This document shows, piece by piece, positions 1 through 64,000 of a stretch of DNA of 64,000 nt. The notes beneath the pieces are model-generated. The model was not told the DNA's origin. It searched no databases and was given only the letters and a program-made list of their open reading frames with translations. Both the position numbers and the translations under genes were made by a program. Positions within the stretch are counted from its first letter, which is position 1, and every line of letters begins with the position of its first letter. The stretch lies in NCBI GenBank assembly GCA_000004985.1, contig GG738901.1. The stretch is one strand, 5' to 3'. Origin of the DNA: Naegleria gruberi (taxonomy: Eukaryota).

Positions 1-180
1 AGAAATAGTGGTGCTACTGGAGGAAATGGATCATATTTTGAGAGTTCTTCTAATGACAGAAATTATGGAAATCATTATTCAAATTATGAAAATCAAACCT
101 ATCACTCATACTCTCACCACGATGATGATGATGATACACGAGATCATACAGTTTATGGAATTTCTACAACTTCCAGGTAA
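1..180 (+). CDS. 3' end of a gene entering from upstream; low-complexity Asn/Gly/Tyr/His/Asp-rich C-terminus (...NYENQTYHSYSHHDDDDDTRDHTVYGISTTSR*)
   Basis: Frame 1 is open from the window edge to TAA at 178-180. The call rests on composition and ORF only; no domain was recognised. Confidence 0.35.
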   Translation, partial: RNSGATGGNGSYFESSSNDRNYGNHYSNYENQTYHSYSHHDDDDDTRDHTVYGISTTSR

Positions 181-271
181 AGATTTTCATTTAGCATGAT
201 TATTCTTCTCAATTGTCAATAAATCCACTTTGTAAATTCAAGAAAAAAATTTAAAAGTTTATTAATCGTAT

Positions 272-439
272 GAACCCGACGGGTTCGTCTTGATGATATT
301 ACGAATATTAAATAATAAATTCTTTCTTGTTGGGATTGCTTTGTTCATTTCTTGTAACTCTGTGGACACAAATACTTGGCTTGAACACCCTATGCTGGAA
401 CCCCGGGTAGTATAGGGTACGGTGACCCGACGTAAGTAT
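272..439 (-). ncRNA. Candidate spliceosomal snRNA (U1-like)
   Basis: The minus strand starts 5'-ATACTTACGTCGGG. Its first 8 nt equal the universal U1 5' end AUACUUAC. A 7-bp stem pairs ACCCTAT/ATAGGGT (387-393 with 412-418). An Sm-like AUUUGUG lies at 367-373, with an alternative AAUUUAUU near 314-321. A terminal hairpin GAACCC-GTC-GGGTTC lies at 272-286 and is followed on the minus strand by a T7 run (plus 243-249). The length of ~168 nt is U1-like, and there is no credible ORF. Confidence 0.35.
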
Positions 440-914
440 TGCGGCAACACACTGTGGTCTCAGGGTCAACAGTGTAGTTACTGAGTGGTATGACATTTTT
501 TTTGAGACGAAATTCAAGAAAAAAATGTAATTTAGTGAATTGTATTATTATTGAGCTTTTTCTTAATGACAGAATTTCCAAAATAAAGATCATTGCATTT
601 TCCTACCATTAAGGTTAAGTTTATTTGAATCTCCGGCCACTGGTTATATAGATTTGTGGGTGATGATCTATTCTATTGCGTTGAATAAAGTCAATGACCT
701 AAAAGGCAGCATTTCTGAGCAACATACCTCATCCTTTGGATGAAGAATATGTTGAGTGAGCTTCTACCCATTGGTTTATCAACGATTGTTTTATTGTTTC
801 TTTTGGAGAAATATGCGTTTTGAAATCTCTTTGTCATTTCAATTTTGGATTTGATTTTGCAAATTTTTTGATGATCAGTCTTTCGTAAGAGGTGAACTGA
901 CTGTTCAAGAAAAA

Positions 915-2633
915 ATGTCAGCAACACTAACAAACCTCTCACACGATGATCTGTTTAATATTCTCGATTTTATTTATCCCTTCTTTTCAGAATATGTCAA
1001 GGCAGTAGGAGGAAAACAATTCGAAGCTCAACATAAACGAGAATATTTAGCCAAGATAATTTTCGGAATTATGAAAGGAAATAATGAGAGGAAGGATTGG
1101 ATTTTGGATTTTCGTGGTAAACACTCTAAAATTATGGGAATTAAACTTGTTTCCAATTTGAATTATAATGAATACTTTTACAAATCGCTCGACGATTCGA
1201 ATGTTTATGTTCCTGCTTTATATTTGAGAAAGTTTTATGAGGATTTAGTTAAGGAAGTGAAGAATTGGTTACTCATTGCAAAGAATGGTCTTTTCTATGA
1301 AATTTTAATGCAAAGTCACATTCCAATAGTTCAACTTTTTTGGGAAAGTTTATTTCACATTATTTAGAGATACTCCTATTATTATGGGAAGTATGAAGTT
1401 TAAACAATATTACAATTTGGAATTGCCAATGATTCAGGATTATATTTTGGATAATATTATTGTGCATGTGATGAAGGCAGTGGAGGAACCAGTTTGGTTA
1501 TTCGAAACTTTTGTTTTCAATGAAATTTCATCTAAAGATGCCCATAGTTTGGGATTCAAAAGTTATCTACGACATTACCAGTTAGAAGAAGGTGAAAAAC
1601 ACGAATTGTATCAGGATGTTTTGGTGGAAAAGAAAGATTGGACGAGTTTGGCAACTGACAATCATTGGGAAGGTTTCTTGATGTTTCTTTCGGATTGTTT
1701 TAACAGATATCCAACTATTTTAAGTGATTCCAAATATGTAGACTTTATCAATTCTCAATTTGAAAAAGATCTAGGAAGGATTTCAAAATTTACTACTGAG
1801 CTTGCCAAATTCCTTTACCTTGACAGAAATATTCCGATTAATCCTATAATTTCAAACAAGTTGTTTACTCTGTTATCATTCACACCAGTTTTTAAACAAA
1901 TTCTAGAAAAGAAACTGAATGAATTAAGGATAACGACAAGGAAAGAAACTCGTTTCTTGCAAATCTCTTTTTAAGAGATTCACTACTTTCTTCCTCTATT
2001 TTAAATTTACAATTCGAAATAATTGACATGCATTTAGATTATATGGACGAATGTTTGGATAGTAAGGTGATTGATTCACACTTCTCAAAGTGCCCTGTAG
2101 TGACTTATTTCATAGAGGGTGCCCTAATGATGGAAGATTTAAGCGATCCATTGAAAAGTTCCATGATTGTTATTGAGTACATTGAGAAATTTAGGAAATT
2201 ATTCGAAAGGTTCAATAGAAAAAATTTTGGTTATTCAATTTATAGAAATATCATAACATTGTTTTCAAATTTCACCCGCAGTGGTCTTACAGAAGATTCA
2301 TATGAATGGCAGTAACGTTTTATAATCTTTACTGAACTATTCCAAAACCTGGTTTCAAATAAGATTGACGATTTACCCGAAACTGACCTATCTTTTATTT
2401 TCAGATATACCTCCAATGAAAAGATTATCACCTTCCTATTCGAACAACCACCACTATTCCATCAAATGTTAGCAAGATACATTCCAGATAGAATTAATGA
2501 AAATCTTTTGAAAATTATCGAGAAATATGTTGGCAATAACAATTCATATTATCAGAGGAATCAAATTGCAATATCCAATGATGAGAAAAATCTCAATGCT
2601 AAATCTACTACCACTTCTACTTTAAGATTATAA
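915..2633 (+). CDS. Hypothetical protein locus read as four ORF blocks; two phase-consistent introns plus one unresolved frame break
   Basis: ATG at 915 follows an A-run. ORF 915-1367 and ORF 1384-1974 overlap in open frames around a T6 run (1336-1341), which suggests a 1-nt indel. Proposed introns are 1952-2037 (GTTTCT...TTTAG, phase 1) and 2312-2404 (GTAACG...TTTTCAG, phase 2). The last exon, 2405-2633, ends ...STTTSTLRL*. No domain was recognised. Confidence 0.5.
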
Positions 2634-3449
2634 GAAACACATTCTCTTCTTAAGAATGTTGTTATAGGGTTGACTGATTAATGTTGTAATTTATACATAA
2701 GTTTGTTGACCATTTCCATTAGTAGGAGGAGTATAATAAGAAGGTTGTGGAGTAACATAGGTTGGTGGTGGTTGATTGACCATCATTGGTTGACCGTATT
2801 GTGGTTGATAAGGTTGTTGAGTCATCATTGGTTGACCATATGGTTGTTGTGGTGGATATGGTTGACCATAAGGTTGTTGTTGAGGTGGATAATAAACACC
2901 AGGTCCTGGATTTTGAATAACAACTGTAGTGACAGGTGGCATTGTTGGTTGAGCAGTGACAAGAGTAGAAGGCATTGTTGCTACTCCAATGGCAGCTGCT
3001 GCTTGTTGTTCTTGAGCTCTTCTCATCATCATAAGTCTTCTCTTTCTGGAAGCAGCACTAACAATAATGATAATTGCAATAAATATTATGAAACCTGGAA
3101 TTCCAAATCCTAAACCATATCCTAAAGCATCATAATCTCCATAACTATTCGAAACACAAACATTGGAAGAACAAGTTTGGGAAGAAGAACAACATGCATA
3201 ACTAGAAGCAATACATGTTGAATAACCAGATTTTCTACAACAAGTTTGTCCAGATAAGCAATAAACATAATTAGTGGAACCTGTTACTGAGCAACAAATA
3301 CTATCTTGAACAGCTGACACTTGGCTTTCATTGAGAGATGAGAAAGAAAGTTCCCCCTTTAATGAATTATCACCATAAGTTGTCAAACGGGCAGAGATTT
3401 TGGCACCTGACACGAGGAGTAATAACACAACTAGTGAGCTGGCAATTTG
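2583..3449. repeat. Segmental duplication, copy A (paired with 6602-7469)
   Basis: Aligned by eye to 6602-7469. The core is near-identical, with a few substitutions and one 9-bp indel (accaccact, present only in copy B at ~6941-6949). The left ~60 bp are more diverged. Similarity stops right after ...agtgagctgg(c/t)aatt(t/a)ggac. Confidence 0.9.
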
Positions 3450-3899
3450 GACCCATATTCTAATTTGCTCTTTGATTTGAGTTCTTTTCAAAGTTGGAGC
3501 ACTCTTTTTGATGAAACTAATTACTTTTGGAAGAAGGTTGTTGTTGGTTGGATCTGGCTTTGAAGATGAAGGATGAAGTGCTTCGTTTTGATGAATATCG
3601 CACCTTGCTTGGTGGTGATGAATTACCTTCAACTTTACATTACAAAATTCATTGCATTGACATGAAATATAGTAGTAAAGTTGAGGAGTTCCTACTTCAC
3701 ACTTATTGAATTCCTTTCTTTCTGAGTAAATGTCTTTCAATTCATAAATCATATTGTCCTTCATAACTGCTCGGCATAAAGAAGCTTGCTCAGTCACTTC
3801 ATGAACAGAGTGCACCTTCCATGGACGTTGTAAGTGGTTACAAATTCTATCGAACACATCTTGGTGCTCAATATTTGAGAGTAGTGGAGTATAACTCAT
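2691..3899 (-). CDS. Chimeric ORF: N-terminal Cys/His zinc-finger-like region (WRKY/FAR1/FLYWCH-like pattern, weak) fused to a paralog of the Cys-rich single-pass membrane protein with a Pro/Gln/Tyr tail
   Basis: A 402-aa ORF starts at ATG 3899 after an A-run. Residues ~150-402 are near-identical to the 261-aa protein at 6702-7487. However, its signal-peptide Met and 5' flank are replaced by ...YYYISCQCNEFCNVKLKVIHHHQARCDIHQNEALH... The ORF crosses the duplication breakpoint at ~3449. Confidence 0.6.
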   Translation of the reverse strand: MSYTPLLSNIEHQDVFDRICNHLQRPWKVHSVHEVTEQASLCRAVMKDNMIYELKDIYSERKEFNKCEVGTPQLYYYISCQCNEFCNVKLKVIHHHQARCDIHQNEALHPSSSKPDPTNNNLLPKVISFIKKSAPTLKRTQIKEQIRIWVQIASSLVVLLLLVSGAKISARLTTYGDNSLKGELSFSSLNESQVSAVQDSICCSVTGSTNYVYCLSGQTCCRKSGYSTCIASSYACCSSSQTCSSNVCVSNSYGDYDALGYGLGFGIPGFIIFIAIIIIVSAASRKRRLMMMRRAQEQQAAAAIGVATMPSTLVTAQPTMPPVTTVVIQNPGPGVYYPPQQQPYGQPYPPQQPYGQPMMTQQPYQPQYGQPMMVNQPPPTYVTPQPSYYTPPTNGNGQQTYV

Positions 3900-4779
3900 T
3901 CTATTTTTTTTGCTTGTTGTTGATGAATTGTTCCTTATTGTTGTTTTGTGGTTCTATTGCAAGATATATGTGTTGGTGTGTTGTGTGGTGTTTGTTGTAT
4001 CGTTAAGAATTTTTTTGATTGGTTGAACAATTGGCGCCATGTTTAATTTCCGTGTTTTGCCTTTTAGGAACAATAAAATTTGCTGTTTAAGAACAAAAAA
4101 TTGCAAATTAAGATGGATTTCTAAATTGTTCACAAATATGTACTTTACTGTGCTGGATGTAATGGAAAATAATGCTACTCAAATTAAGATATTAGACTTC
4201 CTTAAAAGTCAAAAAGACTAAGACACAAATTACAGTTTCAAGCGAGGAGCAGGGGTAGAAATCTTACTTTTAATTTAGGGTTCATCAAAAAATTGCGAAA
4301 TAATTGGGGTAAACAACATTATTTATTTATTTATTTCTTCTTTCGTGCTCTACTAGAGTTTCTCTTTACTGCTTCTTCAAATTGTGAATTCTTTGGTCCA
4401 CGTTTTTGTTTCTATAGCGGTTCTTCTTGTTCCAATTCCTTCTCTTGTTAAGGCTATGGAATTATCGTTGCTGAGAAAGTCTTCTTCACTTTTTCTTTGT
4501 TATGATGGGGTGAAGTACAAAATAATTGTATCGTGCTGGTTGTTGTGGATTAATCTTCCTTTCTATTTACAAAAGTGTATAACCAATTACCATCTCTACT
4601 AAGGTAATATATCCTTTAGTAATTTCTTGATGGAAATAGCTCTTGGCATTCATGAAGCGAAGGTAAGGTGTTTTATTGTAGGTGCAGTGGAAACATTTGG
4701 GAGTGCCTGCTTTTGTTTTGGTAGAGGATTTGGTTCCTTGAGGTTTTTTTAAATATTTACAACAAAGAACACAGCAGAA

Positions 4780-6600
4780 GAGGTTTTCGAAAAGATAAGA
4801 ACAGATTCGTGACAACAACTTACAACAGTTGGATGGAAAACGATGCATTCGGTCAACTCTGGGAGAAAGACTCACTGAATTATCTGAGATTATTGTGTGC
4901 CTCCTTTAGGTCTGATCCCCCAAGCTCTTTTCCATCTAATCGAGAGCGAACGGAACTTTTGAAGTGCTGTAGTGGCCAACTTCTCATTGGTTCTCAATAC
5001 TATTAAGGATTTCCTTAAAAGTGAGAAAGGTTCCAAGAATGCTTAGTGTGGATCCATACACCGAATTGTTCAACAAATTCGAAGTTTATGGAGCTTTCCA
5101 ATGGTTCGTAGTGATTCACAATATTCCAAGATCCAATCCTCATACAATAGAATACTTTGCAACTTACCTTTCAGAAAGGGTATGTTTTAAACAATTTGAA
5201 GCCAGCTCTTCAATCTTTTGTAGACGTTGAAGGTTGGAAACTTAATGTTCCCAATGGTTTTGCTAGACTAAAGAAAGGACTTTCATAAGGGTTACTACAT
5301 TGTTGATAGAAAGAAACTAAAAAATAAATGGAGTTTCAGCTTATGATATTAAGAATTATATTGATTCCGTGGCTTCCCATAATGAATTCACAGAATGTGG
5401 CAGGAGAATTGCAAAAGTATTTTTCATTCCATCAGAGAAAAATTCAATTGCATACAAACTTTGCTAAGCCTTTTAAGCGATTGGAAATCATCACCAGAAT
5501 TGATAAGTATGGTAGAAAAAGAATGCGGAAACCACACCATCGACAGATTTGCAACATCAGAGTAGGCAACGACAATCCAATTCAACTCTTGGTTAGAAAA
5601 CGATGCGGTTCAAGAACTTTGGGAACAAAACTCAATCAATTATTGTGTTCCTCCAATAGGTCTGATACCACAAGCTCTATTTCACTTGATCCCATCAAAG
5701 GATATAGCAACATTCGTAGTTCCTTTTTGGCTAACAGCTTACTGATCTTGCTAAAGATATCTTTTGAACAGAGAAGTGTTCCGCTCCAATGGCTTATAAC
5801 AGAGCATTACAACGAACTGCACAAACTATCAGGCAATCTTTAGTTCATGGCAGTCAAAGTGAATGGAATGCTCTCCTTTCAATGAGATTTCAGGCTTTAT
5901 CTACTGCTCTTGCAGAATCCACAGTCAAAAAGTATTCTTTAACTTATTCAGAATTTTCTTATTTCTGTCTACTCCATTATTTTAAAACATTCAGAAATTA
6001 GAGCCCCACCCTCTTGCAGTTCACAAAAAGCTCTACAGGTTGAATAATTTGAAACCTACGTTAGATTTCTATTCAAATTTGGAAGGATGGATCCGTAAAT
6101 TATTCCAATCAATTCTAGAATTCAAACAAGGTTTGAATAAGTTTTATTCACGAGCTGATATTGACACTTGATACTCCTTTTATCAGTTGGGTTTCTTTTG
6201 ATCTTTCTGGTCACAAAACAGACCAAAATTTGACAGATGAAGAAACTCCTATTGAGGAAATAAGAAATACTGTCCAGTTTATAACCTTAGAAGATACATG
6301 GATTATGCCAGATCGTGAGATGAAAATTTTAAGGATTTGGCAATTATTGAATAAAGACTTGATGTTATTTGAAAAGATTTCAAAGTTGGCTCAATCTTCA
6401 GCTAATTATCAAAAGATTGATGTTTGATTTCTTGTGTTGTTTCAAAATAAAGAACTTTAAAACACAAAAAAGTTGTTTTGAGACAGCTGGTAATTGGGTG
6501 CCTAATTCAAAAGTGAGATTGAGATATCAACGTAGAATTGGCCTTGCTACTCATGGTTTAACTACTTCTATTATGAGAACTGATTAATTGTATATATAAA
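4780..6600 (+). mobile_element. Decayed tyrosine-recombinase retroelement/Crypton-like fragments (DIRS/Ngaro-like), two tandem partial copies
   Basis: Copy 2, frame of 5539-5745, reads IDRFATSE*ATTIQFNSWLENDAVQELWEQNSINYCVPPIGLIPQALFHLIPSKDIATFVVPFWLTAY*. This is the (D/I)xFA(S/T)...N...W...DA...W...NY.PP..LI...ATxVVPxW block typical of YR-element polyproteins, here with an in-frame TAG at 5563-5565. Copy 1 at ~4790-4990 reads DKNRFVTTTYNSWMENDAFGQLWEKDSLNY... SAM-like integrase N-terminal strings follow each copy (IEYFATYLSE..., STVKKYSLTYSEFSYFC), as does NNLKP(A/T)L...EGW. A KYCPVYNLRRYM motif lies at ~6265-6300. There are multiple frameshifts and stops, and the boundaries are uncertain. 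Confidence 0.55.
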
Positions 6601-6601
6601 T

Positions 6602-7469
6602 AGAAAAATGTCAATGCTGCTACTAGTTCAACTTTAAGATTATAAGAAACCGTTTCTCTTCTTAAGAATGTTGTTATCGGGTTGACTGATTAATGTTTAA
6701 TTTATACATAAGTTTGTTGACCATTTCCATTGGTAGGAGGAGTATAATAAGAAGGTTGTGGAGTAACATAGGTTGGTGGTGGTTGATTGGCCATCATTGG
6801 TTGACCGTATTGTGGTTGATAAGGTTGTTGAGTCATCATTGGTTGACCATATGGTTGTTGTGGTGGATATTGTTGACCATAAGGTTGTTGTTGAGGTGGA
6901 TAATAAACACCAGGTCCAGGATTTTGAATAACAACTGTAGTACCACCACTGACAGGTGGCATTGTTGGTTGAGCAGTGACAAGAGTAGAAGGCATTGTTG
7001 CTACTCCAACGGCAGCTGCTGCTTGTTGTTCTTGAGCTCTTCTCATCATCATAAGTCTTCTCTTTCTAGAAGCAGCACTAACAATAATGATAATTGCAAT
7101 AAATATTATGAAACCTGGAATTCCAAATCCTAAACCATATCCTAAAGCATCATAATCTCCATAACTATTCGAAACGCAAACATTGGAAGAACAAGTTTGT
7201 GAAGAGGAACAACATGCATAACTAGAAGCAATACATGTTGAATAACCAGATTTTCTACAACAAGTTTGTCCAGATAAGCAATAAACATAATTAGTGGAAC
7301 CTGTCACTGAGCAACAAATACTATCTTGAACAGCTGACACTTGGCTTTCATTGAGAGATGAGAAAGAAAGTTCCCCCTTTAATGAATTATCATCATAAGT
7401 TGTCAAACGGGCAGAGATTTTGGCACCTGACACGAGGAGTAATAACACAACTAGTGAGCTGGTAATTAG
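6602..7469. repeat. Segmental duplication, copy B (paired with 2583-3449)
   Basis: See copy A. The offset between copies is ~4.02 kb. Copy B carries the intact gene 6702-7487 and a ~45-nt relic of the 3' end of the 915-2633 CDS. Confidence 0.9.
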
Positions 7470-7487
7470 GACGAGAATTGATTTCAT
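6702..7487 (-). CDS. Secreted/type I membrane protein: signal peptide, Cys-rich ectodomain, one TM helix, basic stop-transfer, Pro/Gln/Tyr-rich cytoplasmic tail with a PPxY-like motif
   Basis: A 261-aa ORF starts at ATG 7487 after an A-run. It reads MKSILVLITSSLVVLLLLVSG (signal), CCSVTGSTNYVYCLSGQTCCRKSGYSTCIASSYACCSSSQTCSSNVC, then TM GIPGFIIFIAIIIIVSAA followed by SRKRRLMMMRR. The tail has PQQPYGQ repeats and PPPTY. Confidence 0.8.
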   Translation of the reverse strand: MKSILVLITSSLVVLLLLVSGAKISARLTTYDDNSLKGELSFSSLNESQVSAVQDSICCSVTGSTNYVYCLSGQTCCRKSGYSTCIASSYACCSSSQTCSSNVCVSNSYGDYDALGYGLGFGIPGFIIFIAIIIIVSAASRKRRLMMMRRAQEQQAAAAVGVATMPSTLVTAQPTMPPVSGGTTVVIQNPGPGVYYPPQQQPYGQQYPPQQPYGQPMMTQQPYQPQYGQPMMANQPPPTYVTPQPSYYTPPTNGNGQQTYV

Positions 7488-8323
7488 TTTTTTTAATGGG
7501 GAAAAGTAAGAAGGAATTTATTTTGTTGATATTTACAACATAATGTTGATGAACCTGAGAGCTGCCTTTCAACAACATTCGAATAGCACTATGGTGGAAT
7601 AGAGATAGGAAGGTGAGGTGTCAATGTCAGCAGTATCTTTTGTTTGGTACTTTTTTAGACCCCAAGATTCGTTTAGGCTACGATACTTGCCAAAAATTAT
7701 GTTGTATTACGTTTTCTCAAGCCTGTTTGTGTTTCACAAAAAATAATTAGCGATTAATTTGAAAACTATATTTGTATTGATGTGTTTTGAATTCGTCCAA
7801 AAAGTAGTGAGGTGTTGTGACATTAATTTCTACTTGTTGTTGCATAGAATTGTTTTTCAGTGTAGTTTTACACTCTAACTCTATCGATTCAATCAATTGA
7901 TTGATCTACATACAACAGTGAAAGATTTTGACAATTCCTTACGATTATCTCTAAAATAATTATTGAACCAAAAACTTGTTTTATTGTTCTGGTATTAAAA
8001 ATTGAACAAATGCTCAATACTATTGCTCAATTTCTTAGTCTTTTTTTGAATGTCTTGTGATATTCAGGGTGAGAGGATCTGTGACAGGGCTTTTTTATGA
8101 TGACCAAACACTGTTAAGTTGACAAGCAAACATCTTTAGTAAACTATTTTTAACAGATATTCAGTTCTCAAAACCATAACATTTAAACTTTTTCAATTTT
8201 TACGAATTCAATAAGGAAAACAAATTCGAATAGAATTTCAATTCGTTCTAAAAATCTTTGTCATTAAGTTCACTATTCACATGTCCAGCACCATGAACTT
8301 GATTCCAAAAATCATTAAAAAAA

Positions 8324-9808
8324 ATGCTTAAAATCAGTTCTACTACTGCCTTCACGACTCGCTCACCAACAATCAAACAACAATTGCAAAAACAAATCTT
8401 TTCCGATGATATTTGCTTTGAAATTTTATCATTTCTTGATTTTAAATTTATTCTAACGAATTGTTGTTTAATTTCTCATCAGTGGGAGAATGTCATCAAT
8501 GTACAATCTAATTTATCAGTCATTTTCAATAATCAAAAAGTGACGAATGAATTTATTGATAAATTAATGAAAAATAGTTATTTGAAACGTTTCGTTTCGT
8601 TGAAAACTAGAGAAAGAAGCTTTTTGCATGATCGAGAAAAAGTTTTGAAACTTGTTGGAATGATGCAGAATTTGAAATCACTCTCCATTGTTGGTAATGG
8701 ATTAGTGGATGAACATTTGAAAGAAATTAGTGAAATGAAAGGTTTAACTTTACTCGATGTGAGTGAGAATAAGTTTGGAAAGGAAGGTGCGGAAAAAATT
8801 AGTGGAATGGTTGGATTGACCACATTGAATATTAATGATAATTATATACTTGATGAAGGGGCTAAATTCATTGGAACGATGAAACAATTGACCTTGTTGA
8901 AAATGAAATATTGTGAAATTAGAGAAGAAGGTGCGAGAGCAATAAGTGAATTGAAAAATTTAACATTTCTCAATCTGCATGGTAATTTTATAGGTGATAA
9001 AGGAGCCAGCTATATAAGTGAAATGGTCAATCTGACACATCTCAATGTTGGTAGCACCCAATTGACAGCTGAAGGGGCAAGACATGTTAGTGGACTCAAA
9101 AATCTGAAATCTCTATTGATTCATACCAATCAAATTGGACATCAAGGAGCAAAGTGGATTAGTACAATGAAAGATCTGGAAGGGTTGACTTCACTTGATG
9201 TTAGTGGAAACTCCATTCTTGATCAAGGAGTACAATATTTGAGTGAAATGTCAAATCTGACACATTTAGATATTGGAAGTAATCATGTTGGAGTTAAAGG
9301 AATTGAATCAATTATTGGAATGAAAGGATTAATCTCGCTAAATGTCAGTAGTAATGATTTGGGATCATCAGGAGCAAAGTTAATCAGTGGAATGTCAAAT
9401 TTAACCTCACTAAACATTTCAGCCAATCGACTATTAGGTGAAGGAGCTAAATTTATTGGAGAAATGCATAACGTAACAATATTAGTTATCAGAAACAATG
9501 ATATTGGTGATGAAGGAGCCAAATTCATTTGTAAAATGAAACAATTGAAATCTCTCAATGCTGTGTATAATAGAATATCTTCGAAAGGATTTGAATCAAT
9601 AAGTGAAATGAAACAATTAACATCACTTGATATTGGTTACAACAGTATTGACTCAAAAGGAGCTAAATCTGTTCGCAAATTGAAAAATTTGACTTCTCTC
9701 AATGTCAGAAGTAATATGATAGATGATGAAGGATTGAAAGCTATTGGTCAACTCAAAATTCCTTATCTAACCACTGGATATCAACAAGCAAAACAATCCA
9801 ATAATTAA
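8324..9808 (+). CDS. F-box-like + RNI-type leucine-rich repeat protein
   Basis: A 494-aa ORF starts at ATG after an A-run. The N-terminal F-box-like string is ICFEILSFLDFKFILTNCCLISHQWENVI. About 16 tandem 24-residue repeats follow, of the form LTxLxxxxNxIGxEGAKxISxMKx. Confidence 0.85.
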   Translation: MLKISSTTAFTTRSPTIKQQLQKQIFSDDICFEILSFLDFKFILTNCCLISHQWENVINVQSNLSVIFNNQKVTNEFIDKLMKNSYLKRFVSLKTRERSFLHDREKVLKLVGMMQNLKSLSIVGNGLVDEHLKEISEMKGLTLLDVSENKFGKEGAEKISGMVGLTTLNINDNYILDEGAKFIGTMKQLTLLKMKYCEIREEGARAISELKNLTFLNLHGNFIGDKGASYISEMVNLTHLNVGSTQLTAEGARHVSGLKNLKSLLIHTNQIGHQGAKWISTMKDLEGLTSLDVSGNSILDQGVQYLSEMSNLTHLDIGSNHVGVKGIESIIGMKGLISLNVSSNDLGSSGAKLISGMSNLTSLNISANRLLGEGAKFIGEMHNVTILVIRNNDIGDEGAKFICKMKQLKSLNAVYNRISSKGFESISEMKQLTSLDIGYNSIDSKGAKSVRKLKNLTSLNVRSNMIDDEGLKAIGQLKIPYLTTGYQQAKQSNN

Positions 9809-9893
9809 CTAAAATGTATGAATGCGAATAAACTTGGGCTTTCACATGTTGTTGTTATCAATTAGAAACCAAGAAAAATGTTTAAAAATATTT

Positions 9894-9964
9894 CTCCCCC
9901 TGGTGGGTTGAATATCGACCTGCAGATTAACAGTCTGACGCTCTACCGACTGAGCTAAGGGGGA
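9894..9964 (-). tRNA. tRNA-Asn(GUU)-like gene with defective T-arm (possible pseudogene)
   Basis: The minus strand reads TCCCCCT TA GCTC AGTCGGTA GAGC G TCAGA CTGTTAA TCTGC AGGTC GATATTCAACCCACC AGGGGGA G. The 7-bp acceptor and the D-arm are perfect, the anticodon stem has a 27:43 mismatch, and the anticodon is GTT. However, the T-arm is 2 nt short and its 5' strand cannot pair with CCACC, so the B-box is degraded. A T5 run lies just downstream. Confidence 0.5.
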
Positions 9965-10514
9965 TACATTCAGCAATAAAAAATATTTATAATATTCGAT
10001 GGAAAAAACTGTTTCTTTCCATTTTTGGAATTAACAGCCAAAGAGGTAAATATAATCAATTCGGTTTATCAATTAATAAAACAAAAAATCTGATTTCCTT
10101 CATTGCATTGTAATCATTGCCCTTCTCAGACCAATCAAAATTTGTCCAACCCATGCACAAACTCCTTGAGTATTACAACTTTCGAATAATATGACTGAAT
10201 TTCTTAGCTCATTCCCAAAATCTCATTCACCTCTTATTCATCAAAAACACATCCACAATCCATACAATAACCAAAACTCACTCATCAATATCTTCAAGTT
10301 CATTCCTTTAATCTTCTATCTGTCTTCCATTATCTAAAACCAATTACACCTTCTAATTTTCATCATCTATGTAACCCAACAAGAAGTAAACTAATCACCT
10401 TGGGTAATCAAATTGCTGGGGGAACCTGTCAAATTCTGAGTCAACTAAACTTCATTTGAACCTTTTAGAGGTTGCAGTAAATCGGTTTTTCATTGCAATT
10501 CGAAACAAAAAAAA

Positions 10515-11119
10515 ATGAGAGAAAGTGGCGTAGTAAGTATTTGCATCTTGTGAAAACAATCTCACAAACTGTCTTTCTCATTACCCAAATGGTTTCTAAT
10601 ATACTTTCGAATAATAACAATATCGTTTTGTGATGATCATTATTAATAGGCTTATCTTCTTTGGTTAGGTTGTTGTATTGGATTCTTCGGTTTGCACCGT
10701 TTCTATTTGGACTCTGTCATTTTGGGTGTCATCTGGTTCTGTACTGCTGGTTTGTTCGGCTTTGGTCAATTGATTGATCTTAGTAAGTAATCTTATTTCT
10801 AATATATGATGATTTAACCATTATCTATTACTCACACTAACACACATTCCAACTTTCTCTGTTACGAAAATCAACTTTCGAATAACAATTTAATTCTAAA
10901 GTCCTCATCCCAGGTATGGTCGATGAATGTAACCGTAAATATGGTACTCCACAAGTTACCACTGCTGTTACCAACGTAACAACTTATCAAACTCAACCAC
11001 AAGTCCAACAACCATACGTCCCACCACAACAAGCATATTATCCACCACAACAAGGTTATGTTCCTCCACAACAAGGATATGCTCAACAACCTGCTGTTAA
11101 TGTTTATGTTCAACAATAA
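10515..11119 (+). CDS. TM2 domain-containing membrane protein with Pro/Gln/Tyr-rich tail (3 exons)
   Basis: Exons are 10515-10532, 10650-10782 and 10914-11119. Both introns are GTAAGT...AG, the phases are consistent, and the total is 357 nt. The product is [55 protein letters not shown]..., which carries the TM2 signature G..G.HRFYL...G......G..G..Q..D. Confidence 0.8.
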
Positions 11120-11249
11120 ATATTATTAAATAATTTTAATTATGATGATGAAATATTGTTTTGTTTCGAATAGTGCTAAAGAAGACTAATGGATTGTGAA
11201 GAAAAGTTAAGAAGGGTGATGATGGATCCATCAGAATATACAATAAAAA

Positions 11250-12480
11250 ATGATGTTAAGAAGGAGAGCAGAAGATGAGTTGCAACTCTCAGCAACCATC
11301 ATCAAGGTTGAAAATCTCCAAACAGATCCCAAGTAAGTTTATTGCTTTATTCGAAAGTTGCCAACAACCCACATCAACAGCTCTGTCTATGCCATCCTAA
11401 CTTTCAATCAGGTCCAAAAGAAAGTTTCAACAGCCGACAAAAACCTCGAAGGAAAGAATAGTTACGAATGGTCTGACAATAACAATGTGCTCTTCAAGGA
11501 AATTCCAGAATTTTGCAATGAAAGACTCAAAATTGAAGTGAGGGATAAACAATCGGATAAGTTAATGTAAGGATTTTATGGATCTCAACTTATCTAATCA
11601 AATTGATTTATTTCATTACTATATTATTAATTGATATGATTTTAATGTCGTGCAATGATCATCATCATCAGGAATTAATTTATTATTTTAATTGATGATG
11701 ATCAAATTTATTTCCGAATGATCGATCAATTGAATGTAATATTAATAATAATAATACTATGTATTGATAATGATGAAAATGGATATATATTGGAAAATTA
11801 GAGGAATGACCACAACCTCACTTGAATCATTACCAAAGAATTTGGAAATTACACGTAAACTCAAACTCTACGATACCAAGAATGCAGTTGTTCACTTGAG
11901 GATGAAAGCAATTGGATTTGGAGTTGAGCAACGTTTGTTTGAGGTTCACTCTAAAATAATGCCCTTCCTCAGATCTATTCACACACCAACTGATGCCATG
12001 AGAAATGTTGTCATTATTCCAATGACAATGGAGAATTTCTTTGGATTGGAGCCAGCTATTGAGGCATTGAAGAAGATTAGAGAGAGAAGTTCTCCAGTGG
12101 CTACTCATGCTCTCTTTCCAGTCTTGTTGATTTTCCCTGGAAAGTATTTAGTGAGAGAGACCATTAAATTGACAGCTGCTTTGAATGGTTTGGTAATTTT
12201 TGGAATTACTGACAGTAAAGATAGTAGAGTTGAAATTATTCCATACAAGAAGAGTGAACCAATATTTGATTTATCAGTTGATGTGAATATTATTCACATG
12301 CATGGGTTGACTTTTGAGGCAGATAGTTTGTGTGTTAAGGCAATTAATCCAACAACTAAATTGGAAGCCTACTCGTGTGATTTATCAAAGATTTGGCCAC
12401 CTAATAGTAGTGTTGCTGATATTGTAAATTATGAATTCTTTGGAGAGGAAAATATGGACGAAGAAGAAGGTTTCTACTAG
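11250..12480 (+). CDS. C2-domain-like protein (3 exons)
   Basis: Exons are 11250-11332, 11381-11566 and 11802-12480 (948 nt in total). The introns are 48 nt (GTAAGT...CAACAG) and 235 nt (GTAAGG...AAATTAG). The spliced N-terminus is LQLSATIIKVENLQTDPNSVYAILTF...RLKIEVRDKQSDKLIGMTTTSLESL, which follows the C2 pattern (L.V.I..A.NL...D...YV......L...V.D...D..IG...I.L..L). Confidence 0.65.
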
Positions 12481-12656
12481 TAATATAAAAATTGTAATTG
12501 TATTACATGTCATTTCTTAACATTTTTATCTTGATCCAGTTAACTTTGTAAACCATTCAATAGAAGTCAATTAGACCTTCAAGTGTCAGAAGAAGATCAA
12601 TAGTAATCAAACTTAGTTCCAACTTCCTTAATTTACAATTTTCAAACTTTAAAAAA

Positions 12657-14180
12657 ATGCTTTCAAACAACCTTCCCTCCACAGATGTCTCCACTCAATC
12701 AGTAGCAGCAGCAACAACAACTCTTCCGAATGGTTATTCTCGGGAGTGGCCAATCATCGTTGAAAATTTACAGAAAATTGCAAATAGAGAAAAAGTGTTT
12801 GGATCGATTGCAGCTTGGATTGAATTTGTAAAGGATTTGGATCAGAAAATTGTTGATGATTGTATGAATAATAATCGTGATGATGACGATGATGGTAGTG
12901 TTCAAGAAGTTTCCAGATCAACTGATTATCACTTTAGAAATTTATCATTCCTTTATAAAAAGATGAATATTTCGGACAAGAAGGAAGCAAAAGAACATTC
13001 ATTGATGAGTGAGAAGGAATTTATGGAAAAGGTTGTTCCAAAGATTGCTCAGTGGATTTTGGATTTGGAAAGAGAGTTTCCAAGTGGAAAAATTCCAGTC
13101 TTGATGATGAATGCATCTGGTGTTGTGAGATTGACCAAGAGACAGATCAGGTCGATTATGAGTTGTGCATTTTGTTGTTTATTCAGAGAAAGAGGAGATG
13201 TATCAAAGAAAAATATGGGTGTTTTCGAGTTTGGATTATTCTGGAGTGTTGCTTCACAAAATTTCCTAATGTCATTATTTCACTATTTTGAGAGGATGTA
13301 TAAATTAGACAATGATAGCTCAACAAGCAGTTCTTTGGATGAAATAATTTTATTTGAAAGGAAGGTTTTAAAGAACAATTATAGGCGATTCATAGAAGAG
13401 GAAATTTGCAAGAGTCAACAAAAGATGTGCCCTTTATTATTCAAACAAGGAAAGATTCAAGATAATCTTAATCACTTGATGGTTGATTTTGCAAATTGTA
13501 TGATTGGTGGACATGTGCTCGGTGGTGCAGTTGCACAAGAAGAGATTTTATTTGTTGAATGTCCAGAGCTTTTTGCATCCATTTTAATTTGCCCTCAAAT
13601 GCAAGTTCATGAAACTATTAAGTTCACAGGATTTGAGAGATATTCAAATTTGAAAGGATACATTAAGAGTATGACTTATGAGACCTATCTAGACAATCAA
13701 CCAGTAATCGAGAACGTAAGAAAGAATCAACTAATTGCTATGGATGCTCTGCAAGGAGTGGGAATTTTCCAATTCCAAAAAGAATTCATTCTTAGAGAAA
13801 TATTCAAAACCACCTGTGCTTTCACATCAAAAGAGAATGATTTCCTCAAAGATTCATCATCTGATTTACCAACATTAGAAAACGAACCTATTGCAAGTGG
13901 ATTCTGGGGCTGTGGAATGTTTGGAGGTGATAAGCAATTGAAAACAATCATTCAATGGTTGAGTGCTACTTTATGTAATAGACCTTCTCTAACTATTCAT
14001 CTCTTTTCACCTGAGGATGAGAAAATTGAACAAGATTTCAACACAAAAATACTTCCATTAATTGTGGAGAAGGAGTTAAGTCTTGGTCAAGTTGCAGATG
14101 CATTACTCAACACTTACCAATCAGTTAGAAAAACAACATCTTTTTCAATTTTTGAATTTCTTCATCAAAACTTCAAATAA
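12657..14180 (+). CDS. PARG: Poly(ADP-ribose) glycohydrolase
   Basis: A 507-aa single ORF starts at ATG after an A-run. The PARG catalytic signature is IGGHVLGGAVAQEEILFVECPELFASIL (GGG-x6-8-QEE class), and ASGFWGCGMFGGDKQLKTIIQWLSAT is also present. Confidence 0.9.
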   Translation: MLSNNLPSTDVSTQSVAAATTTLPNGYSREWPIIVENLQKIANREKVFGSIAAWIEFVKDLDQKIVDDCMNNNRDDDDDGSVQEVSRSTDYHFRNLSFLYKKMNISDKKEAKEHSLMSEKEFMEKVVPKIAQWILDLEREFPSGKIPVLMMNASGVVRLTKRQIRSIMSCAFCCLFRERGDVSKKNMGVFEFGLFWSVASQNFLMSLFHYFERMYKLDNDSSTSSSLDEIILFERKVLKNNYRRFIEEEICKSQQKMCPLLFKQGKIQDNLNHLMVDFANCMIGGHVLGGAVAQEEILFVECPELFASILICPQMQVHETIKFTGFERYSNLKGYIKSMTYETYLDNQPVIENVRKNQLIAMDALQGVGIFQFQKEFILREIFKTTCAFTSKENDFLKDSSSDLPTLENEPIASGFWGCGMFGGDKQLKTIIQWLSATLCNRPSLTIHLFSPEDEKIEQDFNTKILPLIVEKELSLGQVADALLNTYQSVRKTTSFSIFEFLHQNFK

Positions 14181-14327
14181 AATCCAGAACTTGACTAATT
14201 TCAAATAGTAATCCTGTCAACTAAATCAATAAAACTAATTTACCAAATGGTATTAACAAAACCAAAGCACTTTAAAAAAGAAAACAAGTGCAGAATGTTT
14301 CTTGATATTAAAACACAAAATTACAAC

Positions 14328-14400
14328 CGCCCCACGTGGGGCTCGAACCCACGACCGTTGGATTAAAAGTCCAACGCTCTACCGACTGAGCTAGCAGGGC
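14328..14400 (-). tRNA. tRNA-Lys(UUU): tRNA-Lys (anticodon UUU)
   Basis: The minus strand reads GCCCTGC TA GCTC AGTCGGTA GAGC G TTGGA CTTTTAA TCCAA CGGTC GTGGG TTCGAGC CCCAC GTGGGGC G. This is a canonical 73-nt cloverleaf with no encoded CCA. Confidence 0.92.
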
Positions 14401-14503
14401 TGCTCATCAAAAATATCAAAGAAATTTACAAATAATACCCCATCCCTTTAGAGCTCCTAGGAGCCAAATTCCAAAGTTCATGATGAAAACCAACAGTAAA
14501 AAA

Positions 14504-15281
14504 ATGAAAACAAGGCTAGATAGATTAAATCTTATTCGTTGGTCTGATGAGGCAGAACGATTTGAGGGTTTGTTATTCTCCAAACAATGGTTTGCAAATA
14601 ATTATTAAAGATCTTATAAAATTTACAAAAAAATCAATTATTGAAATTCTTGATTCCGATTTGCCGATCCCAACCAAAGAGGAGAGAAATTGGATTGGTG
14701 GTTGTTTTAAAAGAACCATACCTGCAAAGATATGTTCCTATCGATCAATAAGAGTTCTACAACAACGAGAACAGAATGCCTCTTCTTCTCCTCATCATAG
14801 ACAATTAATTGATGATTATTTATTCAAAATTGCAAAAGAAATTATTGATGATTCAACGGAAATGATTGGATTAATAGATGAAATATTAAAGAGGGATTTA
14901 TTGGATGATGAGGATCGTTTATATTATTGCCACCTTAAAGGAGATTACTACAAAATGTTGTTTGCTATTGATGGGGAACAAGACAAGTGGAAGTTGTTGT
15001 ATTGTCAGAGTTTTGAGGATGGTAGAGATTCGTTGGAGAAGGTATCTCCTCTTAATGTTATTGGATTGAGGACGTCTCTTGCTGCCTCTGTATTCTACTA
15101 TGAAGTGATGAATGATCAGGAAAAAGCAGTTGAAATTGCAAAATCAGCATTCAACGCTGCTGTTCCTTTATTTGATGAATTGGATGAGGAAGTTACCAGT
15201 GAAATTTTGATGTTACTGCAAATGTTGAGGGATAACTTGACGCTGTGGACTTTTTCAGAAGAGCCAGATGAAGAAGATTAA
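14504..15281 (+). CDS. 14-3-3 family protein (divergent), 2 exons
   Basis: Exons are 14504-14567 and 14611-15281, with a 43-nt intron (GTTTGT...TTAAAG, phase 1) and a total of 735 nt. Splicing gives ...IRWSDEAERFEDLIKFTKK, compare 14-3-3 AKLAEQAERYDEMV..MK. Further matches are YYCHLKGDYYKMLFAI and LAASVFYYEVMNDQEKAVEIAKSAFNAAV...LLQMLRDNLTLWT. Confidence 0.85.
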
Positions 15282-15800
15282 GGTTCTAAAGAACATTGTA
15301 TGCTGGTAAGAGTATTGTATTTACTTGAATGACAGAGTATTAATTTACATGCCATTTGGAAAAATTATGTAATGTTGTTGGAAGTATTAAGGGATGTATG
15401 CACACAACAGCAGGAATAATATTCACGATTAGATTATCTAGCATGCAGAGCTCTATTGCATTGTTAAATTGTAGATGGACGTATCGTTGTATACAGTAAG
15501 GGAGAGGATGATTCATTTCGATTAGATAAAGGATAGGTTCGTTGTTGGTGTTCCTACATTCAAAGTGACAGTCAAATTGAAATAGGATATTATCAGAATG
15601 TAATTGTTCCTATTTTGAAGTGAGAGAGTTCTCTGCTGAGTACTTCCTATTATTGGTTGCGTGGATGCAAAAACTCCAATAATTAAAGTGATGTCCACCA
15701 GTTGATAATAGTTTCTAATGTTCTTCTATTGTCATGAAGTTTGTTTGCAATTCAACTGATGTATTTTATGGTGTTACAGACAAGATAAGAGACGGCCTGA

Positions 15801-16595
15801 TTATTGTTTGGTCAATTGAATTATTTGCTGAACAACACTGGCAACATCTTTTTCTTGGTTATCTACCACTACTAATTTGGCATTCTTAATTGTTGGATTA
15901 ATTGTGAGTTCAAGAGTTTCGAATTGACTAGGAATTAAACTACTATTCATAAAGTGTGCAGAACGATTTTCTAATCTATCCTGTGCTTCGTTTTGAGAAA
16001 TGGACAAGTTGACAAATAGCCAGTTGATATCCAAATTAACATTGTGTTGAATTGGCTTATCCAGAAGTTCCTCCTCATTTTCACATAGTTGTGCGTCACC
16101 CAACACAAGTAATTCTCTATAAATATTCTTCAAAGCACTACAAGAAACCACCACAATCTTCCTATTCGAATGTTTAATCTCATTCATAATTTGTAAATGA
16201 ATGGCCAATAACCAAGGTCGTCTATCCTGATCATTCAATGGAATTCCCTTTGCCATTTTCTCCACATTACTCTTTGAATGAAATTTGTCTCCCTCCAAGA
16301 AACAACACTCTCCACCACATTCGTTTAAATATTGAGTCAAAGCCTCTCCAATCGTCGATTTGCCACAACCACAAACTCCAAACAATACAATCACCAAATA
16401 TTTATCATCATTTACTCTTTCATCAGTATTTAAAACATTTTCAGAAGAAGTAAATTGATTCAAATTTTTATCACTCATCATCATACAACCAGAATCAAAG
16501 CCTTGAAGTTGTTGTTTATCTTCCATTCCGACGCAATTTTCTTGCTGTGCTGCGGCCAAAGATTTTGTGTTTCCTTGTGTAAGCAAATTGTTCAT
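15801..16595 (-). CDS. Gluconokinase (P-loop, GntK/IDNK family)
   Basis: Matching strings are VLFGVCGCGKSTIGEALTQYL...FLEGDKFHSKSNVEKMAKGIPLNDQDRRPWL...VVVSCSALKNIYRELL. The tracked ORF begins at a TTG (16718). The first ATG, at 16595, follows an A-run and is taken as the start. Confidence 0.85.
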   Translation of the reverse strand: MNNLLTQGNTKSLAAAQQENCVGMEDKQQLQGFDSGCMMMSDKNLNQFTSSENVLNTDERVNDDKYLVIVLFGVCGCGKSTIGEALTQYLNECGGECCFLEGDKFHSKSNVEKMAKGIPLNDQDRRPWLLAIHLQIMNEIKHSNRKIVVVSCSALKNIYRELLVLGDAQLCENEEELLDKPIQHNVNLDINWLFVNLSISQNEAQDRLENRSAHFMNSSLIPSQFETLELTINPTIKNAKLVVVDNQEKDVASVVQQIIQLTKQ

Positions 16596-17494
16596 TTTTT
16601 TTAAATGGAAAAAAAGATTTGGAGGGAAAATCTGCAAATTAGCACAAACTACAAATGCAAGCAATTTCCAAACTAATGAAATTTGTTTCCATTCAAAGGT
16701 TTGGTTACAATGAAACAATATGATTTTGATACTTACAAAGAATAGTTTGTACGATGTTACACTAAAGGCAATTTGTTAATTATTTATCTTATTCGAAAGG
16801 CAAGGTGCTAGGGGAAGGAGTCCTTGACAAAAAGAAAGTTTATATCACCACTCGTTTCGTCTTAATGAACCTTAAAATTTGTTTACAATAAACTATTCGA
16901 AACTGCAGAACCCTGCTTCATACAAAGCATACTCAAATTATACTCCAACTAAATAAAGTCAGAGAATGTTTCTTGTATCATACCCAAGAATCAACACAAT
17001 AACGCACTGAAGTTACAACTGCGGCCTATTTCAGTACAAGGTCCCAACTTGCCAAGACATTAAACGAAACTATTCGAAAGGGTAGATAAGGCAACCACTG
17101 CATATTACTGCTAAAACATCCTTTTTTACAATCCTTAAAACTCGACATTGACACATTGATCCAGATTTAATGTTGACTTTTCAACAATTCCGCTAATAGA
17201 AGTGATGCATAATGCATTCGGATAGTTTCATTGAGTTGCAAACTTTAAATTATTTAAAAAAGAGCAATAGGAATCTGCAGCACTTTCTTTTATCATCATC
17301 ATTTCCTACAACATTGTAGTTTTGTCTACAACCACCAATAAACTAAACAGAACTATTGTAGACGAAACAAAAAGAACACAAAATTCCACAACAACTCCAC
17401 CAACACAATTTACCTAATTTTGAAATCATCATCAACACATTTTCCCTCCTTTCCAGAGATTTTGAAATTTACAGTCAACACTTTTTACTAAAAA

Positions 17495-20122
17495 ATGTTT
17501 GGTTTCACAAGTGAATCGAGGTCTAATAGCAATGAGGATGGTGGATTTGTTTCACCTGCCAAGATTCGTTCTCAACAACAGTCGGCTTCAGTTTCGTCTA
17601 GTCATTCGAATACAATGATTCAGAATTTACCGACCACTTCGAATACACATGCACTTGATGGAGGAGACATACAAGACATGATGCATTCACCAAGATTTGA
17701 GGAAGATGAAGTGGACTACAGAGGTAAAGCTAGAGATTCGAATAATGATGATGAAATTAATCAATACGAAATTTCAATACCTGTTAGTGCGATTGTATTG
17801 AATACTTCATTTACTCCGATTTTGGTTACTAATCAATCCAATTCCACAAATTTACTTTCGAATAATCAACAATTTATGAATGTATCAGGTTTATCAAATA
17901 ATTCTTCAAATCAGTCAGCATCTGGTTCTGGTCAACTCAATTTATTCGAAAGTTCAACTTCTCAAAAACCAAGACCACAATCAGCTAGATACTGTAACTC
18001 ATCCATTTCTTCAATTGTTCTAGCGATGAATCCACCAACACCTCCACAAGGAGAAATTCAACAAAACAAATTGTTGGCCGTTTCTAATATTGAAAATTCA
18101 TTTAATAATTCTGGAAATTCATTACTGTCAAGTCAAAACTCTGCATGCAGTGGAGCTCATACAACATCTTCAATTATTTCGAATAAGGGAAGTGGAACTG
18201 GAAGTAATGGAGAAAGTGGATGGACCATGACGAAACAGCAACGAGAAAGGTTTCAACATGTGGAAAAATTGAGAAGTAAATTATTCGAAAGTATGGAAAC
18301 AATGAATTGGTTGAATGAGAAGGCATCATCCTCCAAACATGCAGATCAGAAAAACTCAGTTGAAGTCAAGAAACAGAAATTTGTGATGGAATGTGTGAGC
18401 AAACTCAAGTTTTTGGATGAATTCTACGATGCCCTCAATGGGAGAGTGAGAACATTTGATTGTGTGAGGGATGTGGTCGAGGCTCTTGATAATTTCTGTT
18501 CAAATATTCTCAGTTTTTCACATGAAAAGTTTGGATATATTAGGAGTCAAGAATCAAATGGTTCTTCCTCCTCAAGAAAATCCATTCGAATGACAACCTC
18601 CACTGGGTTGAGTACTGTTTCAGTGGGTGAAAAGAAGAGTGGAAGTGGCAATTTACTGACCGGAGCCTTGAGTAGAGATCCCAGCTCTGAAGATATGGGC
18701 AGCGGTTCACCACTCACAACTACAGCCCTATTGAAATCATCCCTAGATAATAATATCAACGAGTTGGCCAATGCAATGGAGCAAAACAAACTCTCACCTT
18801 GTTTTCAACATGAGAGGTTGAGAGATTTTATTATTGGTATTTGGTTAGAATTGACCAAATGTGATAATAACGAGAACAAATTGAATACACTTTTGAATAC
18901 CAAGATCAAACGATCAGTTGTTGACTCTGAGAGAATCAACAATACATTTAATAACTCTAGGAGAAATTCCACTAATTTGACATCACTTTTGCAATCTACT
19001 GAAGATTCAAGTCTCTCCCTGTTCAATTCTTCATTGGTGAGGAAGGAATCAGTAAAGACCCTCGAAAAGATCCTCATCATTGAAGAAAACCTTGGAGAAA
19101 AGCTTTCTAACGATATTAGAATTTTGACCGACATGTTCCTCACTGAAATGGATGATATTCTTGCTGTATTCCACGATAAGCAGGTAAAGTTTATCAGATC
19201 GTGGTATAATGAAGCTCTAGATAAATGCTTACTCCCATTCCACTCACTGAATGCAATGAAGAAGAGAAAGGAATGCCTCAAGGGATTGAAAACAGATCAC
19301 ACACTCAGTGAGGAGGATTTCGCTCTCAAGTATGTCATTGAGAAGGATTGGAAGTTTTTAGATAGACTTTGTGAATATACTCCAGATTGGAAAATTGTAA
19401 GCAAGAATCTTCCACTTGTCTCTGCATGGACATCTAACGAAAACTATAGCAACATTTCTGATATGAGGTTGACCAAGTTTGTTGGCTATTTTGACTGTTC
19501 GATTGAGAATGCAACAAGAGCACTGAGTCACGATGTATCACTAGAAAAGATTTACAATAACAGAGTTGTGTGGCATGAGTATAGTAAGCCAAGCATGTCA
19601 AGCTCTCTCGAAAAGTTTCCAACTGCGCTCATGTCTTGTGTGAATGAAACAAGTGGTCTACACAAGAAACAATCAATGGAATTGGTAATTTCAGGAAAGA
19701 CCAAATTCATTGGTAATGAATCCACTACAGAGCTAGTCGAGTCATGCTTTTGTTTCAAGTCATGTAACATCTTGAAAGGCAATAATTCAAAGGACTCGGA
19801 TTCCTCACGTTTCATCTCAATCGGTGCCAGATATATAACCAAAGTTGACAATAACAGAATTAGAGTTATGGAAGTGAGATTTAGTAGAATTGCAGGATTT
19901 TTGAAAAAGACCTTCCTCTTTTCTATCAATATGAAAAAGGAGATGGGTTTATTCTATACATCTCTGATTGAAATTTTTACAGGAGAAGAAGAGAAAGGTT
20001 TCCCACTTGCCTCTACAAGTAATAATCTAATGAAAGTCATTTGCGACTACGCAAGAACGTATTGCCATGTGGATTTTGGTATGAAATACTCACATAGCGA
20101 GGATGAAATTCCAGTCATTTAA
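17495..20122 (+). CDS. Hypothetical 875-aa Ser/Asn-rich protein; C-terminal ~220 aa possibly a START/Bet v1-like fold (weak)
   Basis: A long single ORF starts at ATG after an A-run. The N-terminal half is low-complexity. The fold suggestion rests only on a loose pattern (W...V.......K..G......L.D...). Confidence 0.75.
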   Translation: MFGFTSESRSNSNEDGGFVSPAKIRSQQQSASVSSSHSNTMIQNLPTTSNTHALDGGDIQDMMHSPRFEEDEVDYRGKARDSNNDDEINQYEISIPVSAIVLNTSFTPILVTNQSNSTNLLSNNQQFMNVSGLSNNSSNQSASGSGQLNLFESSTSQKPRPQSARYCNSSISSIVLAMNPPTPPQGEIQQNKLLAVSNIENSFNNSGNSLLSSQNSACSGAHTTSSIISNKGSGTGSNGESGWTMTKQQRERFQHVEKLRSKLFESMETMNWLNEKASSSKHADQKNSVEVKKQKFVMECVSKLKFLDEFYDALNGRVRTFDCVRDVVEALDNFCSNILSFSHEKFGYIRSQESNGSSSSRKSIRMTTSTGLSTVSVGEKKSGSGNLLTGALSRDPSSEDMGSGSPLTTTALLKSSLDNNINELANAMEQNKLSPCFQHERLRDFIIGIWLELTKCDNNENKLNTLLNTKIKRSVVDSERINNTFNNSRRNSTNLTSLLQSTEDSSLSLFNSSLVRKESVKTLEKILIIEENLGEKLSNDIRILTDMFLTEMDDILAVFHDKQVKFIRSWYNEALDKCLLPFHSLNAMKKRKECLKGLKTDHTLSEEDFALKYVIEKDWKFLDRLCEYTPDWKIVSKNLPLVSAWTSNENYSNISDMRLTKFVGYFDCSIENATRALSHDVSLEKIYNNRVVWHEYSKPSMSSSLEKFPTALMSCVNETSGLHKKQSMELVISGKTKFIGNESTTELVESCFCFKSCNILKGNNSKDSDSSRFISIGARYITKVDNNRIRVMEVRFSRIAGFLKKTFLFSINMKKEMGLFYTSLIEIFTGEEEKGFPLASTSNNLMKVICDYARTYCHVDFGMKYSHSEDEIPVI

Positions 20123-20777
20123 CTAAACTAATTTTTTATTGAACTGAATATTTACAATTTTTCCAATAAGAATAAGGATGTGTTGCGTGTGGAAAGACAA
20201 TTGTTCTGACATAGACGAATTGTGAAACTGTCTTAATTCCATTTCCAATAAACAATGAAGTGGATCTTCAGGAGCCTTTTCTTAAGAGAATGTCAGAATA
20301 TTCATGGTTTCTCAGTAGTGGCTATATATTGATAAAATTGAAATCTTCATCTAAAACACGTAAACAATGGATCATATTAGTATTGTAAAATACTTGTTCC
20401 GATATTTATTGTTTTTGCCTCATCACTCGAGTTAAGAATGGATTGTAAAGAAATCGAGAGGGAAACTGAAACAACAAAAAAAATACCTCAACTCGGTTTG
20501 TCAACACAGCTTGTAAGGAATCCAATCAAGGCTAAAGTCTTGCATTATCAACTTGTCAATTCAGTCTTTGAAATCATTTCGTCCACCTCACTACTCGAAA
20601 GAAGGCTAATTAACAATCACACAATCTTTCATTATTTCACTGATTCAAAGAAGGCTTCATTACTATCATCATACAATCTTCACTAATAGAAAGAAGGCTT
20701 CGTTTAACTACAATTCTCAACAAATTATCACAAGAAGCCACATTACAATTTAAAATCGCCAGGTGCTATTATAGATC

Positions 20778-21362
20778 ATGGAAGACATACAGAAATTCCT
20801 ACTATCTACTCAATCAAACAATGAATTAGTAATAGAAACATTGAAAGACAGAATCAAAGAACTGGAAGCTAAACTCCCAAACAATGATCTTCTTATGGAG
20901 AATGCTCTTTTAAAGCAATCTAATGCAAACCTCAAACAACAATATGTGTTACTTTCCGATAAAATAGCAAACATGAACACCATGTTAGAACCACTTTCAA
21001 ATCCCTTATCATCTTTGGGCTCAGGTAGTAAACCTTTAAAGAAACTGACTCTTGCAGAGGCATTACTAAAAGAAAATATTGCTCCATTCAGAGGTGAATT
21101 GGCTGATGTTTTAGTCCCTCCACAAAGGAGAGAACGTCTTAGACATTGTGATTTTAATCCTGAAAATTGTTGTACATCCCTTCGTGAATACTGTAACAAG
21201 GCAACAGAAATCATGGGAGAAAGGATTTATTTTCCTGGTGAAGAATCTGAAAAGAAGAAGACTAAAAAGAAGTCTGTAAAGAGAAAGAAAGATGGTACTG
21301 AATCAGATGAAGAATCAGATAAGAAGAAGACTTCCAAAAAGAAGTCTGTAAAGAAAAAGTAA
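20778..21362 (+). CDS. Hypothetical coiled-coil protein with Lys-rich C-terminus
   Basis: A 194-aa ORF with an ATG start, a heptad-like N-terminal region and a KKKTKKKSVKRKK...KKKTSKKKSVKKK tail. Confidence 0.65.
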   Translation: MEDIQKFLLSTQSNNELVIETLKDRIKELEAKLPNNDLLMENALLKQSNANLKQQYVLLSDKIANMNTMLEPLSNPLSSLGSGSKPLKKLTLAEALLKENIAPFRGELADVLVPPQRRERLRHCDFNPENCCTSLREYCNKATEIMGERIYFPGEESEKKKTKKKSVKRKKDGTESDEESDKKKTSKKKSVKKK

Positions 21363-21466
21363 ATGGCGTTCAAGAACAAATACCTTGACTTTTTACAATA
21401 ATAAACACTGTCACTTAAAGTTTTTTCTCAATTTCCAGCATTGATTGGAAATTAAGAGTAAAAAAA

Positions 21467-24400
21467 ATGAAACGAAAACTCCCATCATCATCTTCATCAA
21501 ATTCGGGAGGAAATTTTGATCATCATCAGCAAAATTCTCTTTCATCGTCCAATTCCCGAATGATGGAAATGATTAGGAGTCAGAAGGAGAGACGGAAAAA
21601 GATTAAACAACAGGAAAATACTTCATCAGCCTTTTTTATTATGGATACATTGCATGGAATTTATTCGGAAAAGAAGAATACATCATCATCAGCTTCATCA
21701 GAAGTACAGAGTTTATTTAATCTAGTGACGATTGGTTTATTAGCCGACTTGTCGAAATGTGAGAATTCATTGGAAATATTTAGAGAGAAAATTGAAAAGT
21801 ATATTGTGCATTCTGATCAGTATCGGGATGAAGCCAATTTAATGAATCAATTTATTGTATATCATATTTATCTTTCACAGGAGATTTTCCTTTGTTTTTT
21901 GAGGAGTAAAAGTGAGGCTGTGATTAGAGACAGATTAATAGAAATTGGATTGAAGAGCATTTTGGCTTTTGTAAATTCTAATAGCAATATTATCGAGTAT
22001 TATTTTAATAGATTCTTCAAGTTTTTAAACTGTGAATTTATTAACAAGTTGGCAGATAGAAATGTGTGGATACACATGCTGTCCAGCACGGAATTTCTAC
22101 AATTTACTTCAAAGGGGATTCAAAGGTTGTTTAATGTGACAAGTGAAGATACTCTCACATTGCACATTACAACTCTGTCACTTCTACAAGAATCTCAAAC
22201 TATTTCAATACCTAATTTTATAATGACATGCTCCGACTACTTTATAGATAATTTGGCACATAGGACAATATTGGAAAATCATAACTTTGAGAGCAATCCA
22301 AATATTGTTCAACACTTTGAGAATGTTTCATATCAGTGTATTTGGTTTATAACATTCTATGATAAGAAACGAGACACATCAAAATTACTGAGATTTATTT
22401 CGAATTTCAGGAAAGTTAGACAAGGGGAGAATTCACCTCTAATGATATGGGAAAACCTCTCTAATAATTTATCCAATCCTTTACCGCTGAAATCATACAT
22501 GACACTGTTAAAATCTGGAAAGAAGATTATTGACAAGCCTCTATTTCAATCTTTTGTAATTAGCGAGTTTTATAATTTATTCCAAGTTTCAGACAAATTA
22601 TCAACAGAGGAAATATTTAAAAAGAACAAGGAGCCAATCTACTTGACTGTAGAACCAGGATCTGACAAGATCTTAGAAGAGGTATTTCAATGGAATATGG
22701 ATAATTTGGAGAATTTTAATGAGCAAATGTGTGACATTTTGCGAGAGTTATTCTCCTTTCAGAATCTTGATTTTGTAGTCATGACACATTTTGTTAACAA
22801 GTTGTTAAAACTACAAGAGAATACTATTCTTAAATTATTGGATGAATTAGTTTTGGAATATATCAATAGAGAGGACATTCCTGGATGTGTAAATTGCCTA
22901 ATTATTGGAAGGAATATCTTTCCAATCCCAAAAACAATGAAACCTAAAAATGCTGTCTCCAATGGTAACCTACATCTTTCAACCATTGATCAGTGGATGA
23001 AGGACAACTTTTTCGTATACCTTTCTTCAGGTGGAACCAATACTGGAATTGAAAGAAATACGAGGCAGGCGTCCTTTGTGACTAAATTGATAGAGTATAT
23101 TATTCCACTAGAGAATAGCCTTCTGTTGACATTGTATCAAAAGGTTTTAAATAACCTTGTAAATTCTAGGTATGAATTAGTGAGTACCTTATTGAATAAG
23201 ATTAAGAAGGCACAACAATCTGAAACTGAAACCGATCAAGACTCAACAGCTGACTCCGACTATGAGGAATTAAAAACAATATTATTGGAGTATGAAAAAT
23301 ATGGAGAGAATGCCTATAACACATCATCCAAGTCCTCAATTCTTCCCCTCTCCTACTATCCAGTCATGAAAAAGACCAAATGGTGCAATGTGATTGTTCC
23401 CCAACTTCTCTCCTTCACACTAAGGGACAGTCATGATGGAGTAATGAGAACAAAATTTGAGAAACTCAAGTCAGCTCTCATTTCATCATTGGTCAATAGA
23501 AAGCTAATTCCAAAGGATATGATACAAATTGCAGATCCAAAAGAGGATAGCCAAGGTGTGGAAAGCGCTTCTTCAACACTCCATCTCAAAGTTTCATTAG
23601 TGGAGGGATGTTTGTTACGAGTTGTTTCTGAAATTGAAAATCAAATCAAGAAACAATCAACTAACATTGATTCACTCTTGGCACTCTTTTTTGAATGCCA
23701 CACAGCTATTACAGCTGTTACTAATATTTTAAAATCAGAAACATTTGATGTGAAAGTGAGGAACTCTACTCAAAGCAAACTGGTGGAAATAGTACTTCAA
23801 TCATTTTATGAATGTTGTATGGTAATGGGATCATTTAGCCAACACGAGGGATTACTTGTTACTATTTTGAGTGATGGAAATTCTCAAATATCTGAAACCT
23901 CGTCAAGTCAAAGAAAGCAAAACCATCTCGATTGGATAGTGCTATTCAAAGTTTCAGTTCTGATGCCTTTGGCTAATGTTAGTTCTTTGATCAAAGATAG
24001 AATACTGAAACTGCTGAAAAATATCAATACCAAAGACTCTAACTCTGATTTGATATTTACAATGTCAGTGCTATTGTCATCATTAATTACTGTTTCTACT
24101 AATGAAGTTACAATTATTCAAGAATTTATAGAATTGACCAACAAAGGAAAAGATCAATCCTCCCACAAAGTATTAGCAAATGGACTTGAAGAAAGAATGG
24201 CTTTGATTAAAGCCTGCTTTTTCATTTGGGATGAAATCAAGCCAAAGAATTTTGTTGAATCAATTATATTTGCCAAGTTGATAGTCTCCTGTTTAGAATT
24301 GTGCCACCATTTTCAAAACTATAACTCTGATTTTGGTGAATCCATCAATGTAATTGATTGTATTTCACATAATATTCTTGAAGAGACCTTCCAAAGATCT

Positions 24401-26393
24401 ATAGTCGAGCACTTTACTTCCTCTCAACCTAGAGATAATGAGTTCTTTTGCTTTATTCCAGCCAAAATGCAAAGATTATACTTTTGGATTAGCTCAAGAT
24501 ACTCTTTACTATTTTCTCAGGTGGATATTTCATCAAGAAAGAGTGAGAAGGTCCAACAATTTTCAAATTTGACCAAGCAAGATGAGTCTAAATTCAAGCA
24601 AGTGAAAAATCATTTAGAAAGCATACACTCATCCTTTAATAATGAATTTATTGATAATCTATTTAATGGAATTCAATTACTTGACTTTGATGAGTGGACA
24701 TATTTCGAGTTAAATATCCAGGATGAAATGTGCCACAAGGTATTATCTTCCTACTATAAGAATCAATTCCTTCAATATAATACCCTACTCTCATCCAAAA
24801 TGTCCCAAAACTCATTACCGTTCATGCTTTCAACATTGTTTTCACAGGCATTGTCTTTTGAAAGGGAATGCGAGCATCATTCTATAATGATACAATCCCT
24901 GATTGGCTTGATTCCAAAATTCAGTACGAATGACCAATTTTCCAACCAAGACCAATTTTGGCTATTTAAATCATGGCTACAAGCTATGCAATCAAGTCAA
25001 GAACATTCGAGAAAATGCCTCTATGATTTCGTAATATTTACCGAGCATCTAGATCCAATTATTTATTATTTGGGAACATATTCACTCTCTGTATTCTCCC
25101 AAGATTTTGATTCGAATATCAAGGTTTTGAAAAATACCCTTTCTCAATTTTCAAAATCTTGCCTTATACCAATATCACATCTGCATCCTTGGCCAGTTTT
25201 GTTTACCTCAAAGATTTTGGAAGGATTATTTTCACTAGTTTCCATTTCTCTAACCTGGATACCAAAGAGAGATACTTCAACTAGGGAACTGAAACAGTTG
25301 TTCAGAAATTTCATAACAGAAAACGAAATACTCAAACTTAATATTACAAGACATCTAGGATTACATGTATCAAATTTGGAGACTTGGATTTTCAATTACT
25401 TTTCAAACTCTCAAACAAACAAGGAAGAACTTTTATATAATTCAAAGGAAACACTCAAGGAAATTGTATCAGATTTGGAAAGGGATTATAATTTTGGTTT
25501 AAAGTTTTTGGTAAAGGAAACTCCTCTTGCCTTACTGAACACAATGTTGAACAAAATTGATTGCAATTTTGGAGGTTTATTGATTTCAGACATGTTGATT
25601 TCACTATTTATTAGTCCAACAGCTTCGAAATATTTGGATCCATTCTTTGAATTGAAAGAAAAAACAATTGAACAGCTGCCATCTCAGATATCAATCCATT
25701 CCCAAACAATTCTTGATTATCTAGATGAAACCAAATTCTCAAATACCACAGACACCAATAGATTGTCCAAAATAATAGAACTTGTATTTGGGAGAATAAG
25801 TTCCTTACTGAACACTCAGGAATTGGGTAGAGAAATGGTTCGACTTTTTCCAACAATTACTTAAATCCCTTTTCATCCACTACATTTCATTCATTAAGAA
25901 AATAGAACACATCTCTACCGCAACAATTCCAAATCCTCAAATTAACACCATCCACCAAGATATTCCCAAAATTTTAAAAACTATTATCCATCAAATATTA
26001 GCAAGCAATCCGATTAATTTTATTGCCATTGCCGAACAAGCCATACATGGCAACATTTCAGGTTTGCCACACTTTGAAGAAGACTCCTACCAAAAAGCGG
26101 AATATCAATCATTAATTACCATAGCCCTAGTTCAAATAATTTTGGCAAATGATGAGTTAATAAGATGCATCCTTAATCCAGATAGTGAGTCTCCATGGCT
26201 CGCTTTAACAAACTCTGCTGAATTCCAAAATATACTTTCTCAATTATTGGAAAATATTAATTCAATGGCTCTCCATAGTGAGATTCTTGTAAATTCACAA
26301 AGAATCAAGCTCAACCGAATCACTCCAACAGCACTCAATTTGGCTAGAAAGTTAATTCAAAAGAAATTAATCTCTGAAAGCGCCATTATCTAA
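21467..26393 (+). CDS. Large (~1,625 aa) alpha-helical-repeat-like hypothetical protein; proposed 2 exons
   Basis: The ORF 21467-25864 stops, but the +1 frame stays open from 25812 to 26393 with no ATG (the tracked 'M' at 26064 is TTG). A phase-0 intron at 25784-25832 (GTATTT...branch-like TTACTGAAC...GTAGAG) joins ...SKIIEL to KWFDFFQQLLKSLF... An alternative is intron 25838-25898. No domain was recognised. Confidence 0.65.
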
Positions 26394-28076
26394 TCATCTG
26401 ATACAATCAAGTACATAATGTAGGAAATAATAAATATCAGCGAAGGTGTACTTGATTTGATCATTTCATAAAGAACTTTTCTATTCTTAAGATTAGAATA
26501 AATCACCATAAGGAATTGTCTAGGAGCAATTTGACCCTTGAATTTTCCCAACTTGTCATTGATCTGAATTTGCCTCACATCGCTTACACTAAATCCAAAT
26601 GCTGTCAAAATCCAATTAATCAAGGAAATGTATTTTGTTGCCTGAACTGTTTTTAACTCTGAAACTAAATCTGTTTTTGGATCATACTTCATGACAGTAT
26701 ATTGTCCATTGAAAAAGTTTGAAGGTTGTAACCAAATTGAAGGAGCATTTTGAATACTCTTTGTATGTTTTCTCTTTTGAGCTTCCATGAAAAAATAATA
26801 ACGACTATAAACTTCTGACATCATGGCTCTCTTCCAAATGAAAATGAGTCCCAAACAGAATAGACCAATCCAGAAAACATTGCTTTGTTTCCATCTATTC
26901 AATCTACTGGCAGTCAACCAAGAATAGAAAAATACAATGAGTGTAAAGTCCCAACTCGTTACAATACCAAATGAATATAATTCTGATGAAATTGGATACA
27001 AGAGTGCAGTACCAAAATTAGTCATGAAATCCAACAATAAATGAGAACTCAAGCAACATGCAGATAATGTTGTACAATGTGTAAAGCTGTTAAATCCATG
27101 CAAGCCCAACACTTTCTGAACTCCAAAACCAATGAGTGGGGATAATAATAAATTAATAGGCAGAGAATGTGAAATAGTTCGCCTAAATGTAAGACTATTC
27201 TTGTCACGTCTTTCAAGCATGGCTTTCCAATTTCTTCTTGCGTTAGTAACTGTTGGTTGAGTATCCTCAGAATCAGAATCATATTGAGATAAATTACTAG
27301 AGCTACCAGCAGGAGTCTGTGCTGCATTAAGTGAAGAACTACTGAAACTTGAAGTCATTCCACCACCAGAAGATTCCTCCTGTTTCTTATTTGTTAATGA
27401 AATAAAAAGCTCCCACAATCTATGAATTCTGTCAATCATTCTCGAAAATCCCTTGAAGAATGACAAGAAAAACGAAATGATGAATAATGCAATATCTACA
27501 TCAGGTAAATTAGCCAAAATCATTCCAACTACGTAATACTTTTGTTCAAAAGTCAAATGGGAGAAGAATCGTTTAATTCTCCTCAGAAATTTAAACATAT
27601 TCGTGCTCAACACTTTAAAGAATTGTTTGAGTGATGTTTTTCTCAATAATTGTATCTTATCCTTTCCCATCATTAATTTACTTGCTCTATAGAGTTTCAA
27701 TTATAATATTTGGATCATTATTTTCCAATCAAGGCAATACATTCCATTGTCATCATTATCCGATAACAATATTTAAATAACAATTAATAGTAAATTTAAA
27801 TAATAATATTGATGATAATAATAATAATATTATAAATTAAATTGATGATCATCAAACATACCCATTAGCAGCCATTACTCCTCCATCCACAAGTGATTTT
27901 CCAATCAAGTAGAGAAATTGTTGTTGATCGGAGGTGTGTTTCAAATGTTCACTGTGTTTGACCATTGGACTCTCAGGAATCATTCGAAATCTCTTCCCTT
28001 TATCCGATACAAAATTCCTCTCAAACAAGTATCTCGAAATGACATAACCAAATATTGAGTGAATATCTGTTAACAT
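26390..28076 (-). CDS. Multi-pass membrane protein related to YdjM/DUF457 membrane-bound metal-dependent hydrolases (2 exons)
   Basis: Exons are 28076-27862 and 27686-26390, with a 175-nt intron (GTATGT...CTATAG, phase 2) and a total of 1512 nt. Family-like strings are MLTDIHSIFGYVISRYLF, FRRTISHSLPINLLL and SSHLLLDFMTNFGTALLYPIS. The stop codon overlaps the convergent gene's stop, sharing CTAA at 26390-26393. Confidence 0.65.
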
Positions 28077-28300
28077 TTTTTTATCTTAGTTTTGTTTCTG
28101 TTGTGTAAACAATTGTTGTTTGATAATTTTAATACTTTAAATAATAAAATTAAATAATAATTATTAAATATTTATATATTATTAAATTATGGTTGAATTA
28201 TCGTGCTTGGGTCATCATCGTCTTGATCTTGAGAAAATATCGCAACTGACTCTAATATCCTAGGAGGTGAATAATAAATTAGTGCTGGTTCTCTGAATAT

Positions 28301-29406
28301 TTATTCAGTCTTAGTCTTCTTCTTCTTGTTCCAATGAGGCTTACCACCACGTCCACCAAAGCCCTTTCTCTTATTCTTATTGCTTTCAGCAAACTTAGCT
28401 TCACAGGTCTTAGCAATATACTTTTCCAAATCTTCTGGAGCCATTTCCGAAGCAACAGCTTTACCTGGAAGTTCAATCTTTCCTTCATCGAATTGTTGTT
28501 TAAGAGAATCGAAAACTTCCTTTGATTCCAATCGAAGAATAGCCTTGGTCTTATCACCATCGAGTGGGAAATCAATAAACTTCAAACCATTCTTCTTGTT
28601 GTATGGCAATTTCTTGGAGAAATCAGCAAATCCGAACTTTTCGTCACCTTCAATTCCTTGAATGTGCAAGAAAAAGTTTTGCTTCAATTCAGTTTGCATA
28701 TTAGAAACATCTTCTTGCTTCTTTTCTTGATTCTTCTTTTGCTTACTTTCTTCACGTTCCTTTCTCTTTCTATCAAAATGTTGTTGCTTGGTTTCCAAGA
28801 GGAGAACAGATTCTCCAAACTTGAAGTCAGACTTTCCAGCCAATTCATTAACAGTAGATTCAGAATCGAATTCAATGAAAGCAGATCCCTTGAATGTACC
28901 ATTCTTTTCTCTTCTGGCTCTAACACAGACAACTTTACCAAAAGGTTCAAAAAGAGCCTTGATTGAATCGAGATTAGCAACACTTTCATCGAGTGGGAAT
29001 CCCTTAGCATATAAAGTACGAGCATTGCTAGTATCAACTTCTGGAAGAGCAGTGATTCTTCTAACCAACTTTCCTTCAGCATCAATTTCCAACATGGAAC
29101 TCTTCTTCAAAGCAGAAACAATAAGATCCATATCAGTAGAAATTTGTTTCATTCTATTAAAGGAAGCAATAGTCTTAAGTTCAACATCTATTCATCATCA
29201 TCATTATCAAATTATCATCATCATCAACAATAATATCAATGTATGGGATATCGGTTAATCAATATTGACAATATAAAACACTTACATCCTTCAGGATTGT
29301 TAGCAACGAGACTTCTCAAAAATTTATCCTTTGGAAGATTACTATCACTAAAGTAGAATTCAACTTGTTCACGAATCTTGTTTGAAGTAATTTCAGCGTC
29401 AGACAT
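28301..29406 (-). CDS. La protein (La motif + RRM), 2 exons
   Basis: Exons are 29406-29286 and 29187-28301, with a 98-nt intron (GTAAGT...GAATAG, phase 1) and a total of 1008 nt. The spliced product reads MSDAEITSNKIREQVEFYFSDSNLPKDKFLRSLVANNPEGYVELKTIASFNRMKQIS..., which is a canonical La motif. An RRM follows (RTLYAKGFP...KGSAFIEFDS), then a Lys/Glu-rich tail. Confidence 0.9.
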
Positions 29407-29832
29407 TTTGGTTATTGTTGTATTTTTTTAAAGACGAAAAAACGTTCAAATTTATTTCTGCAATAACATTTGTTGAAGTTGCTCAGAAATGCATAACAGA
29501 TAATAATAAAATATTTGATGATGGTGATGATGAACATGGAGATCAAGATCTGCATGATATGGTTCGGAATGATTCGTTTTTGAAATATAACGTGTTTATA
29601 AATACATTATCATAATGATGTGAGTTAGGTAATTGTTAATTGTTTAATATTAATGTGAGCATTATTAAGGATATAATTTCAATTGTCATCCTCAATGACA
29701 TTTCATGATAGGACTTCTTGGTTCACTACACTTTTGTTGGAATAACTATCTAGAGCTTGATCTCATTTTCATATCTAATCTTGGTTCCCTATAATATAGG
29801 AACAGCTAAGCAAAGCTTATTGCCTAAACAGC

Positions 29833-31136
29833 TTAGTTTTGATGTTCAGGGTGATTATGTCTCGAGTAGAGTGGTTGATCATCTATTTCGTCAGATAAAT
29901 CTTGTATATGAAGACCAGCAAAGGTACTTGAGCTCAGTGTACTCAATTTGATAACTTGCATTTTGCTGAGGGAGATTTCTAATTCTTGTTCAATTTCCTT
30001 TGAGGATTCCTCAGTGATGGCATTCTGATTTTGTAACCAATTGATAAAGTATTCTTCACTGGAGCAAGTGAGGATTGAGAAAACTATTCCTCTATAGTAG
30101 GACCAAAAGTAGTAACTGCCAACAAATATTGGTGTCATGGAGATGACAATTCTGATTGGAATTATTCTGTGAAGTGATAAGAGCCATGTCAGTAAGGCAA
30201 TAATAATACTAGCTACAATAAGAATGAGTCCACTGGTTTCAGTTGCTGCAGAACTGAACTCTTCAAGTACTCTGGAGAAAGTGAATATTGTAAATAAATT
30301 ATTAGTGAACACTTACTTTCTACTAAGAATAATCATAATAACAATCAATACCAAGTAAAAAATTGTAAATGAAAAATTGACAGCAACAGAAGTGACACTA
30401 TATCTACACTTGTCATTGCTAATATAAATTTCCTCAATTGCACTCGCAATAATACAGTAAATTATTACAGGAATCAGCAAGAGCACAATGAAAACCATGT
30501 TAATATATTTGAGTTTTCTCTTTGTTTTAAATCCAATCAAGACAATGAGTTGTCTTGTGAGCAATGTGCAAATCCAACCAAACTATTTCAATTTTTTAGA
30601 ATAATCCATTGCGAAGAAAATACTTACAAATCCAATATTGAAAAACCAAATTGAAAATGTCACACACAATCCCTTTGTTGAATTTGCGAGTAATCCATTA
30701 TTGAACTGTAAAATTCGAAAGATTAAGAATGTATCATTTCTAATACTGAAAAATATGAAATACCTACACAATATCCAATAAACATGACTGCATTGAAGAA
30801 TAAAGTTTTTGCCATTAGAAAGGGATGTTTCGAACGGACAGCAATCTTCTTGTACTTGGTAAAAACCAAAGCCATAGCAACGAAATTACACAAAATCATG
30901 AAACAACCAACAGAAAAAGCAACAATATCTGCAGGTGTTTGTGATGGTACTGGTTTAAATCCGAAAGGGTTTAGAATAGATGAATTAGAGGAATCTCCTG
31001 AATATAATGGTTGATATTGTTCCGTATCAAAATCTCCAAATAAATTAAACAGAGTTGATAGGAGTGGTGTTTGTTGTTCTTCTCCTATCGAATGAAATGT
31101 TAAATGTGTCATGTCATCCACAGTATGTTGAGACAT
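29833..31136 (-). CDS. Seven-transmembrane receptor-like protein (4 exons)
   Basis: Exons are 31136-30768, 30705-30628, 30582-30317 and 30271-29833. The introns are 62, 45 and 45 nt (GTAGGT or GTAAGT ... AG), all phases are consistent, and the total is 1152 nt. The spliced 383-aa product has a ~70-aa N-terminus with NSS sites and seven hydrophobic helices by eye. It ends in an acidic C-terminal tail. The family was not assigned. Confidence 0.75.
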
Positions 31137-31269
31137 TTTTTATTATAATTGTTTGATGGGCTGACAAGCTTGATTACAATACTTTCGAATATTGTGATAC
31201 ATACATTTATTATGTATAGTGGAGAACTAAATACTGATTAAATATTAAATACATGCAGAATATCTTTGA

Positions 31270-32250
31270 TTACAGAACAAATCTTGGTACGTTCTCATTT
31301 TCCTGTGCTAAATAATTTATATTATCAATGTTATTCATTGATAACATGTTTCCAATATTAAATTGAGTAAGGTCTGTATTCTGAGAGAGGAGAAATGTCA
31401 GAATAGTTTCAGAATCATTTGGTCCTGTATATTCTGTGAAATAATCAGAGAAGGGATACTTTTCCAATTTTTCCTTAAAGAGATCAAGCTTGGTAAAAAC
31501 TATTGAAACATCCGCTGGTATATATTCTGAATAATTTACAAATTCACTAAAATTTTGTAAAGCCAACCAAAGACAATTAGCTCCAGAAATTGAGTCTGTT
31601 AAATTGTAATCTGCAAGGGAAATTAAATAAATTACTCGTGTCATGGTATTGTCAAAATGAGAAATCCACTTTCGTTTCTCATTTCTTTGTGGACTAGGAT
31701 CAATTAGTTTACTTGTTTCAAATGAAAATTCATAAATTGATGACTTGGAATGAGGTATTTTAGTTTGTAAAAGATCATGAATTGTAAAATCTGCATTGAT
31801 TGCTTGTAATTTGGCAATGAAATTCTCAGAAAAAAAGTATCGAATATTTTCCATATATCTGAAATGATGTGAAATGAATTCCAATTCCTCACTCTTTAGC
31901 ATTGTTAAATATTTCATAAATTCGATCATGCTTGATGTGAAAACTCCACTTTTCCTAGCTTTTTTAATTTCCTCATTTAAATTACTGAATTTAAAATCGA
32001 CTATTTTGAATGTTTGCCAACAGATGTCCAAACATCGAATGACATACTTTCGAATATGCAATTCTCTTTCTTCCGCATTCATCATGCTATTAGTTTCTTT
32101 CGATAGATGATAAATTCCATGTCGAAAGGTTGACTTTCCACTTGAACATGCTCCTAGAATTAGTATTTGTTTTTTGCATGGTGTAATTCTGCGTCTCAAA
32201 GCAGTATCAATAGCTTGACTGTGAAGTTTCTGCTGCTTTCGTTTACTCAT
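31270..32250 (-). CDS. Heterotrimeric G-protein alpha subunit-like protein with degenerate GTPase motifs
   Basis: A 326-aa ORF starts at ATG after an A-run. It aligns to G-alpha-i across ILILGACSSGKSTF (P-loop kept), IDPSPQRNEKRKWISHFD (versus DVGGQRSERKKWIHCFE), VIYLISLADYNL and SIVFTKLDLFKEKLEKYPFSDYFTEYTG (versus IILFLNKKDLFEEKI...YPEYAG). Confidence 0.85.
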   Translation of the reverse strand: MSKRKQQKLHSQAIDTALRRRITPCKKQILILGACSSGKSTFRHGIYHLSKETNSMMNAEERELHIRKYVIRCLDICWQTFKIVDFKFSNLNEEIKKARKSGVFTSSMIEFMKYLTMLKSEELEFISHHFRYMENIRYFFSENFIAKLQAINADFTIHDLLQTKIPHSKSSIYEFSFETSKLIDPSPQRNEKRKWISHFDNTMTRVIYLISLADYNLTDSISGANCLWLALQNFSEFVNYSEYIPADVSIVFTKLDLFKEKLEKYPFSDYFTEYTGPNDSETILTFLLSQNTDLTQFNIGNMLSMNNIDNINYLAQENENVPRFVL

Positions 32251-32623
32251 TTTTTTCTTTCGTGGTTCTGCAAAAAGTTCTTGTCTTGTTCACTATAAGT
32301 AAGAGAAAGTAAGTTTGACTACAGCTCTGAAAAGTAATCTATTCGCAAATGAGGCAGTTTTACCACATTCCTAAATGAAAATTTTCTTTCCAAAAAAACA
32401 TTTGTTGAATTTTGGCTCCTTTTACCCAGGAAAAATGAAAGTCCTTTAAAGTGCATTCCGACTTACTCACATATCTGTTCGTTCATTATTATCTGATCTA
32501 TTTACCACATGCAATGAACCTCTTAAGAATCCATCAAGTGATAAAAAAACAAATAAATTGATCTCAATCATTGTAGAGGATTAAAATAATATTGTTTTTA
32601 TTCAATTACTATTTTTAAAATCA

Positions 32624-35600
32624 ATGTTGAACAATAAATCTGAGCGAAGTGGTGATGAAAAAGAGGAGGATCTTGTGATTCAGAATCCCTCTAACTGTAA
32701 ATGTAATAATCACAACAATGGTAAGCAGCATCTTGAAGGGACAAATTTAATGCAACAACCACAACCACTGTTGGATGATGATGTGAATGATATTCTTCAA
32801 TTATTAACAATAGAAAGTTGCAGTGGAGGTTGTAGCTTTGATTGTCTTAAATTCGAAGAGAAGGAAGCAGTCGAAGAGGATACCTGTAATCCAATGTCGC
32901 AACAACATCTTCCTTCCGATATCAAATCGGAACCAATTCTCCTACTGCTTACTGATAAGAAGGCAACATCAACAATGGATCACAACGTAAGTTATCATCA
33001 AACATGTAAATTAACGTGCCATTTGGGCGATTTGACTAATTCAGAAGTCGTATGCATCTAACAAACAAGGCGACAATTTTCATCATGAAAAAAGAACAGA
33101 CAATATCATCAACAAGAAGAACAAGGCTTCCTCATCATTAGGCAGTGCTTTTAAAGAAGATTTTGTAAATTTTGTTTCAGAATCCACAAGTTCCTCTTAC
33201 ATTCCGCAACAGCCATTCACAACATTATATTCGAAAAGAATGAAGGACGAAGAGATGGTGGAGAATAATCAATCTACTGTTAATGAAGATGGAATCAAGA
33301 CATCATCTGAAGCTAAACCAACACAATTTAACCACTCCTCACATCATCAAAGGCCTCATCATATTAACAAGGGTCTCGGAGAAGAACAACAATACAAATT
33401 TCCTTCATCTATTACACCACTTTCACTGGCCAATATTCATGCCAATGCATCGACTAACTTACTGCTAACTTCATCAACATTATTTAATTCTTCAAGTGAA
33501 TCACATGGTGGTGGAACCATTTCGAGAAGCTCCTCCAATACTTCAATGGATAGCTCCTCCTATTCACTCTTGAATAATCACCATCATCTAACCACATCTT
33601 CCTCACCCTCTGATGGTTTTCACTCAACTCTAAAATCCCTAGAAAATGTTCTCCCTCCATTCTTTACTCCATGCGTGCCACCTCATGCATCATTCAATTA
33701 CTATTCAGAACATTATTGGGGAGAACATCCCTTATCACTAACCTCCTTCTCTCCAATTCTTCATTATGAAAAGAAGTCATCTCTAACGATTATTTGTCGA
33801 TACACACCACAACAAACTAGGAATTCTCCAAGAAGGGAGAGACCTTCCTCTCAAAAAGAATTAATAGAGAATGAGATTTATTGTCTGAAAGTTTCACTGG
33901 ACAAACCATCCATTCCAAAGCTGGAAAGGGATGCAGAAATTTCTCGATTCTTGACCAATGAATTTTCTCAAGTGTTGGATCCAGCACAACAGGTTATTGT
34001 CAGTACTAAGGCCTATTTGTCTGATTATTTTATTCTCGTGAGGGAGTTTATTGATTGTGTTTCGTTGAGATCATTTATTGATAGATCGAAAACATATGCT
34101 AGAGCAGAACCAATTACTGATGAGAATTTTGAAACCTTAACAGATGATACTGTAACACTTCTCAATGAAGAACAACGAGTGAAAGAAAACATTACAATAT
34201 TGGAAAGTAATTTAACACTTGCTATTTCTATTTGTATGAGTGTTGCTCAACTGCATCACTCAAGAGTTTGTCATGCTGACATTAGGCCAGAAAATATAAT
34301 TGTAGAAGGACCTAAATGCAATATAAGATTGATTGATTTTGGAAAGAGTACATTCCTCCCTTTGGAGCATCCATTTTTATATACCGATAAAATTATTGGT
34401 AGTCAAATGTATTGTGCTCCAGAGGCAACAGGAAAGATTCCAAAACCAATAGGTTTCCACACTGATATATATTCACTTGGATTTGTTCTCTTTGAGTTAT
34501 TTTCCAAAGAACATCCATTTACCAAGTTTAGGACATTAGATTTCGTATTTCAACATTTGACTCAACAGCCAGAGTCCTTGTTTCAAAATCTAGCGAGAAG
34601 GTCTTTTATATCAGCCAATGAAGGAAACCTATTCACAGCTGCTACTAAAGCAATTTCAAGACTAATTACCAAAGCAATTCAAAAATCTATTGAGAAACGT
34701 TATTTGAGTATTTTTGGATTGAAACGAGATTTGGTCTACATACAGAATGCTATTCAACTAGAAGATATGGAAGCTCTTGAAAATTTTCAAGCTGGTATGA
34801 ATGATGTTCAAACAACTTTATCCATACCTTATGGTGTATATGGTAGAGAGGAAATTTTCAAAAAATTGGAACTGAAACTTGAAAATATGATGGAATCTAG
34901 TGAGCCAACGATTGTCCTTCTGGGGGGCTATAGTGGCATAGGTAAATCATGTATTGTTAAGGAGTTTAGGACAAGAAGTAAAACAGCAATACAATTCTTT
35001 GAGGCAAAATACGATCAACATATGAATGTACCTTACTATGCCATTATTTCCATATGTAAACAAATTATTGGCGACGTTCTTGGAGAATCTGAATCAGTGA
35101 TTAAGGATTTCAGATTCCAACTTGGTACACTTATCAATTCAGATCAATTAGAAATGTTGAGTGATGCAATTCCTGACATGTCATATTTATTTACAACTAA
35201 TGCAACCAAAAAGCATACCTCCCCATCAATGGGAGATCAGAATGGAGAGCGTATGAAGCTCTTTTCACAAGGAAGTAAGTAATATTTTGAATTTAACATT
35301 ATAACAATATTATATTGCTCAGTTATTCATCTCTTTAGTGTTTATACTCATTTAAAGAAAAAGAGGTTATGCATTTTCTTGGATGACTTGCAATGGACTG
35401 ATTTTGATAGCATGAAGCTATTGAAGGAAATTCTTGGAACTGGTTCTTGTGATACTGTTCCTCTTTTAATTATTGGAGCATATAGAAATAACGAAGTGGG
35501 AAAGGACCATCCTCTATTTTACTTTTTAGAAAATCTCAAACTTAAAGTGAACATTGAAGAAATTGAAGTTGTTGAGTTGACAGAAGATCAATCTAACATG

Positions 35601-38600
35601 ATTGTCTCAGAGTCTTTAAGGAAAAATAGAGCTGAAACAGAAGAACTAACCAAAATACTCTTCTCTAGGACGAATGGAAACCCCTTCTTTTTAAAGCAGT
35701 TATTGGCTGGTTTATTTAAGGACGGATCTATTTATTTCGATACTCAAACAGATACTATTACATGGGATAAAAAGAAAATAGAAAATGCAGAATACTCTGA
35801 AAATGTTATTGACTATCTCCTTGGACATTTGGAAAAATTACCAAAACAAACACAAGATATTCTTGCATTTGCTTCTTGCTTTGGAAATAAGTTTTCCAAT
35901 GAAGACATGCTCCACCTACTCAATCAGCAACAAGAAGAAAAGATAGACTTGATGCAACTTAAAGAAAGATTGAACTATGCGGTGAAGGAGGGATGGATTT
36001 CAAATATCAATTCTGGTAATTTACGATTTAATCATGATAGACTCCAACAAGCTGCTTATGAATCACTGCCTTTGAATGAAAGGTTGAGAATTCACTATAC
36101 CTATGGTAAGCAGCTTCTCAAAAAAGCAGAAGAAGATGATTCTTTGGAGGAACGTTTATTTGATATAGTTGTACAGTTAAATCACAAACATAATGATCCT
36201 GCTTTCTTGGAGAATAGAGATGAGAGAAGATTACTCATTGACCTCAATAATAGAGCTGCAAAGAAGGCTTTGGAAACATCATCTACAGATAAAGCCATTG
36301 GCTTTGTTTATATTGCAAGGCAAATTCTAGAACACGAACCAGACTGTTGGAGTGAAGAAACTTATAAGTTGGCTTTTGAGAGTTTACTAATTGTTGGTAA
36401 TTGTAACTATTCTGTAAATATAGAATTGGCAACCTCTCTATTCATGGAAGCTATTCAAAAAGCTCAAAACAAGACAGATCTTTATGAGGCATGCAACCAT
36501 GGATTGATGGCCTATCTTTCACAAGGAAAATATGAAGATGTGTTTAAAATTTTGACTGATCATGTATTTACTACATATGAAGAGTTGAATTTCCTTACTC
36601 AGGAGCATACTGTTGAATCCTTGACAACATGGATACTTAACAAGATGAAATACATGAAAGAACATGTGCTCGTTAATTTTACTCAAAAATCTGACATTCT
36701 CAATTTGCCAGATATTGATGATTTGGAAAAGTGGCATCTTATTTGTTTGCTCACTCAATCCTGTCCTGCTGTTTTTCATATGAATAACTCACTCAGCAAA
36801 CACTACTTTATGATTATGATATTAATATCGTCTGATATAGTTTTAAATAATGGCATTACTCCTCTTTCCCCATTGTTAATTTCAGTCTTTGCATGGTCTT
36901 GGTGTAATTTTGAGTTTTATCCTCAGATGAACATGTTCTTAGAGGCAGGATTAGAGATGGAAAAGACTAGATTCAGGAATGAGCATGAATTGGCAAGTTG
37001 CACATTGATGAAGTTGATGAGTTATTACTTTTCGCCAACAATTAACCCTCTTGAGGTGTGGAATATATCCGAGGAAGCCTTCTTATTGTCTGTGAAATCA
37101 AAGAACAAACACTATGGCGGTTTCTCTATTCTGTGGTATCCATTCCATCACTTATTCTATAGCCACGGAGATGTAAAGACTTCTATTGGATTGAGCTTGA
37201 ATTCAATTGAGATTTTCAAGAGAAATGGAAATGTTATGTTGATGGATGCCAGTAAAATGATACTGGAATTGAAATATGTTCTTTCAGGAGATGTAGACCA
37301 TTACCTGCCAACGTATGTAAGCCAAGTGAAGGAATATCCATTCTTTAGACAAATGCACTACTCGTTCAAGGGAATTTCACTCTATTTCCAAAATGATATT
37401 GAAAAATCTTTCAAGTGTATGGAAAAATCGTATGATTTTAGAGAAGACTCTGTTGGTATGTGTTCAAGCTGGATTGATTTAATCTTCCTAGGTTTAATCT
37501 CAGCTATCTTTTTGAGAAGTGCTCAAGAAAAGATTGAAAAAGCCCAAGAAATACTGAAATATTCTATAGAAAGATTGGAAATGATTTCCCAAGCTAATTC
37601 TTCTGTTTTTCTTGCTCCTTTGGAGTTCATAAGAGCCGAGACATTGTACTCAGAATATTGTAGAACAGGTGTCGAAAATACTAGAAAAATCATTTCTCAC
37701 TACAGAAAGAGTTATATTATGGCTGAAAAGGAAAGAAACACCTTTTTAGCTAGGCTGATTAATTTGAGAACAGGAGAGTTTTACAACAGTCTAGGTATGG
37801 ATGATGGTATTAGTGGAAACTACTTCCTTAGAGCTATGGAATCTTTTGAACAGTTTGGTGCTTCCATCGTTGTTGATTATATTTTGGAGAATTATTCAGG
37901 TCACATCGATGGCTATTCATCATTTAGTAATAGAAATCCTGAACAAGTATTCTCTAACACTTCTCTATCTGATGAAACAACAGATCACTCTCTTGCTGGA
38001 GTAACAAAGAGCAGAATTTCTGAATCAACAGAATTGGATTTTAGAGAGATTTTCATTTCAATTCTGCCAATTCTTTCAGAACAAACGTTATCACCAAGAT
38101 GTTGTTTGATTTTGAAGAGAGATTCAACAGTTTATGTAGATGCCGAATTTAATGCAGACCTGAATTCTATTGAAGCACTTTCGTCTACCAAACAATTCGA
38201 AAATAGTGATTTGGACAAATTTTCAGATTTATTCCCTCTCAAGATGATTCACAGAACTCTAAGATCCAGAACAGAGCAACAACTCGTATGGAATGACAAT
38301 GAGAAAGAGTATTACTTTGTGAAGAATGTAGTGGCCTCTGCTTTATCTATTCCTATCATGAAGAAAAAGACAGTCATAGGTATGCTTTTTATTATTATTT
38401 TATTTATATTATTTAATGTATTAAGGTTGTATATACTTGGAAAATAAGGAAACGAAGGATGTATTCACAACTGAAAAAATTAACCTTGCCAAACTTATCA
38501 TCTCGATCAGTTTGGACAATGCTGGAATTTTCACATCTATTAACAAATCCTATGCTAGGTTTTTACCTGCTGAATTCTTAAAGTTGCTTGGAAAGAGTCA

Positions 38601-39423
38601 CGTAACTAAGGTAAGGTTGGGCGATGCAGTTTCTAGAGAAATGACAGTGCTCTTCAGTGATATTTATGGATTTACAGAGATTATGGAGGGACTTTCTGCA
38701 AAGGATGGCTTTGCTTTTATTAATCTACTATTGAAGAGTATTGCACCTCCAATTTCAAGAAACTCTGGATTTATTGACAAGTTTGTTGGTGATGGAATAT
38801 TGGCATTGTTTATTGAACCGCAAGGAGCTGTCACTGCAGCTTTAGAAATGATTTCAGAATTGGAAGTTTTCAATAGTAGAAATAATACCAATGTAAAGTT
38901 GGGAGTTGGTTTGCATCATGGTATTGTTCAACTTGGTACGATTGGATATGAGCAACGATTGGATGCTACTGTTATTTCAGATACTGTGAACACAGCTAGC
39001 AGATGTGAATCTCTCACAAGAACTTTTCATTCACATATTCTAGTTACTAAACCAGTTATGGATGCTGTTACAGTGCCACACAGTGTGATAAGTACCGAGT
39101 TGGGTAAATTCATGCTGAAAGGAAAACACATACCTCATCAAATTTACAATATCGCTTCTAAATCATGGAAAGGAAGTGGTAGTGCTAAAGAATTCGCTTT
39201 ACTAAGCAAAGTTATTGATCTCTTCTCCAGGAGTGAATTTACCGAATCATTTGCCCTCGCAGAAACAATTCTCAAGAATACAAAGAACAATACCATTATA
39301 GCTGCATGCAACATGTATAAGGAAGCATCAACATTATACGGATCAGTTGTTTTACCAAGTGAATGGCAAGGTGAAATTCGGTTGACCAAGGATGGAGAAG
39401 TCAGAGAGTACTTTTCAAAATAA
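32624..39423 (+). CDS. Multidomain signalling protein: Ser/Thr kinase-like domain, AAA/STAND-type P-loop NTPase, helical/TPR-like region, GAF-like domain, class III adenylyl/guanylyl cyclase (4 exons, 2,215 aa)
   Basis: Exons are 32624-32986, 33045-35274, 35323-38379 and 38426-39423. The introns are 58, 48 and 46 nt (GTAAGT, GTAAGT and GTATGC ... AG), and the total is 6648 nt. Kinase strings are VCHADIRPENIIV, IDFGKS and MYCAPE. The P-loop is LLGGYSGIGKSCIV and the Walker B is LCIFLDDLQWTD. The GAF end, restored by splicing, is TVIGCIYLENKETKDVFTTEKINLAKLIISISLDNA. Cyclase strings are MTVLFSDIYGFTE, IDKFVGDGILALF and ISDTVNTASRCES. Confidence 0.85.
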
Positions 39424-39582
39424 ATGAGAGATTTCAGATAAATGAAAATTAATTTTCAACAAGCAATCCATCAAACCATTCAGAATCCAATTTAAATATA
39501 AATGGAAATTATCACATTGTACAACAATTAGCATATTAGTCACCTCATCCCAATAAATCACAACAAACCAAATTGAAAAAAA

Positions 39583-42039
39583 ATGAAAAAACGACATTCA
39601 ACCTTTTCCACCACAATCAATCATCGAGATTTGATTAAATCATCTAATTTTAATTCATTATCTACTAGTAATATTCAATCATCATCATCACCAATATTGA
39701 GCACTACTTCTAGAAAAGGCTTCCGAGAACGACCACTCATCAAATTCATATTAAAACAACGTTCCAAACGATTGCAACAACAAGGCTCTAGTGAGTTTGC
39801 TGGTGCGGAAGTGGAAATTTTGAAGGCTTGTTGGAGAAAAATAGAGGAAGAGGAGATGAAGGACTATCGAGAAAATCTCTCGAATCGATTGGGGTTTTAT
39901 TTTGATGATGAGGAATTGTTGGCCATGTTCGGAAATCAATTGATGAAGGATGAAGAGGAACTACAGCAGAGGACGACAATGGATACTACCAACACTGAAC
40001 CAAGTTCGGCTGGTGGTGCTACTCTTGACAATTCTTCACTGAAGAGTGGTGACAGTGCTCGTTCATTGACAAGTTTCGGATCTGACTCGAAACTAAATTC
40101 GCCAATTAGTCCCAACCTCGACAAGAAGCATTTGCAGTCAACTTCATCGACCAAAAGCTCCACTTCATTTGCATCCTTCTCTGGTGCACCATCATCACTC
40201 ACACCAAGCCCAAACATTGAGGAGAACAAAAATCTTTCCTACCTCTACGATATTCATACTTTTCCTAGCAAGCTGAATCTGATACCAACCATGCATTATA
40301 ATGTGTTGGATGTTGTTGAGTTGTCCTCTGTACAGCAAATTGTAAATATAACAAGTCCTTCTTCGGAGATTGGGATACTTAAAGATTGTACAAATGATTC
40401 TTCTCCTACTGTAAATATTGAATCAACCACTTTTAGTCTCGAGATTTTAGATAGTTTTATTACTGTTGATTCTTTTGAAGATTTTTCAAATCCTTCATAT
40501 AATCCACTCAATATTAGACATTTATATTGTGATTATTGGTCCAACAAACTAGAATTCAAACAAAGGATCAGTAAATCTTCTCTTACTTCAAACAATAAGA
40601 AGGAAAATGAAAAATCAAAAAACTATATACCATTTGAAGAATTGGAAAAATGTAGAAATTGTACAGAACTCAAATTGAACAATAACAAGATTAGATCTCT
40701 AGATTCTAAACATTTTACCAATTTTGCACACTTGACAGAATTGAATCTATCTTCGAATAGAATGTCTAAAGCAAGACTGCCTGAGGATATTTTCTCACAT
40801 ATGCCACATTTGCAGAGGCTTTCTCTCGATTATATGGGTCTTAAGACTCTACCAAAATCAATTAACAAATTGGTAGAGCTTACCTACCTTTCACTTTCCT
40901 TTAACAAATTGAACACTTTCAACTTGCTACATGGAAAAGACAGACACTTGAATGATTTTTGGCCAAAATTGACCAATTTGGAGTACTTGAATTTGTCTGG
41001 AAATAGATTGAATAGATTTCCTTCAGAAATTTGTAATTGCAAATCATTGGAATTTTTGAGTTTGTCCAACAATAGAATAATTAACGAGATACCAAAGGAA
41101 ATTGAAAATCTCAAAAAATTAGCAATACTCTTCTTGAATGGAAACAAAGTTACTGCTCTTGATATTAATAGAAATTTGGAATTTTTAGAGAATTTGACCC
41201 ATTTGGAATTGGGTCACAATCCTAATATCCATGTGGTTCCACCTCCTGTTTACAATTTAACCAAATTAGAATCACTCTGTTTGAGCCATCTAACCATTAG
41301 TCATTTATCGGATGATATTGGAAAATTAAGAAATTTGACTCACTTGGATTTGTATGGCTCCAAACTAACTGGTCTTCCAAAGGGTATTTCACAGCTTATC
41401 AACCTTAGGAATTTGGATATGCGATATTGCAGAGGTATCAAGGAGTTCCCTATTGAATTGTTTGGTCAAAAAGTTTCAAGTAGCACTATCACTACTACCT
41501 CTCCAATGAAATCCCTTACTAGATTGAGTCTTAGCTATACAATGATAGAGAGCATTCCTGAGGATATTTCCTCTCTCCAGAGTTTACAAGCACTTTTGGT
41601 GAATGACTGTCCCTTGCTCGAAGAAATTAAGGGTATTGACAAGCTTGTCAATCTTGTAGAGTTTGACATCAGTCGTTGCATCTCCCTTGTTGAGCCTCCT
41701 TCTGATGTGTGTGAGAGAGGTCTTGCCCACATTAGAGGATATCTGAAAGAAAAGGACGATGGACCTTCTATTTTTTTAAAGTTTATTGGATCAGTATTTG
41801 GTGGAAATACCTCAAATAATTCCTCCACCAACAAGAAGAAACTACCTTCACCAATAGGCACAGAAAACAACCTCAAAGTGGAACACAATGAATTACTTGT
41901 TGCCTCACCAGTACCAAGCATTAATTCTGGAGATGATGATGGTGATAGTGATTCTGATGATGAGATTGGCGCATCTAAAAAGAAGAAACCAAGTCCAAGT
42001 GGCAGTACTGTCAAGTCATTATTTTCCTTTTGGAAATAA
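39583..42039 (+). CDS. Leucine-rich repeat protein (typical/SDS22-like LRRs, SHOC2-like array) with low-complexity N-terminus
   Basis: An 818-aa ORF starts at ATG after an A-run. About 15 repeats of the form LxxLxLxxNxLxxLPxxI run from ~residue 360. The tail is acidic and basic. Confidence 0.85.
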   Translation: MKKRHSTFSTTINHRDLIKSSNFNSLSTSNIQSSSSPILSTTSRKGFRERPLIKFILKQRSKRLQQQGSSEFAGAEVEILKACWRKIEEEEMKDYRENLSNRLGFYFDDEELLAMFGNQLMKDEEELQQRTTMDTTNTEPSSAGGATLDNSSLKSGDSARSLTSFGSDSKLNSPISPNLDKKHLQSTSSTKSSTSFASFSGAPSSLTPSPNIEENKNLSYLYDIHTFPSKLNLIPTMHYNVLDVVELSSVQQIVNITSPSSEIGILKDCTNDSSPTVNIESTTFSLEILDSFITVDSFEDFSNPSYNPLNIRHLYCDYWSNKLEFKQRISKSSLTSNNKKENEKSKNYIPFEELEKCRNCTELKLNNNKIRSLDSKHFTNFAHLTELNLSSNRMSKARLPEDIFSHMPHLQRLSLDYMGLKTLPKSINKLVELTYLSLSFNKLNTFNLLHGKDRHLNDFWPKLTNLEYLNLSGNRLNRFPSEICNCKSLEFLSLSNNRIINEIPKEIENLKKLAILFLNGNKVTALDINRNLEFLENLTHLELGHNPNIHVVPPPVYNLTKLESLCLSHLTISHLSDDIGKLRNLTHLDLYGSKLTGLPKGISQLINLRNLDMRYCRGIKEFPIELFGQKVSSSTITTTSPMKSLTRLSLSYTMIESIPEDISSLQSLQALLVNDCPLLEEIKGIDKLVNLVEFDISRCISLVEPPSDVCERGLAHIRGYLKEKDDGPSIFLKFIGSVFGGNTSNNSSTNKKKLPSPIGTENNLKVEHNELLVASPVPSINSGDDDGDSDSDDEIGASKKKKPSPSGSTVKSLFSFWK

Positions 42040-42137
42040 AGTGTTGAGTAAATAAAAACTGATGAAACATTTAGACATCACCAAATATAATGTCGTTTTT
42101 TCCCGTAAATGAGAAATATTTGCATTAAGAACAAGAT

Positions 42138-42209
42138 TCCCGTGTAGTCCAATGGCTAGGATACCTGGCTTTCACCCAGGAGGTCCGGGTTCAATTCCCG
42201 GCATGGGAG
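42138..42209 (+). tRNA. tRNA-Glu(UUC): tRNA-Glu (anticodon UUC)
   Basis: The sequence is TCCCGTG TA GTCC AATGGCTA GGAT A CCTGG CTTTCAC CCAGG AGGT CCGGG TTCAATT CCCGG CATGGGA G. This is a canonical 72-nt cloverleaf with no encoded CCA. Confidence 0.92.
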
Positions 42210-42214
42210 AATCG

Positions 42215-42220
42215 TTTTTT
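42215..42220 (+). terminator. Pol III oligo-T terminator for tRNA-Glu
   Basis: A T6 run begins 6 nt after the tRNA 3' end (atcgTTTTTTattttt). Confidence 0.7.
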
Positions 42221-42271
42221 ATTTTTAAAAGTAATCTACAATGAAGTATTGTATTTTTTAAGCTTGATTCT

Positions 42272-43690
42272 TTATTCAGTACTTGGATTGTAAAATTCGT
42301 TAATGGAAGAGTGAGAAATAGATGCCACAAACTTTTCTTTGGTAATTTCATAGTACGACTCGACAGAATTATAATCTGCATCAGGATTTTTTGCTAGCAT
42401 GTTGGCATTGGTGATAAGATGATGCATTAGAGAGTCTTTCTCTATTAAATTGTCCTGAATCATTTTGTGAACCATTCCTGAACTGAAATAATTTGTTGAA
42501 TCCCATCTATTATGTGGTAACTGTGTTAAAATCTCTAAATAGAGAAGACCTCCAACAATATCCAATGTAAATATATTCTCCAACAATGACACATATTTCA
42601 CAGATAACCTTACCAGTTTTGGAAATCTGCTTCTAGTAATTCCTTGTAAAATATTCTTCTCTGCGGTATCATCTAAAAATTGAGGCATTTTGATTGTCAA
42701 ATCAATTACGTTTTGGAAAGAACAGTCCTCTAAAAATTTAACATTCGTCCAATCACTATCTCCACCTAAAATTAAGGATAGAAAAAGGACACTGTTTGGT
42801 ATTTGAAACTTTTCACTTTCCTCCTGTGATATTTCTATTGACATGGCAATAAATCTGTTTGAAAACAACAAATTATCTTTTGCATCTGAAGAGGAAACCA
42901 TCAATCCAATAGCATTGCTATTCAGAGTACTACTGAGAGATGTGAGTAAACCTAGGTTCATTAGTTGGCATTCCTCAAGAGTAGAAAACTCATTATAACT
43001 CGAATTTCTCTCACTATCAAAGTATGATATCATTTCCAATGATAAAATCAATGCCTTATGTAGAAACAACTCATAGCTGCCAAGGGAGAGGTTTTTCTCA
43101 ATCCTTTGCATCTTTTCATTGTCCACCATTAACTTGGCGAATCTATGATCAAATATCTCCTCAACATCCCAGTCGTAATATTCATTTTCCATTTGATTGA
43201 AATCTATTGTAAAACCATACGTGCTAAAAATGTTGTTTAATTCAACAATGTTGCGATATTCACTATTTACGCCCATTTCAGTTCTTTCAATCAACTTTTG
43301 TAAGTTAGCCATTTTCAACGTCTCTTCTTCATTAATATCACCCCTGGCGAGTTGAAGCCCACTATAAGAGTCATATCTTCTCAAATACAGAGTCATTTCA
43401 AATATGTTGGAAACTTTCAGCCAAAACTCTTGCATTTCCTCATCGTTTAATAATTGATCCCTAAGAGATTTAGAAACACAACAACAAACTGCATGAACTG
43501 CTCTTACCTGTGTCAATTTAATATACGAAAATAAGTATTGGTCGTAAAATCGAAAATAGACACACGGATACATTTTACCAAAGCGGCTGATAGGTCCTAG
43601 AAGATATTCAAAAATACTAAATTTCCACAGGTCTGTGGGAATATCCAACAAGGAAGAGTGTGGGTGATGGGGTTGTTGTGATGTGAACAT
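42272..43690 (-). CDS. Hypothetical protein with possible N-terminal F-box-like motif
   Basis: A 472-aa ORF starts at ATG after an A-run. The string LLDIPTDLWKFSIFEYLL lies near the N-terminus. No other domain was recognised. Confidence 0.7.
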   Translation of the reverse strand: MFTSQQPHHPHSSLLDIPTDLWKFSIFEYLLGPISRFGKMYPCVYFRFYDQYLFSYIKLTQVRAVHAVCCCVSKSLRDQLLNDEEMQEFWLKVSNIFEMTLYLRRYDSYSGLQLARGDINEEETLKMANLQKLIERTEMGVNSEYRNIVELNNIFSTYGFTIDFNQMENEYYDWDVEEIFDHRFAKLMVDNEKMQRIEKNLSLGSYELFLHKALILSLEMISYFDSERNSSYNEFSTLEECQLMNLGLLTSLSSTLNSNAIGLMVSSSDAKDNLLFSNRFIAMSIEISQEESEKFQIPNSVLFLSLILGGDSDWTNVKFLEDCSFQNVIDLTIKMPQFLDDTAEKNILQGITRSRFPKLVRLSVKYVSLLENIFTLDIVGGLLYLEILTQLPHNRWDSTNYFSSGMVHKMIQDNLIEKDSLMHHLITNANMLAKNPDADYNSVESYYEITKEKFVASISHSSINEFYNPSTE

Positions 43691-43740
43691 TTTTTTTTCA
43701 GTGTCGAACTAATCCAAAGTTCATATTTACAAAGGTGCAT

Positions 43741-46563
43741 TTAAAGGTCATCATCTGATTCAACCTCTTCGACTCCCTCCACTATTGGTTCTTCTTCTTC
43801 TACAATCATAGGGCCACTTTGATTGTCAACTCTGGCTTTGGTGAATTTGTAGAGTTTGTCCAAGAGTGAACGACCTTGATCCCACCAAGAAATATCAACC
43901 TCATGATAGGTGCCACGAAGTGGATTGATAACTCCAATATTCTTAATTTCCATTCCATCCAATCTAGCCATGGCTGCATAGCAGAGTAATTGAATAATCC
44001 ACTCAACTTCAATATCTTGGGATACCGAACATTTAATATCAATAATGGTCTCGCCATCAATGATGATATCTGCCTCTCCAGTAACATGTTTTCCATAACT
44101 GAGACTTCTATGGGTATTAACTGAGCTTTCAGTTTTTTCTACAATAAATGGAACAAAGTGCTCTTGTAAATTATTGAACAGTTCTGTATAGTTTGGAGCA
44201 ATGTCCTTAATAAAGTCAAACTTTTTCTTTAGATTGGTATTGCCAAGATAGAGCATTCTGGTTCTTCCCTCTTTAACAACTGCATCAAGTTTGGAAATTT
44301 CGAATACACTTTCTAGAATATCAATTGACTCATAATTTGGATTTGTAAAAATTCTGTAAGCTGTTTTTAAACTGTCTACATAACCGGGTGGGAAGGCATA
44401 TTCTGTCATTACTGGAATAACCTCGAATGAAAATTGTCCCTTCTCCAATATTTTCTCGAAAGATTCAATAATCTCAGTCATGACTATCTTTTCATAGCCA
44501 TCAGTAATAGATTTTAACAAAGCTTTTGGAGGTTTTCCATTTCTCATCAACTGCTTCAATTTCTTTGCATATCTATTAAAGACCTGGATACTGCCTGTAT
44601 TTAATACGATTGCCTCGTTAATGAAGAGTTCAGTGCATGTATGACTAAAACCTCCTCCATTAGGTATTTTCTCAGAAATCATTCTACAAAATAAAGTATC
44701 AATAAAGTTTCCAAAGTCTGTAAACATTTGATTTTCGTAAACCACGTCACAGTATGCAAAGTCTGTATCCACAATTTTGGTTTTCGTAAATTCGATTTGT
44801 GGCAAACATCCTTCTTCCTTGAGTATTGTCATGAGTTCTCCATCAATATTACGAACCATATTTGTTACGGTGTATGGATTAATAGATGAGTCGGATGCTG
44901 ATCTTGGCTGTTCTGAAATACGCAAGTCTGTGGGACTATGTAATCTGAATACGCTACGATCAATCTCTGTTATATAACTCAAACAAGTTGCTGTCTTGGG
45001 GAGAACAATGTGTAACTCATCCTTTGCTCTGGTAACAGCCACATATAATACACGTCTTAGTTCCGCATCATTATCACCTTTCCATTTATCATTTGATGAA
45101 TCCACCAAGAAAACAATATCCCACTCCAAACCTTTAGACTTGTGTATGGTTGATAGGCAAACTTTTCCAGTTGTTGTGTGTCTTTCCATTTCCTTTAAAG
45201 ATTTTGATTTTTCCATAATAGTAATATGTGGAATGAAGAATTTAGATAATTGTTCCTCTACCTTATAGAGACCATAATTTGTTGGAGAAAGGATTGCTAT
45301 TCTTTCTCTTGGCACTCCACGTTTCAAATATTCTGATATTTTCTTAGCAACATACAAACCCTGGTTATCATTTACAATGATTGGTTTAAGATTAGATTCT
45401 CTTGTGGTTGTCATTTCTTTTGGAATATTATCTGGATTATTTCTCAAAATTGCATTTGCCACTTGCAAAATTTCTGGCGTACTTCTATAATTTCTAGTCA
45501 GTGTTAACAGCTTAGAGTTTGGATATTTTGAGTGAAAATTCAAAATATGTTCCACACTGGATCCTCTCCATGAGTAAATGTTTTGCGAATCATCTCCTAC
45601 GGCAATTATCTTGCATCCTCTTTTGTGAAACTCTTCAAAAATCTCTGCTTGAAAATTATCAATATCTTGATACTCATCAATTATGAGATACTTTTTCTTT
45701 TTACAAATTTCATCCGCAATTTCTGGATAATTCTTCATTAAGTTCCTCAATCTATATCCATATTCAATCACACAAGCTTGAGAATCAAAATATTGCCAAT
45801 ATTTCTTCAATGTCTTGTAAGCAAATGCATCAATGGTTCCAATAGTAAATTTACTCTTAACTCCAATACTGGCAAGCTTTTCCTTCATATCATTTGCTGC
45901 CAATCTTGAAAATGTTGTCAACATGATCTGATGAGCTGGAATTTTCAAATACTTTATCATGTAAACAATTTTACAAATAATGGTTGTTGTCTTTCCACTT
46001 CCAGCGCAAGCCAACACTAACAAGTCATCATTCACATCTCCAAAAACAACTTGCTTTTGTTCTTCACTCAAATCAATCTGTACATCATCAATTGTAAATG
46101 TTTTCATAATTTCCTCTTCGGATGGAAAAACAATTTCCTTCTTCTTCCTTACTCTTTTTACAGGCTTTGAAATTTCCTCATCACCTCCAAAATTAATTTC
46201 CGGCATTAAACTAATTGCCTCATTACTCATAGCATTAATGATTTCTTCCTTTTCTTGAGGTTGGTGAGTAGAAAATAATTCCTTCACCTCATCATCTTGT
46301 TGCTTCAAAGTCTGTTTCCTTCTCGTAGCATTATTAATCAAAGATTGAGAAAAACATCTCCTCATCATTACATGATTCAATAAAGTAGAGTTATTGGTTT
46401 TCAACAAGGCTGATGAAGATCCTGTCGGGAATGATTTATTTCCACCATTAATTTTAATATGATTAATTATATTATTGTTATTACTATTTAAATGATGTAA
46501 AGTTGAAGTGGATGATAATGTATTCAAGCGATAGAGAAGTGAATTGTGCTTGATGTTGCGCAT
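43741..46563 (-). CDS. UvrD/Rep/PcrA-type SF1 DNA helicase fused to a C-terminal PD-(D/E)xK (RecB/Cas4-like) nuclease domain
   Basis: A 940-aa intronless ORF. Helicase motifs are I ACAGSGKTTT, II YLIIDEYQD, III VGDDSQNIYSWRGS, IV RNYRSTPEI, V STIHKSKGLEWDIVFL and VI LYVAVTRAKDEL. The C-terminal string is GEADIIIDGETIIDIKCS...EWIIQLLCYAAM. The N-terminal ~100 aa are Ser/Asn/Arg-rich and may be a targeting sequence. Confidence 0.9.
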   Translation of the reverse strand: MRNIKHNSLLYRLNTLSSTSTLHHLNSNNNNIINHIKINGGNKSFPTGSSSALLKTNNSTLLNHVMMRRCFSQSLINNATRRKQTLKQQDDEVKELFSTHQPQEKEEIINAMSNEAISLMPEINFGGDEEISKPVKRVRKKKEIVFPSEEEIMKTFTIDDVQIDLSEEQKQVVFGDVNDDLLVLACAGSGKTTTIICKIVYMIKYLKIPAHQIMLTTFSRLAANDMKEKLASIGVKSKFTIGTIDAFAYKTLKKYWQYFDSQACVIEYGYRLRNLMKNYPEIADEICKKKKYLIIDEYQDIDNFQAEIFEEFHKRGCKIIAVGDDSQNIYSWRGSSVEHILNFHSKYPNSKLLTLTRNYRSTPEILQVANAILRNNPDNIPKEMTTTRESNLKPIIVNDNQGLYVAKKISEYLKRGVPRERIAILSPTNYGLYKVEEQLSKFFIPHITIMEKSKSLKEMERHTTTGKVCLSTIHKSKGLEWDIVFLVDSSNDKWKGDNDAELRRVLYVAVTRAKDELHIVLPKTATCLSYITEIDRSVFRLHSPTDLRISEQPRSASDSSINPYTVTNMVRNIDGELMTILKEEGCLPQIEFTKTKIVDTDFAYCDVVYENQMFTDFGNFIDTLFCRMISEKIPNGGGFSHTCTELFINEAIVLNTGSIQVFNRYAKKLKQLMRNGKPPKALLKSITDGYEKIVMTEIIESFEKILEKGQFSFEVIPVMTEYAFPPGYVDSLKTAYRIFTNPNYESIDILESVFEISKLDAVVKEGRTRMLYLGNTNLKKKFDFIKDIAPNYTELFNNLQEHFVPFIVEKTESSVNTHRSLSYGKHVTGEADIIIDGETIIDIKCSVSQDIEVEWIIQLLCYAAMARLDGMEIKNIGVINPLRGTYHEVDISWWDQGRSLLDKLYKFTKARVDNQSGPMIVEEEEPIVEGVEEVESDDDL

Positions 46564-46660
46564 TTTTTTTTGATTTAATTTCTATCAATTTTAATTTACA
46601 TAATTGTTAATAATGTAATACTTTTGTAAAGTATTAATGTCATATCAAGGGTTAACCAAC

Positions 46661-48030
46661 TCAGCGTCTCTTGACTCTTATTTTCTTCTTCTTTGTAGTA
46701 GGTACATTATATTCATCGTCATCCTCTTTCATTAGTAAGGGAACTTCATCTTTCAAAGATTCTGCAACAATATTACTGAAAGATTTCTCAAACTGAACAA
46801 TAGATTCAGGTTGTTTTGGTACAGAGGATGACAAAGAAGGAGCCAAACTAGCTTCTTCTTTCGGTTCTTCTTCTGGTGTGGGTTTAGCAGAGATGCATTC
46901 CTTACATATATTGAATTTAATATCTAGTGGATAATCAAATACAAGTTGAGAAACAGCTTTGCTGATAGTAGTTTCTTTAAAATCTAAATTAGAAGGATTG
47001 TGTTTCTGGGTGAAAAATATTGGACTAGTGTCAAGTTGTTTACAATTCAAATCTTGTAAGGTAGATTCAATTTGATGTTCTGCAGTGATAAGGGATGTAA
47101 TATTCCTGAAATGAATGACTTTTTCAAAAGCATTTTTGATTCCTTGCATGTTTTCAATGAGACCTGACATGGTTGAGTATTGATCTTGAACAATTGCCAT
47201 TCTCTCTTGATGTTCTGATTGGCTTTTGTCAAGAATTTCTTTTCTTTTGTCTTCCACTTGTGCCAAATAGTTGTCAATCATAGTATTAACCCTCATTTCG
47301 TAAGTTTCTTGATTACTGACTAGTTTAGTTTGGAGAGAGCCAATCTTTTCCAATGCAACATACAAGAATTCAATATCTTGATCAACTTGCTCAATCTTGT
47401 TAGACATTCCTGCCTTAGCCTCTTCCATATGTTCATCAATTGGGACACATGTATGATTACTATGATTAGTTGATAAAGAACACAAATGACAAACTTATGT
47501 CTCTTACATTTTCCAACAGTTAGAATTGTTCCAAGTGGAGCTTTTTTATGAGAAGCAAAGAACTTGGGAGCATGAATGGATGTGAAACATTCCTCACAGA
47601 ATCTACTATTACAATCCTCACATTCAACTTGAACAATGTTAGTTTCACAATTGGCACAAGTTTCTCCCTTCTCCCTCTCCATCATATAATTTTCTACAGT
47701 ACTCTTGAGATCGTAATTAATAGGAAAGACACTTGGTACATCTTCAGAATGATTGACTTTACATTCCTTGTTGCAAGAGGGACAATTGAAACAAATTCCT
47801 TCCTTCTTGTTACTTTGATCACTTGTTGTTCCATACAATTTGTTGATCTTTGTTTGATTTCCCAGCACAGGAGCTTGAAGAAATGGTTCTTTGAGTTTTA
47901 ACTTTTTAAAATTGATATTTGCCATAATGCATCGGGTGCACATTGAATGACCACAAGGTAAAACTCTTGGATCTTGAAGAAGTTCAAAGCAAAACTTGCA
48001 TGAAAGTGATTCCTCGTCAATTACTAACAT
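46661..48030 (-). CDS. RING / B-box / coiled-coil (TRIM-like) protein; reading frame broken once inside the second B-box
   Basis: The RING is CKFCFELLQDPRVLPCGHSMCTRCI...CPSC. B-box 1 is CANCETNIVQVECEDCNSRFCEECFTSIHAPKFFASH. Then CKRHK (frame A) abuts VCHLCSLSTNHSNHTCVPIDEH (frame B, which opens at 47494), and a long coiled coil follows. ORFs 47320-48030 and 46661-47485 overlap in different frames, and no intron can fit. Confidence 0.7.
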
Positions 48031-48914
48031 TTTTTTTTGTATTTTAGAAGAAGGAATTCGTCAATTTGTTCTCAATATCGAACGCACCAACCTTTTAAGT
48101 ACCATCAGAATAATAGGAACAAAAAATGCAGCAGAATTTAGTTCAGAAAAGGTCACAGTGATAGGAACTCATCAAATTTCTCAATGTACACTGTAAAACG
48201 CTATTTCTCAAATTATGTTCAACGAACATGGACGAACCAAAGTAACCCCGATGAACATCCCAAAAAACTTTAAAGTGCCTCGACTCGTCACGAACCCACG
48301 ACTGCCCTTGTAACCGTGGTGAACATGTTGAAATCTCTTTAGAGAATTGAAACCATCAAACATATGGTTAGAATGCTTATTTGATATGTTTGAGAACTTG
48401 CATGATTTGACCTTGCAACAATTAGAATCACGACCAATTCGAAAGGATTCGTCTAACCATCTAATTAAATAGATTTGTCAATATTTATATATGGACAAAC
48501 AGTGACAAATCTCGAGATGTTTAACCAACATCCTCAATTGATAGTATAGAGCTACTTAACGGGGAAAAGTTTAGTTTAGTTTCTTATTACTGACGCAACG
48601 AATCATCAAAATAACTCGTTTATCTCTTCAACAACAAGCCCTGAACAAATCATTTCGTCCAAATATCGACATTTTTCCGTGTTCTCGCCCTTTCTTTTAG
48701 AAACATTTGACACCTGAAATAGATGTCAAACATTGTGTGTGATTAGAACACTCATCATACCATGCAACCGTGATTTTTGCCTGCGAACATTATATCGTGG
48801 TTTTGTCCACCCTGTCTTGACCCATTCGCTCTAGGTATTTGTTGATTCAGCTGGATACCTATACTAAACTAACTTTCGAATTGGAATGCAAACTAATCAG
48901 AAAAAAACAGTGCC

Positions 48915-49925
48915 ATGTCTCACCTACCAAGTACACCACAACTATTCTGCAACAACATGTTTCCAACGCAACAACTTATACCCAACAATAAGACAAACAT
49001 CAACATGCCACCATTCACTTATCACTTTCCTTATTTGTCAGTCAACGAACAAGCATCAACAGTACCTTCAGCAAGTGTTGTGGGAAACACAAGCATTGAC
49101 ATGCTTCCCACCATCATGTATAATTACATGCTTTTGAATCAACAAATGTATCAAATACTAAACCTGCAACTCTTTCAAACATGCCAAGTTGACTCTTCGC
49201 CACATGCATATGTTTATGATGAAATTGCATTGGAATCACTCTTTCCTGCACCATTGTGTTTTAATAATGGTTCTGAAACCATGTTGAAAGCAATTCAACC
49301 TGAAGATTTATTGGAAAGTAGACTAAATGACAATACATGCTGCTCGGATGTATTTTTGTTGGAAGAGGAAGAAATCACCACATGCACTGCTATTGGAAGT
49401 GATGAAACAAACATGCTTCAATTATTAACAAGTGATATCAGTCCAGCATGTTCCTCTGTTAATGAGACAATGTTTAGTCGACAGAATATTGAGGCCTATC
49501 AACAAAATTCGAATGCAATAATTAGAAATAGTAATTGTGAATCGACATCTACTGATTCTAATTCATTCAATTCATCAAGCAAGCTAGCATTATCACCAAC
49601 TATCGGAAACATTTCTCCTTCATCTTCTTCTGAGACTAAACTTCAAAAAAACAGAAAATGCAAAGAAACCAAATCTCAACATTATTCTTCACAAGACATG
49701 TCCAAACTCTTCAATTCACTCATTAAAAAGAAGAGAGGAAGGCCACCAAAAGTAAATTTTAAAGTGGAATTTAGTGAACACGCCTATTCAATGATTTACA
49801 ATGGAAAAGTGGAGGAAGCAATTAAAGTAGAAAGTGCTAGTAGTAGAAGAGGAAAGAGTAGAGTATTGAAAAGTATTCCACAGCACATTCTAGAACAGAA
49901 TAATGAAACTCAGAGTAGTAAGTGA
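48915..49925 (+). CDS. Hypothetical low-complexity protein with C-terminal AT-hook
   Basis: A 336-aa ORF with an ATG start. The AT-hook core is KKKRGRPPKV. Confidence 0.6.
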   Translation: MSHLPSTPQLFCNNMFPTQQLIPNNKTNINMPPFTYHFPYLSVNEQASTVPSASVVGNTSIDMLPTIMYNYMLLNQQMYQILNLQLFQTCQVDSSPHAYVYDEIALESLFPAPLCFNNGSETMLKAIQPEDLLESRLNDNTCCSDVFLLEEEEITTCTAIGSDETNMLQLLTSDISPACSSVNETMFSRQNIEAYQQNSNAIIRNSNCESTSTDSNSFNSSSKLALSPTIGNISPSSSSETKLQKNRKCKETKSQHYSSQDMSKLFNSLIKKKRGRPPKVNFKVEFSEHAYSMIYNGKVEEAIKVESASSRRGKSRVLKSIPQHILEQNNETQSSK

Positions 49926-50120
49926 TTGGATGAACGTGGAAATTTAATGGTGATTGGTAGCTTGAGGAGAATTAAGTTACATGTTGTGTAAATAGCAAGA
50001 TTTTTCGAATGTAAAATGAAATAGAATATCGAGATTAATGTAATAAATTGTATTGATAAAGCGAAAAATTCAGATATCTTCTTGTAGTATAGGAATAATT
50101 TCCAAATCTAGTAGATTACT

Positions 50121-51413
50121 TCAAATATTTAATATTATGGAAATATCAGAAAATGAACTATTTCGAATCAGGTCTGAATATTTGGAAAAGAATGGTAGTG
50201 AGTTTTCAATCCAGATAGTGTTTGTATCTGATAGATACCTCACTTTTCTTATCTTTCCTAATGCAACAACCATATTCCTGAACTTGATCATGCATAGCCC
50301 ACTACTTTGACATTTTTCAAAGTTTGTTACAAAGGTTGGTTGTCGCGTTGATTGGAAACTTGTTTCTTTCAAACTGGGTTTGTTTAAAAGCACATCATTG
50401 AATGGCTTGAATTCAATTAGAAGTGATTCATGGTTTGACTTGGATGGATTAGTTTGGAGTACTCGACATATTAATGCTCTCTGTCCACAATAAATTTTAA
50501 ATTCTCTTTCCTTAGAAAAATCAACGGCTGAAAGAGGGTTGTGAATTGTGAGCTCGACCCAAAAGGAGTCCACCACTACTTAAGATCCTTTGGATTTATC
50601 AAACCAATTTCCTAACAACGCTCCTCTCAACAACCTCATTTCGTTCGAACTTCGAGTTTTATACTTCAGTGATTGTAAATTAATAGGAACTAATTGACCA
50701 GCATATGCTCTTTCCCAGTCTATTGCATCATTGAATGAAGAATATCCATAAGATGGATTTCTTTCAATTTTTAAACTAGTTGGATTTTCAGAATTAATGT
50801 CAACAGTTCCCAAATGTGTTAAATATCCACTCTCGATTTTCACCAATACGTTTGTGCCATAATAATTCTTAAATGAGTTAATTGAAGAACATAAAGGTGG
50901 CTGATTTTTCAAATTTTCATAATTCAAGTTTGGACCTAAACTTCGTAGCCATTCCAATAGTTCATTTGATTCATTAGAAGTCTCCACTCTTTTCAAATAT
51001 CTGGATAAATTGTCGTCGCTTGAATAGCCAGCGAATGAAACTACTTTGAAAATCAAATTTCTTTTGATTAGTTTATCGAATTCATTCTCAAAATCATATA
51101 TTTGAATTGTTGGATGAACTAGCACAAGGACATTTCTGATCGATGTAGAATTGTTGATAATTAACAGAATATTCTGAAACATTTCAAAATTATTATTATG
51201 ACTATTAATTGCAATAATACAAGCATCTGCTATGCAACATAATCGGAAGGCACTTGGTACTGACAATCGTTCCAAAATTGCAAAATTTATTTGCAATTTG
51301 TTGATTAGAAACCGATCATATGCAAAAACAGAGCTTGTTCCTCTTCTATAATCAATTTCACCAAGCAGTCCGAACAATGCAACTGACAAACAAGGTGGAT
51401 CATCTATCGTCAT
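50121..51413 (-). CDS. EF1A/eRF3/HBS1-family-like pseudo-GTPase (G-like domain without GTPase motifs plus beta-barrel domains II and III), interrupted by one in-frame TAA
   Basis: ORFs 50580-51413 and 50121-50576 are in the same frame, separated only by TAA at 50580-50582. The G-like strings are SVALFGLLGEIDYRRGTSS, CCIADACIIAINS and NVLVLVHPTIQ. Domain II is GTNVLVKIESGYLTHLG...AYAGQLVPINLQSL...LLRGALLG. Domain III is FWVELTIHNPLS...KIYCGQRALICRV...SGLCMIKFRNMVVALGKIRKV, compare lGRFavRd..tvAvGvI. Confidence 0.7.
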
Positions 51414-51644
51414 TTTTTTAAGTGAAAGTTGGTCAATTTACAGCTTGTAGACTCCAAAGTTTACAAAGTCAGTTGGGCAATTGTGAAAAGTGTTATCATG
51501 TCTGTTTGAGACAATAATGGTAATACTGTTATTATTCAATTCCAAAAAAGAAATAAACCCACTTTAGTATTTGTATTGTTCTGGCTGTTGAAAAAAGCAA
51601 TAAATTCTTCCAAATCAAACGTGGGGATTTTCCTCATTTAAAAA

Positions 51645-53587
51645 ATGGTAGAAATAAAGAAGGAAAAGAAGTCAAAACAATCTCATCAATTACATGAGAA
51701 GCACAAGAAGCAACCACTCTTGGAGAAGACTTCTCAATCATCTGTGCCAAAGTATGAAGACATTGTAAAGCACAAGATCAGACCTTCCTATCCATCACCA
51801 ATTATTGAGAAGGGAAAGGATAAGAACTTTGAGGAATTGGTAAAACATTCACTTGATGAAATTCTCAAACTCAAACACAAAGAAAAGGCTCACAGTTCAT
51901 TCTTGGGAACACCTGAGAGAATACTCAATTGTGAAGAGGATATTGTTGAACAGAGATCCAAGGTAGAAATTCCTCAATCCTGTAAAACTCCACAGGAAGT
52001 TATCTCAAAAGTTTCTTCCTACTTTAATGGTGTGTTAGATAATGCAAGTCCAATCATGTTGGAGAATGTTCATCCTCCTTCAAATATTCCAGCAATTATT
52101 TCAACTCTATTTGCTTCGCTGTACAATGTTGGTATGGTACAAGATGAATTTTCATGGAATGTTGTGCTAACAGAGATTGAAACTATTGGAATGATGGCTA
52201 AATTGATTGGTTGGGATGCCAAGAAAGCTAATGGTGTATTTACCTTTGGTGGAACAGGAAATGAGTTGGTAAGTTTTAATGACTAATCTATTTCTAACAC
52301 CATGATGATTATCTAATACAGTACGGAATCAAAGTTGCCCTAACAAGAGCCTTGGGAATGGACTACCGTTACAAGGGTATTAGAGAAAATGTAAAGATTT
52401 TCGTTTCAGAAATTGGCCACTATTGTAAATTCAATGTTACAGATTGGCTAGGCATTGGTATGGACAATGTTGTTCCAATTAGTATTACAGAAGATAACTC
52501 TATGAATTATGATGATCTCTATGATAAATTATCCAAATCTGTCAAGAATGGTGAAAAGATTGCTGCCATTGTCTCAACTTGTGGTTCCACAGACCCATTC
52601 TCTGTTGATGATGTTTCAGAAATTGTAAAGATTAGAGATAGAATTGTTGAGGAGAATAATCTAGATTACAAACCATTTGTCTATGCTGATTCAGTCATTG
52701 GTTGGCCATGGCTCTTCTTTAAGACCTATAACTTTGAAGAGAATCCACTTCAAATCGAAGCTGACTATGTCTTGCCAGCAATCAAGTCAGTTCTCTCCAA
52801 AATGGAAAAGTTAGAATTGGCAGATGCTGTAGGATTAGATTTCCACAAGACTGGTTTCTGCCACTACATTTGTAGCTGTGTAATGTTCAAGGATGGAAAA
52901 GAGTTCGAAGAAAACCTATCCAGACCGAAAGACTTTGCTCAATATCTGTACAACTTTTCAGTTTACAAACCAGGAACATACACTCTCGAATGTTCAAGAG
53001 CTGCATCTTGTCTCGCTGCATTTAGTACCATTCACTTGTTTGGTGTTGAAGGTTATCAATCACTCATAGCTCACTTGATAAGTGTTCAACATGCTCTTCG
53101 AACAAACCTCACAGAACAGATGAAGAATGTGGCCATTGTTAATGATTTGGACAATGGTTTTGTTTCCTTGTTCAGAGTCTATCCACAAGGAGTTGATGCC
53201 AAGAAGGAATTTGAAAAGGAGTTGAATGGTCAACTCTCCGATGATGAAATTAACAAGTACAATGAATATCAAAAGCACATTGCCAATGTTCTCCATCTGA
53301 AGAGAGTACAAGAAGATGGTCCAGCTCTATCCTATACACGTTGCTTTAGAAAGAACAAGAATGGCTGTCCAATTTCTGCTCTCAAGGTCTTCCCTATGAG
53401 TCCATTCTGCTCAAAGGACATGATGATTAATCATGTTGTTCCCTTCATCAAGGATACTGTTGAGCAAGTAGGCTCACAAGAAGATATGGAAGAACACAAG
53501 AAGAAGGTTGAGAGTGAAGATCATCCAAAGTGGGCCTATCCAAGACATAGACACTTTGAGAATGTTACCCTCCACAATACATGGTGA
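51645..53587 (+). CDS. Group II pyridoxal-phosphate-dependent decarboxylase (2 exons)
   Basis: Exons are 51645-52268 and 52322-53587, with a 53-nt intron (GTAAGT...ATACAG, phase 0) and a total of 1890 nt. Matching strings are FTFGGTGNELYGIKVALTRA and the PLP-lysine motif GLDFHKTGFCHYICSCVMF (DFHK class, as in diaminobutyrate/tyrosine decarboxylase-like enzymes). Confidence 0.85.
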
Positions 53588-53723
53588 GAAGATCATATAA
53601 GATCATCATCCAACAATAATAATAAAACGCTTGAATATTTTGTGATTATTGGTAAGCCTTTGGCGCTATTTTTTATTTTTTAAAATAATTAAAATTTCTT
53701 ACCGTTAAAAAATCTTTTAGAAA

Positions 53724-56084
53724 ATGCTTGGAAAGAGAAGCAACAACTCTTCAACGTGCTGTGCCAGCAAGAAAACCAAATATGATTCTTGCTGTTCATC
53801 TTCATCCTGTTACTCTCCGTTTAATGTAGAATGGGATGGAGTGGAACGTTCCGAATTAGCCAACGTTTTACATCAAATTGGCTCCAATCCTCATCAATAT
53901 TCGTATGGCAAAAGAAATAGTGAAAAGGAAGGCTTGTTAGGCTTTCCTGGGTTGAAAATTCATTTCGATCATGATGTTTCCATCAATGTTGGATTGCCTC
54001 TCTGTTCGGAACAACTTGAATCCATACGGAATAATTTAAATTCTAATTTGCAATTAATATCGTCAAATTCTTCATCATCAACTTTATCGGAGAAGATGAT
54101 TTGTTTGAATGATGAAGATTTATTCTCCATTGAAAATCCCTATTGGATGGAACAATTAGAGGAAATACTGAAGGACGTTCTTTCACAATTACAAGTTGAA
54201 AATCACATATCTGGATTGATTAGAAAGAATTCACTCATCATTGCTAGTGAAGGGTGTTCGGATATTCCCATTACGAGTACACGAGAGAATTGTTTTGTCA
54301 AGTTGGTTGTGAGATTGCCTTCTAATTGTGAGGGTGGTCATGTAGTAGTTAATTCGGGAAAGATTTCTTACAACTTCTCTAAGGGGTCGTGCTATTCCAG
54401 TACTTTGACTGCTTGCTATTCTAACATTGATGCCACTATCAAGGGAATCACCAAAGGTTGTGCAATGTATTTGGTGTTTGATATTTGTCATCAGGATGGA
54501 TGTGAAACACCAACATTTATTAATTCTAAAGAGCTATTTAGCAAATTTATGGACAATTGGGAGAAATCACCCTACTTTGTAATAGAGTACAAGCAGAATT
54601 CTGATTATTATAAATCAATAACAAGCATATTGAATTGGTACGTACATGAAATGCCAATAGGAAGTTTAGAATTTGAATTTGGAACGCTGAATAATGATGT
54701 ATTGTACTTTCGTAGAATCAATGCAGATTTAGACATTAATTCGCAATCACTCCTCTTCTCTAAAGGAGATCGAGAAAATATTGAATGTATTATTATCATT
54801 TCAAAACATTTCACTACTGAAGTATATTTACATTTGGGCATGGAGATTGCTCTTGATTATTTGAAGAGAGTTTTCAATGGTGCCACTTCTCAACATATTA
54901 TTAACTTTTTAAAGAAAATAATTGACAAGTATTCCAAACAATTGGATGGAAAGAAGATTGTAGATTATATAATAGAATTGAACGATTTGGAGCTAGCAAA
55001 GTTACTGTTGAGAGAAATATTATGCCATAATTTCAATCATGAGGTTCTTTTCAAATTAGTACAAGCTTTCACACTCAAAGAATTGCGTACAGAAGTAATC
55101 AAGGTGTTATCAGTTTGTTTCATCGATCATTTGGATGGATGTGTGGATGTATTGGAGGCTCTTAATTGTCCTACAGTTTCTGCTTCAGTTTTACCTCAAT
55201 GTAGTCTGAGTGAACAAACATGTACATGCTCTCAGTTGGAAAAGGTTTTGGATTTGGCTTCAAAATTTGATATTGTCATTCAACAAATACCTGAAAACAT
55301 TAGCAAGCTATCAGGAAACCCAGATGATATGTACAGATTATCTAAAAAGATCAAAAATAAGAGTTGTATTAAGGAAACGTTACAAAGATCTTGGAAATCT
55401 AAAACACTCAATCCTAAAATGATTGTTGAATGTGTGGGTACTATAGGATTGACTGAATCTAGGGATTTAATGAGGGACGGAGTTGATTCATTCTGCTCAA
55501 GTCATAAAAATGTGGAAATCCTAGAAACTATTGGATCATTCTCGGAAATTCTCAACTCATCAAACGATGCTTCCTGCAATCTTGTAATGTCAATGCTAGC
55601 AAGAAACCTTATCAGCCGTACGAATTTTACAATTAGGTTTGTTCATCACCTAGTTATTCCATTCCTCAAACAATTGACCAATAAGGAAGCTCTATCTAAA
55701 AGTGCTACTCAATCAATTGCAAAACACTGCTTAAAACTTTACAATAACCAAAACAAGGTTGCTATCGAACACCTGCAACCTCTCAATAGCAAGATTTCCC
55801 ATATTATTCTATCATGTTCATGTGAAACGTGTGCTCCAGTTCAGGAATTTATAGAGTCGAATGAGAGAATTTACACTATCCCATTTGCTACAAAGGTTAA
55901 TGTTGACCATTTGGTCGAGAAAGTTTCGGGCTTCTACTCTGACATTCTCCTCAGCCAATCTTCAAATGGAAATGCAATAATTGAAAAAGTACTCCTCAAG
56001 CAAACCAAAATTGAAATCAAGGAGAACATTGCATTCTTAAACTCCTTACACGATTTGACTCTCCTTGAAGATGATGTAGAGTAG
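53724..56084 (+). CDS. Hypothetical 786-aa protein; N-terminal region possibly 2OG-Fe(II) oxygenase/P4H-like (weak)
   Basis: A single ORF starts at ATG after an A-run. The string CFVKLVVRLPSNCEGGHVVVNSGKISYNF resembles the ...LPS..EGG.L.V.H.G... strand pair of PF13640-type proteins. This was not verified. Confidence 0.7.
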   Translation: MLGKRSNNSSTCCASKKTKYDSCCSSSSCYSPFNVEWDGVERSELANVLHQIGSNPHQYSYGKRNSEKEGLLGFPGLKIHFDHDVSINVGLPLCSEQLESIRNNLNSNLQLISSNSSSSTLSEKMICLNDEDLFSIENPYWMEQLEEILKDVLSQLQVENHISGLIRKNSLIIASEGCSDIPITSTRENCFVKLVVRLPSNCEGGHVVVNSGKISYNFSKGSCYSSTLTACYSNIDATIKGITKGCAMYLVFDICHQDGCETPTFINSKELFSKFMDNWEKSPYFVIEYKQNSDYYKSITSILNWYVHEMPIGSLEFEFGTLNNDVLYFRRINADLDINSQSLLFSKGDRENIECIIIISKHFTTEVYLHLGMEIALDYLKRVFNGATSQHIINFLKKIIDKYSKQLDGKKIVDYIIELNDLELAKLLLREILCHNFNHEVLFKLVQAFTLKELRTEVIKVLSVCFIDHLDGCVDVLEALNCPTVSASVLPQCSLSEQTCTCSQLEKVLDLASKFDIVIQQIPENISKLSGNPDDMYRLSKKIKNKSCIKETLQRSWKSKTLNPKMIVECVGTIGLTESRDLMRDGVDSFCSSHKNVEILETIGSFSEILNSSNDASCNLVMSMLARNLISRTNFTIRFVHHLVIPFLKQLTNKEALSKSATQSIAKHCLKLYNNQNKVAIEHLQPLNSKISHIILSCSCETCAPVQEFIESNERIYTIPFATKVNVDHLVEKVSGFYSDILLSQSSNGNAIIEKVLLKQTKIEIKENIAFLNSLHDLTLLEDDVE

Positions 56085-56151
56085 GAGTGCAATTACTGGG
56101 AGTACAAATTTACTATTGGAGCCATTTGGATGCGGAGAATATTTAAAAAAA

Positions 56152-57224
56152 ATGCTACATATTTCACCGCAATCCTTGCTACTCTTATTGCTCGTTATTT
56201 GCACTTGTTGCTGTTTGGGAGTGTCTTGTACACATTGTCCACCAGGTAGTTTCTTTGAGAAATCAGTTTGGGGAGGATGTTTTGGATGTGATCCGGGAAC
56301 ATATTGTAGGTTTATTAATTATTATGAAATAATTGTTAACTTGTAAAAGGTCCTGGTGATGATAGAGCTTATCCTTGTCAAGTTGGTACTATAGCCCCGA
56401 ATACTGGATCTGTTTCATGTAGTCCTTGTCCTAGTGGATACAACACGAATCCGGCTCATACTAATTGCTCAAAATGTTCTAGTGGAAGAATGTCTCCTGA
56501 TGAGACTTTTTGTTTGTTGCCAAATACTCCTTTTAATGCTGTTCCATTTATTGGAAATGTTTTAACAATTGGAGGAAAGCAAACATTTTCCTATGTTGAG
56601 GTTTCCTTCCTCAATACTGATGAAACTGAAAGAGGAATGACCCAACTTACATTGATGAGTAAGGATAGAACCAATCTATTGGTTTATGCATCATCAGTGA
56701 CAGGATCTCCTAGCCCTGTAAATTATGAGTATTCTGGTTTTGGGCAGAATGTCACTTTAGCTATTAAGGGAAAGGCAGATACCACTTCTCTAATTTACTT
56801 GAACATTACTATTGTTGATAATCCAGAAAAACTACCATTCACACTAACTTCCACATTTTACAATATGAAAATCGATCAAATCAAGAAGGTTGACGATGGA
56901 GACAATTTCATTACTTTGGATACCAACTTTGAAGGAGAGGTTATTTTACAATATTCCAACATTAATATTCATGCAGATATTCAGTTCACCATCTCACTAC
57001 AGGGCTACATGTTCTATCATGTGTTTTACAGTTCTAACCAATTGATTCAATATCCAAATCCAAATAATGCTGATTTTGTCTATTATGGAGGAGATGCCAG
57101 AACCAATCCTATTGTTCAAGTCAATGCCATGAATAGAGCACCAGGATTTGTCAACGTTGCCATTCAATCCAAGTACGGCAATAGTGATGTTATTAAGGTG
57201 AATGTTAAAACTCTCAAACATTAA
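56152..57224 (+). CDS. Secreted protein with ephrin-receptor/GCC2_GCC3-type Cys-rich repeats and a C-terminal beta-rich domain (2 exons)
   Basis: Exons are 56152-56305 and 56350-57224, with a 44-nt intron (GTAGGT...AAAAG, phase 1) and a total of 1029 nt. The signal peptide is MLHISPQSLLLLLLVICTCCCLG. The repeats read CTHCPPGSFF...CFGCDPGTYCPGDDRAYPCQVGTIAPNTGSVSCSPCPSGYNT...CSKCSSG. Confidence 0.75.
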
Positions 57225-57239
57225 TTTATTTACACTTTC

Positions 57240-58526
57240 CTAATTGCTTGTAATTTCATTAATCTTACCAACAAAGAGAACACTCTGAGTTGGAACGTGA
57301 TGCAAAATAAAAGCAAAAGGTCTGTCAGCAATGAATTCATAAACCTCCTCAGATGCAGCCCTTCTCTTTCGTTTACAAGCTACGGCAGTTGCAGCACTTG
57401 CCACTGTTCCTGACTCATCTACTTGAATGCATGCCTTGTGAATTATTTGACTGACACATACACCATCAACTTGTGGATTGGAGAGCATATTGGAAAAATC
57501 AGCATTGGTTGGACTAAACAATCTATTGATTTCGAATGGTTTCTTGGCTATAGTTGGAATGATATTGTCAAATTGCTTTTCAAATTTGAATTTTGGAATT
57601 TGAATTCTGTTCATTTTGACTGATTCACTTGGATTGAGTCGACTAATATCGGTCAACTTGGATTGAAGCCACTTGTTAAATTCTGTTTCGTTTTCTTCAT
57701 CAATCTCTAAATCATCATTTGGTTTAATAAATGTCATACAATATTCTTCATCTGTGTATGGTAATTGTAAAATTTGATAATCATCCATTTCTTCATAGAG
57801 GAATTTTGACTTGCAATCTTCCAAACTCATCATTTGACAGTTGCATTCTCCATTCAAGGTGTTAAATGATTTTTCAATAGTTCTATTCTTGTTAAATTGA
57901 TGTTTCCACTTTCCATTAAAGTAAATTGCATTTACAATGACCATAAGTGTGTCTGAATCCAATTTAGATATTAAATTCTTGATATTATTCTTAGTATTGG
58001 ATGCAACCCATGCATTGATATTCTTCACTTCTATATTGGCCATACCCTTAAAGTTTGCCAATTGAGTTTGAGAATCAAATTGGTCAACCAACTCATTAAT
58101 AAATTCATTCTTAACACCAAGAGATTTTTCCAGATAAATTCTATTGGCAATTGATAAAACGCTCTCATTTTGAACAATATTCTTAATCATACCCGAATAT
58201 TGCTTCAATTCACTTTCCTTCCATTTTTGGAATTGCTCAACTGCATTTTCCATTTTACAACTATTAAAACTTTCTCTCAAAAACAAGCCATCAATCATTT
58301 CCCTCAATGTTTCTCCACCTGTTCCCAACATGCAATTCATCATTGCAATATAAATCGAAAATGGTGAAATGATCAAATTTCCATTTCCATTTTCCTGCAC
58401 AAATTGACCAAACAATGCAGAGGAAAATTCATTCTGGGCCAACAACATGTTATTCTGTGCTTGTTTCTTATTATTGGAAGCATTGTTTCTAGTACTTGAT
58501 AATTTCTTACTGTTTACCTTGACCAT
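57240..58526 (-). CDS. Serpin (intracellular type) with polybasic reactive-centre loop
   Basis: A 428-aa ORF. Serpin strings are SPFSIYIAMMNCMLGTGGET, NAIYFNGKWKHQFNKNRT and FIADRPFAFILHHVPTQSVLFVGKI. The hinge and RCL read ESGTVASAATAVACKRKRRAAS. The N-terminus is hydrophilic, with no signal peptide. Confidence 0.9.
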   Translation of the reverse strand: MVKVNSKKLSSTRNNASNNKKQAQNNMLLAQNEFSSALFGQFVQENGNGNLIISPFSIYIAMMNCMLGTGGETLREMIDGLFLRESFNSCKMENAVEQFQKWKESELKQYSGMIKNIVQNESVLSIANRIYLEKSLGVKNEFINELVDQFDSQTQLANFKGMANIEVKNINAWVASNTKNNIKNLISKLDSDTLMVIVNAIYFNGKWKHQFNKNRTIEKSFNTLNGECNCQMMSLEDCKSKFLYEEMDDYQILQLPYTDEEYCMTFIKPNDDLEIDEENETEFNKWLQSKLTDISRLNPSESVKMNRIQIPKFKFEKQFDNIIPTIAKKPFEINRLFSPTNADFSNMLSNPQVDGVCVSQIIHKACIQVDESGTVASAATAVACKRKRRAASEEVYEFIADRPFAFILHHVPTQSVLFVGKINEITSN

Positions 58527-58823
58527 TTTTTATTCTGAATATAAGTTATTAATGTTGATGAAGATCTGATTACAGAGTGTTATTGTTTTGTTTTTTTTGA
58601 ATTGTTTTTTTTGTTGTGATCGGTTAAATATCTAAAGAAATGTTGCGATTGCGATTGGATATTTTTTGTTGTAACATGGTAAAGTTTGGAGGTCACATTC
58701 CAGTTCAAAGATACCAAAATATTTGTATGTTTGAATATTCTTCATAGATCATGCATGAAAAATGTTGAAGTTCAATAAAGTTTATTACAAATTATTGTTG
58801 AAACTAAACTAAATTCTTTAATG

Positions 58824-59372
58824 TTAATCCATTTTGATTCGTTTACTGCTGCTGGAAGAAGAAACACAATTAGATGAAGAAGAATTGTTCATTGATTCGA
58901 AACTATTCTTACGAGGTCGTCCCCTTGGTCGTTTCGGAAGAGTTTTCTTCAATTCTTCTTCTTCCTTAATAGATTCCAGAGTCGATACGATGAAGAATAC
59001 ATTATTAGGTTTGCTAATGTTGCTCGGAGTAGTATTTACATGCGGAGGATAAGAGGAGTTGATCTTTGGAGTGGTGGTGGAGTTATAATTGAGGGTTTTC
59101 ATTGAATGCTTCTTGTTGGAAGTATGATTGGATGACTTCATCTCGATTAGTTTGGATGGTTGTAATTTGCATTCTTCTACCTTCTCAAACACAATATTAT
59201 TATTAGCATAGGTATTATTCGTAGTATTATTAGTGGAAGTATTATTCACTGGACAATAATTGTTATCATCGTTTTCCAAGCACGGAAGGAATGAATCATC
59301 ATTAGAGTTCTGTAACAGCAGATGTAACAAGAATAAAAGTGTCTGTTCGTGTATTGTATTGGTTGGAAGCAT
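58824..59372 (-). CDS. Hypothetical low-complexity protein with AT-hook
   Basis: A 182-aa ORF with an ATG start. It has an AT-hook KRPRGRPRKN and Asn/Thr/Ser-rich tracts. Confidence 0.55.
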   Translation of the reverse strand: MLPTNTIHEQTLLFLLHLLLQNSNDDSFLPCLENDDNNYCPVNNTSTNNTTNNTYANNNIVFEKVEECKLQPSKLIEMKSSNHTSNKKHSMKTLNYNSTTTPKINSSYPPHVNTTPSNISKPNNVFFIVSTLESIKEEEELKKTLPKRPRGRPRKNSFESMNNSSSSNCVSSSSSSKRIKMD

Positions 59373-59816
59373 TCTTTTTGAGCTGTTTAATCTACAACAC
59401 TATGTATACGTGTATTAATAGCAAAATAATAAGATCCTCTACTATGGTAATGGTTTACGACAACTCAGGAAATATGTCTCCACCTTATTTGGAATATCTC
59501 TGTGAATAAGTCCATATTTCTCAAAACTCAGAATTATGAAAGATGCACAGTATTAAGTAATGACAGTCTCAGTTATGGTAAATGAAAATGGTTGATTGTT
59601 ATCCAAATTTTTGAGATTATATATAAGACTTTTTATGGGAACGTTGTATATTATTTTCAGCATTGATTCTCATTACATGAACTTCCACTGAAATAACCAC
59701 AGGAATATCTCCAATTCGAATGAACTGAGAGGGAGATTTGAAAGTGTAATCCTCAATCTTGTCTGCAATGAAAGTTTCACCTTAAGGTAAACTATGAGCT
59801 GAAGTGATCATGATGG

Positions 59817-60782
59817 TTACCCTCCACGCAATCTAAATATCATGGTCAATTTAGAATCGCTGTTAATCTCCAATTCTTTCAATGTTTTTTCATCATCTTC
59901 CTCTGGAATTGGTTTTGACTTGTGAACAATTCTGACACCATCCAAATTTCCCCATGCCTCTACTACCTGGAGACGAATCATTCTGAAACTATCTTCTGGA
60001 TTCACATAAACTTTCAAATCTCTTCCAGCCATTGATTTAATGTGCAATTCCATAGAGCTGGCCTTTGTGGAAAATATGGAAATTTTCTTATCATATAACA
60101 AGTCTTGTCCCACAAATCGAAATGCATTAGGATTTTGATTCAGGGCAGTTAAATTAATTTCTCTATCATTCTTGAGTGATTTTCCAATATATTCCAATGA
60201 TAAACCATACTGTTTCACAATTTCCAACATGAATTCTCTATTATTCAATAAATCTTGATTGTGAACATATCTGATAGCTCTTGGATTTCGTTTCAGAGCA
60301 GCCCTACAAATTTCCTCATCTTCCCTAATGTCCAAATCCATATCTTTTAACAAGATCCAATTTTCCTGAACTAATTCCTTGACAAATTTTCGATCTCTTC
60401 TCAATGTCTTTCCAATATATCCACTATTCATAAAATCATCCTTCGAAACGGCTTTCAAAATAATCTCCCTATCATTTCTCAACGTTTCATGAATAATTTT
60501 CAATGCATCACTTCCATGTTTACTGACCACAGCAAGGGCAACATCTCTATCCAAACCAAAATCGAATGGTTTTCTACTCGGAACAAATGGAACATTCGAG
60601 TGTCTAATCTGCTTTAAAATCATTAATTTTGAATAGAGCAAATTTGTTCGTTCTTGTGATTTCTTCATCATTTCATTCCGTAACATTTGTTGCAAATTAA
60701 ATTCAGAAGAATAATTATTTGTATTTGTCGATTCATCATGGTGATGACTTTGAAAATCGATGAGAATAATTTTTGTGGGCAT
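59817..60782 (-). CDS. DUF4116-repeat protein with C-terminal ubiquitin-like domain ending RLRGG-stop
   Basis: A 321-aa ORF. The N-terminal repeats are NDREIILKAVSKD, DEEICRAALKRNPRAIRYV, NREFMLEIVKQYGLSLEYIGKSLKNDREINLTALNQNPNAFRFV. The last 78 aa, MELHIKSMAGRDLKVYVNPEDSFRMIRLQVVEAWG...TLKELEINSDSKLTMIFRLRGG*, align along the whole of ubiquitin. Confidence 0.85.
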   Translation of the reverse strand: MPTKIILIDFQSHHHDESTNTNNYSSEFNLQQMLRNEMMKKSQERTNLLYSKLMILKQIRHSNVPFVPSRKPFDFGLDRDVALAVVSKHGSDALKIIHETLRNDREIILKAVSKDDFMNSGYIGKTLRRDRKFVKELVQENWILLKDMDLDIREDEEICRAALKRNPRAIRYVHNQDLLNNREFMLEIVKQYGLSLEYIGKSLKNDREINLTALNQNPNAFRFVGQDLLYDKKISIFSTKASSMELHIKSMAGRDLKVYVNPEDSFRMIRLQVVEAWGNLDGVRIVHKSKPIPEEDDEKTLKELEINSDSKLTMIFRLRGG

Positions 60783-61037
60783 TTTGGTGGTTTTCTTATT
60801 TTTTTGATCTTTTCCAAGTTTTGATCTTAATTAAGTTGGAAATTGAGGTCTTTTGTAATGTTTTAGAGTTTTTTGAATGGAATTTCAAGAGATTTAAAGA
60901 GTTCAAACATTCGAGTGACGATTCAAAACATAAGAATGAATGTGAATCCATCTAGTTTTCCTGCTTTTGTTATAAAATTCAAGTGAATTCACAATAGTAA
61001 AAACATGATGAATAGTGAAATAGGAAAATGAATTGTT

Positions 61038-61916
61038 TTAATTTAGTTTAATAAAACTAGGTGGAACACTTGGAAAGTGTTTAATATATTCAATTCCTCC
61101 TCCATTAGCTATTTCGTCCCTATGAATATCGAGATATTTCAAATTCTTCATTTCACTAATCAATTTTGCACTATCAGCTTTCAAACGATTATCGAAAATA
61201 TTGAGAGCTGTCAGATTGTTCATTTCACAAATGTGTTTAGCTCCGTTGTGAGTTATATCACTGCAGGCAATGTCGAGTTTAGTCAACTGATTTAGTTCAC
61301 TTAAATATTTGGCTCCTTCTTTCTCAATACTATTTCTGTGAATACTGAGATCGGTCAATTGTTTCAATTTGCAAATTGATTTGACTCCCTCGACATCCAT
61401 TCTATTACAAGCAATATCAAGATATGTTAAATTTTCAAGTTGACTAATATATTCAGCTCCTTCATTTCCAATATTATTGTAAATAATATTGAGCTCTCTC
61501 AATTGTTTCAATTTACCAATCTCCTTGGCACCTTTTACTCCAAGTTTGTTCATTCCTATATCAAGCTTTGTCAATTGACTCATCTTTTGTAAAGCATCCA
61601 AAACATTGTCCAAAACTCCATCTTCCAACAATGTGTTTAATTGAAATTTCGCACCAATAACATTTTCCAAAAATTCACTTTGCATCATTAGTCTACTATT
61701 TTCTAAAGTGATACTTTGGGTAAAGTGCAAATTAATTTTGGTGAATTGTTTAATAATTTGCTTCCACTGTTTAGAAATTAAAACACCACTCCATAGTAGA
61801 AATTCATGTGGAAGATATAAAATTATTTCTGAACAAATATCATCGGGAAAGTTGAAATTATTCAGAGTTTTGATGCTTGTGGTTGTGGTGGTGGTGCTTG
61901 TTGTGTGATTAATCAT
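61038..61916 (-). CDS. F-box-like + RNI-type LRR protein
   Basis: The tracked ORF starts at a TTG (62084). The first ATG (61916) follows an A-run and removes the overlap with the upstream ORF. It has an F-box-like string DICSEIILYLPHEFLLWSGVLISKQWKQII and about 8 repeats of 24-25 residues with xGxEGAKxIS. Confidence 0.8.
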   Translation of the reverse strand: MINHTTSTTTTTTSIKTLNNFNFPDDICSEIILYLPHEFLLWSGVLISKQWKQIIKQFTKINLHFTQSITLENSRLMMQSEFLENVIGAKFQLNTLLEDGVLDNVLDALQKMSQLTKLDIGMNKLGVKGAKEIGKLKQLRELNIIYNNIGNEGAEYISQLENLTYLDIACNRMDVEGVKSICKLKQLTDLSIHRNSIEKEGAKYLSELNQLTKLDIACSDITHNGAKHICEMNNLTALNIFDNRLKADSAKLISEMKNLKYLDIHRDEIANGGGIEYIKHFPSVPPSFIKLN

Positions 61917-62061
61917 TTTTTTCTTGTTAAATTCATTAGAGTTTAATGAAACCTTCTTGGTTTTGGAGATTTTTTGGTGTTTCTTTTTGGTTGACTTGTT
62001 AAAAGTGGTAACACTCAATATTTCTATAAATAATTTGAGTGTGTTTGTAATTATCTCGAGA

Positions 62062-62493
62062 TTATTTGTTGTTGAATAGCTCAATAATTTCCTTTACCTG
62101 GGTTGGGTAGAACTTGGATTCAAATGTCATTCCAGTGCATTGAATAATTTGTGATCTGTGACATGGACCAAAGAGTTTGAGAATGCATTTGGCAAAATCA
62201 TTGCTAGTTGTCTTCTTTTTATCATCGTCTAGTAGTGTCCAATTAATATCCAAAATTTCCAAAATTAATTTGGAAATACTCGCATTTTCACCATCCAATT
62301 TGAGGATTACTTTCTTGGATGGATAAGAATAAGTGAACAACATTTCTAATTTGAAAGAAAGCTCAGATAAAGTACCATTTGCCATCTCAAACATGGCATT
62401 GGCAAATATCTTCTCCTCATGAATATATTCTGTAAATCCAATGCTGTAAGCTTCATGAAGTGTGAAATACTTGAGCTTGGAAGATGAATTCAT
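62062..62493 (-). CDS. 143-aa ORF, probably the 3' part of the upstream gene (62453-63751) rather than an independent gene
   Basis: It has an ATG at 62493 without an A-run context. It overlaps the upstream ORF by 41 nt in another frame, and its own frame opens only 10 codons before the ATG. Confidence 0.4.
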   Translation of the reverse strand: MNSSSKLKYFTLHEAYSIGFTEYIHEEKIFANAMFEMANGTLSELSFKLEMLFTYSYPSKKVILKLDGENASISKLILEILDINWTLLDDDKKKTTSNDFAKCILKLFGPCHRSQIIQCTGMTFESKFYPTQVKEIIELFNNK

Positions 62494-63751
62494 TGATGGA
62501 AATGTCGTAACTTGGCGATTGAATCACTGAATCGAACGAGAACAAATTCTGAGATTTTCTTGCCGAGTGTTTAAGGATTTCCCTCCTAATGTAATGGAAA
62601 TATTCCATTCGTTGAGAGTGTCTCAAATCAGATTGAATAATTGGAGTTAGAATTTCCTCCTCTAAATATTTCAATCCTTCCTTTACAGTATCTGATTCAG
62701 ATTTCAATCTATTATCATCCTCTTCGTCCTCTTCATATGATATTTCTTCTATGGATCCCAATTCCTTAATCATACTCTCCATGACATTACTATTATTGTT
62801 AGCAAACGGTGCCAGACAGTTATATGTTTTGGAGCCAGCACAAATCATTAAAAAATTGAGGAAATCTTCCCAATTCCACATGATAGGAATATCCAACTCT
62901 TTCATTACTTCCGTAATGGCTTCAGAGTCAATTTTTCCAATAGCTTCATAAGAATGGTAATTGTTTTGATATTGAACTAGAATCTTCTCTTCATTATTCG
63001 AATCTCTCACCGTCAATTCATAAAATCTCTCCAGATTATAGGTTCTAGTATTCGGTCCATAAACAAAATGTTGAGAAAATATCATAAATTCCCTAATATC
63101 ATTCTCTTGTTGATTTGATTTTTTCAAAATCTTCAACTCTGCTCTTCCTCCCTGAGCTTGTGAAAAAATTCCACCAATAAATGAATTAAACGAAACTCTT
63201 CCACTCTTGAACAAGTCGCAATTTTCCATAATAACGAAGAACTCTGCAAAATGTTCATCATTTTCAAACAAATAATCAAAATACGAATCATCATTAGTAC
63301 AAATCATGCAATTTCTAATTTCGGCATTGATTTTCAATAGGCAACCATGAAAAAATTCACAACTTTTATCCTCTAGATCTATCTTGATTTTTGATAATCT
63401 ATTCATGAAGAATAATGGATCGGTGGATGAAGATGAAATGTGCAATTCTTCAGAAATTGCTTGATTGACCAATCGGAAAGTTAAAACCTCATGCAGTGGT
63501 AGAAAGGAATAAATATTGAACAAGACAGCACCATTTAGCCATGTTGAATGATGTGGTAATGTGATGCCAGATTTTTCTTGTTTAAATTCTTCCATTTTTT
63601 TCAAAATCAAATTGTAATTTAAATGTACTTTAATGGAAGTGCCATCTCCATATTGAAATGGTTGGTTGCTGGCATAATGACGAGCAAAGTAGGGCTGATT
63701 CCTTGGAAAATGTCTTTTCATCAATAATTTTGCTATTAGAATCTGATTCAT
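62453..63751 (-). CDS. Hypothetical protein with F-box-like motif
   Basis: A 432-aa ORF with an ATG start. It contains the string VLFNIYSFLPLHEVLTFRLVNQAISEEL and an acidic stretch EEISYEEDEEDD. Confidence 0.7.
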   Translation of the reverse strand: MNQILIAKLLMKRHFPRNQPYFARHYASNQPFQYGDGTSIKVHLNYNLILKKMEEFKQEKSGITLPHHSTWLNGAVLFNIYSFLPLHEVLTFRLVNQAISEELHISSSSTDPLFFMNRLSKIKIDLEDKSCEFFHGCLLKINAEIRNCMICTNDDSYFDYLFENDEHFAEFFVIMENCDLFKSGRVSFNSFIGGIFSQAQGGRAELKILKKSNQQENDIREFMIFSQHFVYGPNTRTYNLERFYELTVRDSNNEEKILVQYQNNYHSYEAIGKIDSEAITEVMKELDIPIMWNWEDFLNFLMICAGSKTYNCLAPFANNNSNVMESMIKELGSIEEISYEEDEEDDNRLKSESDTVKEGLKYLEEEILTPIIQSDLRHSQRMEYFHYIRREILKHSARKSQNLFSFDSVIQSPSYDISINEFIFQAQVFHTS

Positions 63752-63789
63752 CTCTGGTATTTAATGGTGGGTTGTTAAATGATTATAAT

Positions 63790-64000
63790 TCATTTGAATT
63801 TAATAATTCGTCCTGAACTAGCAATCAATAATTCGCCAGAACGTTCATCCAAACAAATTCCAGTAATTTTCCCATCCATTTTGTGTTCCTTTACAATTTC
63901 CAAATCGCTTCTTCTCAAAACTAAAACGCTATCAGTAAAGGTATTGGTAAGAATAATATATTGTCTTGATGAGTCATAAACTATTCCATAAAAGTCACTT
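63790..64000 (-). CDS. 3' end of a gene entering from the right edge; beta-propeller (NHL-like) repeat character
   Basis: The minus strand is open from the window edge to TGA at 63792-63790. It reads SDFYGIVYDSSRQYIILTNTFTDSVLVLRRSDLEIVKEHKMDGKITGICLDERSGELLIASSGRIIKFK*. The repeat assignment rests on pattern only. Confidence 0.5.
   Translation of the reverse strand, partial: SDFYGIVYDSSRQYIILTNTFTDSVLVLRRSDLEIVKEHKMDGKITGICLDERSGELLIASSGRIIKFK

What the first reader, a model, noticed from the sequence alone, without database searches (positions are those of the whole stretch)
2583..7469. Recent 0.86-kb direct duplication bracketing mobile-element debris
Blocks 2583-3449 and 6602-7469 are near-identical in the core, with a few substitutions and one in-frame 9-bp indel. 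They lie ~4.02 kb apart in direct orientation. Each contains the 3' relic or end of the upstream gene, the intergenic spacer and most of a Cys-rich membrane-protein gene. The intervening 3.15 kb holds a zinc-finger-like ORF segment and frameshifted tyrosine-recombinase-element fragments whose 3' end abuts copy B. This pattern fits a duplication or rearrangement mediated by, or contemporaneous with, element activity.
Basis: seen in the sequence. Interest (0 to 1): 0.6.

Follow-up and report, generated by a model that had tools for sequence, protein, structure and literature searches.

The report
Gene duplication with junk-DNA insert, Naegleria
In the Naegleria gruberi reference genome an 0.87-kb piece carrying most of a small membrane-protein gene is duplicated in place, with 3.15 kb of dead transposon fragments between the copies, which fuses one copy to the start of a transposase gene to give an annotated chimeric gene; this is an ordinary kind of genome rearrangement, not a new mechanism.

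Summary
R_A (2584-3452) and R_B (6602-7472) are direct repeats about 97% identical, separated by a 3149-bp insert (3453-6601). The copy-A ORF is 100% identical to Naegleria gruberi protein NAEGRDRAFT_52539, so the window matches that reference genome.

A 1.5-kb contig from an independent sample (L001, ERR1078381) carries one copy and joins R_A's left flank directly to R_B's right flank. It is the empty, pre-duplication architecture. With L001 as outgroup, A, B and L001 have about equal private changes. The duplication is therefore about as old as that lineage split (A-B about 2.4%), not strikingly recent.

The insert is a patchwork:
- The first 149 codons and native ATG of a probable Mutator-like (MULE/SWIM) transposase, minus strand.
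- Two degenerate, co-oriented DIRS1-like fragments, plus strand.

Both insert ends fall inside element coding sequence, with no terminal repeats or short target duplication. This argues against element-catalysed formation. It favours break-repair or replication template switching that duplicated 0.87 kb and copied in dead repeat DNA.

Copy B is the intact parental gene. Copy A lost its promoter and five codons and is fused in frame to the transposase fragment. Assembly error is unlikely but untested; public Nanopore reads exist.

The parts
2404..2633 (+). Last exon and 3' end of the upstream (left-flank) gene. Its final 50 nt (2584-2633) lie inside repeat copy A.
   Evidence: ORFs. A polypyrimidine tract plus CAG precedes 2404, read from the alignment. 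The region is conserved in L001 (3 mismatches in 199 nt).
2584..3452 (.). Repeat copy A (R_A, 869 bp). Its left side is contiguous with the ancestral left flank.
   Evidence: L001 aligns through 3452-2373.
2691..3899 (-). Chimeric 402-aa ORF, identical to N. gruberi NAEGRDRAFT_52539 / XP_002672021.1. It joins 149 codons of a transposase N-terminus to codons 6-261 of the Cys-rich membrane-protein gene.
   Evidence: It is 402/402 identical to P0006.
3453..6601 (.). Insert I (3149 bp), absent from the single-copy contig L001. It is a patchwork of dead mobile-element sequence.
   Evidence: No bounding repeats were found.
3453..3899 (-). N-terminal 149 codons, with the native ATG at 3899, of a probable Mutator-like (MULE/FAR1-SWIM type) transposase. 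It is truncated at junction 1.
   Evidence: It hits P0003 (73% identity, E 6e-43) and P0004 (27% identity, E 1e-7), and the start codons align. P0004 lies directly upstream of an ORF with a SWIM domain (19.8 bits, cut-off 19.6) and a sub-threshold MULE domain. No other MULE remnant is in the window.
3900..4790 (.). Unassigned AT-rich part of the insert. It may be the upstream or terminal region of the MULE fragment.
   Evidence: No Pfam hits in the three plus-strand frames; the minus-strand frames were not scanned. No similarity to L002 beyond window 3915.
4790..5300 (+). DIRS1-like fragment 1. It holds the end of the methyltransferase-like domain and a putative recombinase N-terminal region, is frameshifted, and is 50-80% aa identical to fragment 2.
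   Evidence: Direct repeats 4823-4883/5583-5643 and 4889-4941/5639-5691. tblastn results.
5300..6601 (+). DIRS1-like fragment 2. It holds the methyltransferase-like domain (5386-5796) and a putative recombinase ORF relic (5789-6587), with many stops and an internal deletion. It ends at junction 2.
   Evidence: Pfam Dam hit, E 0.0024. It is 95% and 78% aa identical to N. gruberi P0002 in two segments and lacks about P0002 residues 130-185. Frames are shown.
6602..7472 (.). Repeat copy B (R_B, 871 bp). Its right side is contiguous with the ancestral right flank. Positions 6602-6645 are a relic of the upstream gene's 3' end.
   Evidence: L001 aligns through 7703-6602.
6702..7487 (-). Intact parental gene (261 aa): signal peptide, Cys-rich ectodomain, one transmembrane helix and a P/Q/Y-rich tail. 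It is specific to the Naegleria lineage.
   Evidence: It is 97% identical to P0001, and no other homologue was found among 5.8 billion proteins. Alignment.
7473..7703 (.). Ancestral 5' flank (promoter region) of the Cys-rich gene, shared with L001 but not with copy A.

Best explanation
This is an in-place duplication of an 869-bp segment with a 3.15-kb piece of already-dead repeat DNA at the duplication junction. It was made by DNA break repair or replication template switching, not by a transposase or recombinase.

Most likely sequence of events (inferred):
1. A break or fork collapse occurred at the 5' end of the Cys-rich gene, between codons 5 and 6.
2. One end was extended on the sister chromatid or homologue back through the gene, to 107 nt past its stop codon.
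3. Synthesis then switched to, or captured, an ectopic stretch. That stretch held a MULE transposase 5' fragment next to DIRS1-like relics.
4. The product was end-joined to the other broken end, giving L-R-I-R-Rt.

Consequences (shown):
- Copy B keeps the original promoter and ATG and is the intact gene.
- Copy A lost both. It is fused in frame behind the transposase's own ATG and 149 codons, creating the annotated chimeric gene NAEGRDRAFT_52539.
For: Shown:
- The independent single-copy contig L001 joins R_A's left flank to R_B's right flank with nothing between, so the 3149-bp insert plus one repeat copy is extra.
- A-private and B-private changes are interspersed along the repeat, so L001 is not a simple A/B crossover product. 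The three branches are about equal: A 12 events, B 10-12, L001 10-11.
- Both insert ends lie inside element coding sequence: codon 149 of the transposase, and the end of the DIRS-like ORF relic. The two elements belong to unrelated classes and have opposite orientations.
- No terminal inverted or direct repeats bound the insert, and there is no short target-site duplication.
- The DIRS-like pieces carry many stops, frameshifts and a deletion of about 56 codons relative to paralogue P0002. Published work found N. gruberi DIRS1-like copies too corrupted by frameshifts and indels for phylogenetic analysis (PMC3266345).
- No extended homology exists at the ancestral breakpoints. The shared GAGAA is not significant, because 9.7% of random breakpoint pairs do as well.

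From the literature: tandem duplications of about 0.1-10 kb (median about 1 kb) arise by end-joining of aborted strand-invasion intermediates, and in the same system end-joining junctions often carry templated 'patchwork' insertions (PMC8654963).
Against: - 'Templated from elsewhere' and junction microhomology are therefore untested.
- A 3.15-kb junctional insertion is large for polymerase-theta-type filler.
- The order of events (one step or several) cannot be read from the sequence.
- The assembly was not checked against reads.
- L001 could in principle be a reversion, formed by recombination between the copies soon after the duplication, rather than the retained ancestral state.
Confidence: 0.55

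Rival explanations
1. Two separate events. A simple tandem duplication of R came first and the 3.15-kb DNA was inserted later, or the insertion came first at one R boundary and R was copied to the other side later.
For: The insert is a patchwork of two element classes, which shows the region has accumulated several events at some time. GAGAA is present at both ancestral breakpoints and could have mediated a clean tandem duplication.
Against: The insert sits exactly at the duplication junction: homology ends at 3452 and resumes at 6602, with no loss of R sequence. A later independent insertion would hit that junction with a chance of roughly 1 in several hundred. The GAGAA match is not significant.
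Confidence: 0.12
2. Campbell-type re-integration. An extrachromosomal circle containing R joined to the 3.15-kb DNA recombined homologously with the chromosomal R, which duplicated R on either side of the insert.
For: The topology L-R-I-R-Rt is exactly what a single crossover of a circle carrying R would give. DIRS-type elements use circular intermediates (PMC3266345).
Against: It needs the same two non-homologous joints plus an additional recombination step. R is not part of any element. There is no evidence of such a circle. The DIRS-like pieces are truncated and dead.
Confidence: 0.1
3. Element-catalysed rearrangement. This would be either alternative (reversed-ends) transposition of a DNA transposon, which is known to make tandem direct duplications with the element at the junction, or tyrosine-recombinase-mediated recombination.
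For: Element-derived sequence lies exactly between the copies. The Ac/Ds precedent is PMC3744419.
Against: Neither insert end is an element terminus: codon 149 of the transposase ORF on one side, and the end of a recombinase-like ORF relic on the other. There are no terminal repeats and no 8-11-bp target duplication. Only about 15% of the transposase gene is present. DIRS1 integration makes no target duplication (PMC3266345). No intact element is visible.
Confidence: 0.06
4. Assembly artefact or haplotype mix-up. The two copies would be alleles or reads wrongly placed in tandem in the reference assembly.
For: The assembly could not be checked against reads. From memory, not verified here, the strain is not haploid and shows heterozygosity.
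Against: There are no Ns in the window. Each copy has about a dozen private changes relative to an outgroup. Both novel junctions, R-end to insert-start and insert-end to R-start, must exist in reads, and no simple insertion allele would produce both. The annotated 402-aa gene spans junction 1.
Confidence: 0.07

Closest known systems
Small tandem duplications from end-joining of aborted strand-invasion (SDSA) intermediates, and template-switch (FoSTeS/MMBIR-type) duplications with inserted sequence at the junction
   Same: The duplicated segment is in the 0.1-10 kb size class. The copies are direct and in place. There is no extended homology at the breakpoints, and foreign DNA sits exactly at the junction (PMC8654963).
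   Different: The junctional insert is 3.15 kb, far longer than the typical filler. Its donor, and any microhomology, were not seen.
Tandem direct duplications made by reversed-ends (alternative) transposition of maize Ac/Ds (Zhang, Zuo and Peterson 2013)
   Same: The two direct copies are separated by transposon sequence (PMC3744419).
   Different: In the maize cases the junctions carry the 8-bp target duplications characteristic of Ac/Ds and involve the termini of two nearby elements. Here both junctions are inside coding sequence of dead fragments, with no target duplication.
Host-transposase chimeric genes (for example SETMAR; transposase DNA-binding domain capture) and Pack-MULE chimeras. 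These comparisons are from memory.
   Same: A transposase N-terminal, probably DNA-binding, domain with its own start codon is fused in frame to host coding sequence and is annotated as a gene.
   Different: The partner is a membrane protein, not a chromatin or transcription domain. The host fragment was not captured between element termini. Expression and function are untested.
DIRS1-like retrotransposon relics of N. gruberi (Piednoel et al. 2011)
   Same: Degenerate, frameshifted copies with a methyltransferase-like domain followed by a recombinase-like ORF. The closest match is another N. gruberi copy (PMC3266345).
   Different: Only partial fragments are present. No RT/RNase H and no terminal or internal complementary repeats were found. 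The recombinase part is not recognised by any profile.

Membership tests
Repair/replication-based tandem duplication with junctional insertion | The outer flanks of the two copies are contiguous in the unduplicated state | tested here: met
   L001 joins window 2373-2583 to R and then to 7473-7703.
Repair/replication-based tandem duplication with junctional insertion | No extended homology at the breakpoints (not NAHR) | tested here: met
   Only a 5-nt GAGAA is shared, and 9.7% of random breakpoint pairs match as well. No repeats are present at the ancestral breakpoints.
Repair/replication-based tandem duplication with junctional insertion | The inserted DNA is copied from another genomic locus, with microhomology at the switch points | not testable with these tools
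Only a diverged paralogue, P0002, is known, on another scaffold.
Alternative-transposition tandem direct duplication (Ac/Ds type) | Element termini at the duplication junctions | tested here: not met
   The junctions lie at codon 149 of the transposase ORF and at the end of the DIRS-like ORF relic.
Alternative-transposition tandem direct duplication (Ac/Ds type) | Element-typical short target-site duplication at the breakpoints | tested here: not met
   None is present at 3452/3453 or 6601/6602.
Transposon insertion with target-site duplication | A short target duplication (a few to about 20 bp) flanking one complete element | tested here: not met
   The flanking repeat is 869 bp, and the insert is fragments of two element classes.
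Pack-MULE-type gene-fragment capture | The host fragment lies between MULE terminal inverted repeats, away from its native flank | tested here: not met
   R_A is still joined to its native left flank, and no terminal inverted repeats were found.
MULE / FAR1-SWIM transposase (left part of the insert) | MULE DDE domain and SWIM zinc finger | tested here: inconclusive
   Both are absent from the window. In the contig of the distant homologue P0004, the next ORF has SWIM at 19.8 bits (cut-off 19.6) and MULE at 17.7 bits (cut-off 27.6).
MULE / FAR1-SWIM transposase (left part of the insert) | Recognisable N-terminal zinc-finger DNA-binding domain | tested here: inconclusive
   Three Cys are invariant and the His run is shared by the window and P0004 only. 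There is no Pfam or PDB hit. The AlphaFold model has pLDDT 32.6.
DIRS1-like retrotransposon (right part of the insert) | Methyltransferase-like domain | tested here: inconclusive
   Pfam Dam, E 0.0024, 18 bits against a cut-off of 28.1.
DIRS1-like retrotransposon (right part of the insert) | Tyrosine recombinase domain | tested here: inconclusive
   Motif-level resemblance only. No hit in Pfam, PHROGs, NCBIfam or PDB.
DIRS1-like retrotransposon (right part of the insert) | RT/RNase H domains and inverted terminal plus internal complementary repeats | tested here: not met
   No RT/RNase H hit for the plus-strand frames of 3900-5450 or the fragments scanned downstream, and no such repeats. The pieces are truncated fragments.
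False duplication in the assembly | The copies collapse to one in long reads | not testable with these tools
   No reads are available here. Indirect evidence is against it: private changes in each copy, no Ns, and two distinct junctions.

The most novel reading that the evidence does not exclude
The chimera NAEGRDRAFT_52539 (2691-3899, minus strand) may be a young, expressed and selectively maintained gene. It would be driven by the promoter and first 149 codons of a Mutator-like transposase and would carry the duplicated membrane protein.

In this reading the former signal peptide becomes an internal signal-anchor. The Cys-rich domain would still face outside, and a new zinc-finger-like domain would face the cytosol.

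Hints: the 402-codon frame is intact, the only coding indel is in frame, and dN/dS is about 0.23 on the copy-A branch (P=0.06 alone).
Probability: 0.2. Interest if true: 0.45.

Novelty: new member of a known kind. Interest (0 to 1): 0.25.

Why it matters
This is a clean case in a deep-branching protist. An empty-site comparator shows how a small in-place duplication plus captured dead-transposon DNA can create a new chimeric open reading frame. In the reference genome that chimera appears to be the annotated gene, while the intact parental copy seems not to be. The case is useful for curating the N. gruberi annotation and as an example of gene birth by rearrangement. It does not reveal a new mechanism or element.

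Tried and rejected
- Exact-protein look-ups of four window ORFs and of P0002/P0006 found no contigs, so the rest of the N. gruberi genome could not be searched for the insert's donor.
- Two scans of the JGI metagenome collection, one with a 25-mer and one with the protein, found no further copies of the gene.
- Pfam, PHROGs, NCBIfam and PDB sequence searches gave no integrase hit for the recombinase-like part, even using a composite with P0002.
- Pfam found no RT/RNase H in the plus-strand frames of 3900-5450.
- The AlphaFold model of the zinc-finger-like domain was unusable (pLDDT 32.6), so no fold search was run. A PDB profile search was empty.
- The shared GAGAA at both ancestral breakpoints was tested as microhomology and is not significant.
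- A retrocopy origin of R was considered and rejected: R contains intergenic DNA and the end of the convergent gene, there is no poly(A) at its end, and each copy keeps one native flank.
- A simple crossover origin of L001 from A and B was considered and is not supported, because the private sites are interspersed.
- Literature searches for ERR1078381 and NAEGRDRAFT_52539 found nothing.
Full report
**Observation**

A self-comparison of the window finds one strong internal match: 2584-3452 against 6602-7472, direct orientation, 95.7% identity over 878 columns including gaps. The repeat finder shows 98% identity in the two core blocks and 87% in the leftmost 91 nt, with spacing of 4011-4020 nt. 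Pairwise and three-way alignments and the raw junction sequence fix three pieces:
- R_A = 2584-3452 (869 bp)
- insert I = 3453-6601 (3149 bp)
- R_B = 6602-7472 (871 bp)

The copies differ at 22 substituted positions and three indels.

**Source**

The window is low-GC (34%) and packed with long ORFs of eukaryotic type: PARG, protein kinase, LRR/F-box, UvrD helicase and serpin.

The 402-aa ORF over copy A (2691-3899, minus strand) is 402/402 identical to EFC39277.1 / XP_002672021.1 / NAEGRDRAFT_52539, a 'predicted protein' of Naegleria gruberi on a 309,005-bp scaffold. I take the window to be N. gruberi reference-genome sequence on that basis. From memory, that is strain NEG-M, Sanger-assembled, Fritz-Laylin et al. 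2010.

**What is duplicated**

R contains three things:
- the last 50 nt of a plus-strand, intron-containing gene (stop at 2631-2633; 44-nt relic at 6602-6645);
- a 56-57-nt spacer;
- codons 6-261 and the stop of a convergent minus-strand gene.

That minus-strand gene is complete only at copy B (6702-7487, 261 aa). It encodes a signal peptide, a Cys-rich ectodomain, one transmembrane helix and a P/Q/Y-rich tail. Among 5.8 billion proteins its only relative is one cluster, so it is a lineage-specific gene.

**Pre-duplication state**

That one cluster holds the chimera and P0001. P0001 is a 261-aa protein, 97% identical, on a 1526-nt contig from an independent sequencing run (L001, Logan assembly of ERR1078381).

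- L001 aligns through copy B and on into its right flank (window 7703-6602).
- The same contig aligns through copy A and on into its left flank (3452-2373).
- L001 therefore has the architecture left flank - R - right flank, with one copy and no insert.
- No protein from that run matches the zinc-finger-like or DIRS-like parts of the insert, and the cluster has only two members.

The window is left flank - R_A - I - R_B - right flank. Each copy keeps one native flank.

**Age**

I used L001 to polarise the differences. Counts below are events, with each indel and each run of adjacent substitutions counted once.

| Branch | Private events |
|---|---|
| Copy A | 12 (9 substitutions, 3 indels) |
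| Copy B | 10-12 (12 substituted positions, three of them adjacent) |
| L001 | 10-11 |

One further site has three different states. A-private and B-private sites are interspersed along the repeat, so L001 is not a single-crossover A/B recombinant.

The tree is essentially a star. The duplication is about as old as the split between the reference lineage and the ERR1078381 lineage, with A-B divergence of about 2.4%. It is not especially recent. L001 could also be an early reversion, but a single-copy ancestor is required either way.

**Coding changes on each branch**

| Branch | Non-synonymous | Synonymous | Other |
|---|---|---|---|
| Copy A | 3 | 4 | one in-frame 9-bp deletion |
| Copy B | 3 | 4 | none |
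| L001 | 1 | 6 | one complex in-frame change |

- dN/dS is about 0.23 on both paralogue branches (P=0.059 each, 0.007 pooled).
- The 107-bp non-coding part of R has changed four to five times faster per base than the 762-bp coding part, in both copies.
- This hints that both copies, including the chimera, have been constrained. The numbers are too small to be sure.

**The insert, left part (3453-3899, minus strand)**

These 149 codons are open and begin with an ATG. An exhaustive search of 1.84 billion representative proteins gave two real hits:
- P0003, 73% identity, E 6e-43, from a metagenome.
- P0004, 27% identity, E 1e-7.

The start codons align, so 3899 is the native start. On its contig, P0004 is followed directly by a 696-aa ORF. 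That ORF has:
- a full-length but sub-threshold MULE transposase domain at its very start (17.7 bits, E 0.005);
- a SWIM zinc finger about 170 residues later (19.8 bits, cut-off 19.6; CxC...CxH is visible).

That domain order is the Mutator-like/FAR1 architecture, a point I recall from memory. I therefore read the 'zinc-finger-like ORF' as the N-terminal, probably DNA-binding, domain of a MULE-type transposase, cut off at residue 149.

Two cautions apply. No other part of such a transposase is in the window, and no other annotated protein has this domain. The assignment is moderate in strength, because there is no Pfam or PDB hit for the domain itself and the structure model failed.

**The insert, right part (about 4790-6601, plus strand)**

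This part holds two co-oriented, degenerate fragments.

- The better one has a stretch (5386-5796) that hits Pfam Dam methyltransferase weakly (E 0.0024, below the cut-off). This fits the methyltransferase-like domain of DIRS1-type elements (PMC3266345, PMC4738411).
- It is followed by an ORF relic (5789 onward) that is 95% and 78% identical in two segments to another N. gruberi 'predicted protein', P0002, on a different scaffold. The window copy lacks about P0002 residues 130-185.
- By eye the relic carries recombinase-like motifs. No profile library or PDB search recognises it as an integrase, so that label is unconfirmed.
- No RT/RNase H domain was found in the plus-strand frames scanned, and there are no terminal or internal complementary repeats.

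Piednoel et al. [quoted passage not shown] They also note that DIRS1 integration produces no target-site duplication.

**Mechanism**

The key facts are these:
1. The empty-site architecture exists in L001.
2. The insert sits exactly at the duplication junction.
3. Both insert ends are inside coding sequence of two unrelated, opposite-strand, dead element fragments.
4. There are no element termini and no short target duplication.
5. There is no extended homology at the ancestral breakpoints. The shared GAGAA is matched by 9.7% of random breakpoint pairs.

Canonical or alternative transposition would require element ends and target duplications (PMC3744419). Recombinase-mediated integration and non-allelic homologous recombination (NAHR) do not fit either.

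The structure is what results when a broken or stalled 3' end is extended on the sister or homologue, switches to or captures ectopic DNA, and is then end-joined. That route is known to give tandem duplications of about 0.1-10 kb, and end-joining junctions in the same system can carry patchwork insertions (PMC8654963).

Variants remain possible but are less parsimonious: a two-step origin, or re-integration of a circle carrying R.

Misassembly is unlikely. There are no Ns, each copy has a dozen private changes, two distinct novel junctions must exist in reads, and the annotated gene spans junction 1. It was not tested against reads, although public NEG-M Nanopore data exist (PMC12344493).

**Consequence**

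Copy B retains the native promoter region (7473-7703, conserved with L001) and the ATG. Copy A lost both, and its codon 6 follows codon 149 of the transposase fragment in frame. This gives a 402-aa ORF with its own upstream region and the original 3' end.

The former signal-peptide core would become an internal hydrophobic segment. Whether the chimera is expressed or functional is unknown. Apparently the reference annotation holds the chimera but no protein for the intact copy B.

**Verdict**

It is a well-resolved example of a known kind of rearrangement, with a modestly interesting by-product in the chimeric gene.

Noticed in passing
window 7703-8112 and about 8226: About 410 bp of intergenic DNA between copy B and the F-box/LRR gene is present in the window but absent from L001. 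L001 also has an extra 30 bp near window 8226. There are no terminal repeats or target duplication, so this looks like a plain indel polymorphism.
   Followed up: partly
window 6702-7487 (-) vs 2691-3899 (-): The reference annotation contains the chimeric copy A (NAEGRDRAFT_52539). No protein corresponding to the intact parental copy B was found in the protein collection, where the cluster has only two members. This may be an annotation gap.
   Followed up: partly
window 10916-11119 (+): A short ORF ends in a P/Q/Y-rich tail similar to the tail of the duplicated gene (80% complementary 30-nt matches to 2829-2858 and 6840-6869). It may be the last exon of a protein with a similar cytoplasmic tail.
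   Followed up: no
window 9895-9964 (-): Rfam reports a tRNA hit (38.3 bits, above the gathering score) that ARAGORN does not call. It lies just downstream of the F-box/LRR gene.
   Followed up: no
window 9513-9717 vs 61327-61534: Two LRR_6-type genes at opposite ends of the window share about 68% nucleotide identity in inverted orientation. They are members of an expanded LRR family.
   Followed up: no
L001 1511-1526: The Logan contig ends in Illumina adapter sequence (GACGCTCTTCCGATCT in the window's orientation), so its last 16 nt are not genomic.
   Followed up: yes
window 4823-4941 vs 5583-5691: The two DIRS-like fragments inside the insert are direct partial copies 750-760 bp apart and only 72-81% identical. 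The tandem arrangement of element pieces is therefore much older than the 869-bp duplication.
   Followed up: partly

Follow-up and report, generated by a model that had tools for sequence, protein, structure and literature searches.

A chimeric open reading frame (ORF) of 402 amino acids was identified in Naegleria gruberi NEG-M, within the 64,000-nucleotide stretch of DNA that was analysed (the window). The frame was formed at the breakpoint of a local duplication, where a 5'-truncated copy of a predicted membrane-protein gene was joined in frame to a gene fragment with indirect links to Mutator-like (MULE) transposases. The fusion is real but is an ordinary kind of newborn chimeric gene. 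We consider it likely that the ORF is genuine and very young, and that it was formed, and its N-terminal part acquired, in the manner proposed below. The frame is single and uninterrupted and corresponds exactly to the annotated model NAEGRDRAFT_52539 ("predicted protein"); the exact 402-aa protein was found only in genome-derived databases. The features of the locus are listed in Table 1.

Table 1. Features of the chimeric locus in window coordinates (strand "." where none applies).
Feature	Coordinates	Strand	Accession or basis
Chimeric ORF (span includes the stop codon)	2691..3899	-	NAEGRDRAFT_52539 / XP_002672021.1 / D2VVA6
N-terminal module, codons 1 to about 149-150, with its own ATG and A-rich upstream context	3450..3899	-	dN/dS, P0009 homology
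Cys/His motif, residues 80-109, C80-x-C82-x3-C86-x7-HHH-x3-C100-x2-H103-x5-H109; candidate WRKY-GCM1-like zinc site	3573..3662	-	
Fusion junction between transposase-related fragment and 5'-truncated copy A; in frame; GTCC then AATT microhomology	3447..3453	.	
Former signal-peptide h-region IASSLVVLLLLVSGA, residues 152-166, now internal; VSG|AK cleavage motif kept, basic flank before it	3402..3446	-	
Cys/Ser-rich ectodomain, residues 167-258, 10 Cys within 172-250	3126..3401	-	
Transmembrane (TM) segment, residues 259-284	3048..3125	-	
Basic stop-transfer stretch, then P/Q/Y-rich cytoplasmic tail, residues 285-402; 9-bp in-frame deletion (SGG)	2694..3047	-	
Repeat X, copy A: membrane-protein CDS without its first 6-8 codons, 3' UTR and last 51 nt of the convergent neighbour gene; ancestral left flank kept	2584..3449	-	
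Segment I, 3.15 kb, between the X copies; missing from single-copy L002; transposase-related fragment on -, degenerate transposon-like fragments on +	3450..6601	.	
Repeat X, copy B: complete paralogue and relic of the neighbour gene's 3' end; ancestral right (promoter) flank kept	6602..7466	-	
Intact paralogue, 261 aa: signal peptide, Cys-rich ectodomain, TM segment, PQ-rich tail	6702..7487	-	

The C-terminal ~253 codons of the chimeric ORF duplicate the intact 261-aa gene with ~98% identity. This similarity belongs to a direct repeat, X, of 866 bp, the two copies of which are 95.7% identical overall and about 98% identical within the coding sequence (CDS). Copy A is without the promoter and the first 6-8 codons of the 261-aa gene: the paralogue begins with MKSILVLITSSLVV, whereas copy A reads ...KEQIRIWVQIASSLVV... 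at the equivalent position. Past the junction the frame has no methionine before residue 290, which leaves copy A without a start codon of its own. A first-pass annotation of this DNA had proposed that the initiator methionine and the start of the signal peptide were lost and that the frame nevertheless stayed open for ~150 codons upstream, to an ATG in an A-run context; both points were borne out, the start ATG having AAAAAAAATAGA directly 5' of it. The breakpoint lies between 3447 and 3453, with GTCC(N)AATT microhomology common to both sides, and the position of 3449 given earlier was thus accurate. The changes specific to copy A comprise three synonymous and two non-synonymous substitutions and one in-frame 9-bp deletion (SGG) in the tail region.

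The ancestral state of the locus was recovered from a contig of a close relative, L002 (Logan ERR1078381), which carries a single copy of X with an intact 261-aa gene. Its 5' flank matches the sequence upstream of copy B and its 3' flank matches the sequence downstream of copy A, which indicates that the arrangement L-X-R is ancestral and that NEG-M carries the derived arrangement L-X-I-X-R. The CDS differences among the two copies and L002 comprise six A-derived, six B-derived and about eight L002-unique events. At the sites that differ between copies A and B, A-like and B-like states are interleaved in L002, alternating at least 10 times; this supports a star tree and rules out L002 as a single-crossover deletion product of recombination between A and B. 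A larger, older duplication including the neighbour gene (915-2634) was likewise ruled out, as only about 100 nt of that gene, beyond the X gene itself, is common to the two copies. The search for homologues of the X family returned only the L002 protein; it was not exhaustive, in that P0001 (described below) was missed, perhaps because its candidate list was filled up by the PQ-rich tail. With both parental sequences identified (copy B, present also as the single-copy gene of L002, and a MULE-related gene family), an unduplicated ancestor documented and the two parts joined in frame, the earlier description of a chimera at a duplication breakpoint holds at the DNA level.

Copies that are about 98% identical, in a genome assembled from shotgun reads and with a simple L-X-R haplotype existing in a close relative, could also result from haplotypes or dispersed copies being stitched together during assembly, in which case there would be no chimeric ORF in vivo. 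We regard such an artefact as very unlikely. Both novel junctions (3449/3450 and 6601/6602) lie in continuous sequence without Ns. Furthermore, a separate relic of the 3' end of the neighbour gene accompanies copy B, with only about 85% identity, which identifies copy B as a paralogous copy and not an allele, and the differences between A and B are interleaved derived states on both copies.

The coding history of the N-terminal module was assessed against P0001, a 74%-identical homologue encoded by contig L001. Over 91 codons, dN/dS was 0.11 with a dS of about 1.4, and past the frameshift in L001 the changes are mainly synonymous and the indels are multiples of three. The probability of a 149-codon open stretch arising in DNA of 33% GC was estimated at about 1e-5 to 9e-5. 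By this substitution pattern the 149 N-terminal codons are genuine coding sequence, and their openness is therefore not due to chance. The only remote homologue of the module is P0009, with 27% identity across residues 7-137 (E 1.2e-7 against the whole library); in the reverse comparison, tblastn of P0009 against the window gave a match only at 3471-3881 (E 1.2e-11). Searches of protein sets of 5.8 billion and 1.84 billion sequences returned only P0001 and the P0009 group as homologues. There is no second copy of the module within the 64-kb window, and neither the module nor the junction 24-mer was found in the JGI metagenomes. Splicing at AAG|GTAATT (about 3626) would take the HHH out of the Cys/His motif, but an intron there was ruled out, as VIHHH/LIHHH is kept in the 27%-identical P0009 and the synonymous-biased change continues in frame after the L001 frameshift.

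A link to transposases is provided by the genomic context of P0009. In contig L003, P0009 is followed in the same frame, after 24 nt, by a 696-aa ORF that has a SWIM match (19.8 bits against a curated cut-off of 19.6) and a MULE match covering profile positions 4-99 of 99 (E 0.0049, below the Pfam gathering score). A second contig carries a near-identical copy of this locus, broken by an internal deletion and frameshifts. In MULE transposases the core order is a DNA-binding domain (WRKY-GCM1), then MULE, then SWIM (PMC1702500), and P0009 occupies the N-terminal position of that order in L003; in the window, gene X takes the place of the downstream part. Three in-frame stops separate P0009 from the MULE+SWIM ORF, so that their belonging to one protein is something we infer. 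The location of P0009 directly upstream of this ORF supports a transposase N-terminal origin, and the evidence indirectly supports the view that the N-terminal module derives from the 5' part of a gene whose product is akin to the N-terminal region of MULE transposases.

The rest of the element was not detected in the window: no MULE catalytic domain (DDE, PF10551) is present, tblastn of the L003 MULE+SWIM ORF gave no match, and the chimeric ORF itself has no Pfam MULE match. No inverted repeats of at least 40 nt occur in 1-14000, and 2000-8500 contains only two weak inverted-repeat pairs of 19-23 nt, so that no terminal inverted repeats (TIRs), which together with 8-11 bp target-site duplications mark an autonomous MULE, bracket the region. 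The remainder of segment I is full of stops and frameshifts, and Pfam analysis of all segment I ORFs gave nothing significant. Frame-repaired fragments of segment I gave only a hint of a Dam methyltransferase (E 0.11).

Pack-MULEs make chimeric ORFs out of captured host fragments, and the MULE-related nature of the module is what would be expected had a Mutator-like element taken a fragment of host gene X beside its own transposase 5' region. However, neither copy of X has both ancestral flanks: copy A keeps only the left and copy B only the right, which argues for local duplication as opposed to capture and transposition. This flank test and the lack of TIRs around the region largely refute capture, the window also containing no catalytic domain or second element end, and we consider it exceedingly improbable.

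The first-pass annotation had likened a C...C...HxH pattern in the N-terminal part (YYYISCQCNEFCNVKLKVIHHHQARCDIHQNEALH, residues 75-109) to the WRKY, FAR1 and FLYWCH DNA-binding domains of transposases. The transposase connection stood, through the position of P0009 beside the MULE+SWIM ORF; the domain match did not. Pfam hmmscan at E<=10 found no match to WRKY (PF03106), FAR1 (PF03101) or FLYWCH (PF04500) for the 402-aa ORF, the 150-aa module, P0001 or P0009, with controls scoring 1.6e-28 (WRKY4) and 3.7e-26 (FAR1 domain). A PDB profile search with the module also gave no match. Using hhalign, the module alignment gave a non-significant E of 0.083 (probability 0.7%) against WRKY4 (1wj2), pairing DIYSERKEF..GTPQLYYYISC..FCNVK with DGYRWRKYG..GNPYPRSYYKC..GCGVR in the expected register, and a non-significant E of 0.069 over six aligned columns against the FAR1 domain. 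AlphaFold2 models from two runs with shallow alignments had a mean pLDDT of 35.9 and 36.1, too poor for a search with the four-stranded beta fold of the WRKY-GCM1 superfamily in view. In the alignment, C80, C82 and C86 are invariant in all three homologues. As a reading of the pattern only, the dyad spacing is C-x5-C-x21-H-x2-H in P0009 and C80-x5-C86-x22-H109 in the chimeric ORF, where Ala stands in place of the first His of P0009's C-terminal dyad, with H94-96, C100 and H103 nearby; in WRKY-GCM1 zinc fingers an HxH/HxC dyad comes about 22-23 residues after the N-terminal Cys dyad. Motif spacing and domain position thus make a zinc-finger fold a candidate only for this module.

The lineage-restricted gene X is predicted to encode a type I membrane protein of 261 aa, in which a signal peptide and a Cys-rich ectodomain are followed by a single TM segment and a PQ/Y-rich tail. 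In the fusion, the h-region of the former signal peptide keeps its hydrophobic peak (19-residue Kyte-Doolittle maximum of 2.17). With this peak retained and a basic flank on its N-terminal side, it is reasonable to suppose that the signal peptide may have turned into an internal TM segment, as previously suggested.

We propose that a single rearrangement duplicated the 866 bp of X in direct orientation and placed 3.15 kb of foreign, transposon-derived sequence (I) at the junction, giving L-X(A)-I-X(B)-R. The structure is observed; the likeliest mechanism would be tandem duplication during replication or repair, accompanied by a templated insertion and joined through 4-8 nt of microhomology. 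Copy B would have retained the promoter and ATG, while copy A lost the promoter and its first 6-8 codons. Copy A would then have been joined to codon 149/150 of a gene fragment bordering on X at the edge of I, the junction happening to keep the one correct frame out of three. That fragment would represent the N-terminal, presumed DNA-binding, region of a gene with homology to Mutator-like transposases, the catalytic and SWIM parts of which were left behind. If the promoter of the transposase gene still fires, the product would begin with a cytosolic N-domain that is basic and bears the Cys/His motif. The former signal peptide would then serve as a signal anchor of N-in orientation, or it would be an internal signal at which VSG|AK is still cut, freeing mature X protein of the ordinary kind; topology would stay normal for the ectodomain, TM segment and tail.

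The proposed rearrangement overlaps with the interpretation of copy A as a dead-on-arrival pseudogene, the two differing only on whether the ORF is expressed. On this view the transposase fragment's promoter is silent, or no transcript or protein results; the frame was preserved at the junction by luck, stop codons have not yet had time to accumulate, and the 402-aa model comes from ORF-based gene calling. We consider this quite possible, if somewhat short of an even chance. The prior for in-frame joining is 1 in 3. Copy A has accumulated only about six lineage-specific events over about 760 bp, few enough for the frame to be expected intact with no selection at all. Stops and frameshifts run through the remainder of segment I, homologues of the module among annotated Naegleria proteins number none beyond one metagenomic fragment, and accession look-ups for the gene found no mention of NAEGRDRAFT_52539 in the literature. 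Set against this, the N-terminal fragment has stayed wholly intact, ATG and A-rich leader included, and was under strong purifying selection in the past, which suggests that its promoter was probably working until recently; the changes in copy A are also no worse than those in copy B.

A functional new gene under selection, whether as a membrane-tethered, transposase-derived DNA-binding protein or as X under a new promoter with its N-domain removed by signal peptidase, appears doubtful. The topology is coherent, given that the h-region, its basic N-flank and the VSG|AK site are all present; the reading frame is unbroken, the indel specific to copy A is in frame, and transposase DNA-binding domains have repeatedly been recruited into host genes (PMC1702500; bioRxiv 10.1101/2020.05.07.082677). 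However, with about six changes per copy the divergence is too low to tell constraint from neutrality, the candidate zinc finger is without one expected His ligand, and a DNA-binding domain on a secretory-pathway membrane has no obvious target unless released. Most probably the fusion has been selectively neutral so far, in which case the chimeric frame is open because of its youth and not through maintenance. We consider it distinctly improbable that the fusion is expressed and marks the birth, at a divergence of under 2%, of a DNA-binding protein derived from a transposase and anchored in the membrane of this heterolobosean amoeba; on that reading the former signal peptide may serve as an anchor or, as an internal signal open to cleavage, set the N-domain free.

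If the fusion is expressed, it would provide a clean example of gene origination, dated against a close relative, in which both parents are identifiable, the breakpoints are known to a few bases, the ancestral single-copy allele survives in the close relative, and a transposon contributes a putative DNA-binding module together with start codon and promoter. What the capture of a transposase domain does to the function of a secretory-pathway gene would then be directly testable, because the sister strain has the unfused locus. If it is not expressed, the locus is a correctly diagnosed young pseudogene and its annotation needs a caveat. The analysis flags NAEGRDRAFT_52539 as a chimera and not an ordinary "predicted protein", and documents remnants of Mutator-like transposases in Naegleria, none of which surfaced in the literature searched.

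The fusion may be compared with several known systems. The N-terminal WRKY-GCM1-type domains of MULE transposases also occur on their own or in domesticated form, as in FAR1/FHY3 (Babu et al. 2006, PMC1702500). The module resembles these in that its remote homologue sits N-terminal to a MULE catalytic domain followed by SWIM, in a putative Cys dyad with a His about 21-22 residues further on and aromatics before the first Cys (YYYISC), and in that fragments without a transposase domain have already been described. It differs in having no significant WRKY, FAR1 or FLYWCH match, so that the fold is only a candidate; in the absence of the first His of the HxH dyad from the chimeric ORF; and in being fused to a membrane protein, neither standing alone nor accompanying a MULE/SWIM core.

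SREBP and the plant NAC-MTFs are membrane-tethered transcription factors. They offer an analogy for the hypothetical product only, which would have a predicted cytosolic nucleic-acid-binding N-domain followed by a membrane span; unlike them, the Naegleria fusion is predicted to span the membrane a second time and to carry a Cys-rich domain on the luminal side.

As in the SETMAR and KRAB-transposase fusions, which were formed by transposase capture (Cosby et al., bioRxiv 10.1101/2020.05.07.082677), a transposase-derived N-terminal part, here presumed to bind DNA, combined with host coding sequence gives a new architecture. Those fusions mostly arose from exon capture with alternative splicing and are old enough to show constraint, whereas in Naegleria, whose genome is intron-poor, the two parts meet in frame directly at the DNA level, and divergence from the parent is about 2%. 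The transposase part of this fusion is 5' and would supply the promoter, and its host part is a secretory-pathway membrane protein.

In Drosophila, chimeric genes arise at the breakpoints of tandem duplications. The 5' end recruited in Naegleria differs from those cases in being a transposon gene fragment from a 3.15-kb insertion, and not part of a neighbouring host gene. In both, a partial duplicate without its own 5' end recruits a 5' end and promoter at the breakpoint, and the resulting chimera is very young, with the intact parent alongside.

Exact-sequence look-ups placed the window in the Naegleria gruberi NEG-M genome, on a scaffold of 309 kb, and matched the chimeric ORF to the annotated model NAEGRDRAFT_52539 (XP_002672021.1, D2VVA6, "predicted protein"). 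The literature search found no paper mentioning the locus. The two copies of the repeat unit X, which carries a membrane-protein gene (5'-truncated and fused in copy A, intact in copy B), are 95.7% identical overall and ~98% identical inside the coding sequence, with a start-to-start spacing of ~4.0 kb. Towards the gene's 5' end, similarity breaks off between 3447 and 3453, where copy B reads ATGAAATCAATTCTC-GTCCTAATTACCAGC and copy A reads ...TTAGAATATGG-GTCCAAATTGCCAGC. Copy A is missing the first 6-8 codons of gene X, and the next in-frame methionine is residue 290. The frame is open for 149 further codons upstream, with a chance expectation of 1e-5 to 9e-5 in this DNA. The first-pass annotation had described the ORF with its ATG and A-run, the paralogue, the lost start, the ~150-codon extension and the breakpoint, all correctly.

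Coordinates of the chimeric locus and of other features in the window
Feature	Position	Strand	Remarks
Chimeric ORF	3899 to 2691	-	402 codons; A-run precedes ATG
Intact paralogue (copy B gene)	7487-6702	-	261 codons; same strand as chimeric ORF
Direct repeat X	2584-3449 and 6602-7466	-	common to chimeric ORF and paralogue
Segment I	3450-6601	.	3.15 kb; unique within window
Two diverged copies of broken coding motif ..DRFATSE..NSW.ENDA..LWE....NYCVPP.GLIPQALFHLI	4812-4934 and 5572-5700	+	in segment I
Further stretches of the same degraded coding lead	5789-6001 and 6369-6587	+	in segment I
494-aa protein of ~24-residue leucine-rich repeats	8324-9808	+	72-nt DNA periodicity
Poly(ADP-ribose) glycohydrolase	12657-14180	+	annotated
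tRNA-Lys(UUU)	14328-14400	-	intergenic gap, gene-dense region
tRNA-Glu(UUC)	42137-42210	+	intergenic gap, gene-dense region

The leucine-rich repeat and poly(ADP-ribose) glycohydrolase genes are ordinary neighbours, unrelated to the chimera. A gene fragment at ~10590-11119 (+) contains a TM2-domain-like stretch and, after an apparent intron, a P/Q/Y-rich tail whose likeness to that of gene X is one of composition only.

The duplication is a real, recent event, with the single copy as the ancestral state. Only one other protein shares the 90%-identity cluster of the 402-aa model, namely P0003, a 261-aa protein on L002, a 1,526-bp Logan contig from run ERR1078381 of a relative. A three-way alignment pairs the L002 sequence before the ATG with the upstream flank of copy B, and the L002 sequence after the stop with the downstream flank of copy A (the 3' end of a convergent neighbour gene). 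The arrangement in L002 is L-X-R (L and R being the ancestral flanks), a junction pair absent from NEG-M, which has L-X(A)-I-X(B)-R, with segment I between the copies. The origin of L002 as a recombinational deletion product was ruled out, as the sites that differ between the copies are alternately A-like and B-like along the contig. The events in the coding sequence form a star phylogeny (6 A-derived, 6 B-derived and ~8 unique to L002). The neighbour gene is not duplicated beyond its last ~50 nt. Haplotype mis-assembly is argued against by the relic of this 3' end in copy B, which is only ~85% identical, and by both novel junctions being spanned without a break in the sequence.

The edge of copy B adjoining segment I (6602-6700 vs 2584-2685) comprises this relic, the last 17 codons of the neighbour gene, and intergenic DNA. 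It is ~85% identical to the copy A version, against ~98% in the coding sequence, and ~6 copy-B-specific substitutions, polarised with L002, cluster within ~60 nt of the junction. This pattern is consistent with relaxed constraint, or with error-prone synthesis during repair of the breakpoint. The intact 261-aa copy B protein had no exact match in a 15-billion-protein collection in which the chimeric 402-aa ORF is present; copy B may be unannotated or differently modelled in NEG-M.

The N-terminal module, comprising the first 149 codons of the chimeric ORF, is genuine coding sequence. Its homologue P0001, on a 623-bp metagenomic contig (L001; ENA ERZ4903137), is 74% identical, with a dN of 0.155, a dS of ~1.45 and a dN/dS of 0.11 over 91 ungapped codons. 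An 8-nt gap directly after ...VKLK shifts the frame of L001; read off the alignments, the shifted frame still encodes YHKGRCDIYQNNEAHSPSSKP vs HHHQARCDIHQNEALHPSSSKP in the window. This protein-level conservation persists past the frameshift, and the contig ends soon after. Sequencing error, pseudogenisation or a genuine difference may each explain the frameshift.

Only one further relative, P0009 (226 aa), came out of an exhaustive phmmer search against 1.84 billion representatives; it is 27% identical to the module over residues 7-137 (E 1.2e-7) and matched the window by tblastn at 3471-3881 only (1.2e-11). P0009 lies on a 3.3-kb contig (L003), where a 696-codon ORF starts 24 nt after it in the same frame. 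This ORF scored 19.8 bits for Pfam SWIM (cut-off 19.6) and matched the MULE transposase domain over profile positions 4-99 of 99 (E 0.0049, below the gathering score). The core architecture of MULE transposases is an N-terminal WRKY-GCM1 domain followed by the catalytic domain and then SWIM, and stand-alone fragments without the transposase have also been noted (Babu et al., PMC1702500); the order on L003 is the same. The position of P0009 upstream of the MULE/SWIM ORF, together with the published architecture, supports the link to transposases suggested in the first-pass annotation, and the most fitting reading of the module is that it formed the N-terminal region of a gene related to Mutator-like transposases. 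By tblastn, the window has neither a catalytic nor a SWIM part. On L003, three stops within 24 nt (TAA, TAA, TGA; 899-927) split the two same-frame ORFs, and a 40-nt inverted repeat (65-104/423-462, 90% complementary) pairs the upstream region with coding sequence of the Cys-motif strand. A near-identical copy of the locus (L004; 99.7% over 2,145 bp) carries an internal deletion and frameshifts that disrupt it.

The proposed resemblance to WRKY, FAR1 or FLYWCH domains was not borne out by profile search. The module, P0001 and P0009 had no Pfam match at E<=10 (controls: WRKY4 1e-28, FAR1 4e-26), and a profile of the three homologues had no match in the PDB. Alignment to WRKY4 by hhalign was in the expected register (YSERKEF/YRWRKYG, GTPQLYYYISC/GNPYPRSYYKC, FCNVK/GCGVR) and not significant (E 0.083); only 6 columns aligned to FAR1. 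AlphaFold2 with three- and five-sequence alignments gave a pLDDT of ~36, too low for fold comparison. C80, C82 and C86 are invariant among the homologues. P0009 shows the spacing C-x5-C-x21-H-x2-H; the window has C-x5-C-x22-H, with alanine in place of the first histidine of the dyad. WRKY-GCM1 membership is plausible but unproven, on the Cys/His spacing and the position relative to MULE/SWIM.

The minus-strand edge of segment I is the N-terminal module, and its plus strand has short, broken frames only. The frame-repaired plus-strand motif hinted only weakly at a Dam methyltransferase (PF05869, E 0.11) and is followed by AESTVKKYSLTYSEFSYFC and also ...ATHGLTTSIMRTD. As a lead only, we take these to resemble the methyltransferase and tyrosine-recombinase part of a heavily degraded DIRS-like retroelement.

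The 3.15 kb of foreign DNA is flanked by an 866-bp direct duplication with one ancestral flank per copy, and the in-frame junction shows microhomology of 4-8 nt. Transposition was rejected as the origin because no TIRs or TSDs were found, the inverted-repeat searches covering 1-14000 and 2000-8500. The structure probably arose in one replication- or repair-based step, as a tandem duplication with a templated insertion.

In the predicted product, residues 1-149 would be cytosolic, with a basic flank (KKSAPTLKRTQIKEQIR) preceding the old h-region (IASSLVVLLLLVSGA) as an N-in membrane span (19-residue Kyte-Doolittle peak 2.17), followed by a Cys/Ser-rich ectodomain, the original TM segment and the PQ/Y-rich tail. 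Cleavage by signal peptidase would still be possible at the intact VSG|AK site, and the fusion would then amount to a promoter swap. The changes in copy A are 3 synonymous, 2 non-synonymous and one in-frame deletion of 9 bp; of those in copy B, 3 are synonymous and 3 non-synonymous. Selection could not be detected from so few events, and a young, so far neutral fusion is thus most likely, with a pseudogene and a functional gene as the rival readings.

The chimeric ORF belongs to two well-known classes, namely duplication-breakpoint chimeric genes and host-transposase fusions (bioRxiv 10.1101/2020.05.07.082677; PMC1702500). Its particular features within both are the direct in-frame join at the DNA level, the 5' position of the transposon part, which supplies the ATG and a putative promoter, the secretory-pathway membrane protein to which it is fused, its extreme youth, and the ancestral allele kept in a relative.

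Follow-up and report, generated by a model that had tools for sequence, protein, structure and literature searches.

In animals, a G-protein-coupled receptor (GPCR), Gs or Gi and a membrane adenylyl cyclase make up a signalling pathway of three tiers. The cyclase of this pathway is a 12-TM enzyme, and it is well known that in mammalian membrane cyclases Gs and Gi act on the pseudo-heterodimer formed by C1 and C2. In protists, a linkage between receptor and effector has been described in the oomycete 'GPCR-bigrams', which are GPCR-adenylyl cyclase gene fusions (PMC5784254). The amoebae of the genus Naegleria possess large repertoires of these signalling proteins: at least 81 cyclases have been reported for the genus (PMC9928731), N. 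fowleri has 80 cyclases, 13 G-alpha and 28 7TM-RGS genes (PMC9283941), and N. gruberi has undergone a lineage-specific G-alpha expansion (PMC3971589). The partners of Naegleria G-alpha proteins that have been demonstrated experimentally are RGS-RhoGEF and 7TM-RGS proteins (PMC9283941).

On paper, the same three tiers as in the animal pathway are found side by side in a stretch of 64,000 nucleotides from N. gruberi (contig GG738901.1; hereafter the window), in the genes G1 (29833–31136, minus strand), G2 (31270–32250, minus) and G3 (32624–39423, plus). An earlier note on this DNA had interpreted them as a co-inherited cassette of receptor, transducer and effector. The three gene models and the spacings between them (133 and 373 bp) were all reproduced, and the domain assignments proved correct by Pfam and, for G1, by structure comparison; the genes and the receptor fold thus stand, while the co-inherited cassette is not supported, given the dispersed orthologues, the degenerate state of G2 and a G3 that would regulate itself. 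Because related genomes do not keep these genes together, the trio most likely became neighbours by rearrangement and not as a wired cassette: they are real, intact and probably functionally independent genes of three very large, lineage-expanded signalling families, brought together when the N. gruberi lineage underwent local rearrangement.

G1 and G2 form a same-strand tandem, in which an AT-rich spacer of 133 bp separates the stop codon of G2 from the start codon of G1 (31137–31269, minus), and G2 and G3 are transcribed divergently from either side of a 373-bp intergenic region (32251–32623), the length of which hinges on the predicted exon 1 of G3, an exon that is not conserved in N. lovaniensis. 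Neither distance is unusual: the other intergenic gaps in the window measure 35 to 776 bp, such short gaps are common there, and both are ordinary for the N. gruberi genome.

The first gene, G1, encodes 383 aa in four exons (31136–30768, 30705–30628, 30582–30317 and 30271–29833), and all its introns are of the GT..AG type and contain in-frame stops. The seven-transmembrane core, delimited by the family alignment and the helices of the structural model (aa 68–305; 30070–30935 on the minus strand, including three introns), is preceded by an N-terminal tail of 66 aa and followed by an acidic, Ser-rich C-terminal tail; it contains a conserved pair formed by Cys137 of TM3 and Cys208 of ECL2, as well as Arg278 and, where TM3 ends, Arg159. 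The match of G1 to Pfam 7tm_3 (E 5.4e-7, 30 bits) falls below the cut-off of 33.5 bits; its relatives exceed this threshold, and structure comparison of the model gives a class C GPCR fold, so that the seven-helix receptor of the earlier note belongs neither to a transporter nor to another non-receptor family. Among the closest folds is GPR156, a class C receptor without an ectodomain whose structure has been solved with Gi/Go. On this model, G1 belongs to the class C GPCRs, is GABA-B/GPR156-like and lacks the Venus-flytrap ectodomain. It belongs to a tiny family (21 representatives among 1.84 billion proteins), its identity to GPR156 and to the transmembrane domain of the GABA-B receptor is only 9–13%, the class C FNE motif that precedes TM6 is FSS in G1 but is found in its relatives, and by eye no PKxY-type motif is evident in TM7. 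Such a receptor may sense a small ligand inside the helical bundle, or be constitutively active like GPR156, and would signal via the ordinary G proteins of the cell.

The second gene, G2, is a single exon of 326 codons whose product matches a 'predicted protein' of N. gruberi at NCBI with 100% identity, which places the DNA in this species, and has very few detectable relatives. It is a divergent member of the G-alpha family (Pfam G-alpha, 151.6 bits, aa 10–296; PDB matches to Go/Gi/Gq with E about 1e-15), and with the canonical proteins (Gi/Go/Gq and N. fowleri G-alpha 1–13) it shares the Ras-like and helical domains, the P-loop GK[ST], the catalytic Gln and, in switch II, the Trp; unlike them, it has no arginine finger, Mg-binding Thr, DxxG Gly, NKxD Asn or TCAT motif, and its C-terminus is short. 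The alignments locate these changes on the minus strand. The P-loop (GACSSGKST, canonical GAGESGKST; 32128–32154) retains the GxxxxGK[ST] pattern, with Cys for Gly42 and Ser for Glu43 (G-alpha-i1 numbering). In switch I (LLQTKIPHSKS, canonical VLRTRVKTTGI; 31741–31773) the arginine finger has become Lys, the Mg-binding Thr His, and a Gly Lys. Switch II (DPSPQRNEKRKWISHFD, canonical DVGGQRSERKKWIHCFE; 31651–31701) has Pro for the DxxG glycine, the one that senses the gamma-phosphate, and retains the catalytic Gln, and the remainder of its G-beta-gamma/effector face is well conserved, including the Trp and the residues around it. The G4 motif (FTKLD, canonical LNKKD; 31483–31497) carries Thr in place of the NKxD Asn, as does the homologue on an environmental contig, L009 (TKFD).

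G-alpha proteins contact their receptors mainly through the C-terminus. In G2, this tail (aa 291–326; 31273–31380, minus) is about 12–17 aa shorter than in canonical G-alpha and poorly constrained: against L009, pN is 0.48 in the tail and 0.24 in the core, and in the L009 homologue an in-frame stop comes right before the tail. The TCAT (G5)/beta6 region is missing or unrecognisable, and since the predicted structure of G2 has a pLDDT of 42, the loss of beta6/alpha5 is read from the sequence alignment alone. No Met-Gly acylation site is present at the N-terminus. The core, with a dN/dS of about 0.13 against L009, is under purifying selection. By these alignments, G2 is a degenerate G-alpha paralogue that has kept the fold, the P-loop and the G-beta-gamma-binding face of switch II. 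Having lost G5, the DxxG Gly, and both the arginine finger and the Mg-binding Thr of switch I, G2 is unlikely to switch in a GTP-dependent manner and would be incapable of acting as a switch triggered by a receptor; it may instead be a nucleotide-insensitive 'decoy' or scaffold that binds G-beta-gamma or RGS proteins. Plant XLG2, which has lost residues for nucleotide binding and hydrolysis and still binds G-beta-gamma and RGS independently of nucleotide (bioRxiv 10.1101/795088), offers a possible functional analogy for this decoy behaviour, and only that: XLGs are plant-specific and have a large N-terminal extension, whereas G2 has the bare size of a G-alpha and comes from a heterolobosean expansion.

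The third gene, G3, encodes a soluble multidomain protein of 2,215 aa in four exons (32624–32986, 33045–35274, 35323–38379 and 38426–39423). A PknB-like Ser/Thr kinase domain (aa 434–674; 33981–34703; Pfam Pkinase, 80.9 bits) has HAD (non-RD), DFG and APE motifs, the beta3 Lys in YCLKV and a divergent N-lobe with an insert, and among PDB structures it matches bacterial PknB kinases best. It is followed by a STAND-type AAA_16 ATPase (aa 719–915; 34836–35474, spanning intron 2; 84.5 bits) with Walker A GGYSGIGKS and Walker B CIFLDD, by a long helical region that extends to about 38039, and by a GAF-like domain (aa 1771–1907; 38040–38496, spanning intron 3). The last scores 16.4 bits, below the Pfam cut-off; at the matching position, GAF reaches 21.5 bits in the orthologue and 43–49 bits in bacterial homologues, and the region aligns to the C-terminus of the GAF of one of these (P0009). 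The class III (IIIb-like) catalytic domain (aa 1954–2118; 38635–39129; Pfam Guanylate_cyc, 56.6 bits) has the metal-binding Asp residues in FSDI and KFVGD, the latter of which also supplies the substrate Lys, Thr in DATVISD, and Asn and Arg in VNTASR. Together with the preceding handle helix, it finds its best solved-structure matches in the photoactivated adenylyl cyclases bPAC and OaPAC (E about 3e-17), and the residue-by-residue alignment with them covers both metal Asp residues, Lys/Thr, Asn and Arg; the intact cyclase site described in the earlier note is therefore complete. The sensor module differs, being BLUF in bPAC/OaPAC and GAF/STAND/kinase in G3. By its Lys/Thr signature, G3 is predicted to be an adenylyl cyclase.

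The closest known architecture is that of the bacterial proteins named 'trifunctional serine/threonine-protein kinase/ATP-binding protein/sensor histidine kinase' by NCBI, of which there are versions with a cyclase output (P0004 and P0009). The order of PknB-like kinase, AAA_16, helical region, GAF and class III cyclase is the same on these bacterial contigs as in G3, with 24–31% identity across long stretches. Unlike them, G3 is a eukaryotic nuclear gene with three spliceosomal introns and an orthologue in N. lovaniensis, a low-complexity N-terminal extension of about 430 aa, a weaker GAF and a C-terminal extension of about 100 aa. Bacteria are not known to have heterotrimeric G proteins. Being soluble and having only one catalytic domain, G3 would act as a homodimer, a cAMP-forming class IIIb cyclase whose output may be set in cis by other parts of the same protein: the GAF, the STAND ATPase with its helical repeats, and the PknB-like kinase. 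We infer that G3 is a self-regulated soluble cyclase of bacterial type, unlike the membrane cyclases regulated by G proteins.

The three-gene adjacency claimed earlier does not extend to relatives. The N. lovaniensis orthologue of G3 (P0003, 49% identity, with similarity that starts only at aa 318 of G3) lies 505 bp downstream of a different gene, the orthologue of window gene 17495–20122, and neither G1 nor G2 was detected within ±10 kb of it by tblastn, tblastx or unfiltered phmmer. Comparison of the window with L001 (tblastx, L001 gene calls and Pfam) shows that N. lovaniensis lacks a six-gene block of 12.5 kb (20123–32623) in the interval framed by the orthologues of its flanking genes; in N. 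gruberi this block comprises, besides G1 and G2, genes for proteins of 194 and 1465 aa, a YdjM-like membrane protein and a La/RRM protein, and no flanking repeats were found at it. As evidence against a function in N. gruberi this loss of adjacency is weak, because the species are distant and erosion of local synteny is general (PMC9928731). Homologues of G1 have no G-alpha neighbour in Willaertia magna (42% identity), at a distant N. fowleri paralogue, or on three types of environmental heterolobosean-like contig (L012, as well as L010/L011 and L007/L008, with 54% identity and a PPR gene as neighbour). Only the G2-G1 tandem recurs, once, on L009, a contig of 893 bp from an apparently closer relative of N. 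gruberi, where the G2 and G1 parts have 50% and 64% identity to N. gruberi and are separated by about 100–180 bp. Against this contig, pN/pS in the cores is about 0.24/0.71 for G2 and 0.21/0.67 for G1, with synonymous sites saturated (pS about 0.7), and both cores are under purifying selection.

A genuine pairing of G2 with G1 is possible. In such a two-gene module, G1 and G2 would be a dedicated pair of receptor and atypical G-alpha whose tandem is kept by selection, G2 being a permanently bound adaptor or a G-beta-gamma-presenting subunit for the class C-like receptor, and G3 an unrelated neighbour. The same order, strand and short spacer at saturated synonymous distance speak for it, as do the selection on both cores, the G-beta-gamma interface residues kept in switch II and the solved complex of GPR156 with Gi/Go. 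The supporting contig is, however, single and short, and as its source is apparently a nearer relative of N. gruberi than the taxa without the pair, plain inherited synteny explains the tandem; four other taxa or contig types carry G1 homologues that share a PPR gene as neighbour, and not a G-alpha, so the pairing is derived; and the C-terminus of G2 is short, fast-evolving and truncated by a stop in L009. On balance, a dedicated pair seems an unlikely alternative to neighbours by rearrangement.

Far more doubtful is the cassette itself, in which G1 would activate G2 and G2 regulate the G3 cyclase, with all three genes co-inherited and co-regulated, G2 and G3 by a shared bidirectional promoter. 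The contiguity of the three tiers, the divergent arrangement of G2 and G3, the low chance expectation for the trio by our own estimate, the true GPCR fold of G1 and the complete catalytic site of G3 are consistent with it. They are opposed by the lack of G2-G3 adjacency in N. lovaniensis, by the motifs that G2 would need as a switch and has lost, by the architecture of G3, which is shared with bacteria and is not a C1/C2 pseudo-heterodimer, and by the different G-alpha partners demonstrated in Naegleria. Compared with the oomycete fusions and the animal pathway, the linkage in N. gruberi is only one of adjacency, unconserved and with a degenerate transducer.

The least credible reading, which takes G2 for a decaying, functionless G-alpha duplicate in a neighbourhood without any meaning, can point to the lost catalytic motifs, the in-frame stop in L009 and the few detectable relatives, but it is highly improbable in view of an intact ORF of 326 codons in DNA of 34% GC, where stop codons are frequent, the low dN/dS of the core, and the good preservation of switch II and the helical domain.

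The following counts against the reading of the trio as neighbours by rearrangement. With random gene order, a consecutive run of 7TM, G-alpha and cyclase genes is expected about 0.001–0.006 times per genome, by an estimate of our own built on rough family sizes, so that the adjacency was improbable beforehand, though it was singled out after the fact; and the G2-G1 tandem has been kept in L009 despite the saturation of synonymous sites.

An earlier note had read three adjacent genes in the window as the receptor, transducer and effector of one signalling pathway, and the rebuilt gene models bear out its positions, the four exons of the first gene and the 2,215-residue product of the third. 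The receptor-like gene (G1; 29833-31136, minus strand) has exons at 31136-30768, 30705-30628, 30582-30317 and 30271-29833, separated by three short GT..AG introns that contain in-frame stops, and encodes 383 amino acids. The G-alpha-like gene (G2; 32250-31270, minus strand) is a single open reading frame of 326 amino acids, and its product matches, with 100% identity, an N. gruberi "predicted protein" at NCBI (P0001; 309-kb scaffold). The cyclase gene (G3; 32624-39423, plus strand) has exons at 32624-32986, 33045-35274, 35323-38379 and 38426-39423 and encodes 2,215 amino acids. The domain calls were right or have been strengthened: Pfam finds 7tm_3 in G1 (E 5.4e-7; 30.0 bits, against a curated cut-off of 33.5), G-alpha in G2 (151.6 bits), and Pkinase (80.9 bits), AAA_16 (84.5 bits) and Guanylate_cyc (56.6 bits) in G3, with GAF sub-threshold at 16.4 bits, and G1 and G3 can now be specified as a predicted class C-type GPCR fold and a predicted adenylyl cyclase.

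What did not survive is the proposal that the trio is a co-inherited functional cassette, since the G3-G2 adjacency is absent in N. lovaniensis and the G2-G1 adjacency is kept only in one environmental contig (L009). The proposal is not supported because the gene order is not conserved where it can be compared, because G2 is without the switch and the receptor-contact tail, and because G3 is, on prediction, an autonomous, bacterial-type soluble sensor-cyclase. The trio is probably a coincidental, lineage-specific juxtaposition.

The spacers of 133 bp (G1-G2) and 373 bp (G2-G3) lie inside the range of 35-776 bp spanned by neighbouring gaps in this AT-rich window (GC of approximately 34%), and the second length is provisional, because it depends on the predicted first exon of G3. 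Approximately the first 430 residues of G3 (window 32624-33900) are of low complexity and have no domain match, and the similarity to N. lovaniensis begins only at residue 318. A single fused or read-through G2-G1 gene was ruled out by stop codons throughout the spacer. Searches of the window found neither other G-protein signalling genes nor paralogues of G1, G2 or G3; its remaining genes encode two LRR proteins, PARG, a La/RRM protein, a YdjM-like protein, a helicase, a decarboxylase, a serpin and a DUF4116 protein. A 100% self-match in protein collections is present for G2 (P0001) and for a neighbouring 1465-aa protein (P0017) and absent for G1 and G3, two genes that the public N. gruberi protein set apparently lacks and that would therefore be new gene models.

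How readily such a trio arises by chance depends on the sizes of the families involved. The N. gruberi genome paper of 2010 reportedly gives about 15,700 genes and an upper cyclase figure of 108. Family sizes for the estimate were drawn from N. fowleri, with 80 cyclases, 13 G-alpha subunits, 28 7TM-RGS and 79 further RGS proteins (PMC9283941), and from genus-level counts, with at least 81 cyclases in Naegleria (PMC9928731); a lineage-specific diversification of G-alpha has been described in N. gruberi (PMC3971589). Assuming 30-60 receptor-like 7TM proteins, 13-40 G-alpha subunits and 80-108 cyclases among some 15,700 genes, chance would give about 0.001-0.006 consecutive trios per genome, irrespective of order (6abc/N^2), and 0.13-0.55 adjacent pairs for G-alpha-cyclase and 0.05-0.31 for G-alpha-7TM. 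A priori the trio is improbable, but a scan had singled it out post hoc; the pairs are nothing out of the ordinary. Where a genome has some 80-100 cyclases, numerous G-alpha paralogues and very little space between genes, suggestive neighbourhoods come about without any function behind them, and the result is a caution against reading them functionally.

From its model and its family, G1 is firmly predicted to be a receptor-type protein with a class C-type GPCR fold. The AlphaFold (AF2) model, built from the family alignment (pLDDT 77.6, pTM 0.72), places helices at 68-93, 105-125, 134-169, 176-197, 212-240, 244-268 and 275-305, which corresponds to GPCR topology, together with an ECL2 hairpin and a C-terminal helix; the predicted intracellular loops, judged by eye, carry basic residues. 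In the family alignment C137 of TM3 is invariant, C208, within the ECL2 hairpin of the model, is nearly so, and an Arg at the end of TM3 is near-invariant; the class C FNE motif before TM6 is present in several relatives and reads FSS in G1. The fold search puts the transmembrane fold nearer to class C receptors than to other 7TM families or transporters, and as its top matches are all GPCRs, the expectation of a receptor family holds and a transporter is ruled out. No Venus-flytrap ectodomain was found in G1, where only about 66 residues without a domain match precede TM1; GPR156 and the GPRC5-type members of class C likewise lack this domain.

An exhaustive HMMER search of 1.84 billion proteins recovered 21 representative relatives of G1. 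The best full-length one, from Willaertia magna, is 42% identical; others come from Anaeramoeba (source name "gaba-b receptor"), Dispira, Diphylleia and transcriptome entries, and four homologues (P0018, P0029, P0034 and P0037) score 43.9-53.6 bits for 7tm_3, over the cut-off of 33.5. A phmmer search of G1 against PDB sequences gave no meaningful match, a chimeric query of G1 and the 1465-aa protein returned the N. gruberi 1465-aa protein and no G1 match, and a metagenome scan with the alignment of close G1 homologues yielded no confirmed relatives. G1 belongs to a very small family of predicted class C-type receptors that have no ectodomain and occur in heteroloboseans and in a few further protists.

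The neighbourhoods of the G1 homologues allow the G2-G1 pairing to be followed across taxa. In Willaertia (contig L005) the homologue is flanked by SPRY-like and glycosyltransferase-like genes, with a PPR gene nearby; on contigs L010/L011 and L007/L008 (GC 0.37-0.39) a 54% identical homologue, matched in order over all four exons in L010/L011, adjoins a PPR gene and the upstream G-alpha is absent; on contig L012 just 30 nt separate the homologue from the end of a preceding, unrelated ORF; and a distant paralogue in N. fowleri (L006) adjoins Vps53. Unfiltered phmmer searches for G-alpha remnants beside the G1 and G3 homologues of other taxa returned noise only. The G2-G1 adjacency is missing from Willaertia, L010/L011, L012 and L006; its one occurrence is in L009 (an 893-bp ENA contig, GC 0.31), where a G2 homologue lies directly upstream of a G1 homologue on the same strand (50% identity over aa 207-316 of G2; 64% for the G1 part) and reads TKFD at the G4 motif, so that the Asn-to-Thr change is preserved. 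Willaertia and the contigs of higher GC both have the 7TM-PPR order, which makes the G2-G1 tandem look like a derived state limited to N. gruberi and a close relative.

Three further observations concern these loci. The PPR-repeat gene, which adjoins or lies near the G1 homologue in Willaertia (L005) and in several environmental contigs (L007, L008, L010 and L011) and does not do so in N. gruberi, looks like an ancestral neighbour of G1. A 36-aa stretch of the gene upstream of the homologue in L010 (7200-8618) recurs, with 61% identity (E 9e-13), in the window ORF 48897-49922, which is on the strand opposite to G1 and 18 kb away from it; the match may be what is left of an older neighbourhood that was disrupted in N. 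gruberi. On the N. fowleri contig (L006 10001-17291; VFQX01000013.1) a distant 7tm_3 homologue of G1 and a 1225-aa protein that gives a weak RGS match are about 1.7 kb apart, a proximity that may well be due to chance, given the roughly 107 RGS-domain genes of N. fowleri.

The product of G2 is recognizably a G-alpha, matching the profile over aa 10-296 (profile positions 3-302 of 333, helical domain insertion included) and the Go, Gi and Gq chains of the PDB with E of about 1e-15. Its motifs were compared in one alignment with these chains and in another with human G-alpha-i1 and a canonical protist G-alpha (P0002); an AlphaFold model from a two-sequence alignment (pLDDT 42) was discarded, and the structural statements made here rest on the alignments. 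The P-loop, GACSSGKST against GAGESGKST, retains GxxxxGKST, with the second Gly replaced by Cys and the Glu by Ser. Switch I reads LQTKIPHSKS against LRTRVKTTGI, with the arginine finger changed to Lys, the Mg-binding Thr to His and the Gly to Lys, and switch II reads DPSPQRNEKRKWISHFD against the canonical DVGGQRSERKKWIHCFE. At the DxxGQ site, here DPSPQ, the gamma-phosphate-sensing Gly has become Pro and the catalytic Gln is retained. The G4 motif is TKLD against NKKD, TCAT of G5 cannot be aligned, approximately 17 aa are deleted over beta6/TCAT, the C-terminus is short, and the N-terminus (MSKRKQ) is without the Gly2 for acylation. Judging from the general mechanism of G-alpha proteins, a subunit so changed should neither switch in response to Mg-GTP nor hydrolyse GTP. 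P0002 is canonical at every one of the altered motifs, yet it has KWISHFDN and SLADY in common with G2, which therefore seems to have diverged from an ordinary heterolobosean G-alpha. A word-based homology search with G2 returned only itself and one 33%-identical protein, and a metagenome scan with the alignment of G2 and its L009 homologue gave no confirmed relatives.

Selection was compared between N. gruberi and contig L009, with synonymous sites saturated. The core of G2 (aa 207-288) has a pN of 0.24 and a saturated pS of 0.71, for a dN/dS of about 0.13, and exon 1 of G1 is similar (pN 0.21, pS 0.67), which argues that G2 encodes a functional protein and is not a pseudogene: it is a G-alpha paralogue under purifying selection despite the loss of its switch machinery. 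Past aa 289 the pN rises to 0.48, and the L009 homologue (nt 2-334) has an in-frame stop at about the position of residue 289, with weaker similarity beyond; the C-terminal tail may really be cut short there, or the stop may be a sequencing error in an assembly of low coverage. Canonical G-alpha proteins contact their receptors chiefly through the helix (alpha5) that this tail forms, and the poor conservation of the tail in G2 argues against classical coupling to G1. A real two-gene partnership of G2 and G1, to which G3 would be a bystander, draws on the L009 tandem and the comparable constraint on the two genes, and is unlikely in view of this tail and of the loci where G1 homologues stand without a G-alpha.

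In the alignment, switch II keeps most of the face that binds G-beta-gamma. The closest precedent is the Arabidopsis XLG2 "decoy" G-alpha, which is without nucleotide-binding residues and still binds G-beta-gamma and RGS (bioRxiv 10.1101/795088); with its switch residues lost and this face largely kept, G2 is possibly a protist counterpart of the plant decoy proteins.

On the other side of the trio, the G2-G3 junction could be compared only in N. lovaniensis, where the G3 orthologue (P0003, 49% identity) was examined with 10-kb flanks (L001). In a tblastx comparison G3 itself matches the orthologue, and window 18176-20110 matches a gene ending 505 bp upstream of it; downstream of it come an LRR gene matching window 39583-42039 in inverted orientation and then a UvrD-like helicase. 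No match to G1 or G2 was found in this locus by tblastn, tblastx or unfiltered phmmer, and the junction is absent there. Between the orthologous flanks, window 20123-32623 (12.5 kb, against L001 9495-10001) is without counterpart; this block holds six genes, which encode a 194-aa protein, the 1465-aa protein, a YdjM-like membrane protein, a La/RRM protein, G1 and G2. Flanking repeats, the sign of a mobile insertion, were sought around the block and gave short chance matches only. A 478-aa ORF at window 42275-43708 also has no counterpart in the N. lovaniensis locus.

For the catalytic domain of G3, together with the handle helix in front of it, the best alignments are with bPAC and OaPAC, photoactivated adenylyl cyclases of class IIIb (E of about 3e-17), and the residues that the note had picked out are all in register: both metal-binding Asp (FSDI, KFVGD), the Lys of KFVGD and the Asn and Arg of VNTASR. 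It is well known that Lys paired with Asp or Thr in these enzymes goes with adenylyl cyclase activity, and Glu paired with Cys with guanylyl cyclase activity. In G3 the two positions are Lys (in KFVGD) and Thr (in DATVISD), aligned to the Lys and Thr of bPAC, so that ATP and not GTP is indicated as the substrate, and the pair indicates a predicted adenylyl cyclase; a guanylyl cyclase is ruled out by the presence of Lys/Thr instead of Glu/Cys. The predicted kinase is PknB-like (HADIRPEN, DFG, APE and the beta3 Lys in YCLKV), with no clear Gly-rich loop and a weakly matched N-lobe, and the AAA_16 (STAND) domain has intact Walker A (GGYSGIGKS) and Walker B (CIFLDD) motifs. A GAF domain occurs at the equivalent position in the N. 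lovaniensis orthologue (21.5 bits) and in bacterial homologues (43-49 bits).

All significant relatives of G3 that have a source name or a genomic context are bacterial, except the N. lovaniensis orthologue. Among them are one protein from Archangium, one from Sericytochromatia and two that have exactly the Pkinase-AAA_16-GAF-cyclase order of G3; the contigs of these two carry genes typical of bacteria, for instance BatA, YfiO, TruB and the RNA polymerase omega subunit. To our knowledge bacteria have no heterotrimeric G proteins, and the occurrence of this domain order on bacterial contigs implies that the enzyme design works without them. Gs and Gi act on the animal membrane cyclases, which have two six-helix membrane domains (12-TM) and a C1/C2 pseudo-heterodimer with docking grooves. 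G3, in contrast to animal AC1-9, is a soluble multidomain protein with a single C-terminal catalytic domain, and membrane cyclases match this domain weakly (E 1e-6 or worse). G3 is a predicted self-contained, autonomous, bacterial-type soluble sensor-cyclase, which would make it a kinase-STAND-GAF-adenylyl cyclase of bacterial type established as an intron-bearing Naegleria gene. One bacterial contig (L002 10001-20304) carries two 1717-aa genes of this order in tandem; they have a 4-nt overlap at their ends and seem to stem from a recent duplication.

A full receptor-transducer-effector cassette, which would be a rare eukaryotic clustering of such genes and a route to pairing orphan protist GPCRs with their own G proteins and cyclases, has the contiguity of the three genes on its side and is highly improbable with an effector of this kind and a G-alpha so altered. 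Also highly improbable is the reading that G2 is a nucleotide-insensitive pseudo-G-alpha of the N. gruberi clade, dedicated to G1 and recently assembled with the divergently transcribed G3 into a co-regulated receptor-adaptor-effector cassette, so that a whole signalling pathway of a eukaryote would be laid out as one gene cluster.

Some minor features of the window remain to be described. It contains a tRNA-Lys(TTT) at 14328-14400 (minus strand) and a tRNA-Glu(TTC) at 42137-42210 (plus strand), and the segment 42123-42219 around the latter has a tblastx match of 72% identity in Willaertia (L005 17046-17142). Upstream of the 194-aa gene (20778-21362), the segment 20588-20699 carries three direct copies of TCACTnnTnGAAAGAAGGCT at a spacing of 43-49 nt, which may be a promoter element.

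Follow-up and report, generated by a model that had tools for sequence, protein, structure and literature searches.

The 64-kb stretch of Naegleria gruberi DNA analysed here (the window) contains a genuine and intact G-alpha gene, flanked by a 7TM gene on one side and a kinase-STAND-cyclase gene on the other (Table 1). Its open reading frame, described in the initial annotation as a G-alpha homolog, encodes 326 aa and indeed matches the PF00503 profile with 151.6 bits (E=3.9e-44; gathering cutoff 48.8) over profile positions 3-302 of 333, the G-alpha domain beginning at residue 10. An open frame of 326 codons has a chance of ~2e-11 at the base composition of the window (31% GC). The protein is 100% identical to the N. 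gruberi database entry XP_002672027.1 (NAEGRDRAFT_72962), and tblastn within the window found no other G-alpha.

The AF2 model of NAEGRDRAFT_72962 (pLDDT 87, pTM 0.83) is composed of the alphaN helix (residues 2-20), a Ras-like core and six helical-domain helices (59-149), which are inserted between beta1/alpha1 and beta2. In Foldseek searches with this model, the best matches are Gi/G11/Gt alpha subunits (E ~5e-16, TM 0.71-0.76). All of the top 50 matches are G-alpha chains (TM 0.70-0.76). The model, made from an MSA of canonical G-alphas, would show the family fold whatever the activity of the protein.

The 7TM gene is located downstream of the G-alpha gene, and its ATG lies 133 bp past the G-alpha stop codon. 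Its exons (31136-30768, 30705-30628, 30582-30317 and 30271-29833) are separated by GT..AG introns of 62, 45 and 45 nt. The encoded protein matches Pfam 7tm_3 with E=5.4e-7 and 30 bits, slightly below the cutoff of 33.5, and has orthologs with PF00003 in N. lovaniensis and N. fowleri (49% identity) and in Willaertia magna (42%). The initial annotation had drawn attention to a G-alpha encoded right next to a 7TM gene. This neighbor is real and class-C-GPCR-like. The two genes are not adjacent in N. lovaniensis and W. magna, however, where no G-alpha-like sequence lies within 8 kb on either side of the 7TM orthologs (loci L004 and L005). Likewise, the neighbors of the related N. lovaniensis G-alpha described below (locus L001) include no TM protein and no cyclase. 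A kinase domain in L001 was considered as a sign of synteny and rejected; it is the sole cross-match, generic and in another arrangement, and was judged paralogous. As it is not shared by N. lovaniensis or W. magna, the adjacency lends no support to functional coupling.

Table 1 Features of the G-alpha gene and its neighbors in the window
Feature	Residues	Coordinates	Strand	Basis or remark
7TM neighbor, four exons, 383 aa, ~7-TM class-C-GPCR-like		29833..31136	(-)	Hand-built gene model
Divergent G-alpha CDS, single exon, complete	326 codons + stop	31270..32250	(-)	ATG start; ORF list
G1 / P-loop GACSSGKST	33-41	32128..32154	(-)	Alignments; retained
Linker 2 / switch I DLLQTKIPHSKSSIYE	159-174	31729..31776	(-)	phmmer vs Go/Gi, MSA
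G3 DPSPQ in place of DVGGQ	184-188	31687..31701	(-)	Direct reading and alignments
Switch II helix RNEKRKWISHFDN	189-201	31648..31686	(-)	Alignments; well conserved
G4 TKLD	253-256	31483..31494	(-)	Alignments; within (N/T)KxD consensus
G5 position LSMN, TCAT lost	303-306	31333..31344	(-)	MSA; model
Shortened alpha5 and C-terminal tail IDNINYLAQENENVPRFVL	308-326	31273..31329	(-)	DSSP on AF2 model
Kinase-STAND-cyclase gene, Pkinase + AAA_16 ... Guanylate_cyc		33240-39423	(+)	Upstream of G-alpha

Nucleotide-binding motifs and terminal ends

The motifs were called from phmmer alignments to PDB G-alphas, a 104-sequence MAFFT alignment including G-alpha-i1, and the structure model; the losses agree across three independent alignments. 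The P-loop, which had been read as retained, is found in both the phmmer and MSA alignments and keeps the equivalents of Gly40, Gly45, Lys46, Ser47 and Thr48, with Glu43 replaced by Ser. Switch I reads DLLQTKIPHSKSSIYEF and contains a 2-residue insertion. In this loop, Lys164 replaces Arg178, Gly183 is changed to Ser171, and Thr182 is aligned with Ser168. The two residues that define G2, the Arg finger Arg178 and the Mg2+-coordinating Thr181, are thus aligned with Lys164 and His167. The initial reading of this region as K...S is fair, but the exact equivalent of the Thr is ambiguous; the loop contains no Thr. A switch I Ser (Ser168, Ser170 or Ser171) might take the place of Thr181 as Mg2+ ligand.

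The change of DVGGQ to DPSPQ is recovered by phmmer and the MSA as it had been read by hand. The Asp and Gln are retained, whereas Val201, Gly202 and Gly203 are replaced by Pro, Ser and Pro. The DxxGQ signature combines the gamma-phosphate sensor Gly203 with the catalytic Gln204, and here the Gly has become Pro. The switch II helix (G-alpha-i1 204-217) keeps six of its seven strongly conserved columns, compared with one of four in the G3 loop, and retains the equivalents of Arg205, Glu207, Lys210, Trp211 and Phe215. G4 does read TKLD where NKxD is typical, but this motif was wrongly listed as rewired, since TKLD falls inside the accepted consensus (N/T)KXD (PMC8584482), and Thr at this position also occurs in 6/98 other aligned G-alphas. 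TCAT is missing, in agreement with the initial annotation. LSMN occupies the aligned position in a modeled loop between beta6 (298-302) and alpha5, and the G5 triplet (T/G)(C/S)A is absent from residues 300-309 in any alignment register.

Among the 34 family columns conserved at ≥85%, the protein retains 23. The 11 lost columns (Q52, P169, T181, G183, V201, G202, G203, R208, which is changed to K, E236, N269 and A326) are mostly positions that sense nucleotide, Mg or the gamma-phosphate. Such changes are uncommon among G-alphas, as the other 98 aligned sequences have Gly at position 203 in 92, Thr at 181 in 88, Asn at 269 in 92 and Ala at 326 in 87 cases. Mis-alignment by eye had been named as what could overturn these calls; in the test of this point, the profile alignment and the MSA recover no canonical G2, G3 or G5 residues. 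The hand alignment is essentially right, which makes "pseudo-GTPase or atypically cycling G-alpha" a reasonable reading.

The modeled alpha5 helix has 13 residues (308-320) and is followed by a tail (321-326) with pLDDT <50. The conserved Asp is followed by 17 residues, compared with 26 in G-alpha-i1. A canonical receptor-coupling C-terminus had been reported as not found, which needs correction: a homologous beta6-alpha5 unit is present, short and without TCAT but terminating in the hydrophobic tip FVL. A hidden 3' intron restoring a canonical C-terminus was considered and rejected, as the next ATG follows the stop codon so closely, no GTAAGT-type donor is found near the end of the gene, the database model has the identical 326 aa, and the C-termini of the closest relatives are homologous and likewise short. 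The N-terminus (MSKRKQQKLH) has neither the Gly2 myristoylation site, present in 60/98 other G-alphas, nor a Cys palmitoylation site, so that association with the membrane, where G-beta-gamma sits, is uncertain.

A divergent five-member clade

Exhaustive phmmer searches revealed four relatives of NAEGRDRAFT_72962; word-indexed searches with the protein or the clade alignment gave only 2-3 proteins. These relatives are NAEGRDRAFT_63704 of N. gruberi (P0003), C9374_010133 of N. lovaniensis (P0004) and the metagenomic proteins P0005 and P0006. In an NJ tree, the five proteins form an exclusive clade. Identity within the clade is 30-38% (31-38% between NAEGRDRAFT_72962 and the others), and none of the databases searched gave an ortholog with more than 38% identity. 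The mean distance of the five members to other G-alphas is 0.86-0.88, compared with 0.71 +/- 0.04 among the others, and the distance of NAEGRDRAFT_72962 is >4 SD above the family mean. By these measures, the protein belongs to a small, fast-evolving clade inside the very large Naegleria G-alpha family, for which ~44 genes have been reported in N. gruberi (PMC8584482). A metagenome scan with the clade alignment retrieved 80 loci and no new member; all 80 are ordinary G-alphas with DVGGQ and ≤34% identity.

The relatives share most of the changes. P0003-P0006 all lack Arg178 (K/K/Q/K), Thr181, Val201-Gly202, Asn269 and Ala326. Gly183 is likewise lost, G4 takes the form T-x-x-D, and G3 reads DPSDM, DPNEQ, DTSGQ and DPSGQ. 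Within the clade, Pro at Gly203 is found only in NAEGRDRAFT_72962, and the Gly is kept in P0005 and P0006. At the G5 position the relatives have VNLT, VNLC, VNIT and VDLT, whereas NAEGRDRAFT_72962 has lost even the VNLT version and possesses the shortest alpha5. A short C-terminus with a hydrophobic tip (VVF, VIV, TVL and TVL in the relatives) is common to the clade, and Gly2 is absent from all members. Further losses occur in single relatives or pairs, namely Gln204 to Met in P0003, Lys270 to His/Tyr in P0005 and P0006, and Ser47 to Lys in P0004.

Each of the five members still has its P-loop and switch II helix as well as the Asp that binds guanine. In total, 27 columns are invariant among them, including hydrophobic core and switch II positions. 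The equivalents of Asp272, Asp200, Glu207, Lys210 and Phe215 are invariant, as are Thr253, Asp256, Ile172 (equivalent to Ile184) and Glu174 (equivalent to Glu186) in the numbering of NAEGRDRAFT_72962. Judged from these alignments, the motif changes are not private to one protein and define the five-member clade, and the losses are old and shared, not random decay.

Proposed role and alternative readings

We favor the reading that NAEGRDRAFT_72962 is a structurally intact, catalytically degenerate G-alpha that would bind nucleotide without switching and act independently of the nucleotide cycle, with a probability of roughly 0.55. The Ras-like and helical domains appear to be kept, and guanine nucleotide is probably still bound through the P-loop (GxxxxGKS/T) and the aspartate of T-K-x-D. 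The coupling of the gamma-phosphate to conformation and hydrolysis would be lost together with the switch I Thr that contacts Mg2+ and gamma-phosphate, the Gly-Gly hinge, and the Arg finger, which is now Lys. Pro at Gly203 would leave the DVGGQ hinge without an amide proton, and the base-holding G5 loop is lost too. With switch, hinge, Arg finger and G5 all affected, no receptor-driven GTP/GDP switch is expected. In G-alpha-s G226A and G-alpha-i1 G203A, GTP is bound, but neither conformational change nor beta-gamma release follows, and A326S in G-alpha reduces nucleotide affinity.

The selective retention of alphaN and the switch II helix (RxExxKWxxxF) makes partner binding independent of the nucleotide cycle the likeliest role. 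The protein may thus bind a normal G-alpha partner, with G-beta-gamma as the first candidate, and might serve to buffer or scaffold such a partner or be a "dominant negative" of natural origin, like plant XLGs or the engineered G203A/A326S G-alphas. However, few parts of any G-alpha are as conserved as the switch II helix, and its retention therefore counts only weakly for G-beta-gamma binding in particular. A broader proposal, which we put forward tentatively, is that heteroloboseans maintain a dedicated clade of natural dominant-negative-like pseudo-GTPases, whose P-loop and G-beta-gamma face are kept but which GTP could not switch. Outside the nucleotide cycle, they would determine how large the pool of free G-beta-gamma is, or retain receptors or effectors.

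The retention of Gln204, Asp200, Lys46, Ser47 and TKxD leaves room for some GTP binding and slow hydrolysis. It is conceivable, though rather unlikely, that the protein is an atypical but functional GTPase, with slow catalysis by Lys164 and Gln188 and with Mg2+ bound by a Ser of switch I. The loss of G5 and the short alpha5 would then mark a fast-exchanging, receptor-independent and self-activating G-alpha, in which hydrolysis is rate-limiting. Mutations at Ala326 of G-alpha accelerate nucleotide release, which counts for such a protein, as do the P-loop and the equivalents of Asp200, Gln204, Lys270 and Asp272, the permitted G4 variant TKLD, the three Ser in the switch I loop, and the self-activating G-alphas known in the literature from N. 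fowleri. However, with Pro at Gly203 the gamma-phosphate loses its backbone NH contact, and the G3 loop is stiffened by Pro in place of Val201 and Ser in place of Gly202. Moreover, the further loss of Gln204, Lys270 and Ser47 in the clade mates is the pattern expected once catalysis escapes selection, and the switch I Ser/Thr positions vary across the clade.

Neutral degeneration of a decaying or recently dead paralog, generated by the massive G-alpha expansion of N. gruberi, is an improbable cause of the losses. Redundancy is high in a family of this size, the C-terminus is the most degenerate in the clade, and the databases searched gave no closer ortholog than the identities given above. 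This origin is nevertheless at odds with the intact 326-codon frame, so improbable by chance at this GC content, with the confident AF2 fold without disrupted elements, and with the 27 invariant columns among five members. The same losses are found in intact ORFs of another Naegleria species and of metagenomes, so this state has persisted through speciation. We consider it very improbable that the protein serves specifically as transducer for the neighboring receptor, with the 7TM, G-alpha and kinase-STAND-cyclase genes as a functional cluster. The three genes do lie side by side, and the intergenic distance between G-alpha and 7TM is very short. But neither the 7TM orthologs of N. lovaniensis and W. 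magna nor the N. lovaniensis clade member is found in such an arrangement, and in a gene-dense genome with the very numerous cyclases, 7TM proteins and G-alphas of Naegleria, one adjacency of this kind should arise by chance. An alpha5 this short and the loss of switch residues also speak against classical receptor coupling.

If the favored non-switching reading is true, the clade would represent a second, independent G-alpha lineage, after the plant XLGs, that is kept by selection despite the loss of the GTP switch, and would support nucleotide-independent scaffold or G-beta-gamma-binding functions of G-alphas. It also bears on the reading of the very large Naegleria G-protein repertoire, including that of the pathogen N. 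fowleri. The small single-exon protein is an easy recombinant subject. Identifier searches of the literature returned no paper on NAEGRDRAFT_72962, and the Naegleria G-alpha biochemistry found there concerns only canonical N. fowleri subunits. In a passage that cites Anantharaman et al. 2011 (Gene 475:63), a 2021 review (PMC8584482) points out that the catalytic motifs of some Naegleria G-alphas are deviant, and the review groups the deviant G-alphas of Naegleria, Dictyostelium and plants together. Since such G-alphas had already been pointed out, our analysis contributes no new principle but defines the clade and shows which residues it has kept and lost.

Comparison with known G-alphas

NAEGRDRAFT_72962 belongs to the same length class as the canonical G-alphas (human G-alpha-i1 and N. 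fowleri G-alpha-1 to -7) and shares with them the Ras-like and helical fold, alphaN, the P-loop, Asp200, Gln204, the switch II helix and (N/T)KxD. It differs in the change of Arg178 to Lys and Gly183 to Ser, the missing Thr181, DPSPQ, the loss of TCAT, an alpha5 shorter by ~9 residues, and the lack of a Gly2/Cys3 lipidation site.

A parallel in the substituted positions is provided by engineered dominant-negative G-alphas. Two such structures are among the sequence and structure matches, namely 5tdh (Foldseek rank 33), the G-alpha-i1 G203A/A326S dominant-negative heterotrimer, and 7ts0, a dominant-negative G-alpha-o. The engineered substitutions block GTP-induced beta-gamma release and lower nucleotide affinity. 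Like these proteins, NAEGRDRAFT_72962 is substituted at both Gly203 and Ala326, but position 203 is occupied by Pro instead of Ala, and position 326 by a bulky residue. In addition, it has lost Arg178, Thr181 and Gly202 and possesses a truncated alpha5. These extra losses and the truncation make stable receptor docking, on which the engineered proteins rely, doubtful.

The plant XLG1-3 proteins likewise combine the G-alpha fold with deviating catalytic motifs, and are a precedent for nucleotide-independent G-alphas (PMC8584482). XLGs are plant-specific and carry a large N-terminal extension with an NLS and Cys-rich regions (PMC8584482), whereas NAEGRDRAFT_72962 is a minimal, non-plant G-alpha without such an extension and thus not of XLG type. 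As it falls in a clade of its own, the two have separate origins, and their resemblance would be functional and convergent only. Should the tentative proposal of a dominant-negative-like clade be true, the clade would form a minimal-architecture parallel to the XLGs, and nucleotide-independent G-alpha signaling would have evolved more than once.

Fold and G-box motifs of the divergent G-alpha

The coordinates in the initial annotation agree exactly with the ORF list, and they mark a real, intact G-alpha gene. An open frame of 326 codons would arise by chance with p about 2e-11 at the base composition of the window. Its product is 100% identical to the N. gruberi protein XP_002672027.1 (NAEGRDRAFT_72962, UniProt D2VVC0), annotated as 'predicted protein' and nothing more. 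All structural and profile criteria place the protein in PF00503. This Pfam G-alpha profile matches it over positions 3-302 of 333 (E=3.9e-44, 151.6 bits, curated cutoff 48.8 bits), and phmmer aligns it with Go/Gi/Gq alpha subunits of solved structure (E about 1e-15). The AlphaFold2 model, built from a 103-sequence alignment (pLDDT 87, pTM 0.83), has every part of the G-alpha architecture, namely alphaN helix, Ras-like core and inserted helical domain. Searched against the PDB with Foldseek, it finds only G-alpha chains among its 50 best matches (TM 0.70-0.76).

The motifs were placed by three independent alignments, all of which agree with the earlier hand alignment: phmmer alignments with individual G-alphas of the PDB, a MAFFT alignment of 104 sequences with human G-alpha-i1 among them, and the register of secondary-structure elements in the model. 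The P-loop GACSSGKST is canonical. In switch I, Lys164 stands at the position of G-alpha-i1 Arg178, His167 at Thr181 and Ser168 at Thr182. The loop is two residues longer, with Ser171 at Gly183; G183S is the classical RGS-insensitivity mutation, as given in the biochemical study of N. fowleri G-alphas. The switch II DVGGQ reads DPSPQ, seen directly at 31687..31701 (-). TCAT is indeed absent, LSMN occupying the aligned position, and no (T/G)(C/S)A triplet occurs near it in any register. The model places beta6 at 298-302 and a 13-residue alpha5 helix at 308-320, followed by a low-confidence tail; 17 residues follow the conserved Asp versus 26 in G-alpha-i1. The N-terminus (MSKRKQQK...) has neither a Gly2 nor a Cys lipidation site. 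NKxD is TKLD as first described, but G4 is not 'rewired', because review PMC8584482 gives (N/T)KXD as the accepted consensus and Thr occupies the Asn269 position in 6 of 98 other G-alphas of the MAFFT alignment. Three of the five G-boxes (G2, G3 and G5) depart from those of a working GTPase.

Deviations other than G4 are rare in the family. Among the 98 other aligned G-alphas, Gly203 is kept in 92, Thr181 in 88, Ala326 in 87 and Arg178 in 83, and DVGGQ is present in all 80 G-alpha loci retrieved from metagenomes. Conservation of at least 85% marks 34 columns of the family, and the protein retains 23 of them. Most of the 11 lost columns (Q52, P169, T181, G183, V201, G202, G203, R208 replaced by K, E236, N269 and A326) serve in sensing nucleotide, Mg or the gamma-phosphate. 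Of its strongly conserved columns, the switch II helix keeps 6/7, versus 1/4 in the G3 loop.

A clade sharing the motif losses

An exhaustive phmmer search over 1.84 billion representative proteins returned 2181 relatives, just four of them at E<=1e-30, including the query itself. The others are P0003 (NAEGRDRAFT_63704, a second N. gruberi protein) and P0004 (C9374_010133, N. lovaniensis), each 38% identical to the query, and the metagenomic protein P0005. Together with P0006, a metagenomic 255-aa truncated gene call (E=1.2e-27), they form an exclusive clade in the neighbour-joining tree. The five members lie at mean distances of 0.86-0.88 from other G-alphas, compared with 0.71 +/- 0.04 among the others. 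The motif losses are a feature of this clade and not private to the query.

Residues of the five clade members at G-alpha-i1 motif positions
Position	Query	P0003	P0004	P0005	P0006
Arg178	K	K	K	Q	K
Thr181	H	R	S	S	N
Gly183	S	S	S	T	N
DVGGQ	DPSPQ	DPSDM	DPNEQ	DTSGQ	DPSGQ
Asn269	T	T	T	T	T
TCAT	LSMN	VNLT	VNLC	VNIT	VDLT

Further decay is seen in P0003 (Gln204 to Met), P0004 (Ser47 to Lys), and P0005 and P0006 (Lys270 to His or Tyr). Pairwise identity within the clade is only 30-38%. All five nevertheless have GxxxxGK and an unchanged Asp200, Glu207, Lys210, Phe215 and Asp272, as well as Ile184 and Glu186 in switch I. On the P0006 contig (ena:ERZ27315067:k141_1860259, 792..1804), a P-loop exon (..LVLGMHGSGKTT..) immediately precedes the called gene in a different frame, implying either a short intron or a frameshift. 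P0005 and P0006 come from the same metagenome sample (GC 37-40%), which therefore probably contains an unsequenced heterolobosean-like eukaryote.

Genes around the G-alpha

Features in the window
Feature	Coordinates	Strand	Remarks
G-alpha CDS	31270..32250	-	326 codons, ORF list
7TM gene	29833..31136	-	exons 31136-30768, 30705-30628, 30582-30317, 30271-29833
Putative kinase/cyclase gene	33240..39423	+	large, divergent from G-alpha, other side; start possibly 32624
Pkinase + AAA_16 (STAND-like) domains	33240-35282	+	candidate part of kinase/cyclase gene
Intron	about 35283-35340	+	GTAAGT..TAG, visible in putative kinase/cyclase gene
About 1000 aa without Pfam match	35379-38447	+	middle of putative kinase/cyclase gene
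Adenylate/guanylate cyclase catalytic domain	38437-39423	+	end of putative kinase/cyclase gene
La-type RNA-binding protein gene	28301..29406	-	intron-split
La gene exon	29236-29406	-	La-motif-like N-terminus (..QVEFYFSDSNLPKDKFL..)
La gene exon	28301-29152	-	RRM, PF00076, E=3.8e-7
Leucine-rich-repeat protein gene	8324..9808	+	one of three
Leucine-rich-repeat protein gene	39583..42039	+	one of three
Leucine-rich-repeat protein gene	61038..62084	-	one of three
PARG gene	12657-14180
14-3-3 gene	14547-15281
UvrD-type helicase	43741-46563
Serpin	57240-58526
DUF4116-repeat protein	59817-60782

The 7TM gene reported beside the G-alpha is real. In our rebuilt model its ATG lies 133 bp downstream of the G-alpha stop, and its GT..AG introns are 62, 45 and 45 nt long, the 45-nt ones being GTAAGT..AG. 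The 383-aa product lacks a large extracellular domain; of its seven hydrophobic segments, six are strong and one is weaker. Its match to the class C GPCR family Pfam 7tm_3 (E=5.4e-7, 30 bits) falls just short of the 33.5 cutoff. Orthologs, assigned PF00003, are found at 49% identity in N. lovaniensis and N. fowleri and at 42% in Willaertia magna. The linkage itself is unsupported: the 8 kb on either side of the ortholog contain no G-alpha-like sequence in N. lovaniensis or in W. magna, and P0004 has no membrane-protein neighbour. The order of 7TM receptor, G-alpha and cyclase is eye-catching, but the Naegleria genome is dense, with G-alphas by the dozen and numerous cyclases, so we regard it as a coincidence pending evidence to the contrary. 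That the protein is a dedicated transducer of the neighbouring receptor is highly improbable.

In N. lovaniensis, a kinase-coding stretch (PYSW02000040.1, L001 12199..12789 (+)), 38% identical to the kinase-AAA_16 gene of the window, is found about 5 kb downstream of P0004 where no gene has been called. It was rejected as synteny and judged a paralog, its orientation being different. The leucine-rich-repeat, PARG, 14-3-3, helicase, serpin and DUF4116 genes include no evident G-protein signalling component.

Nucleotide handling and known systems

Two contacts draw the switches onto the gamma-phosphate: the Gly203 backbone NH for switch II and the Thr181 side chain for switch I. A proline at 203 has no amide proton. 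G-alpha-s G226A and G-alpha-i1 G203A bind GTP without the conformational change or G-beta-gamma release. Moreover, Arg178 substitutions cripple GTPase activity, and A326S weakens nucleotide binding.

The query preserves the fold, the phosphate-binding loop, the guanine-specificity Asp and the switch II helix, whereas the clade as a whole has lost the residues responsible for gamma-phosphate recognition and for catalysing hydrolysis. This pattern, read against established G-protein biochemistry, suggests (probability about 0.55) that the protein may still be loaded with nucleotide through its preserved loop and Asp, and that loss of the gamma-phosphate contacts would leave it unable to act as a GTP-driven switch. 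It would act outside the nucleotide cycle; the most plausible role is that of a buffer or scaffold that binds G-beta-gamma or some other partner of switch II. The pseudo-GTPase reading of the initial annotation thus appears reasonable from the sequence. Retention of Gln204, Asp200, Ser47 and TKxD, together with a switch I Ser that could ligate Mg2+, would also fit an atypical yet still cycling, probably self-activating GTPase; this is the less likely account, as the same residues have decayed further in clade mates, which speaks against selection on catalysis. A decaying paralog is unlikely, given the intact ORFs across species and 27 clade-invariant columns.

N. gruberi has about 44 G-alphas according to review PMC8584482, citing Anantharaman et al. 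2011; the review also points to deviating catalytic motifs in some G-alphas of Naegleria, as in those of Dictyostelium and plants. No paper naming NAEGRDRAFT_72962 was found in the searchable literature. Biochemical work on Naegleria G-alphas comes from one study, of canonical N. fowleri subunits, which reports the switch II Trp and switch I Gly to be conserved throughout its 13 sequences, so the present clade was evidently not sampled. The protein is best filed as a somewhat better-defined addition to the recognised catalytically degenerate G-alphas, not a new kind. Its proposed nucleotide-cycle-independent role would resemble that of plant XLGs, and its behaviour would be like that of the engineered G203A/A326S dominant-negative G-alphas, one of which ranks 33 among its Foldseek matches (7ts0 was also matched by phmmer).
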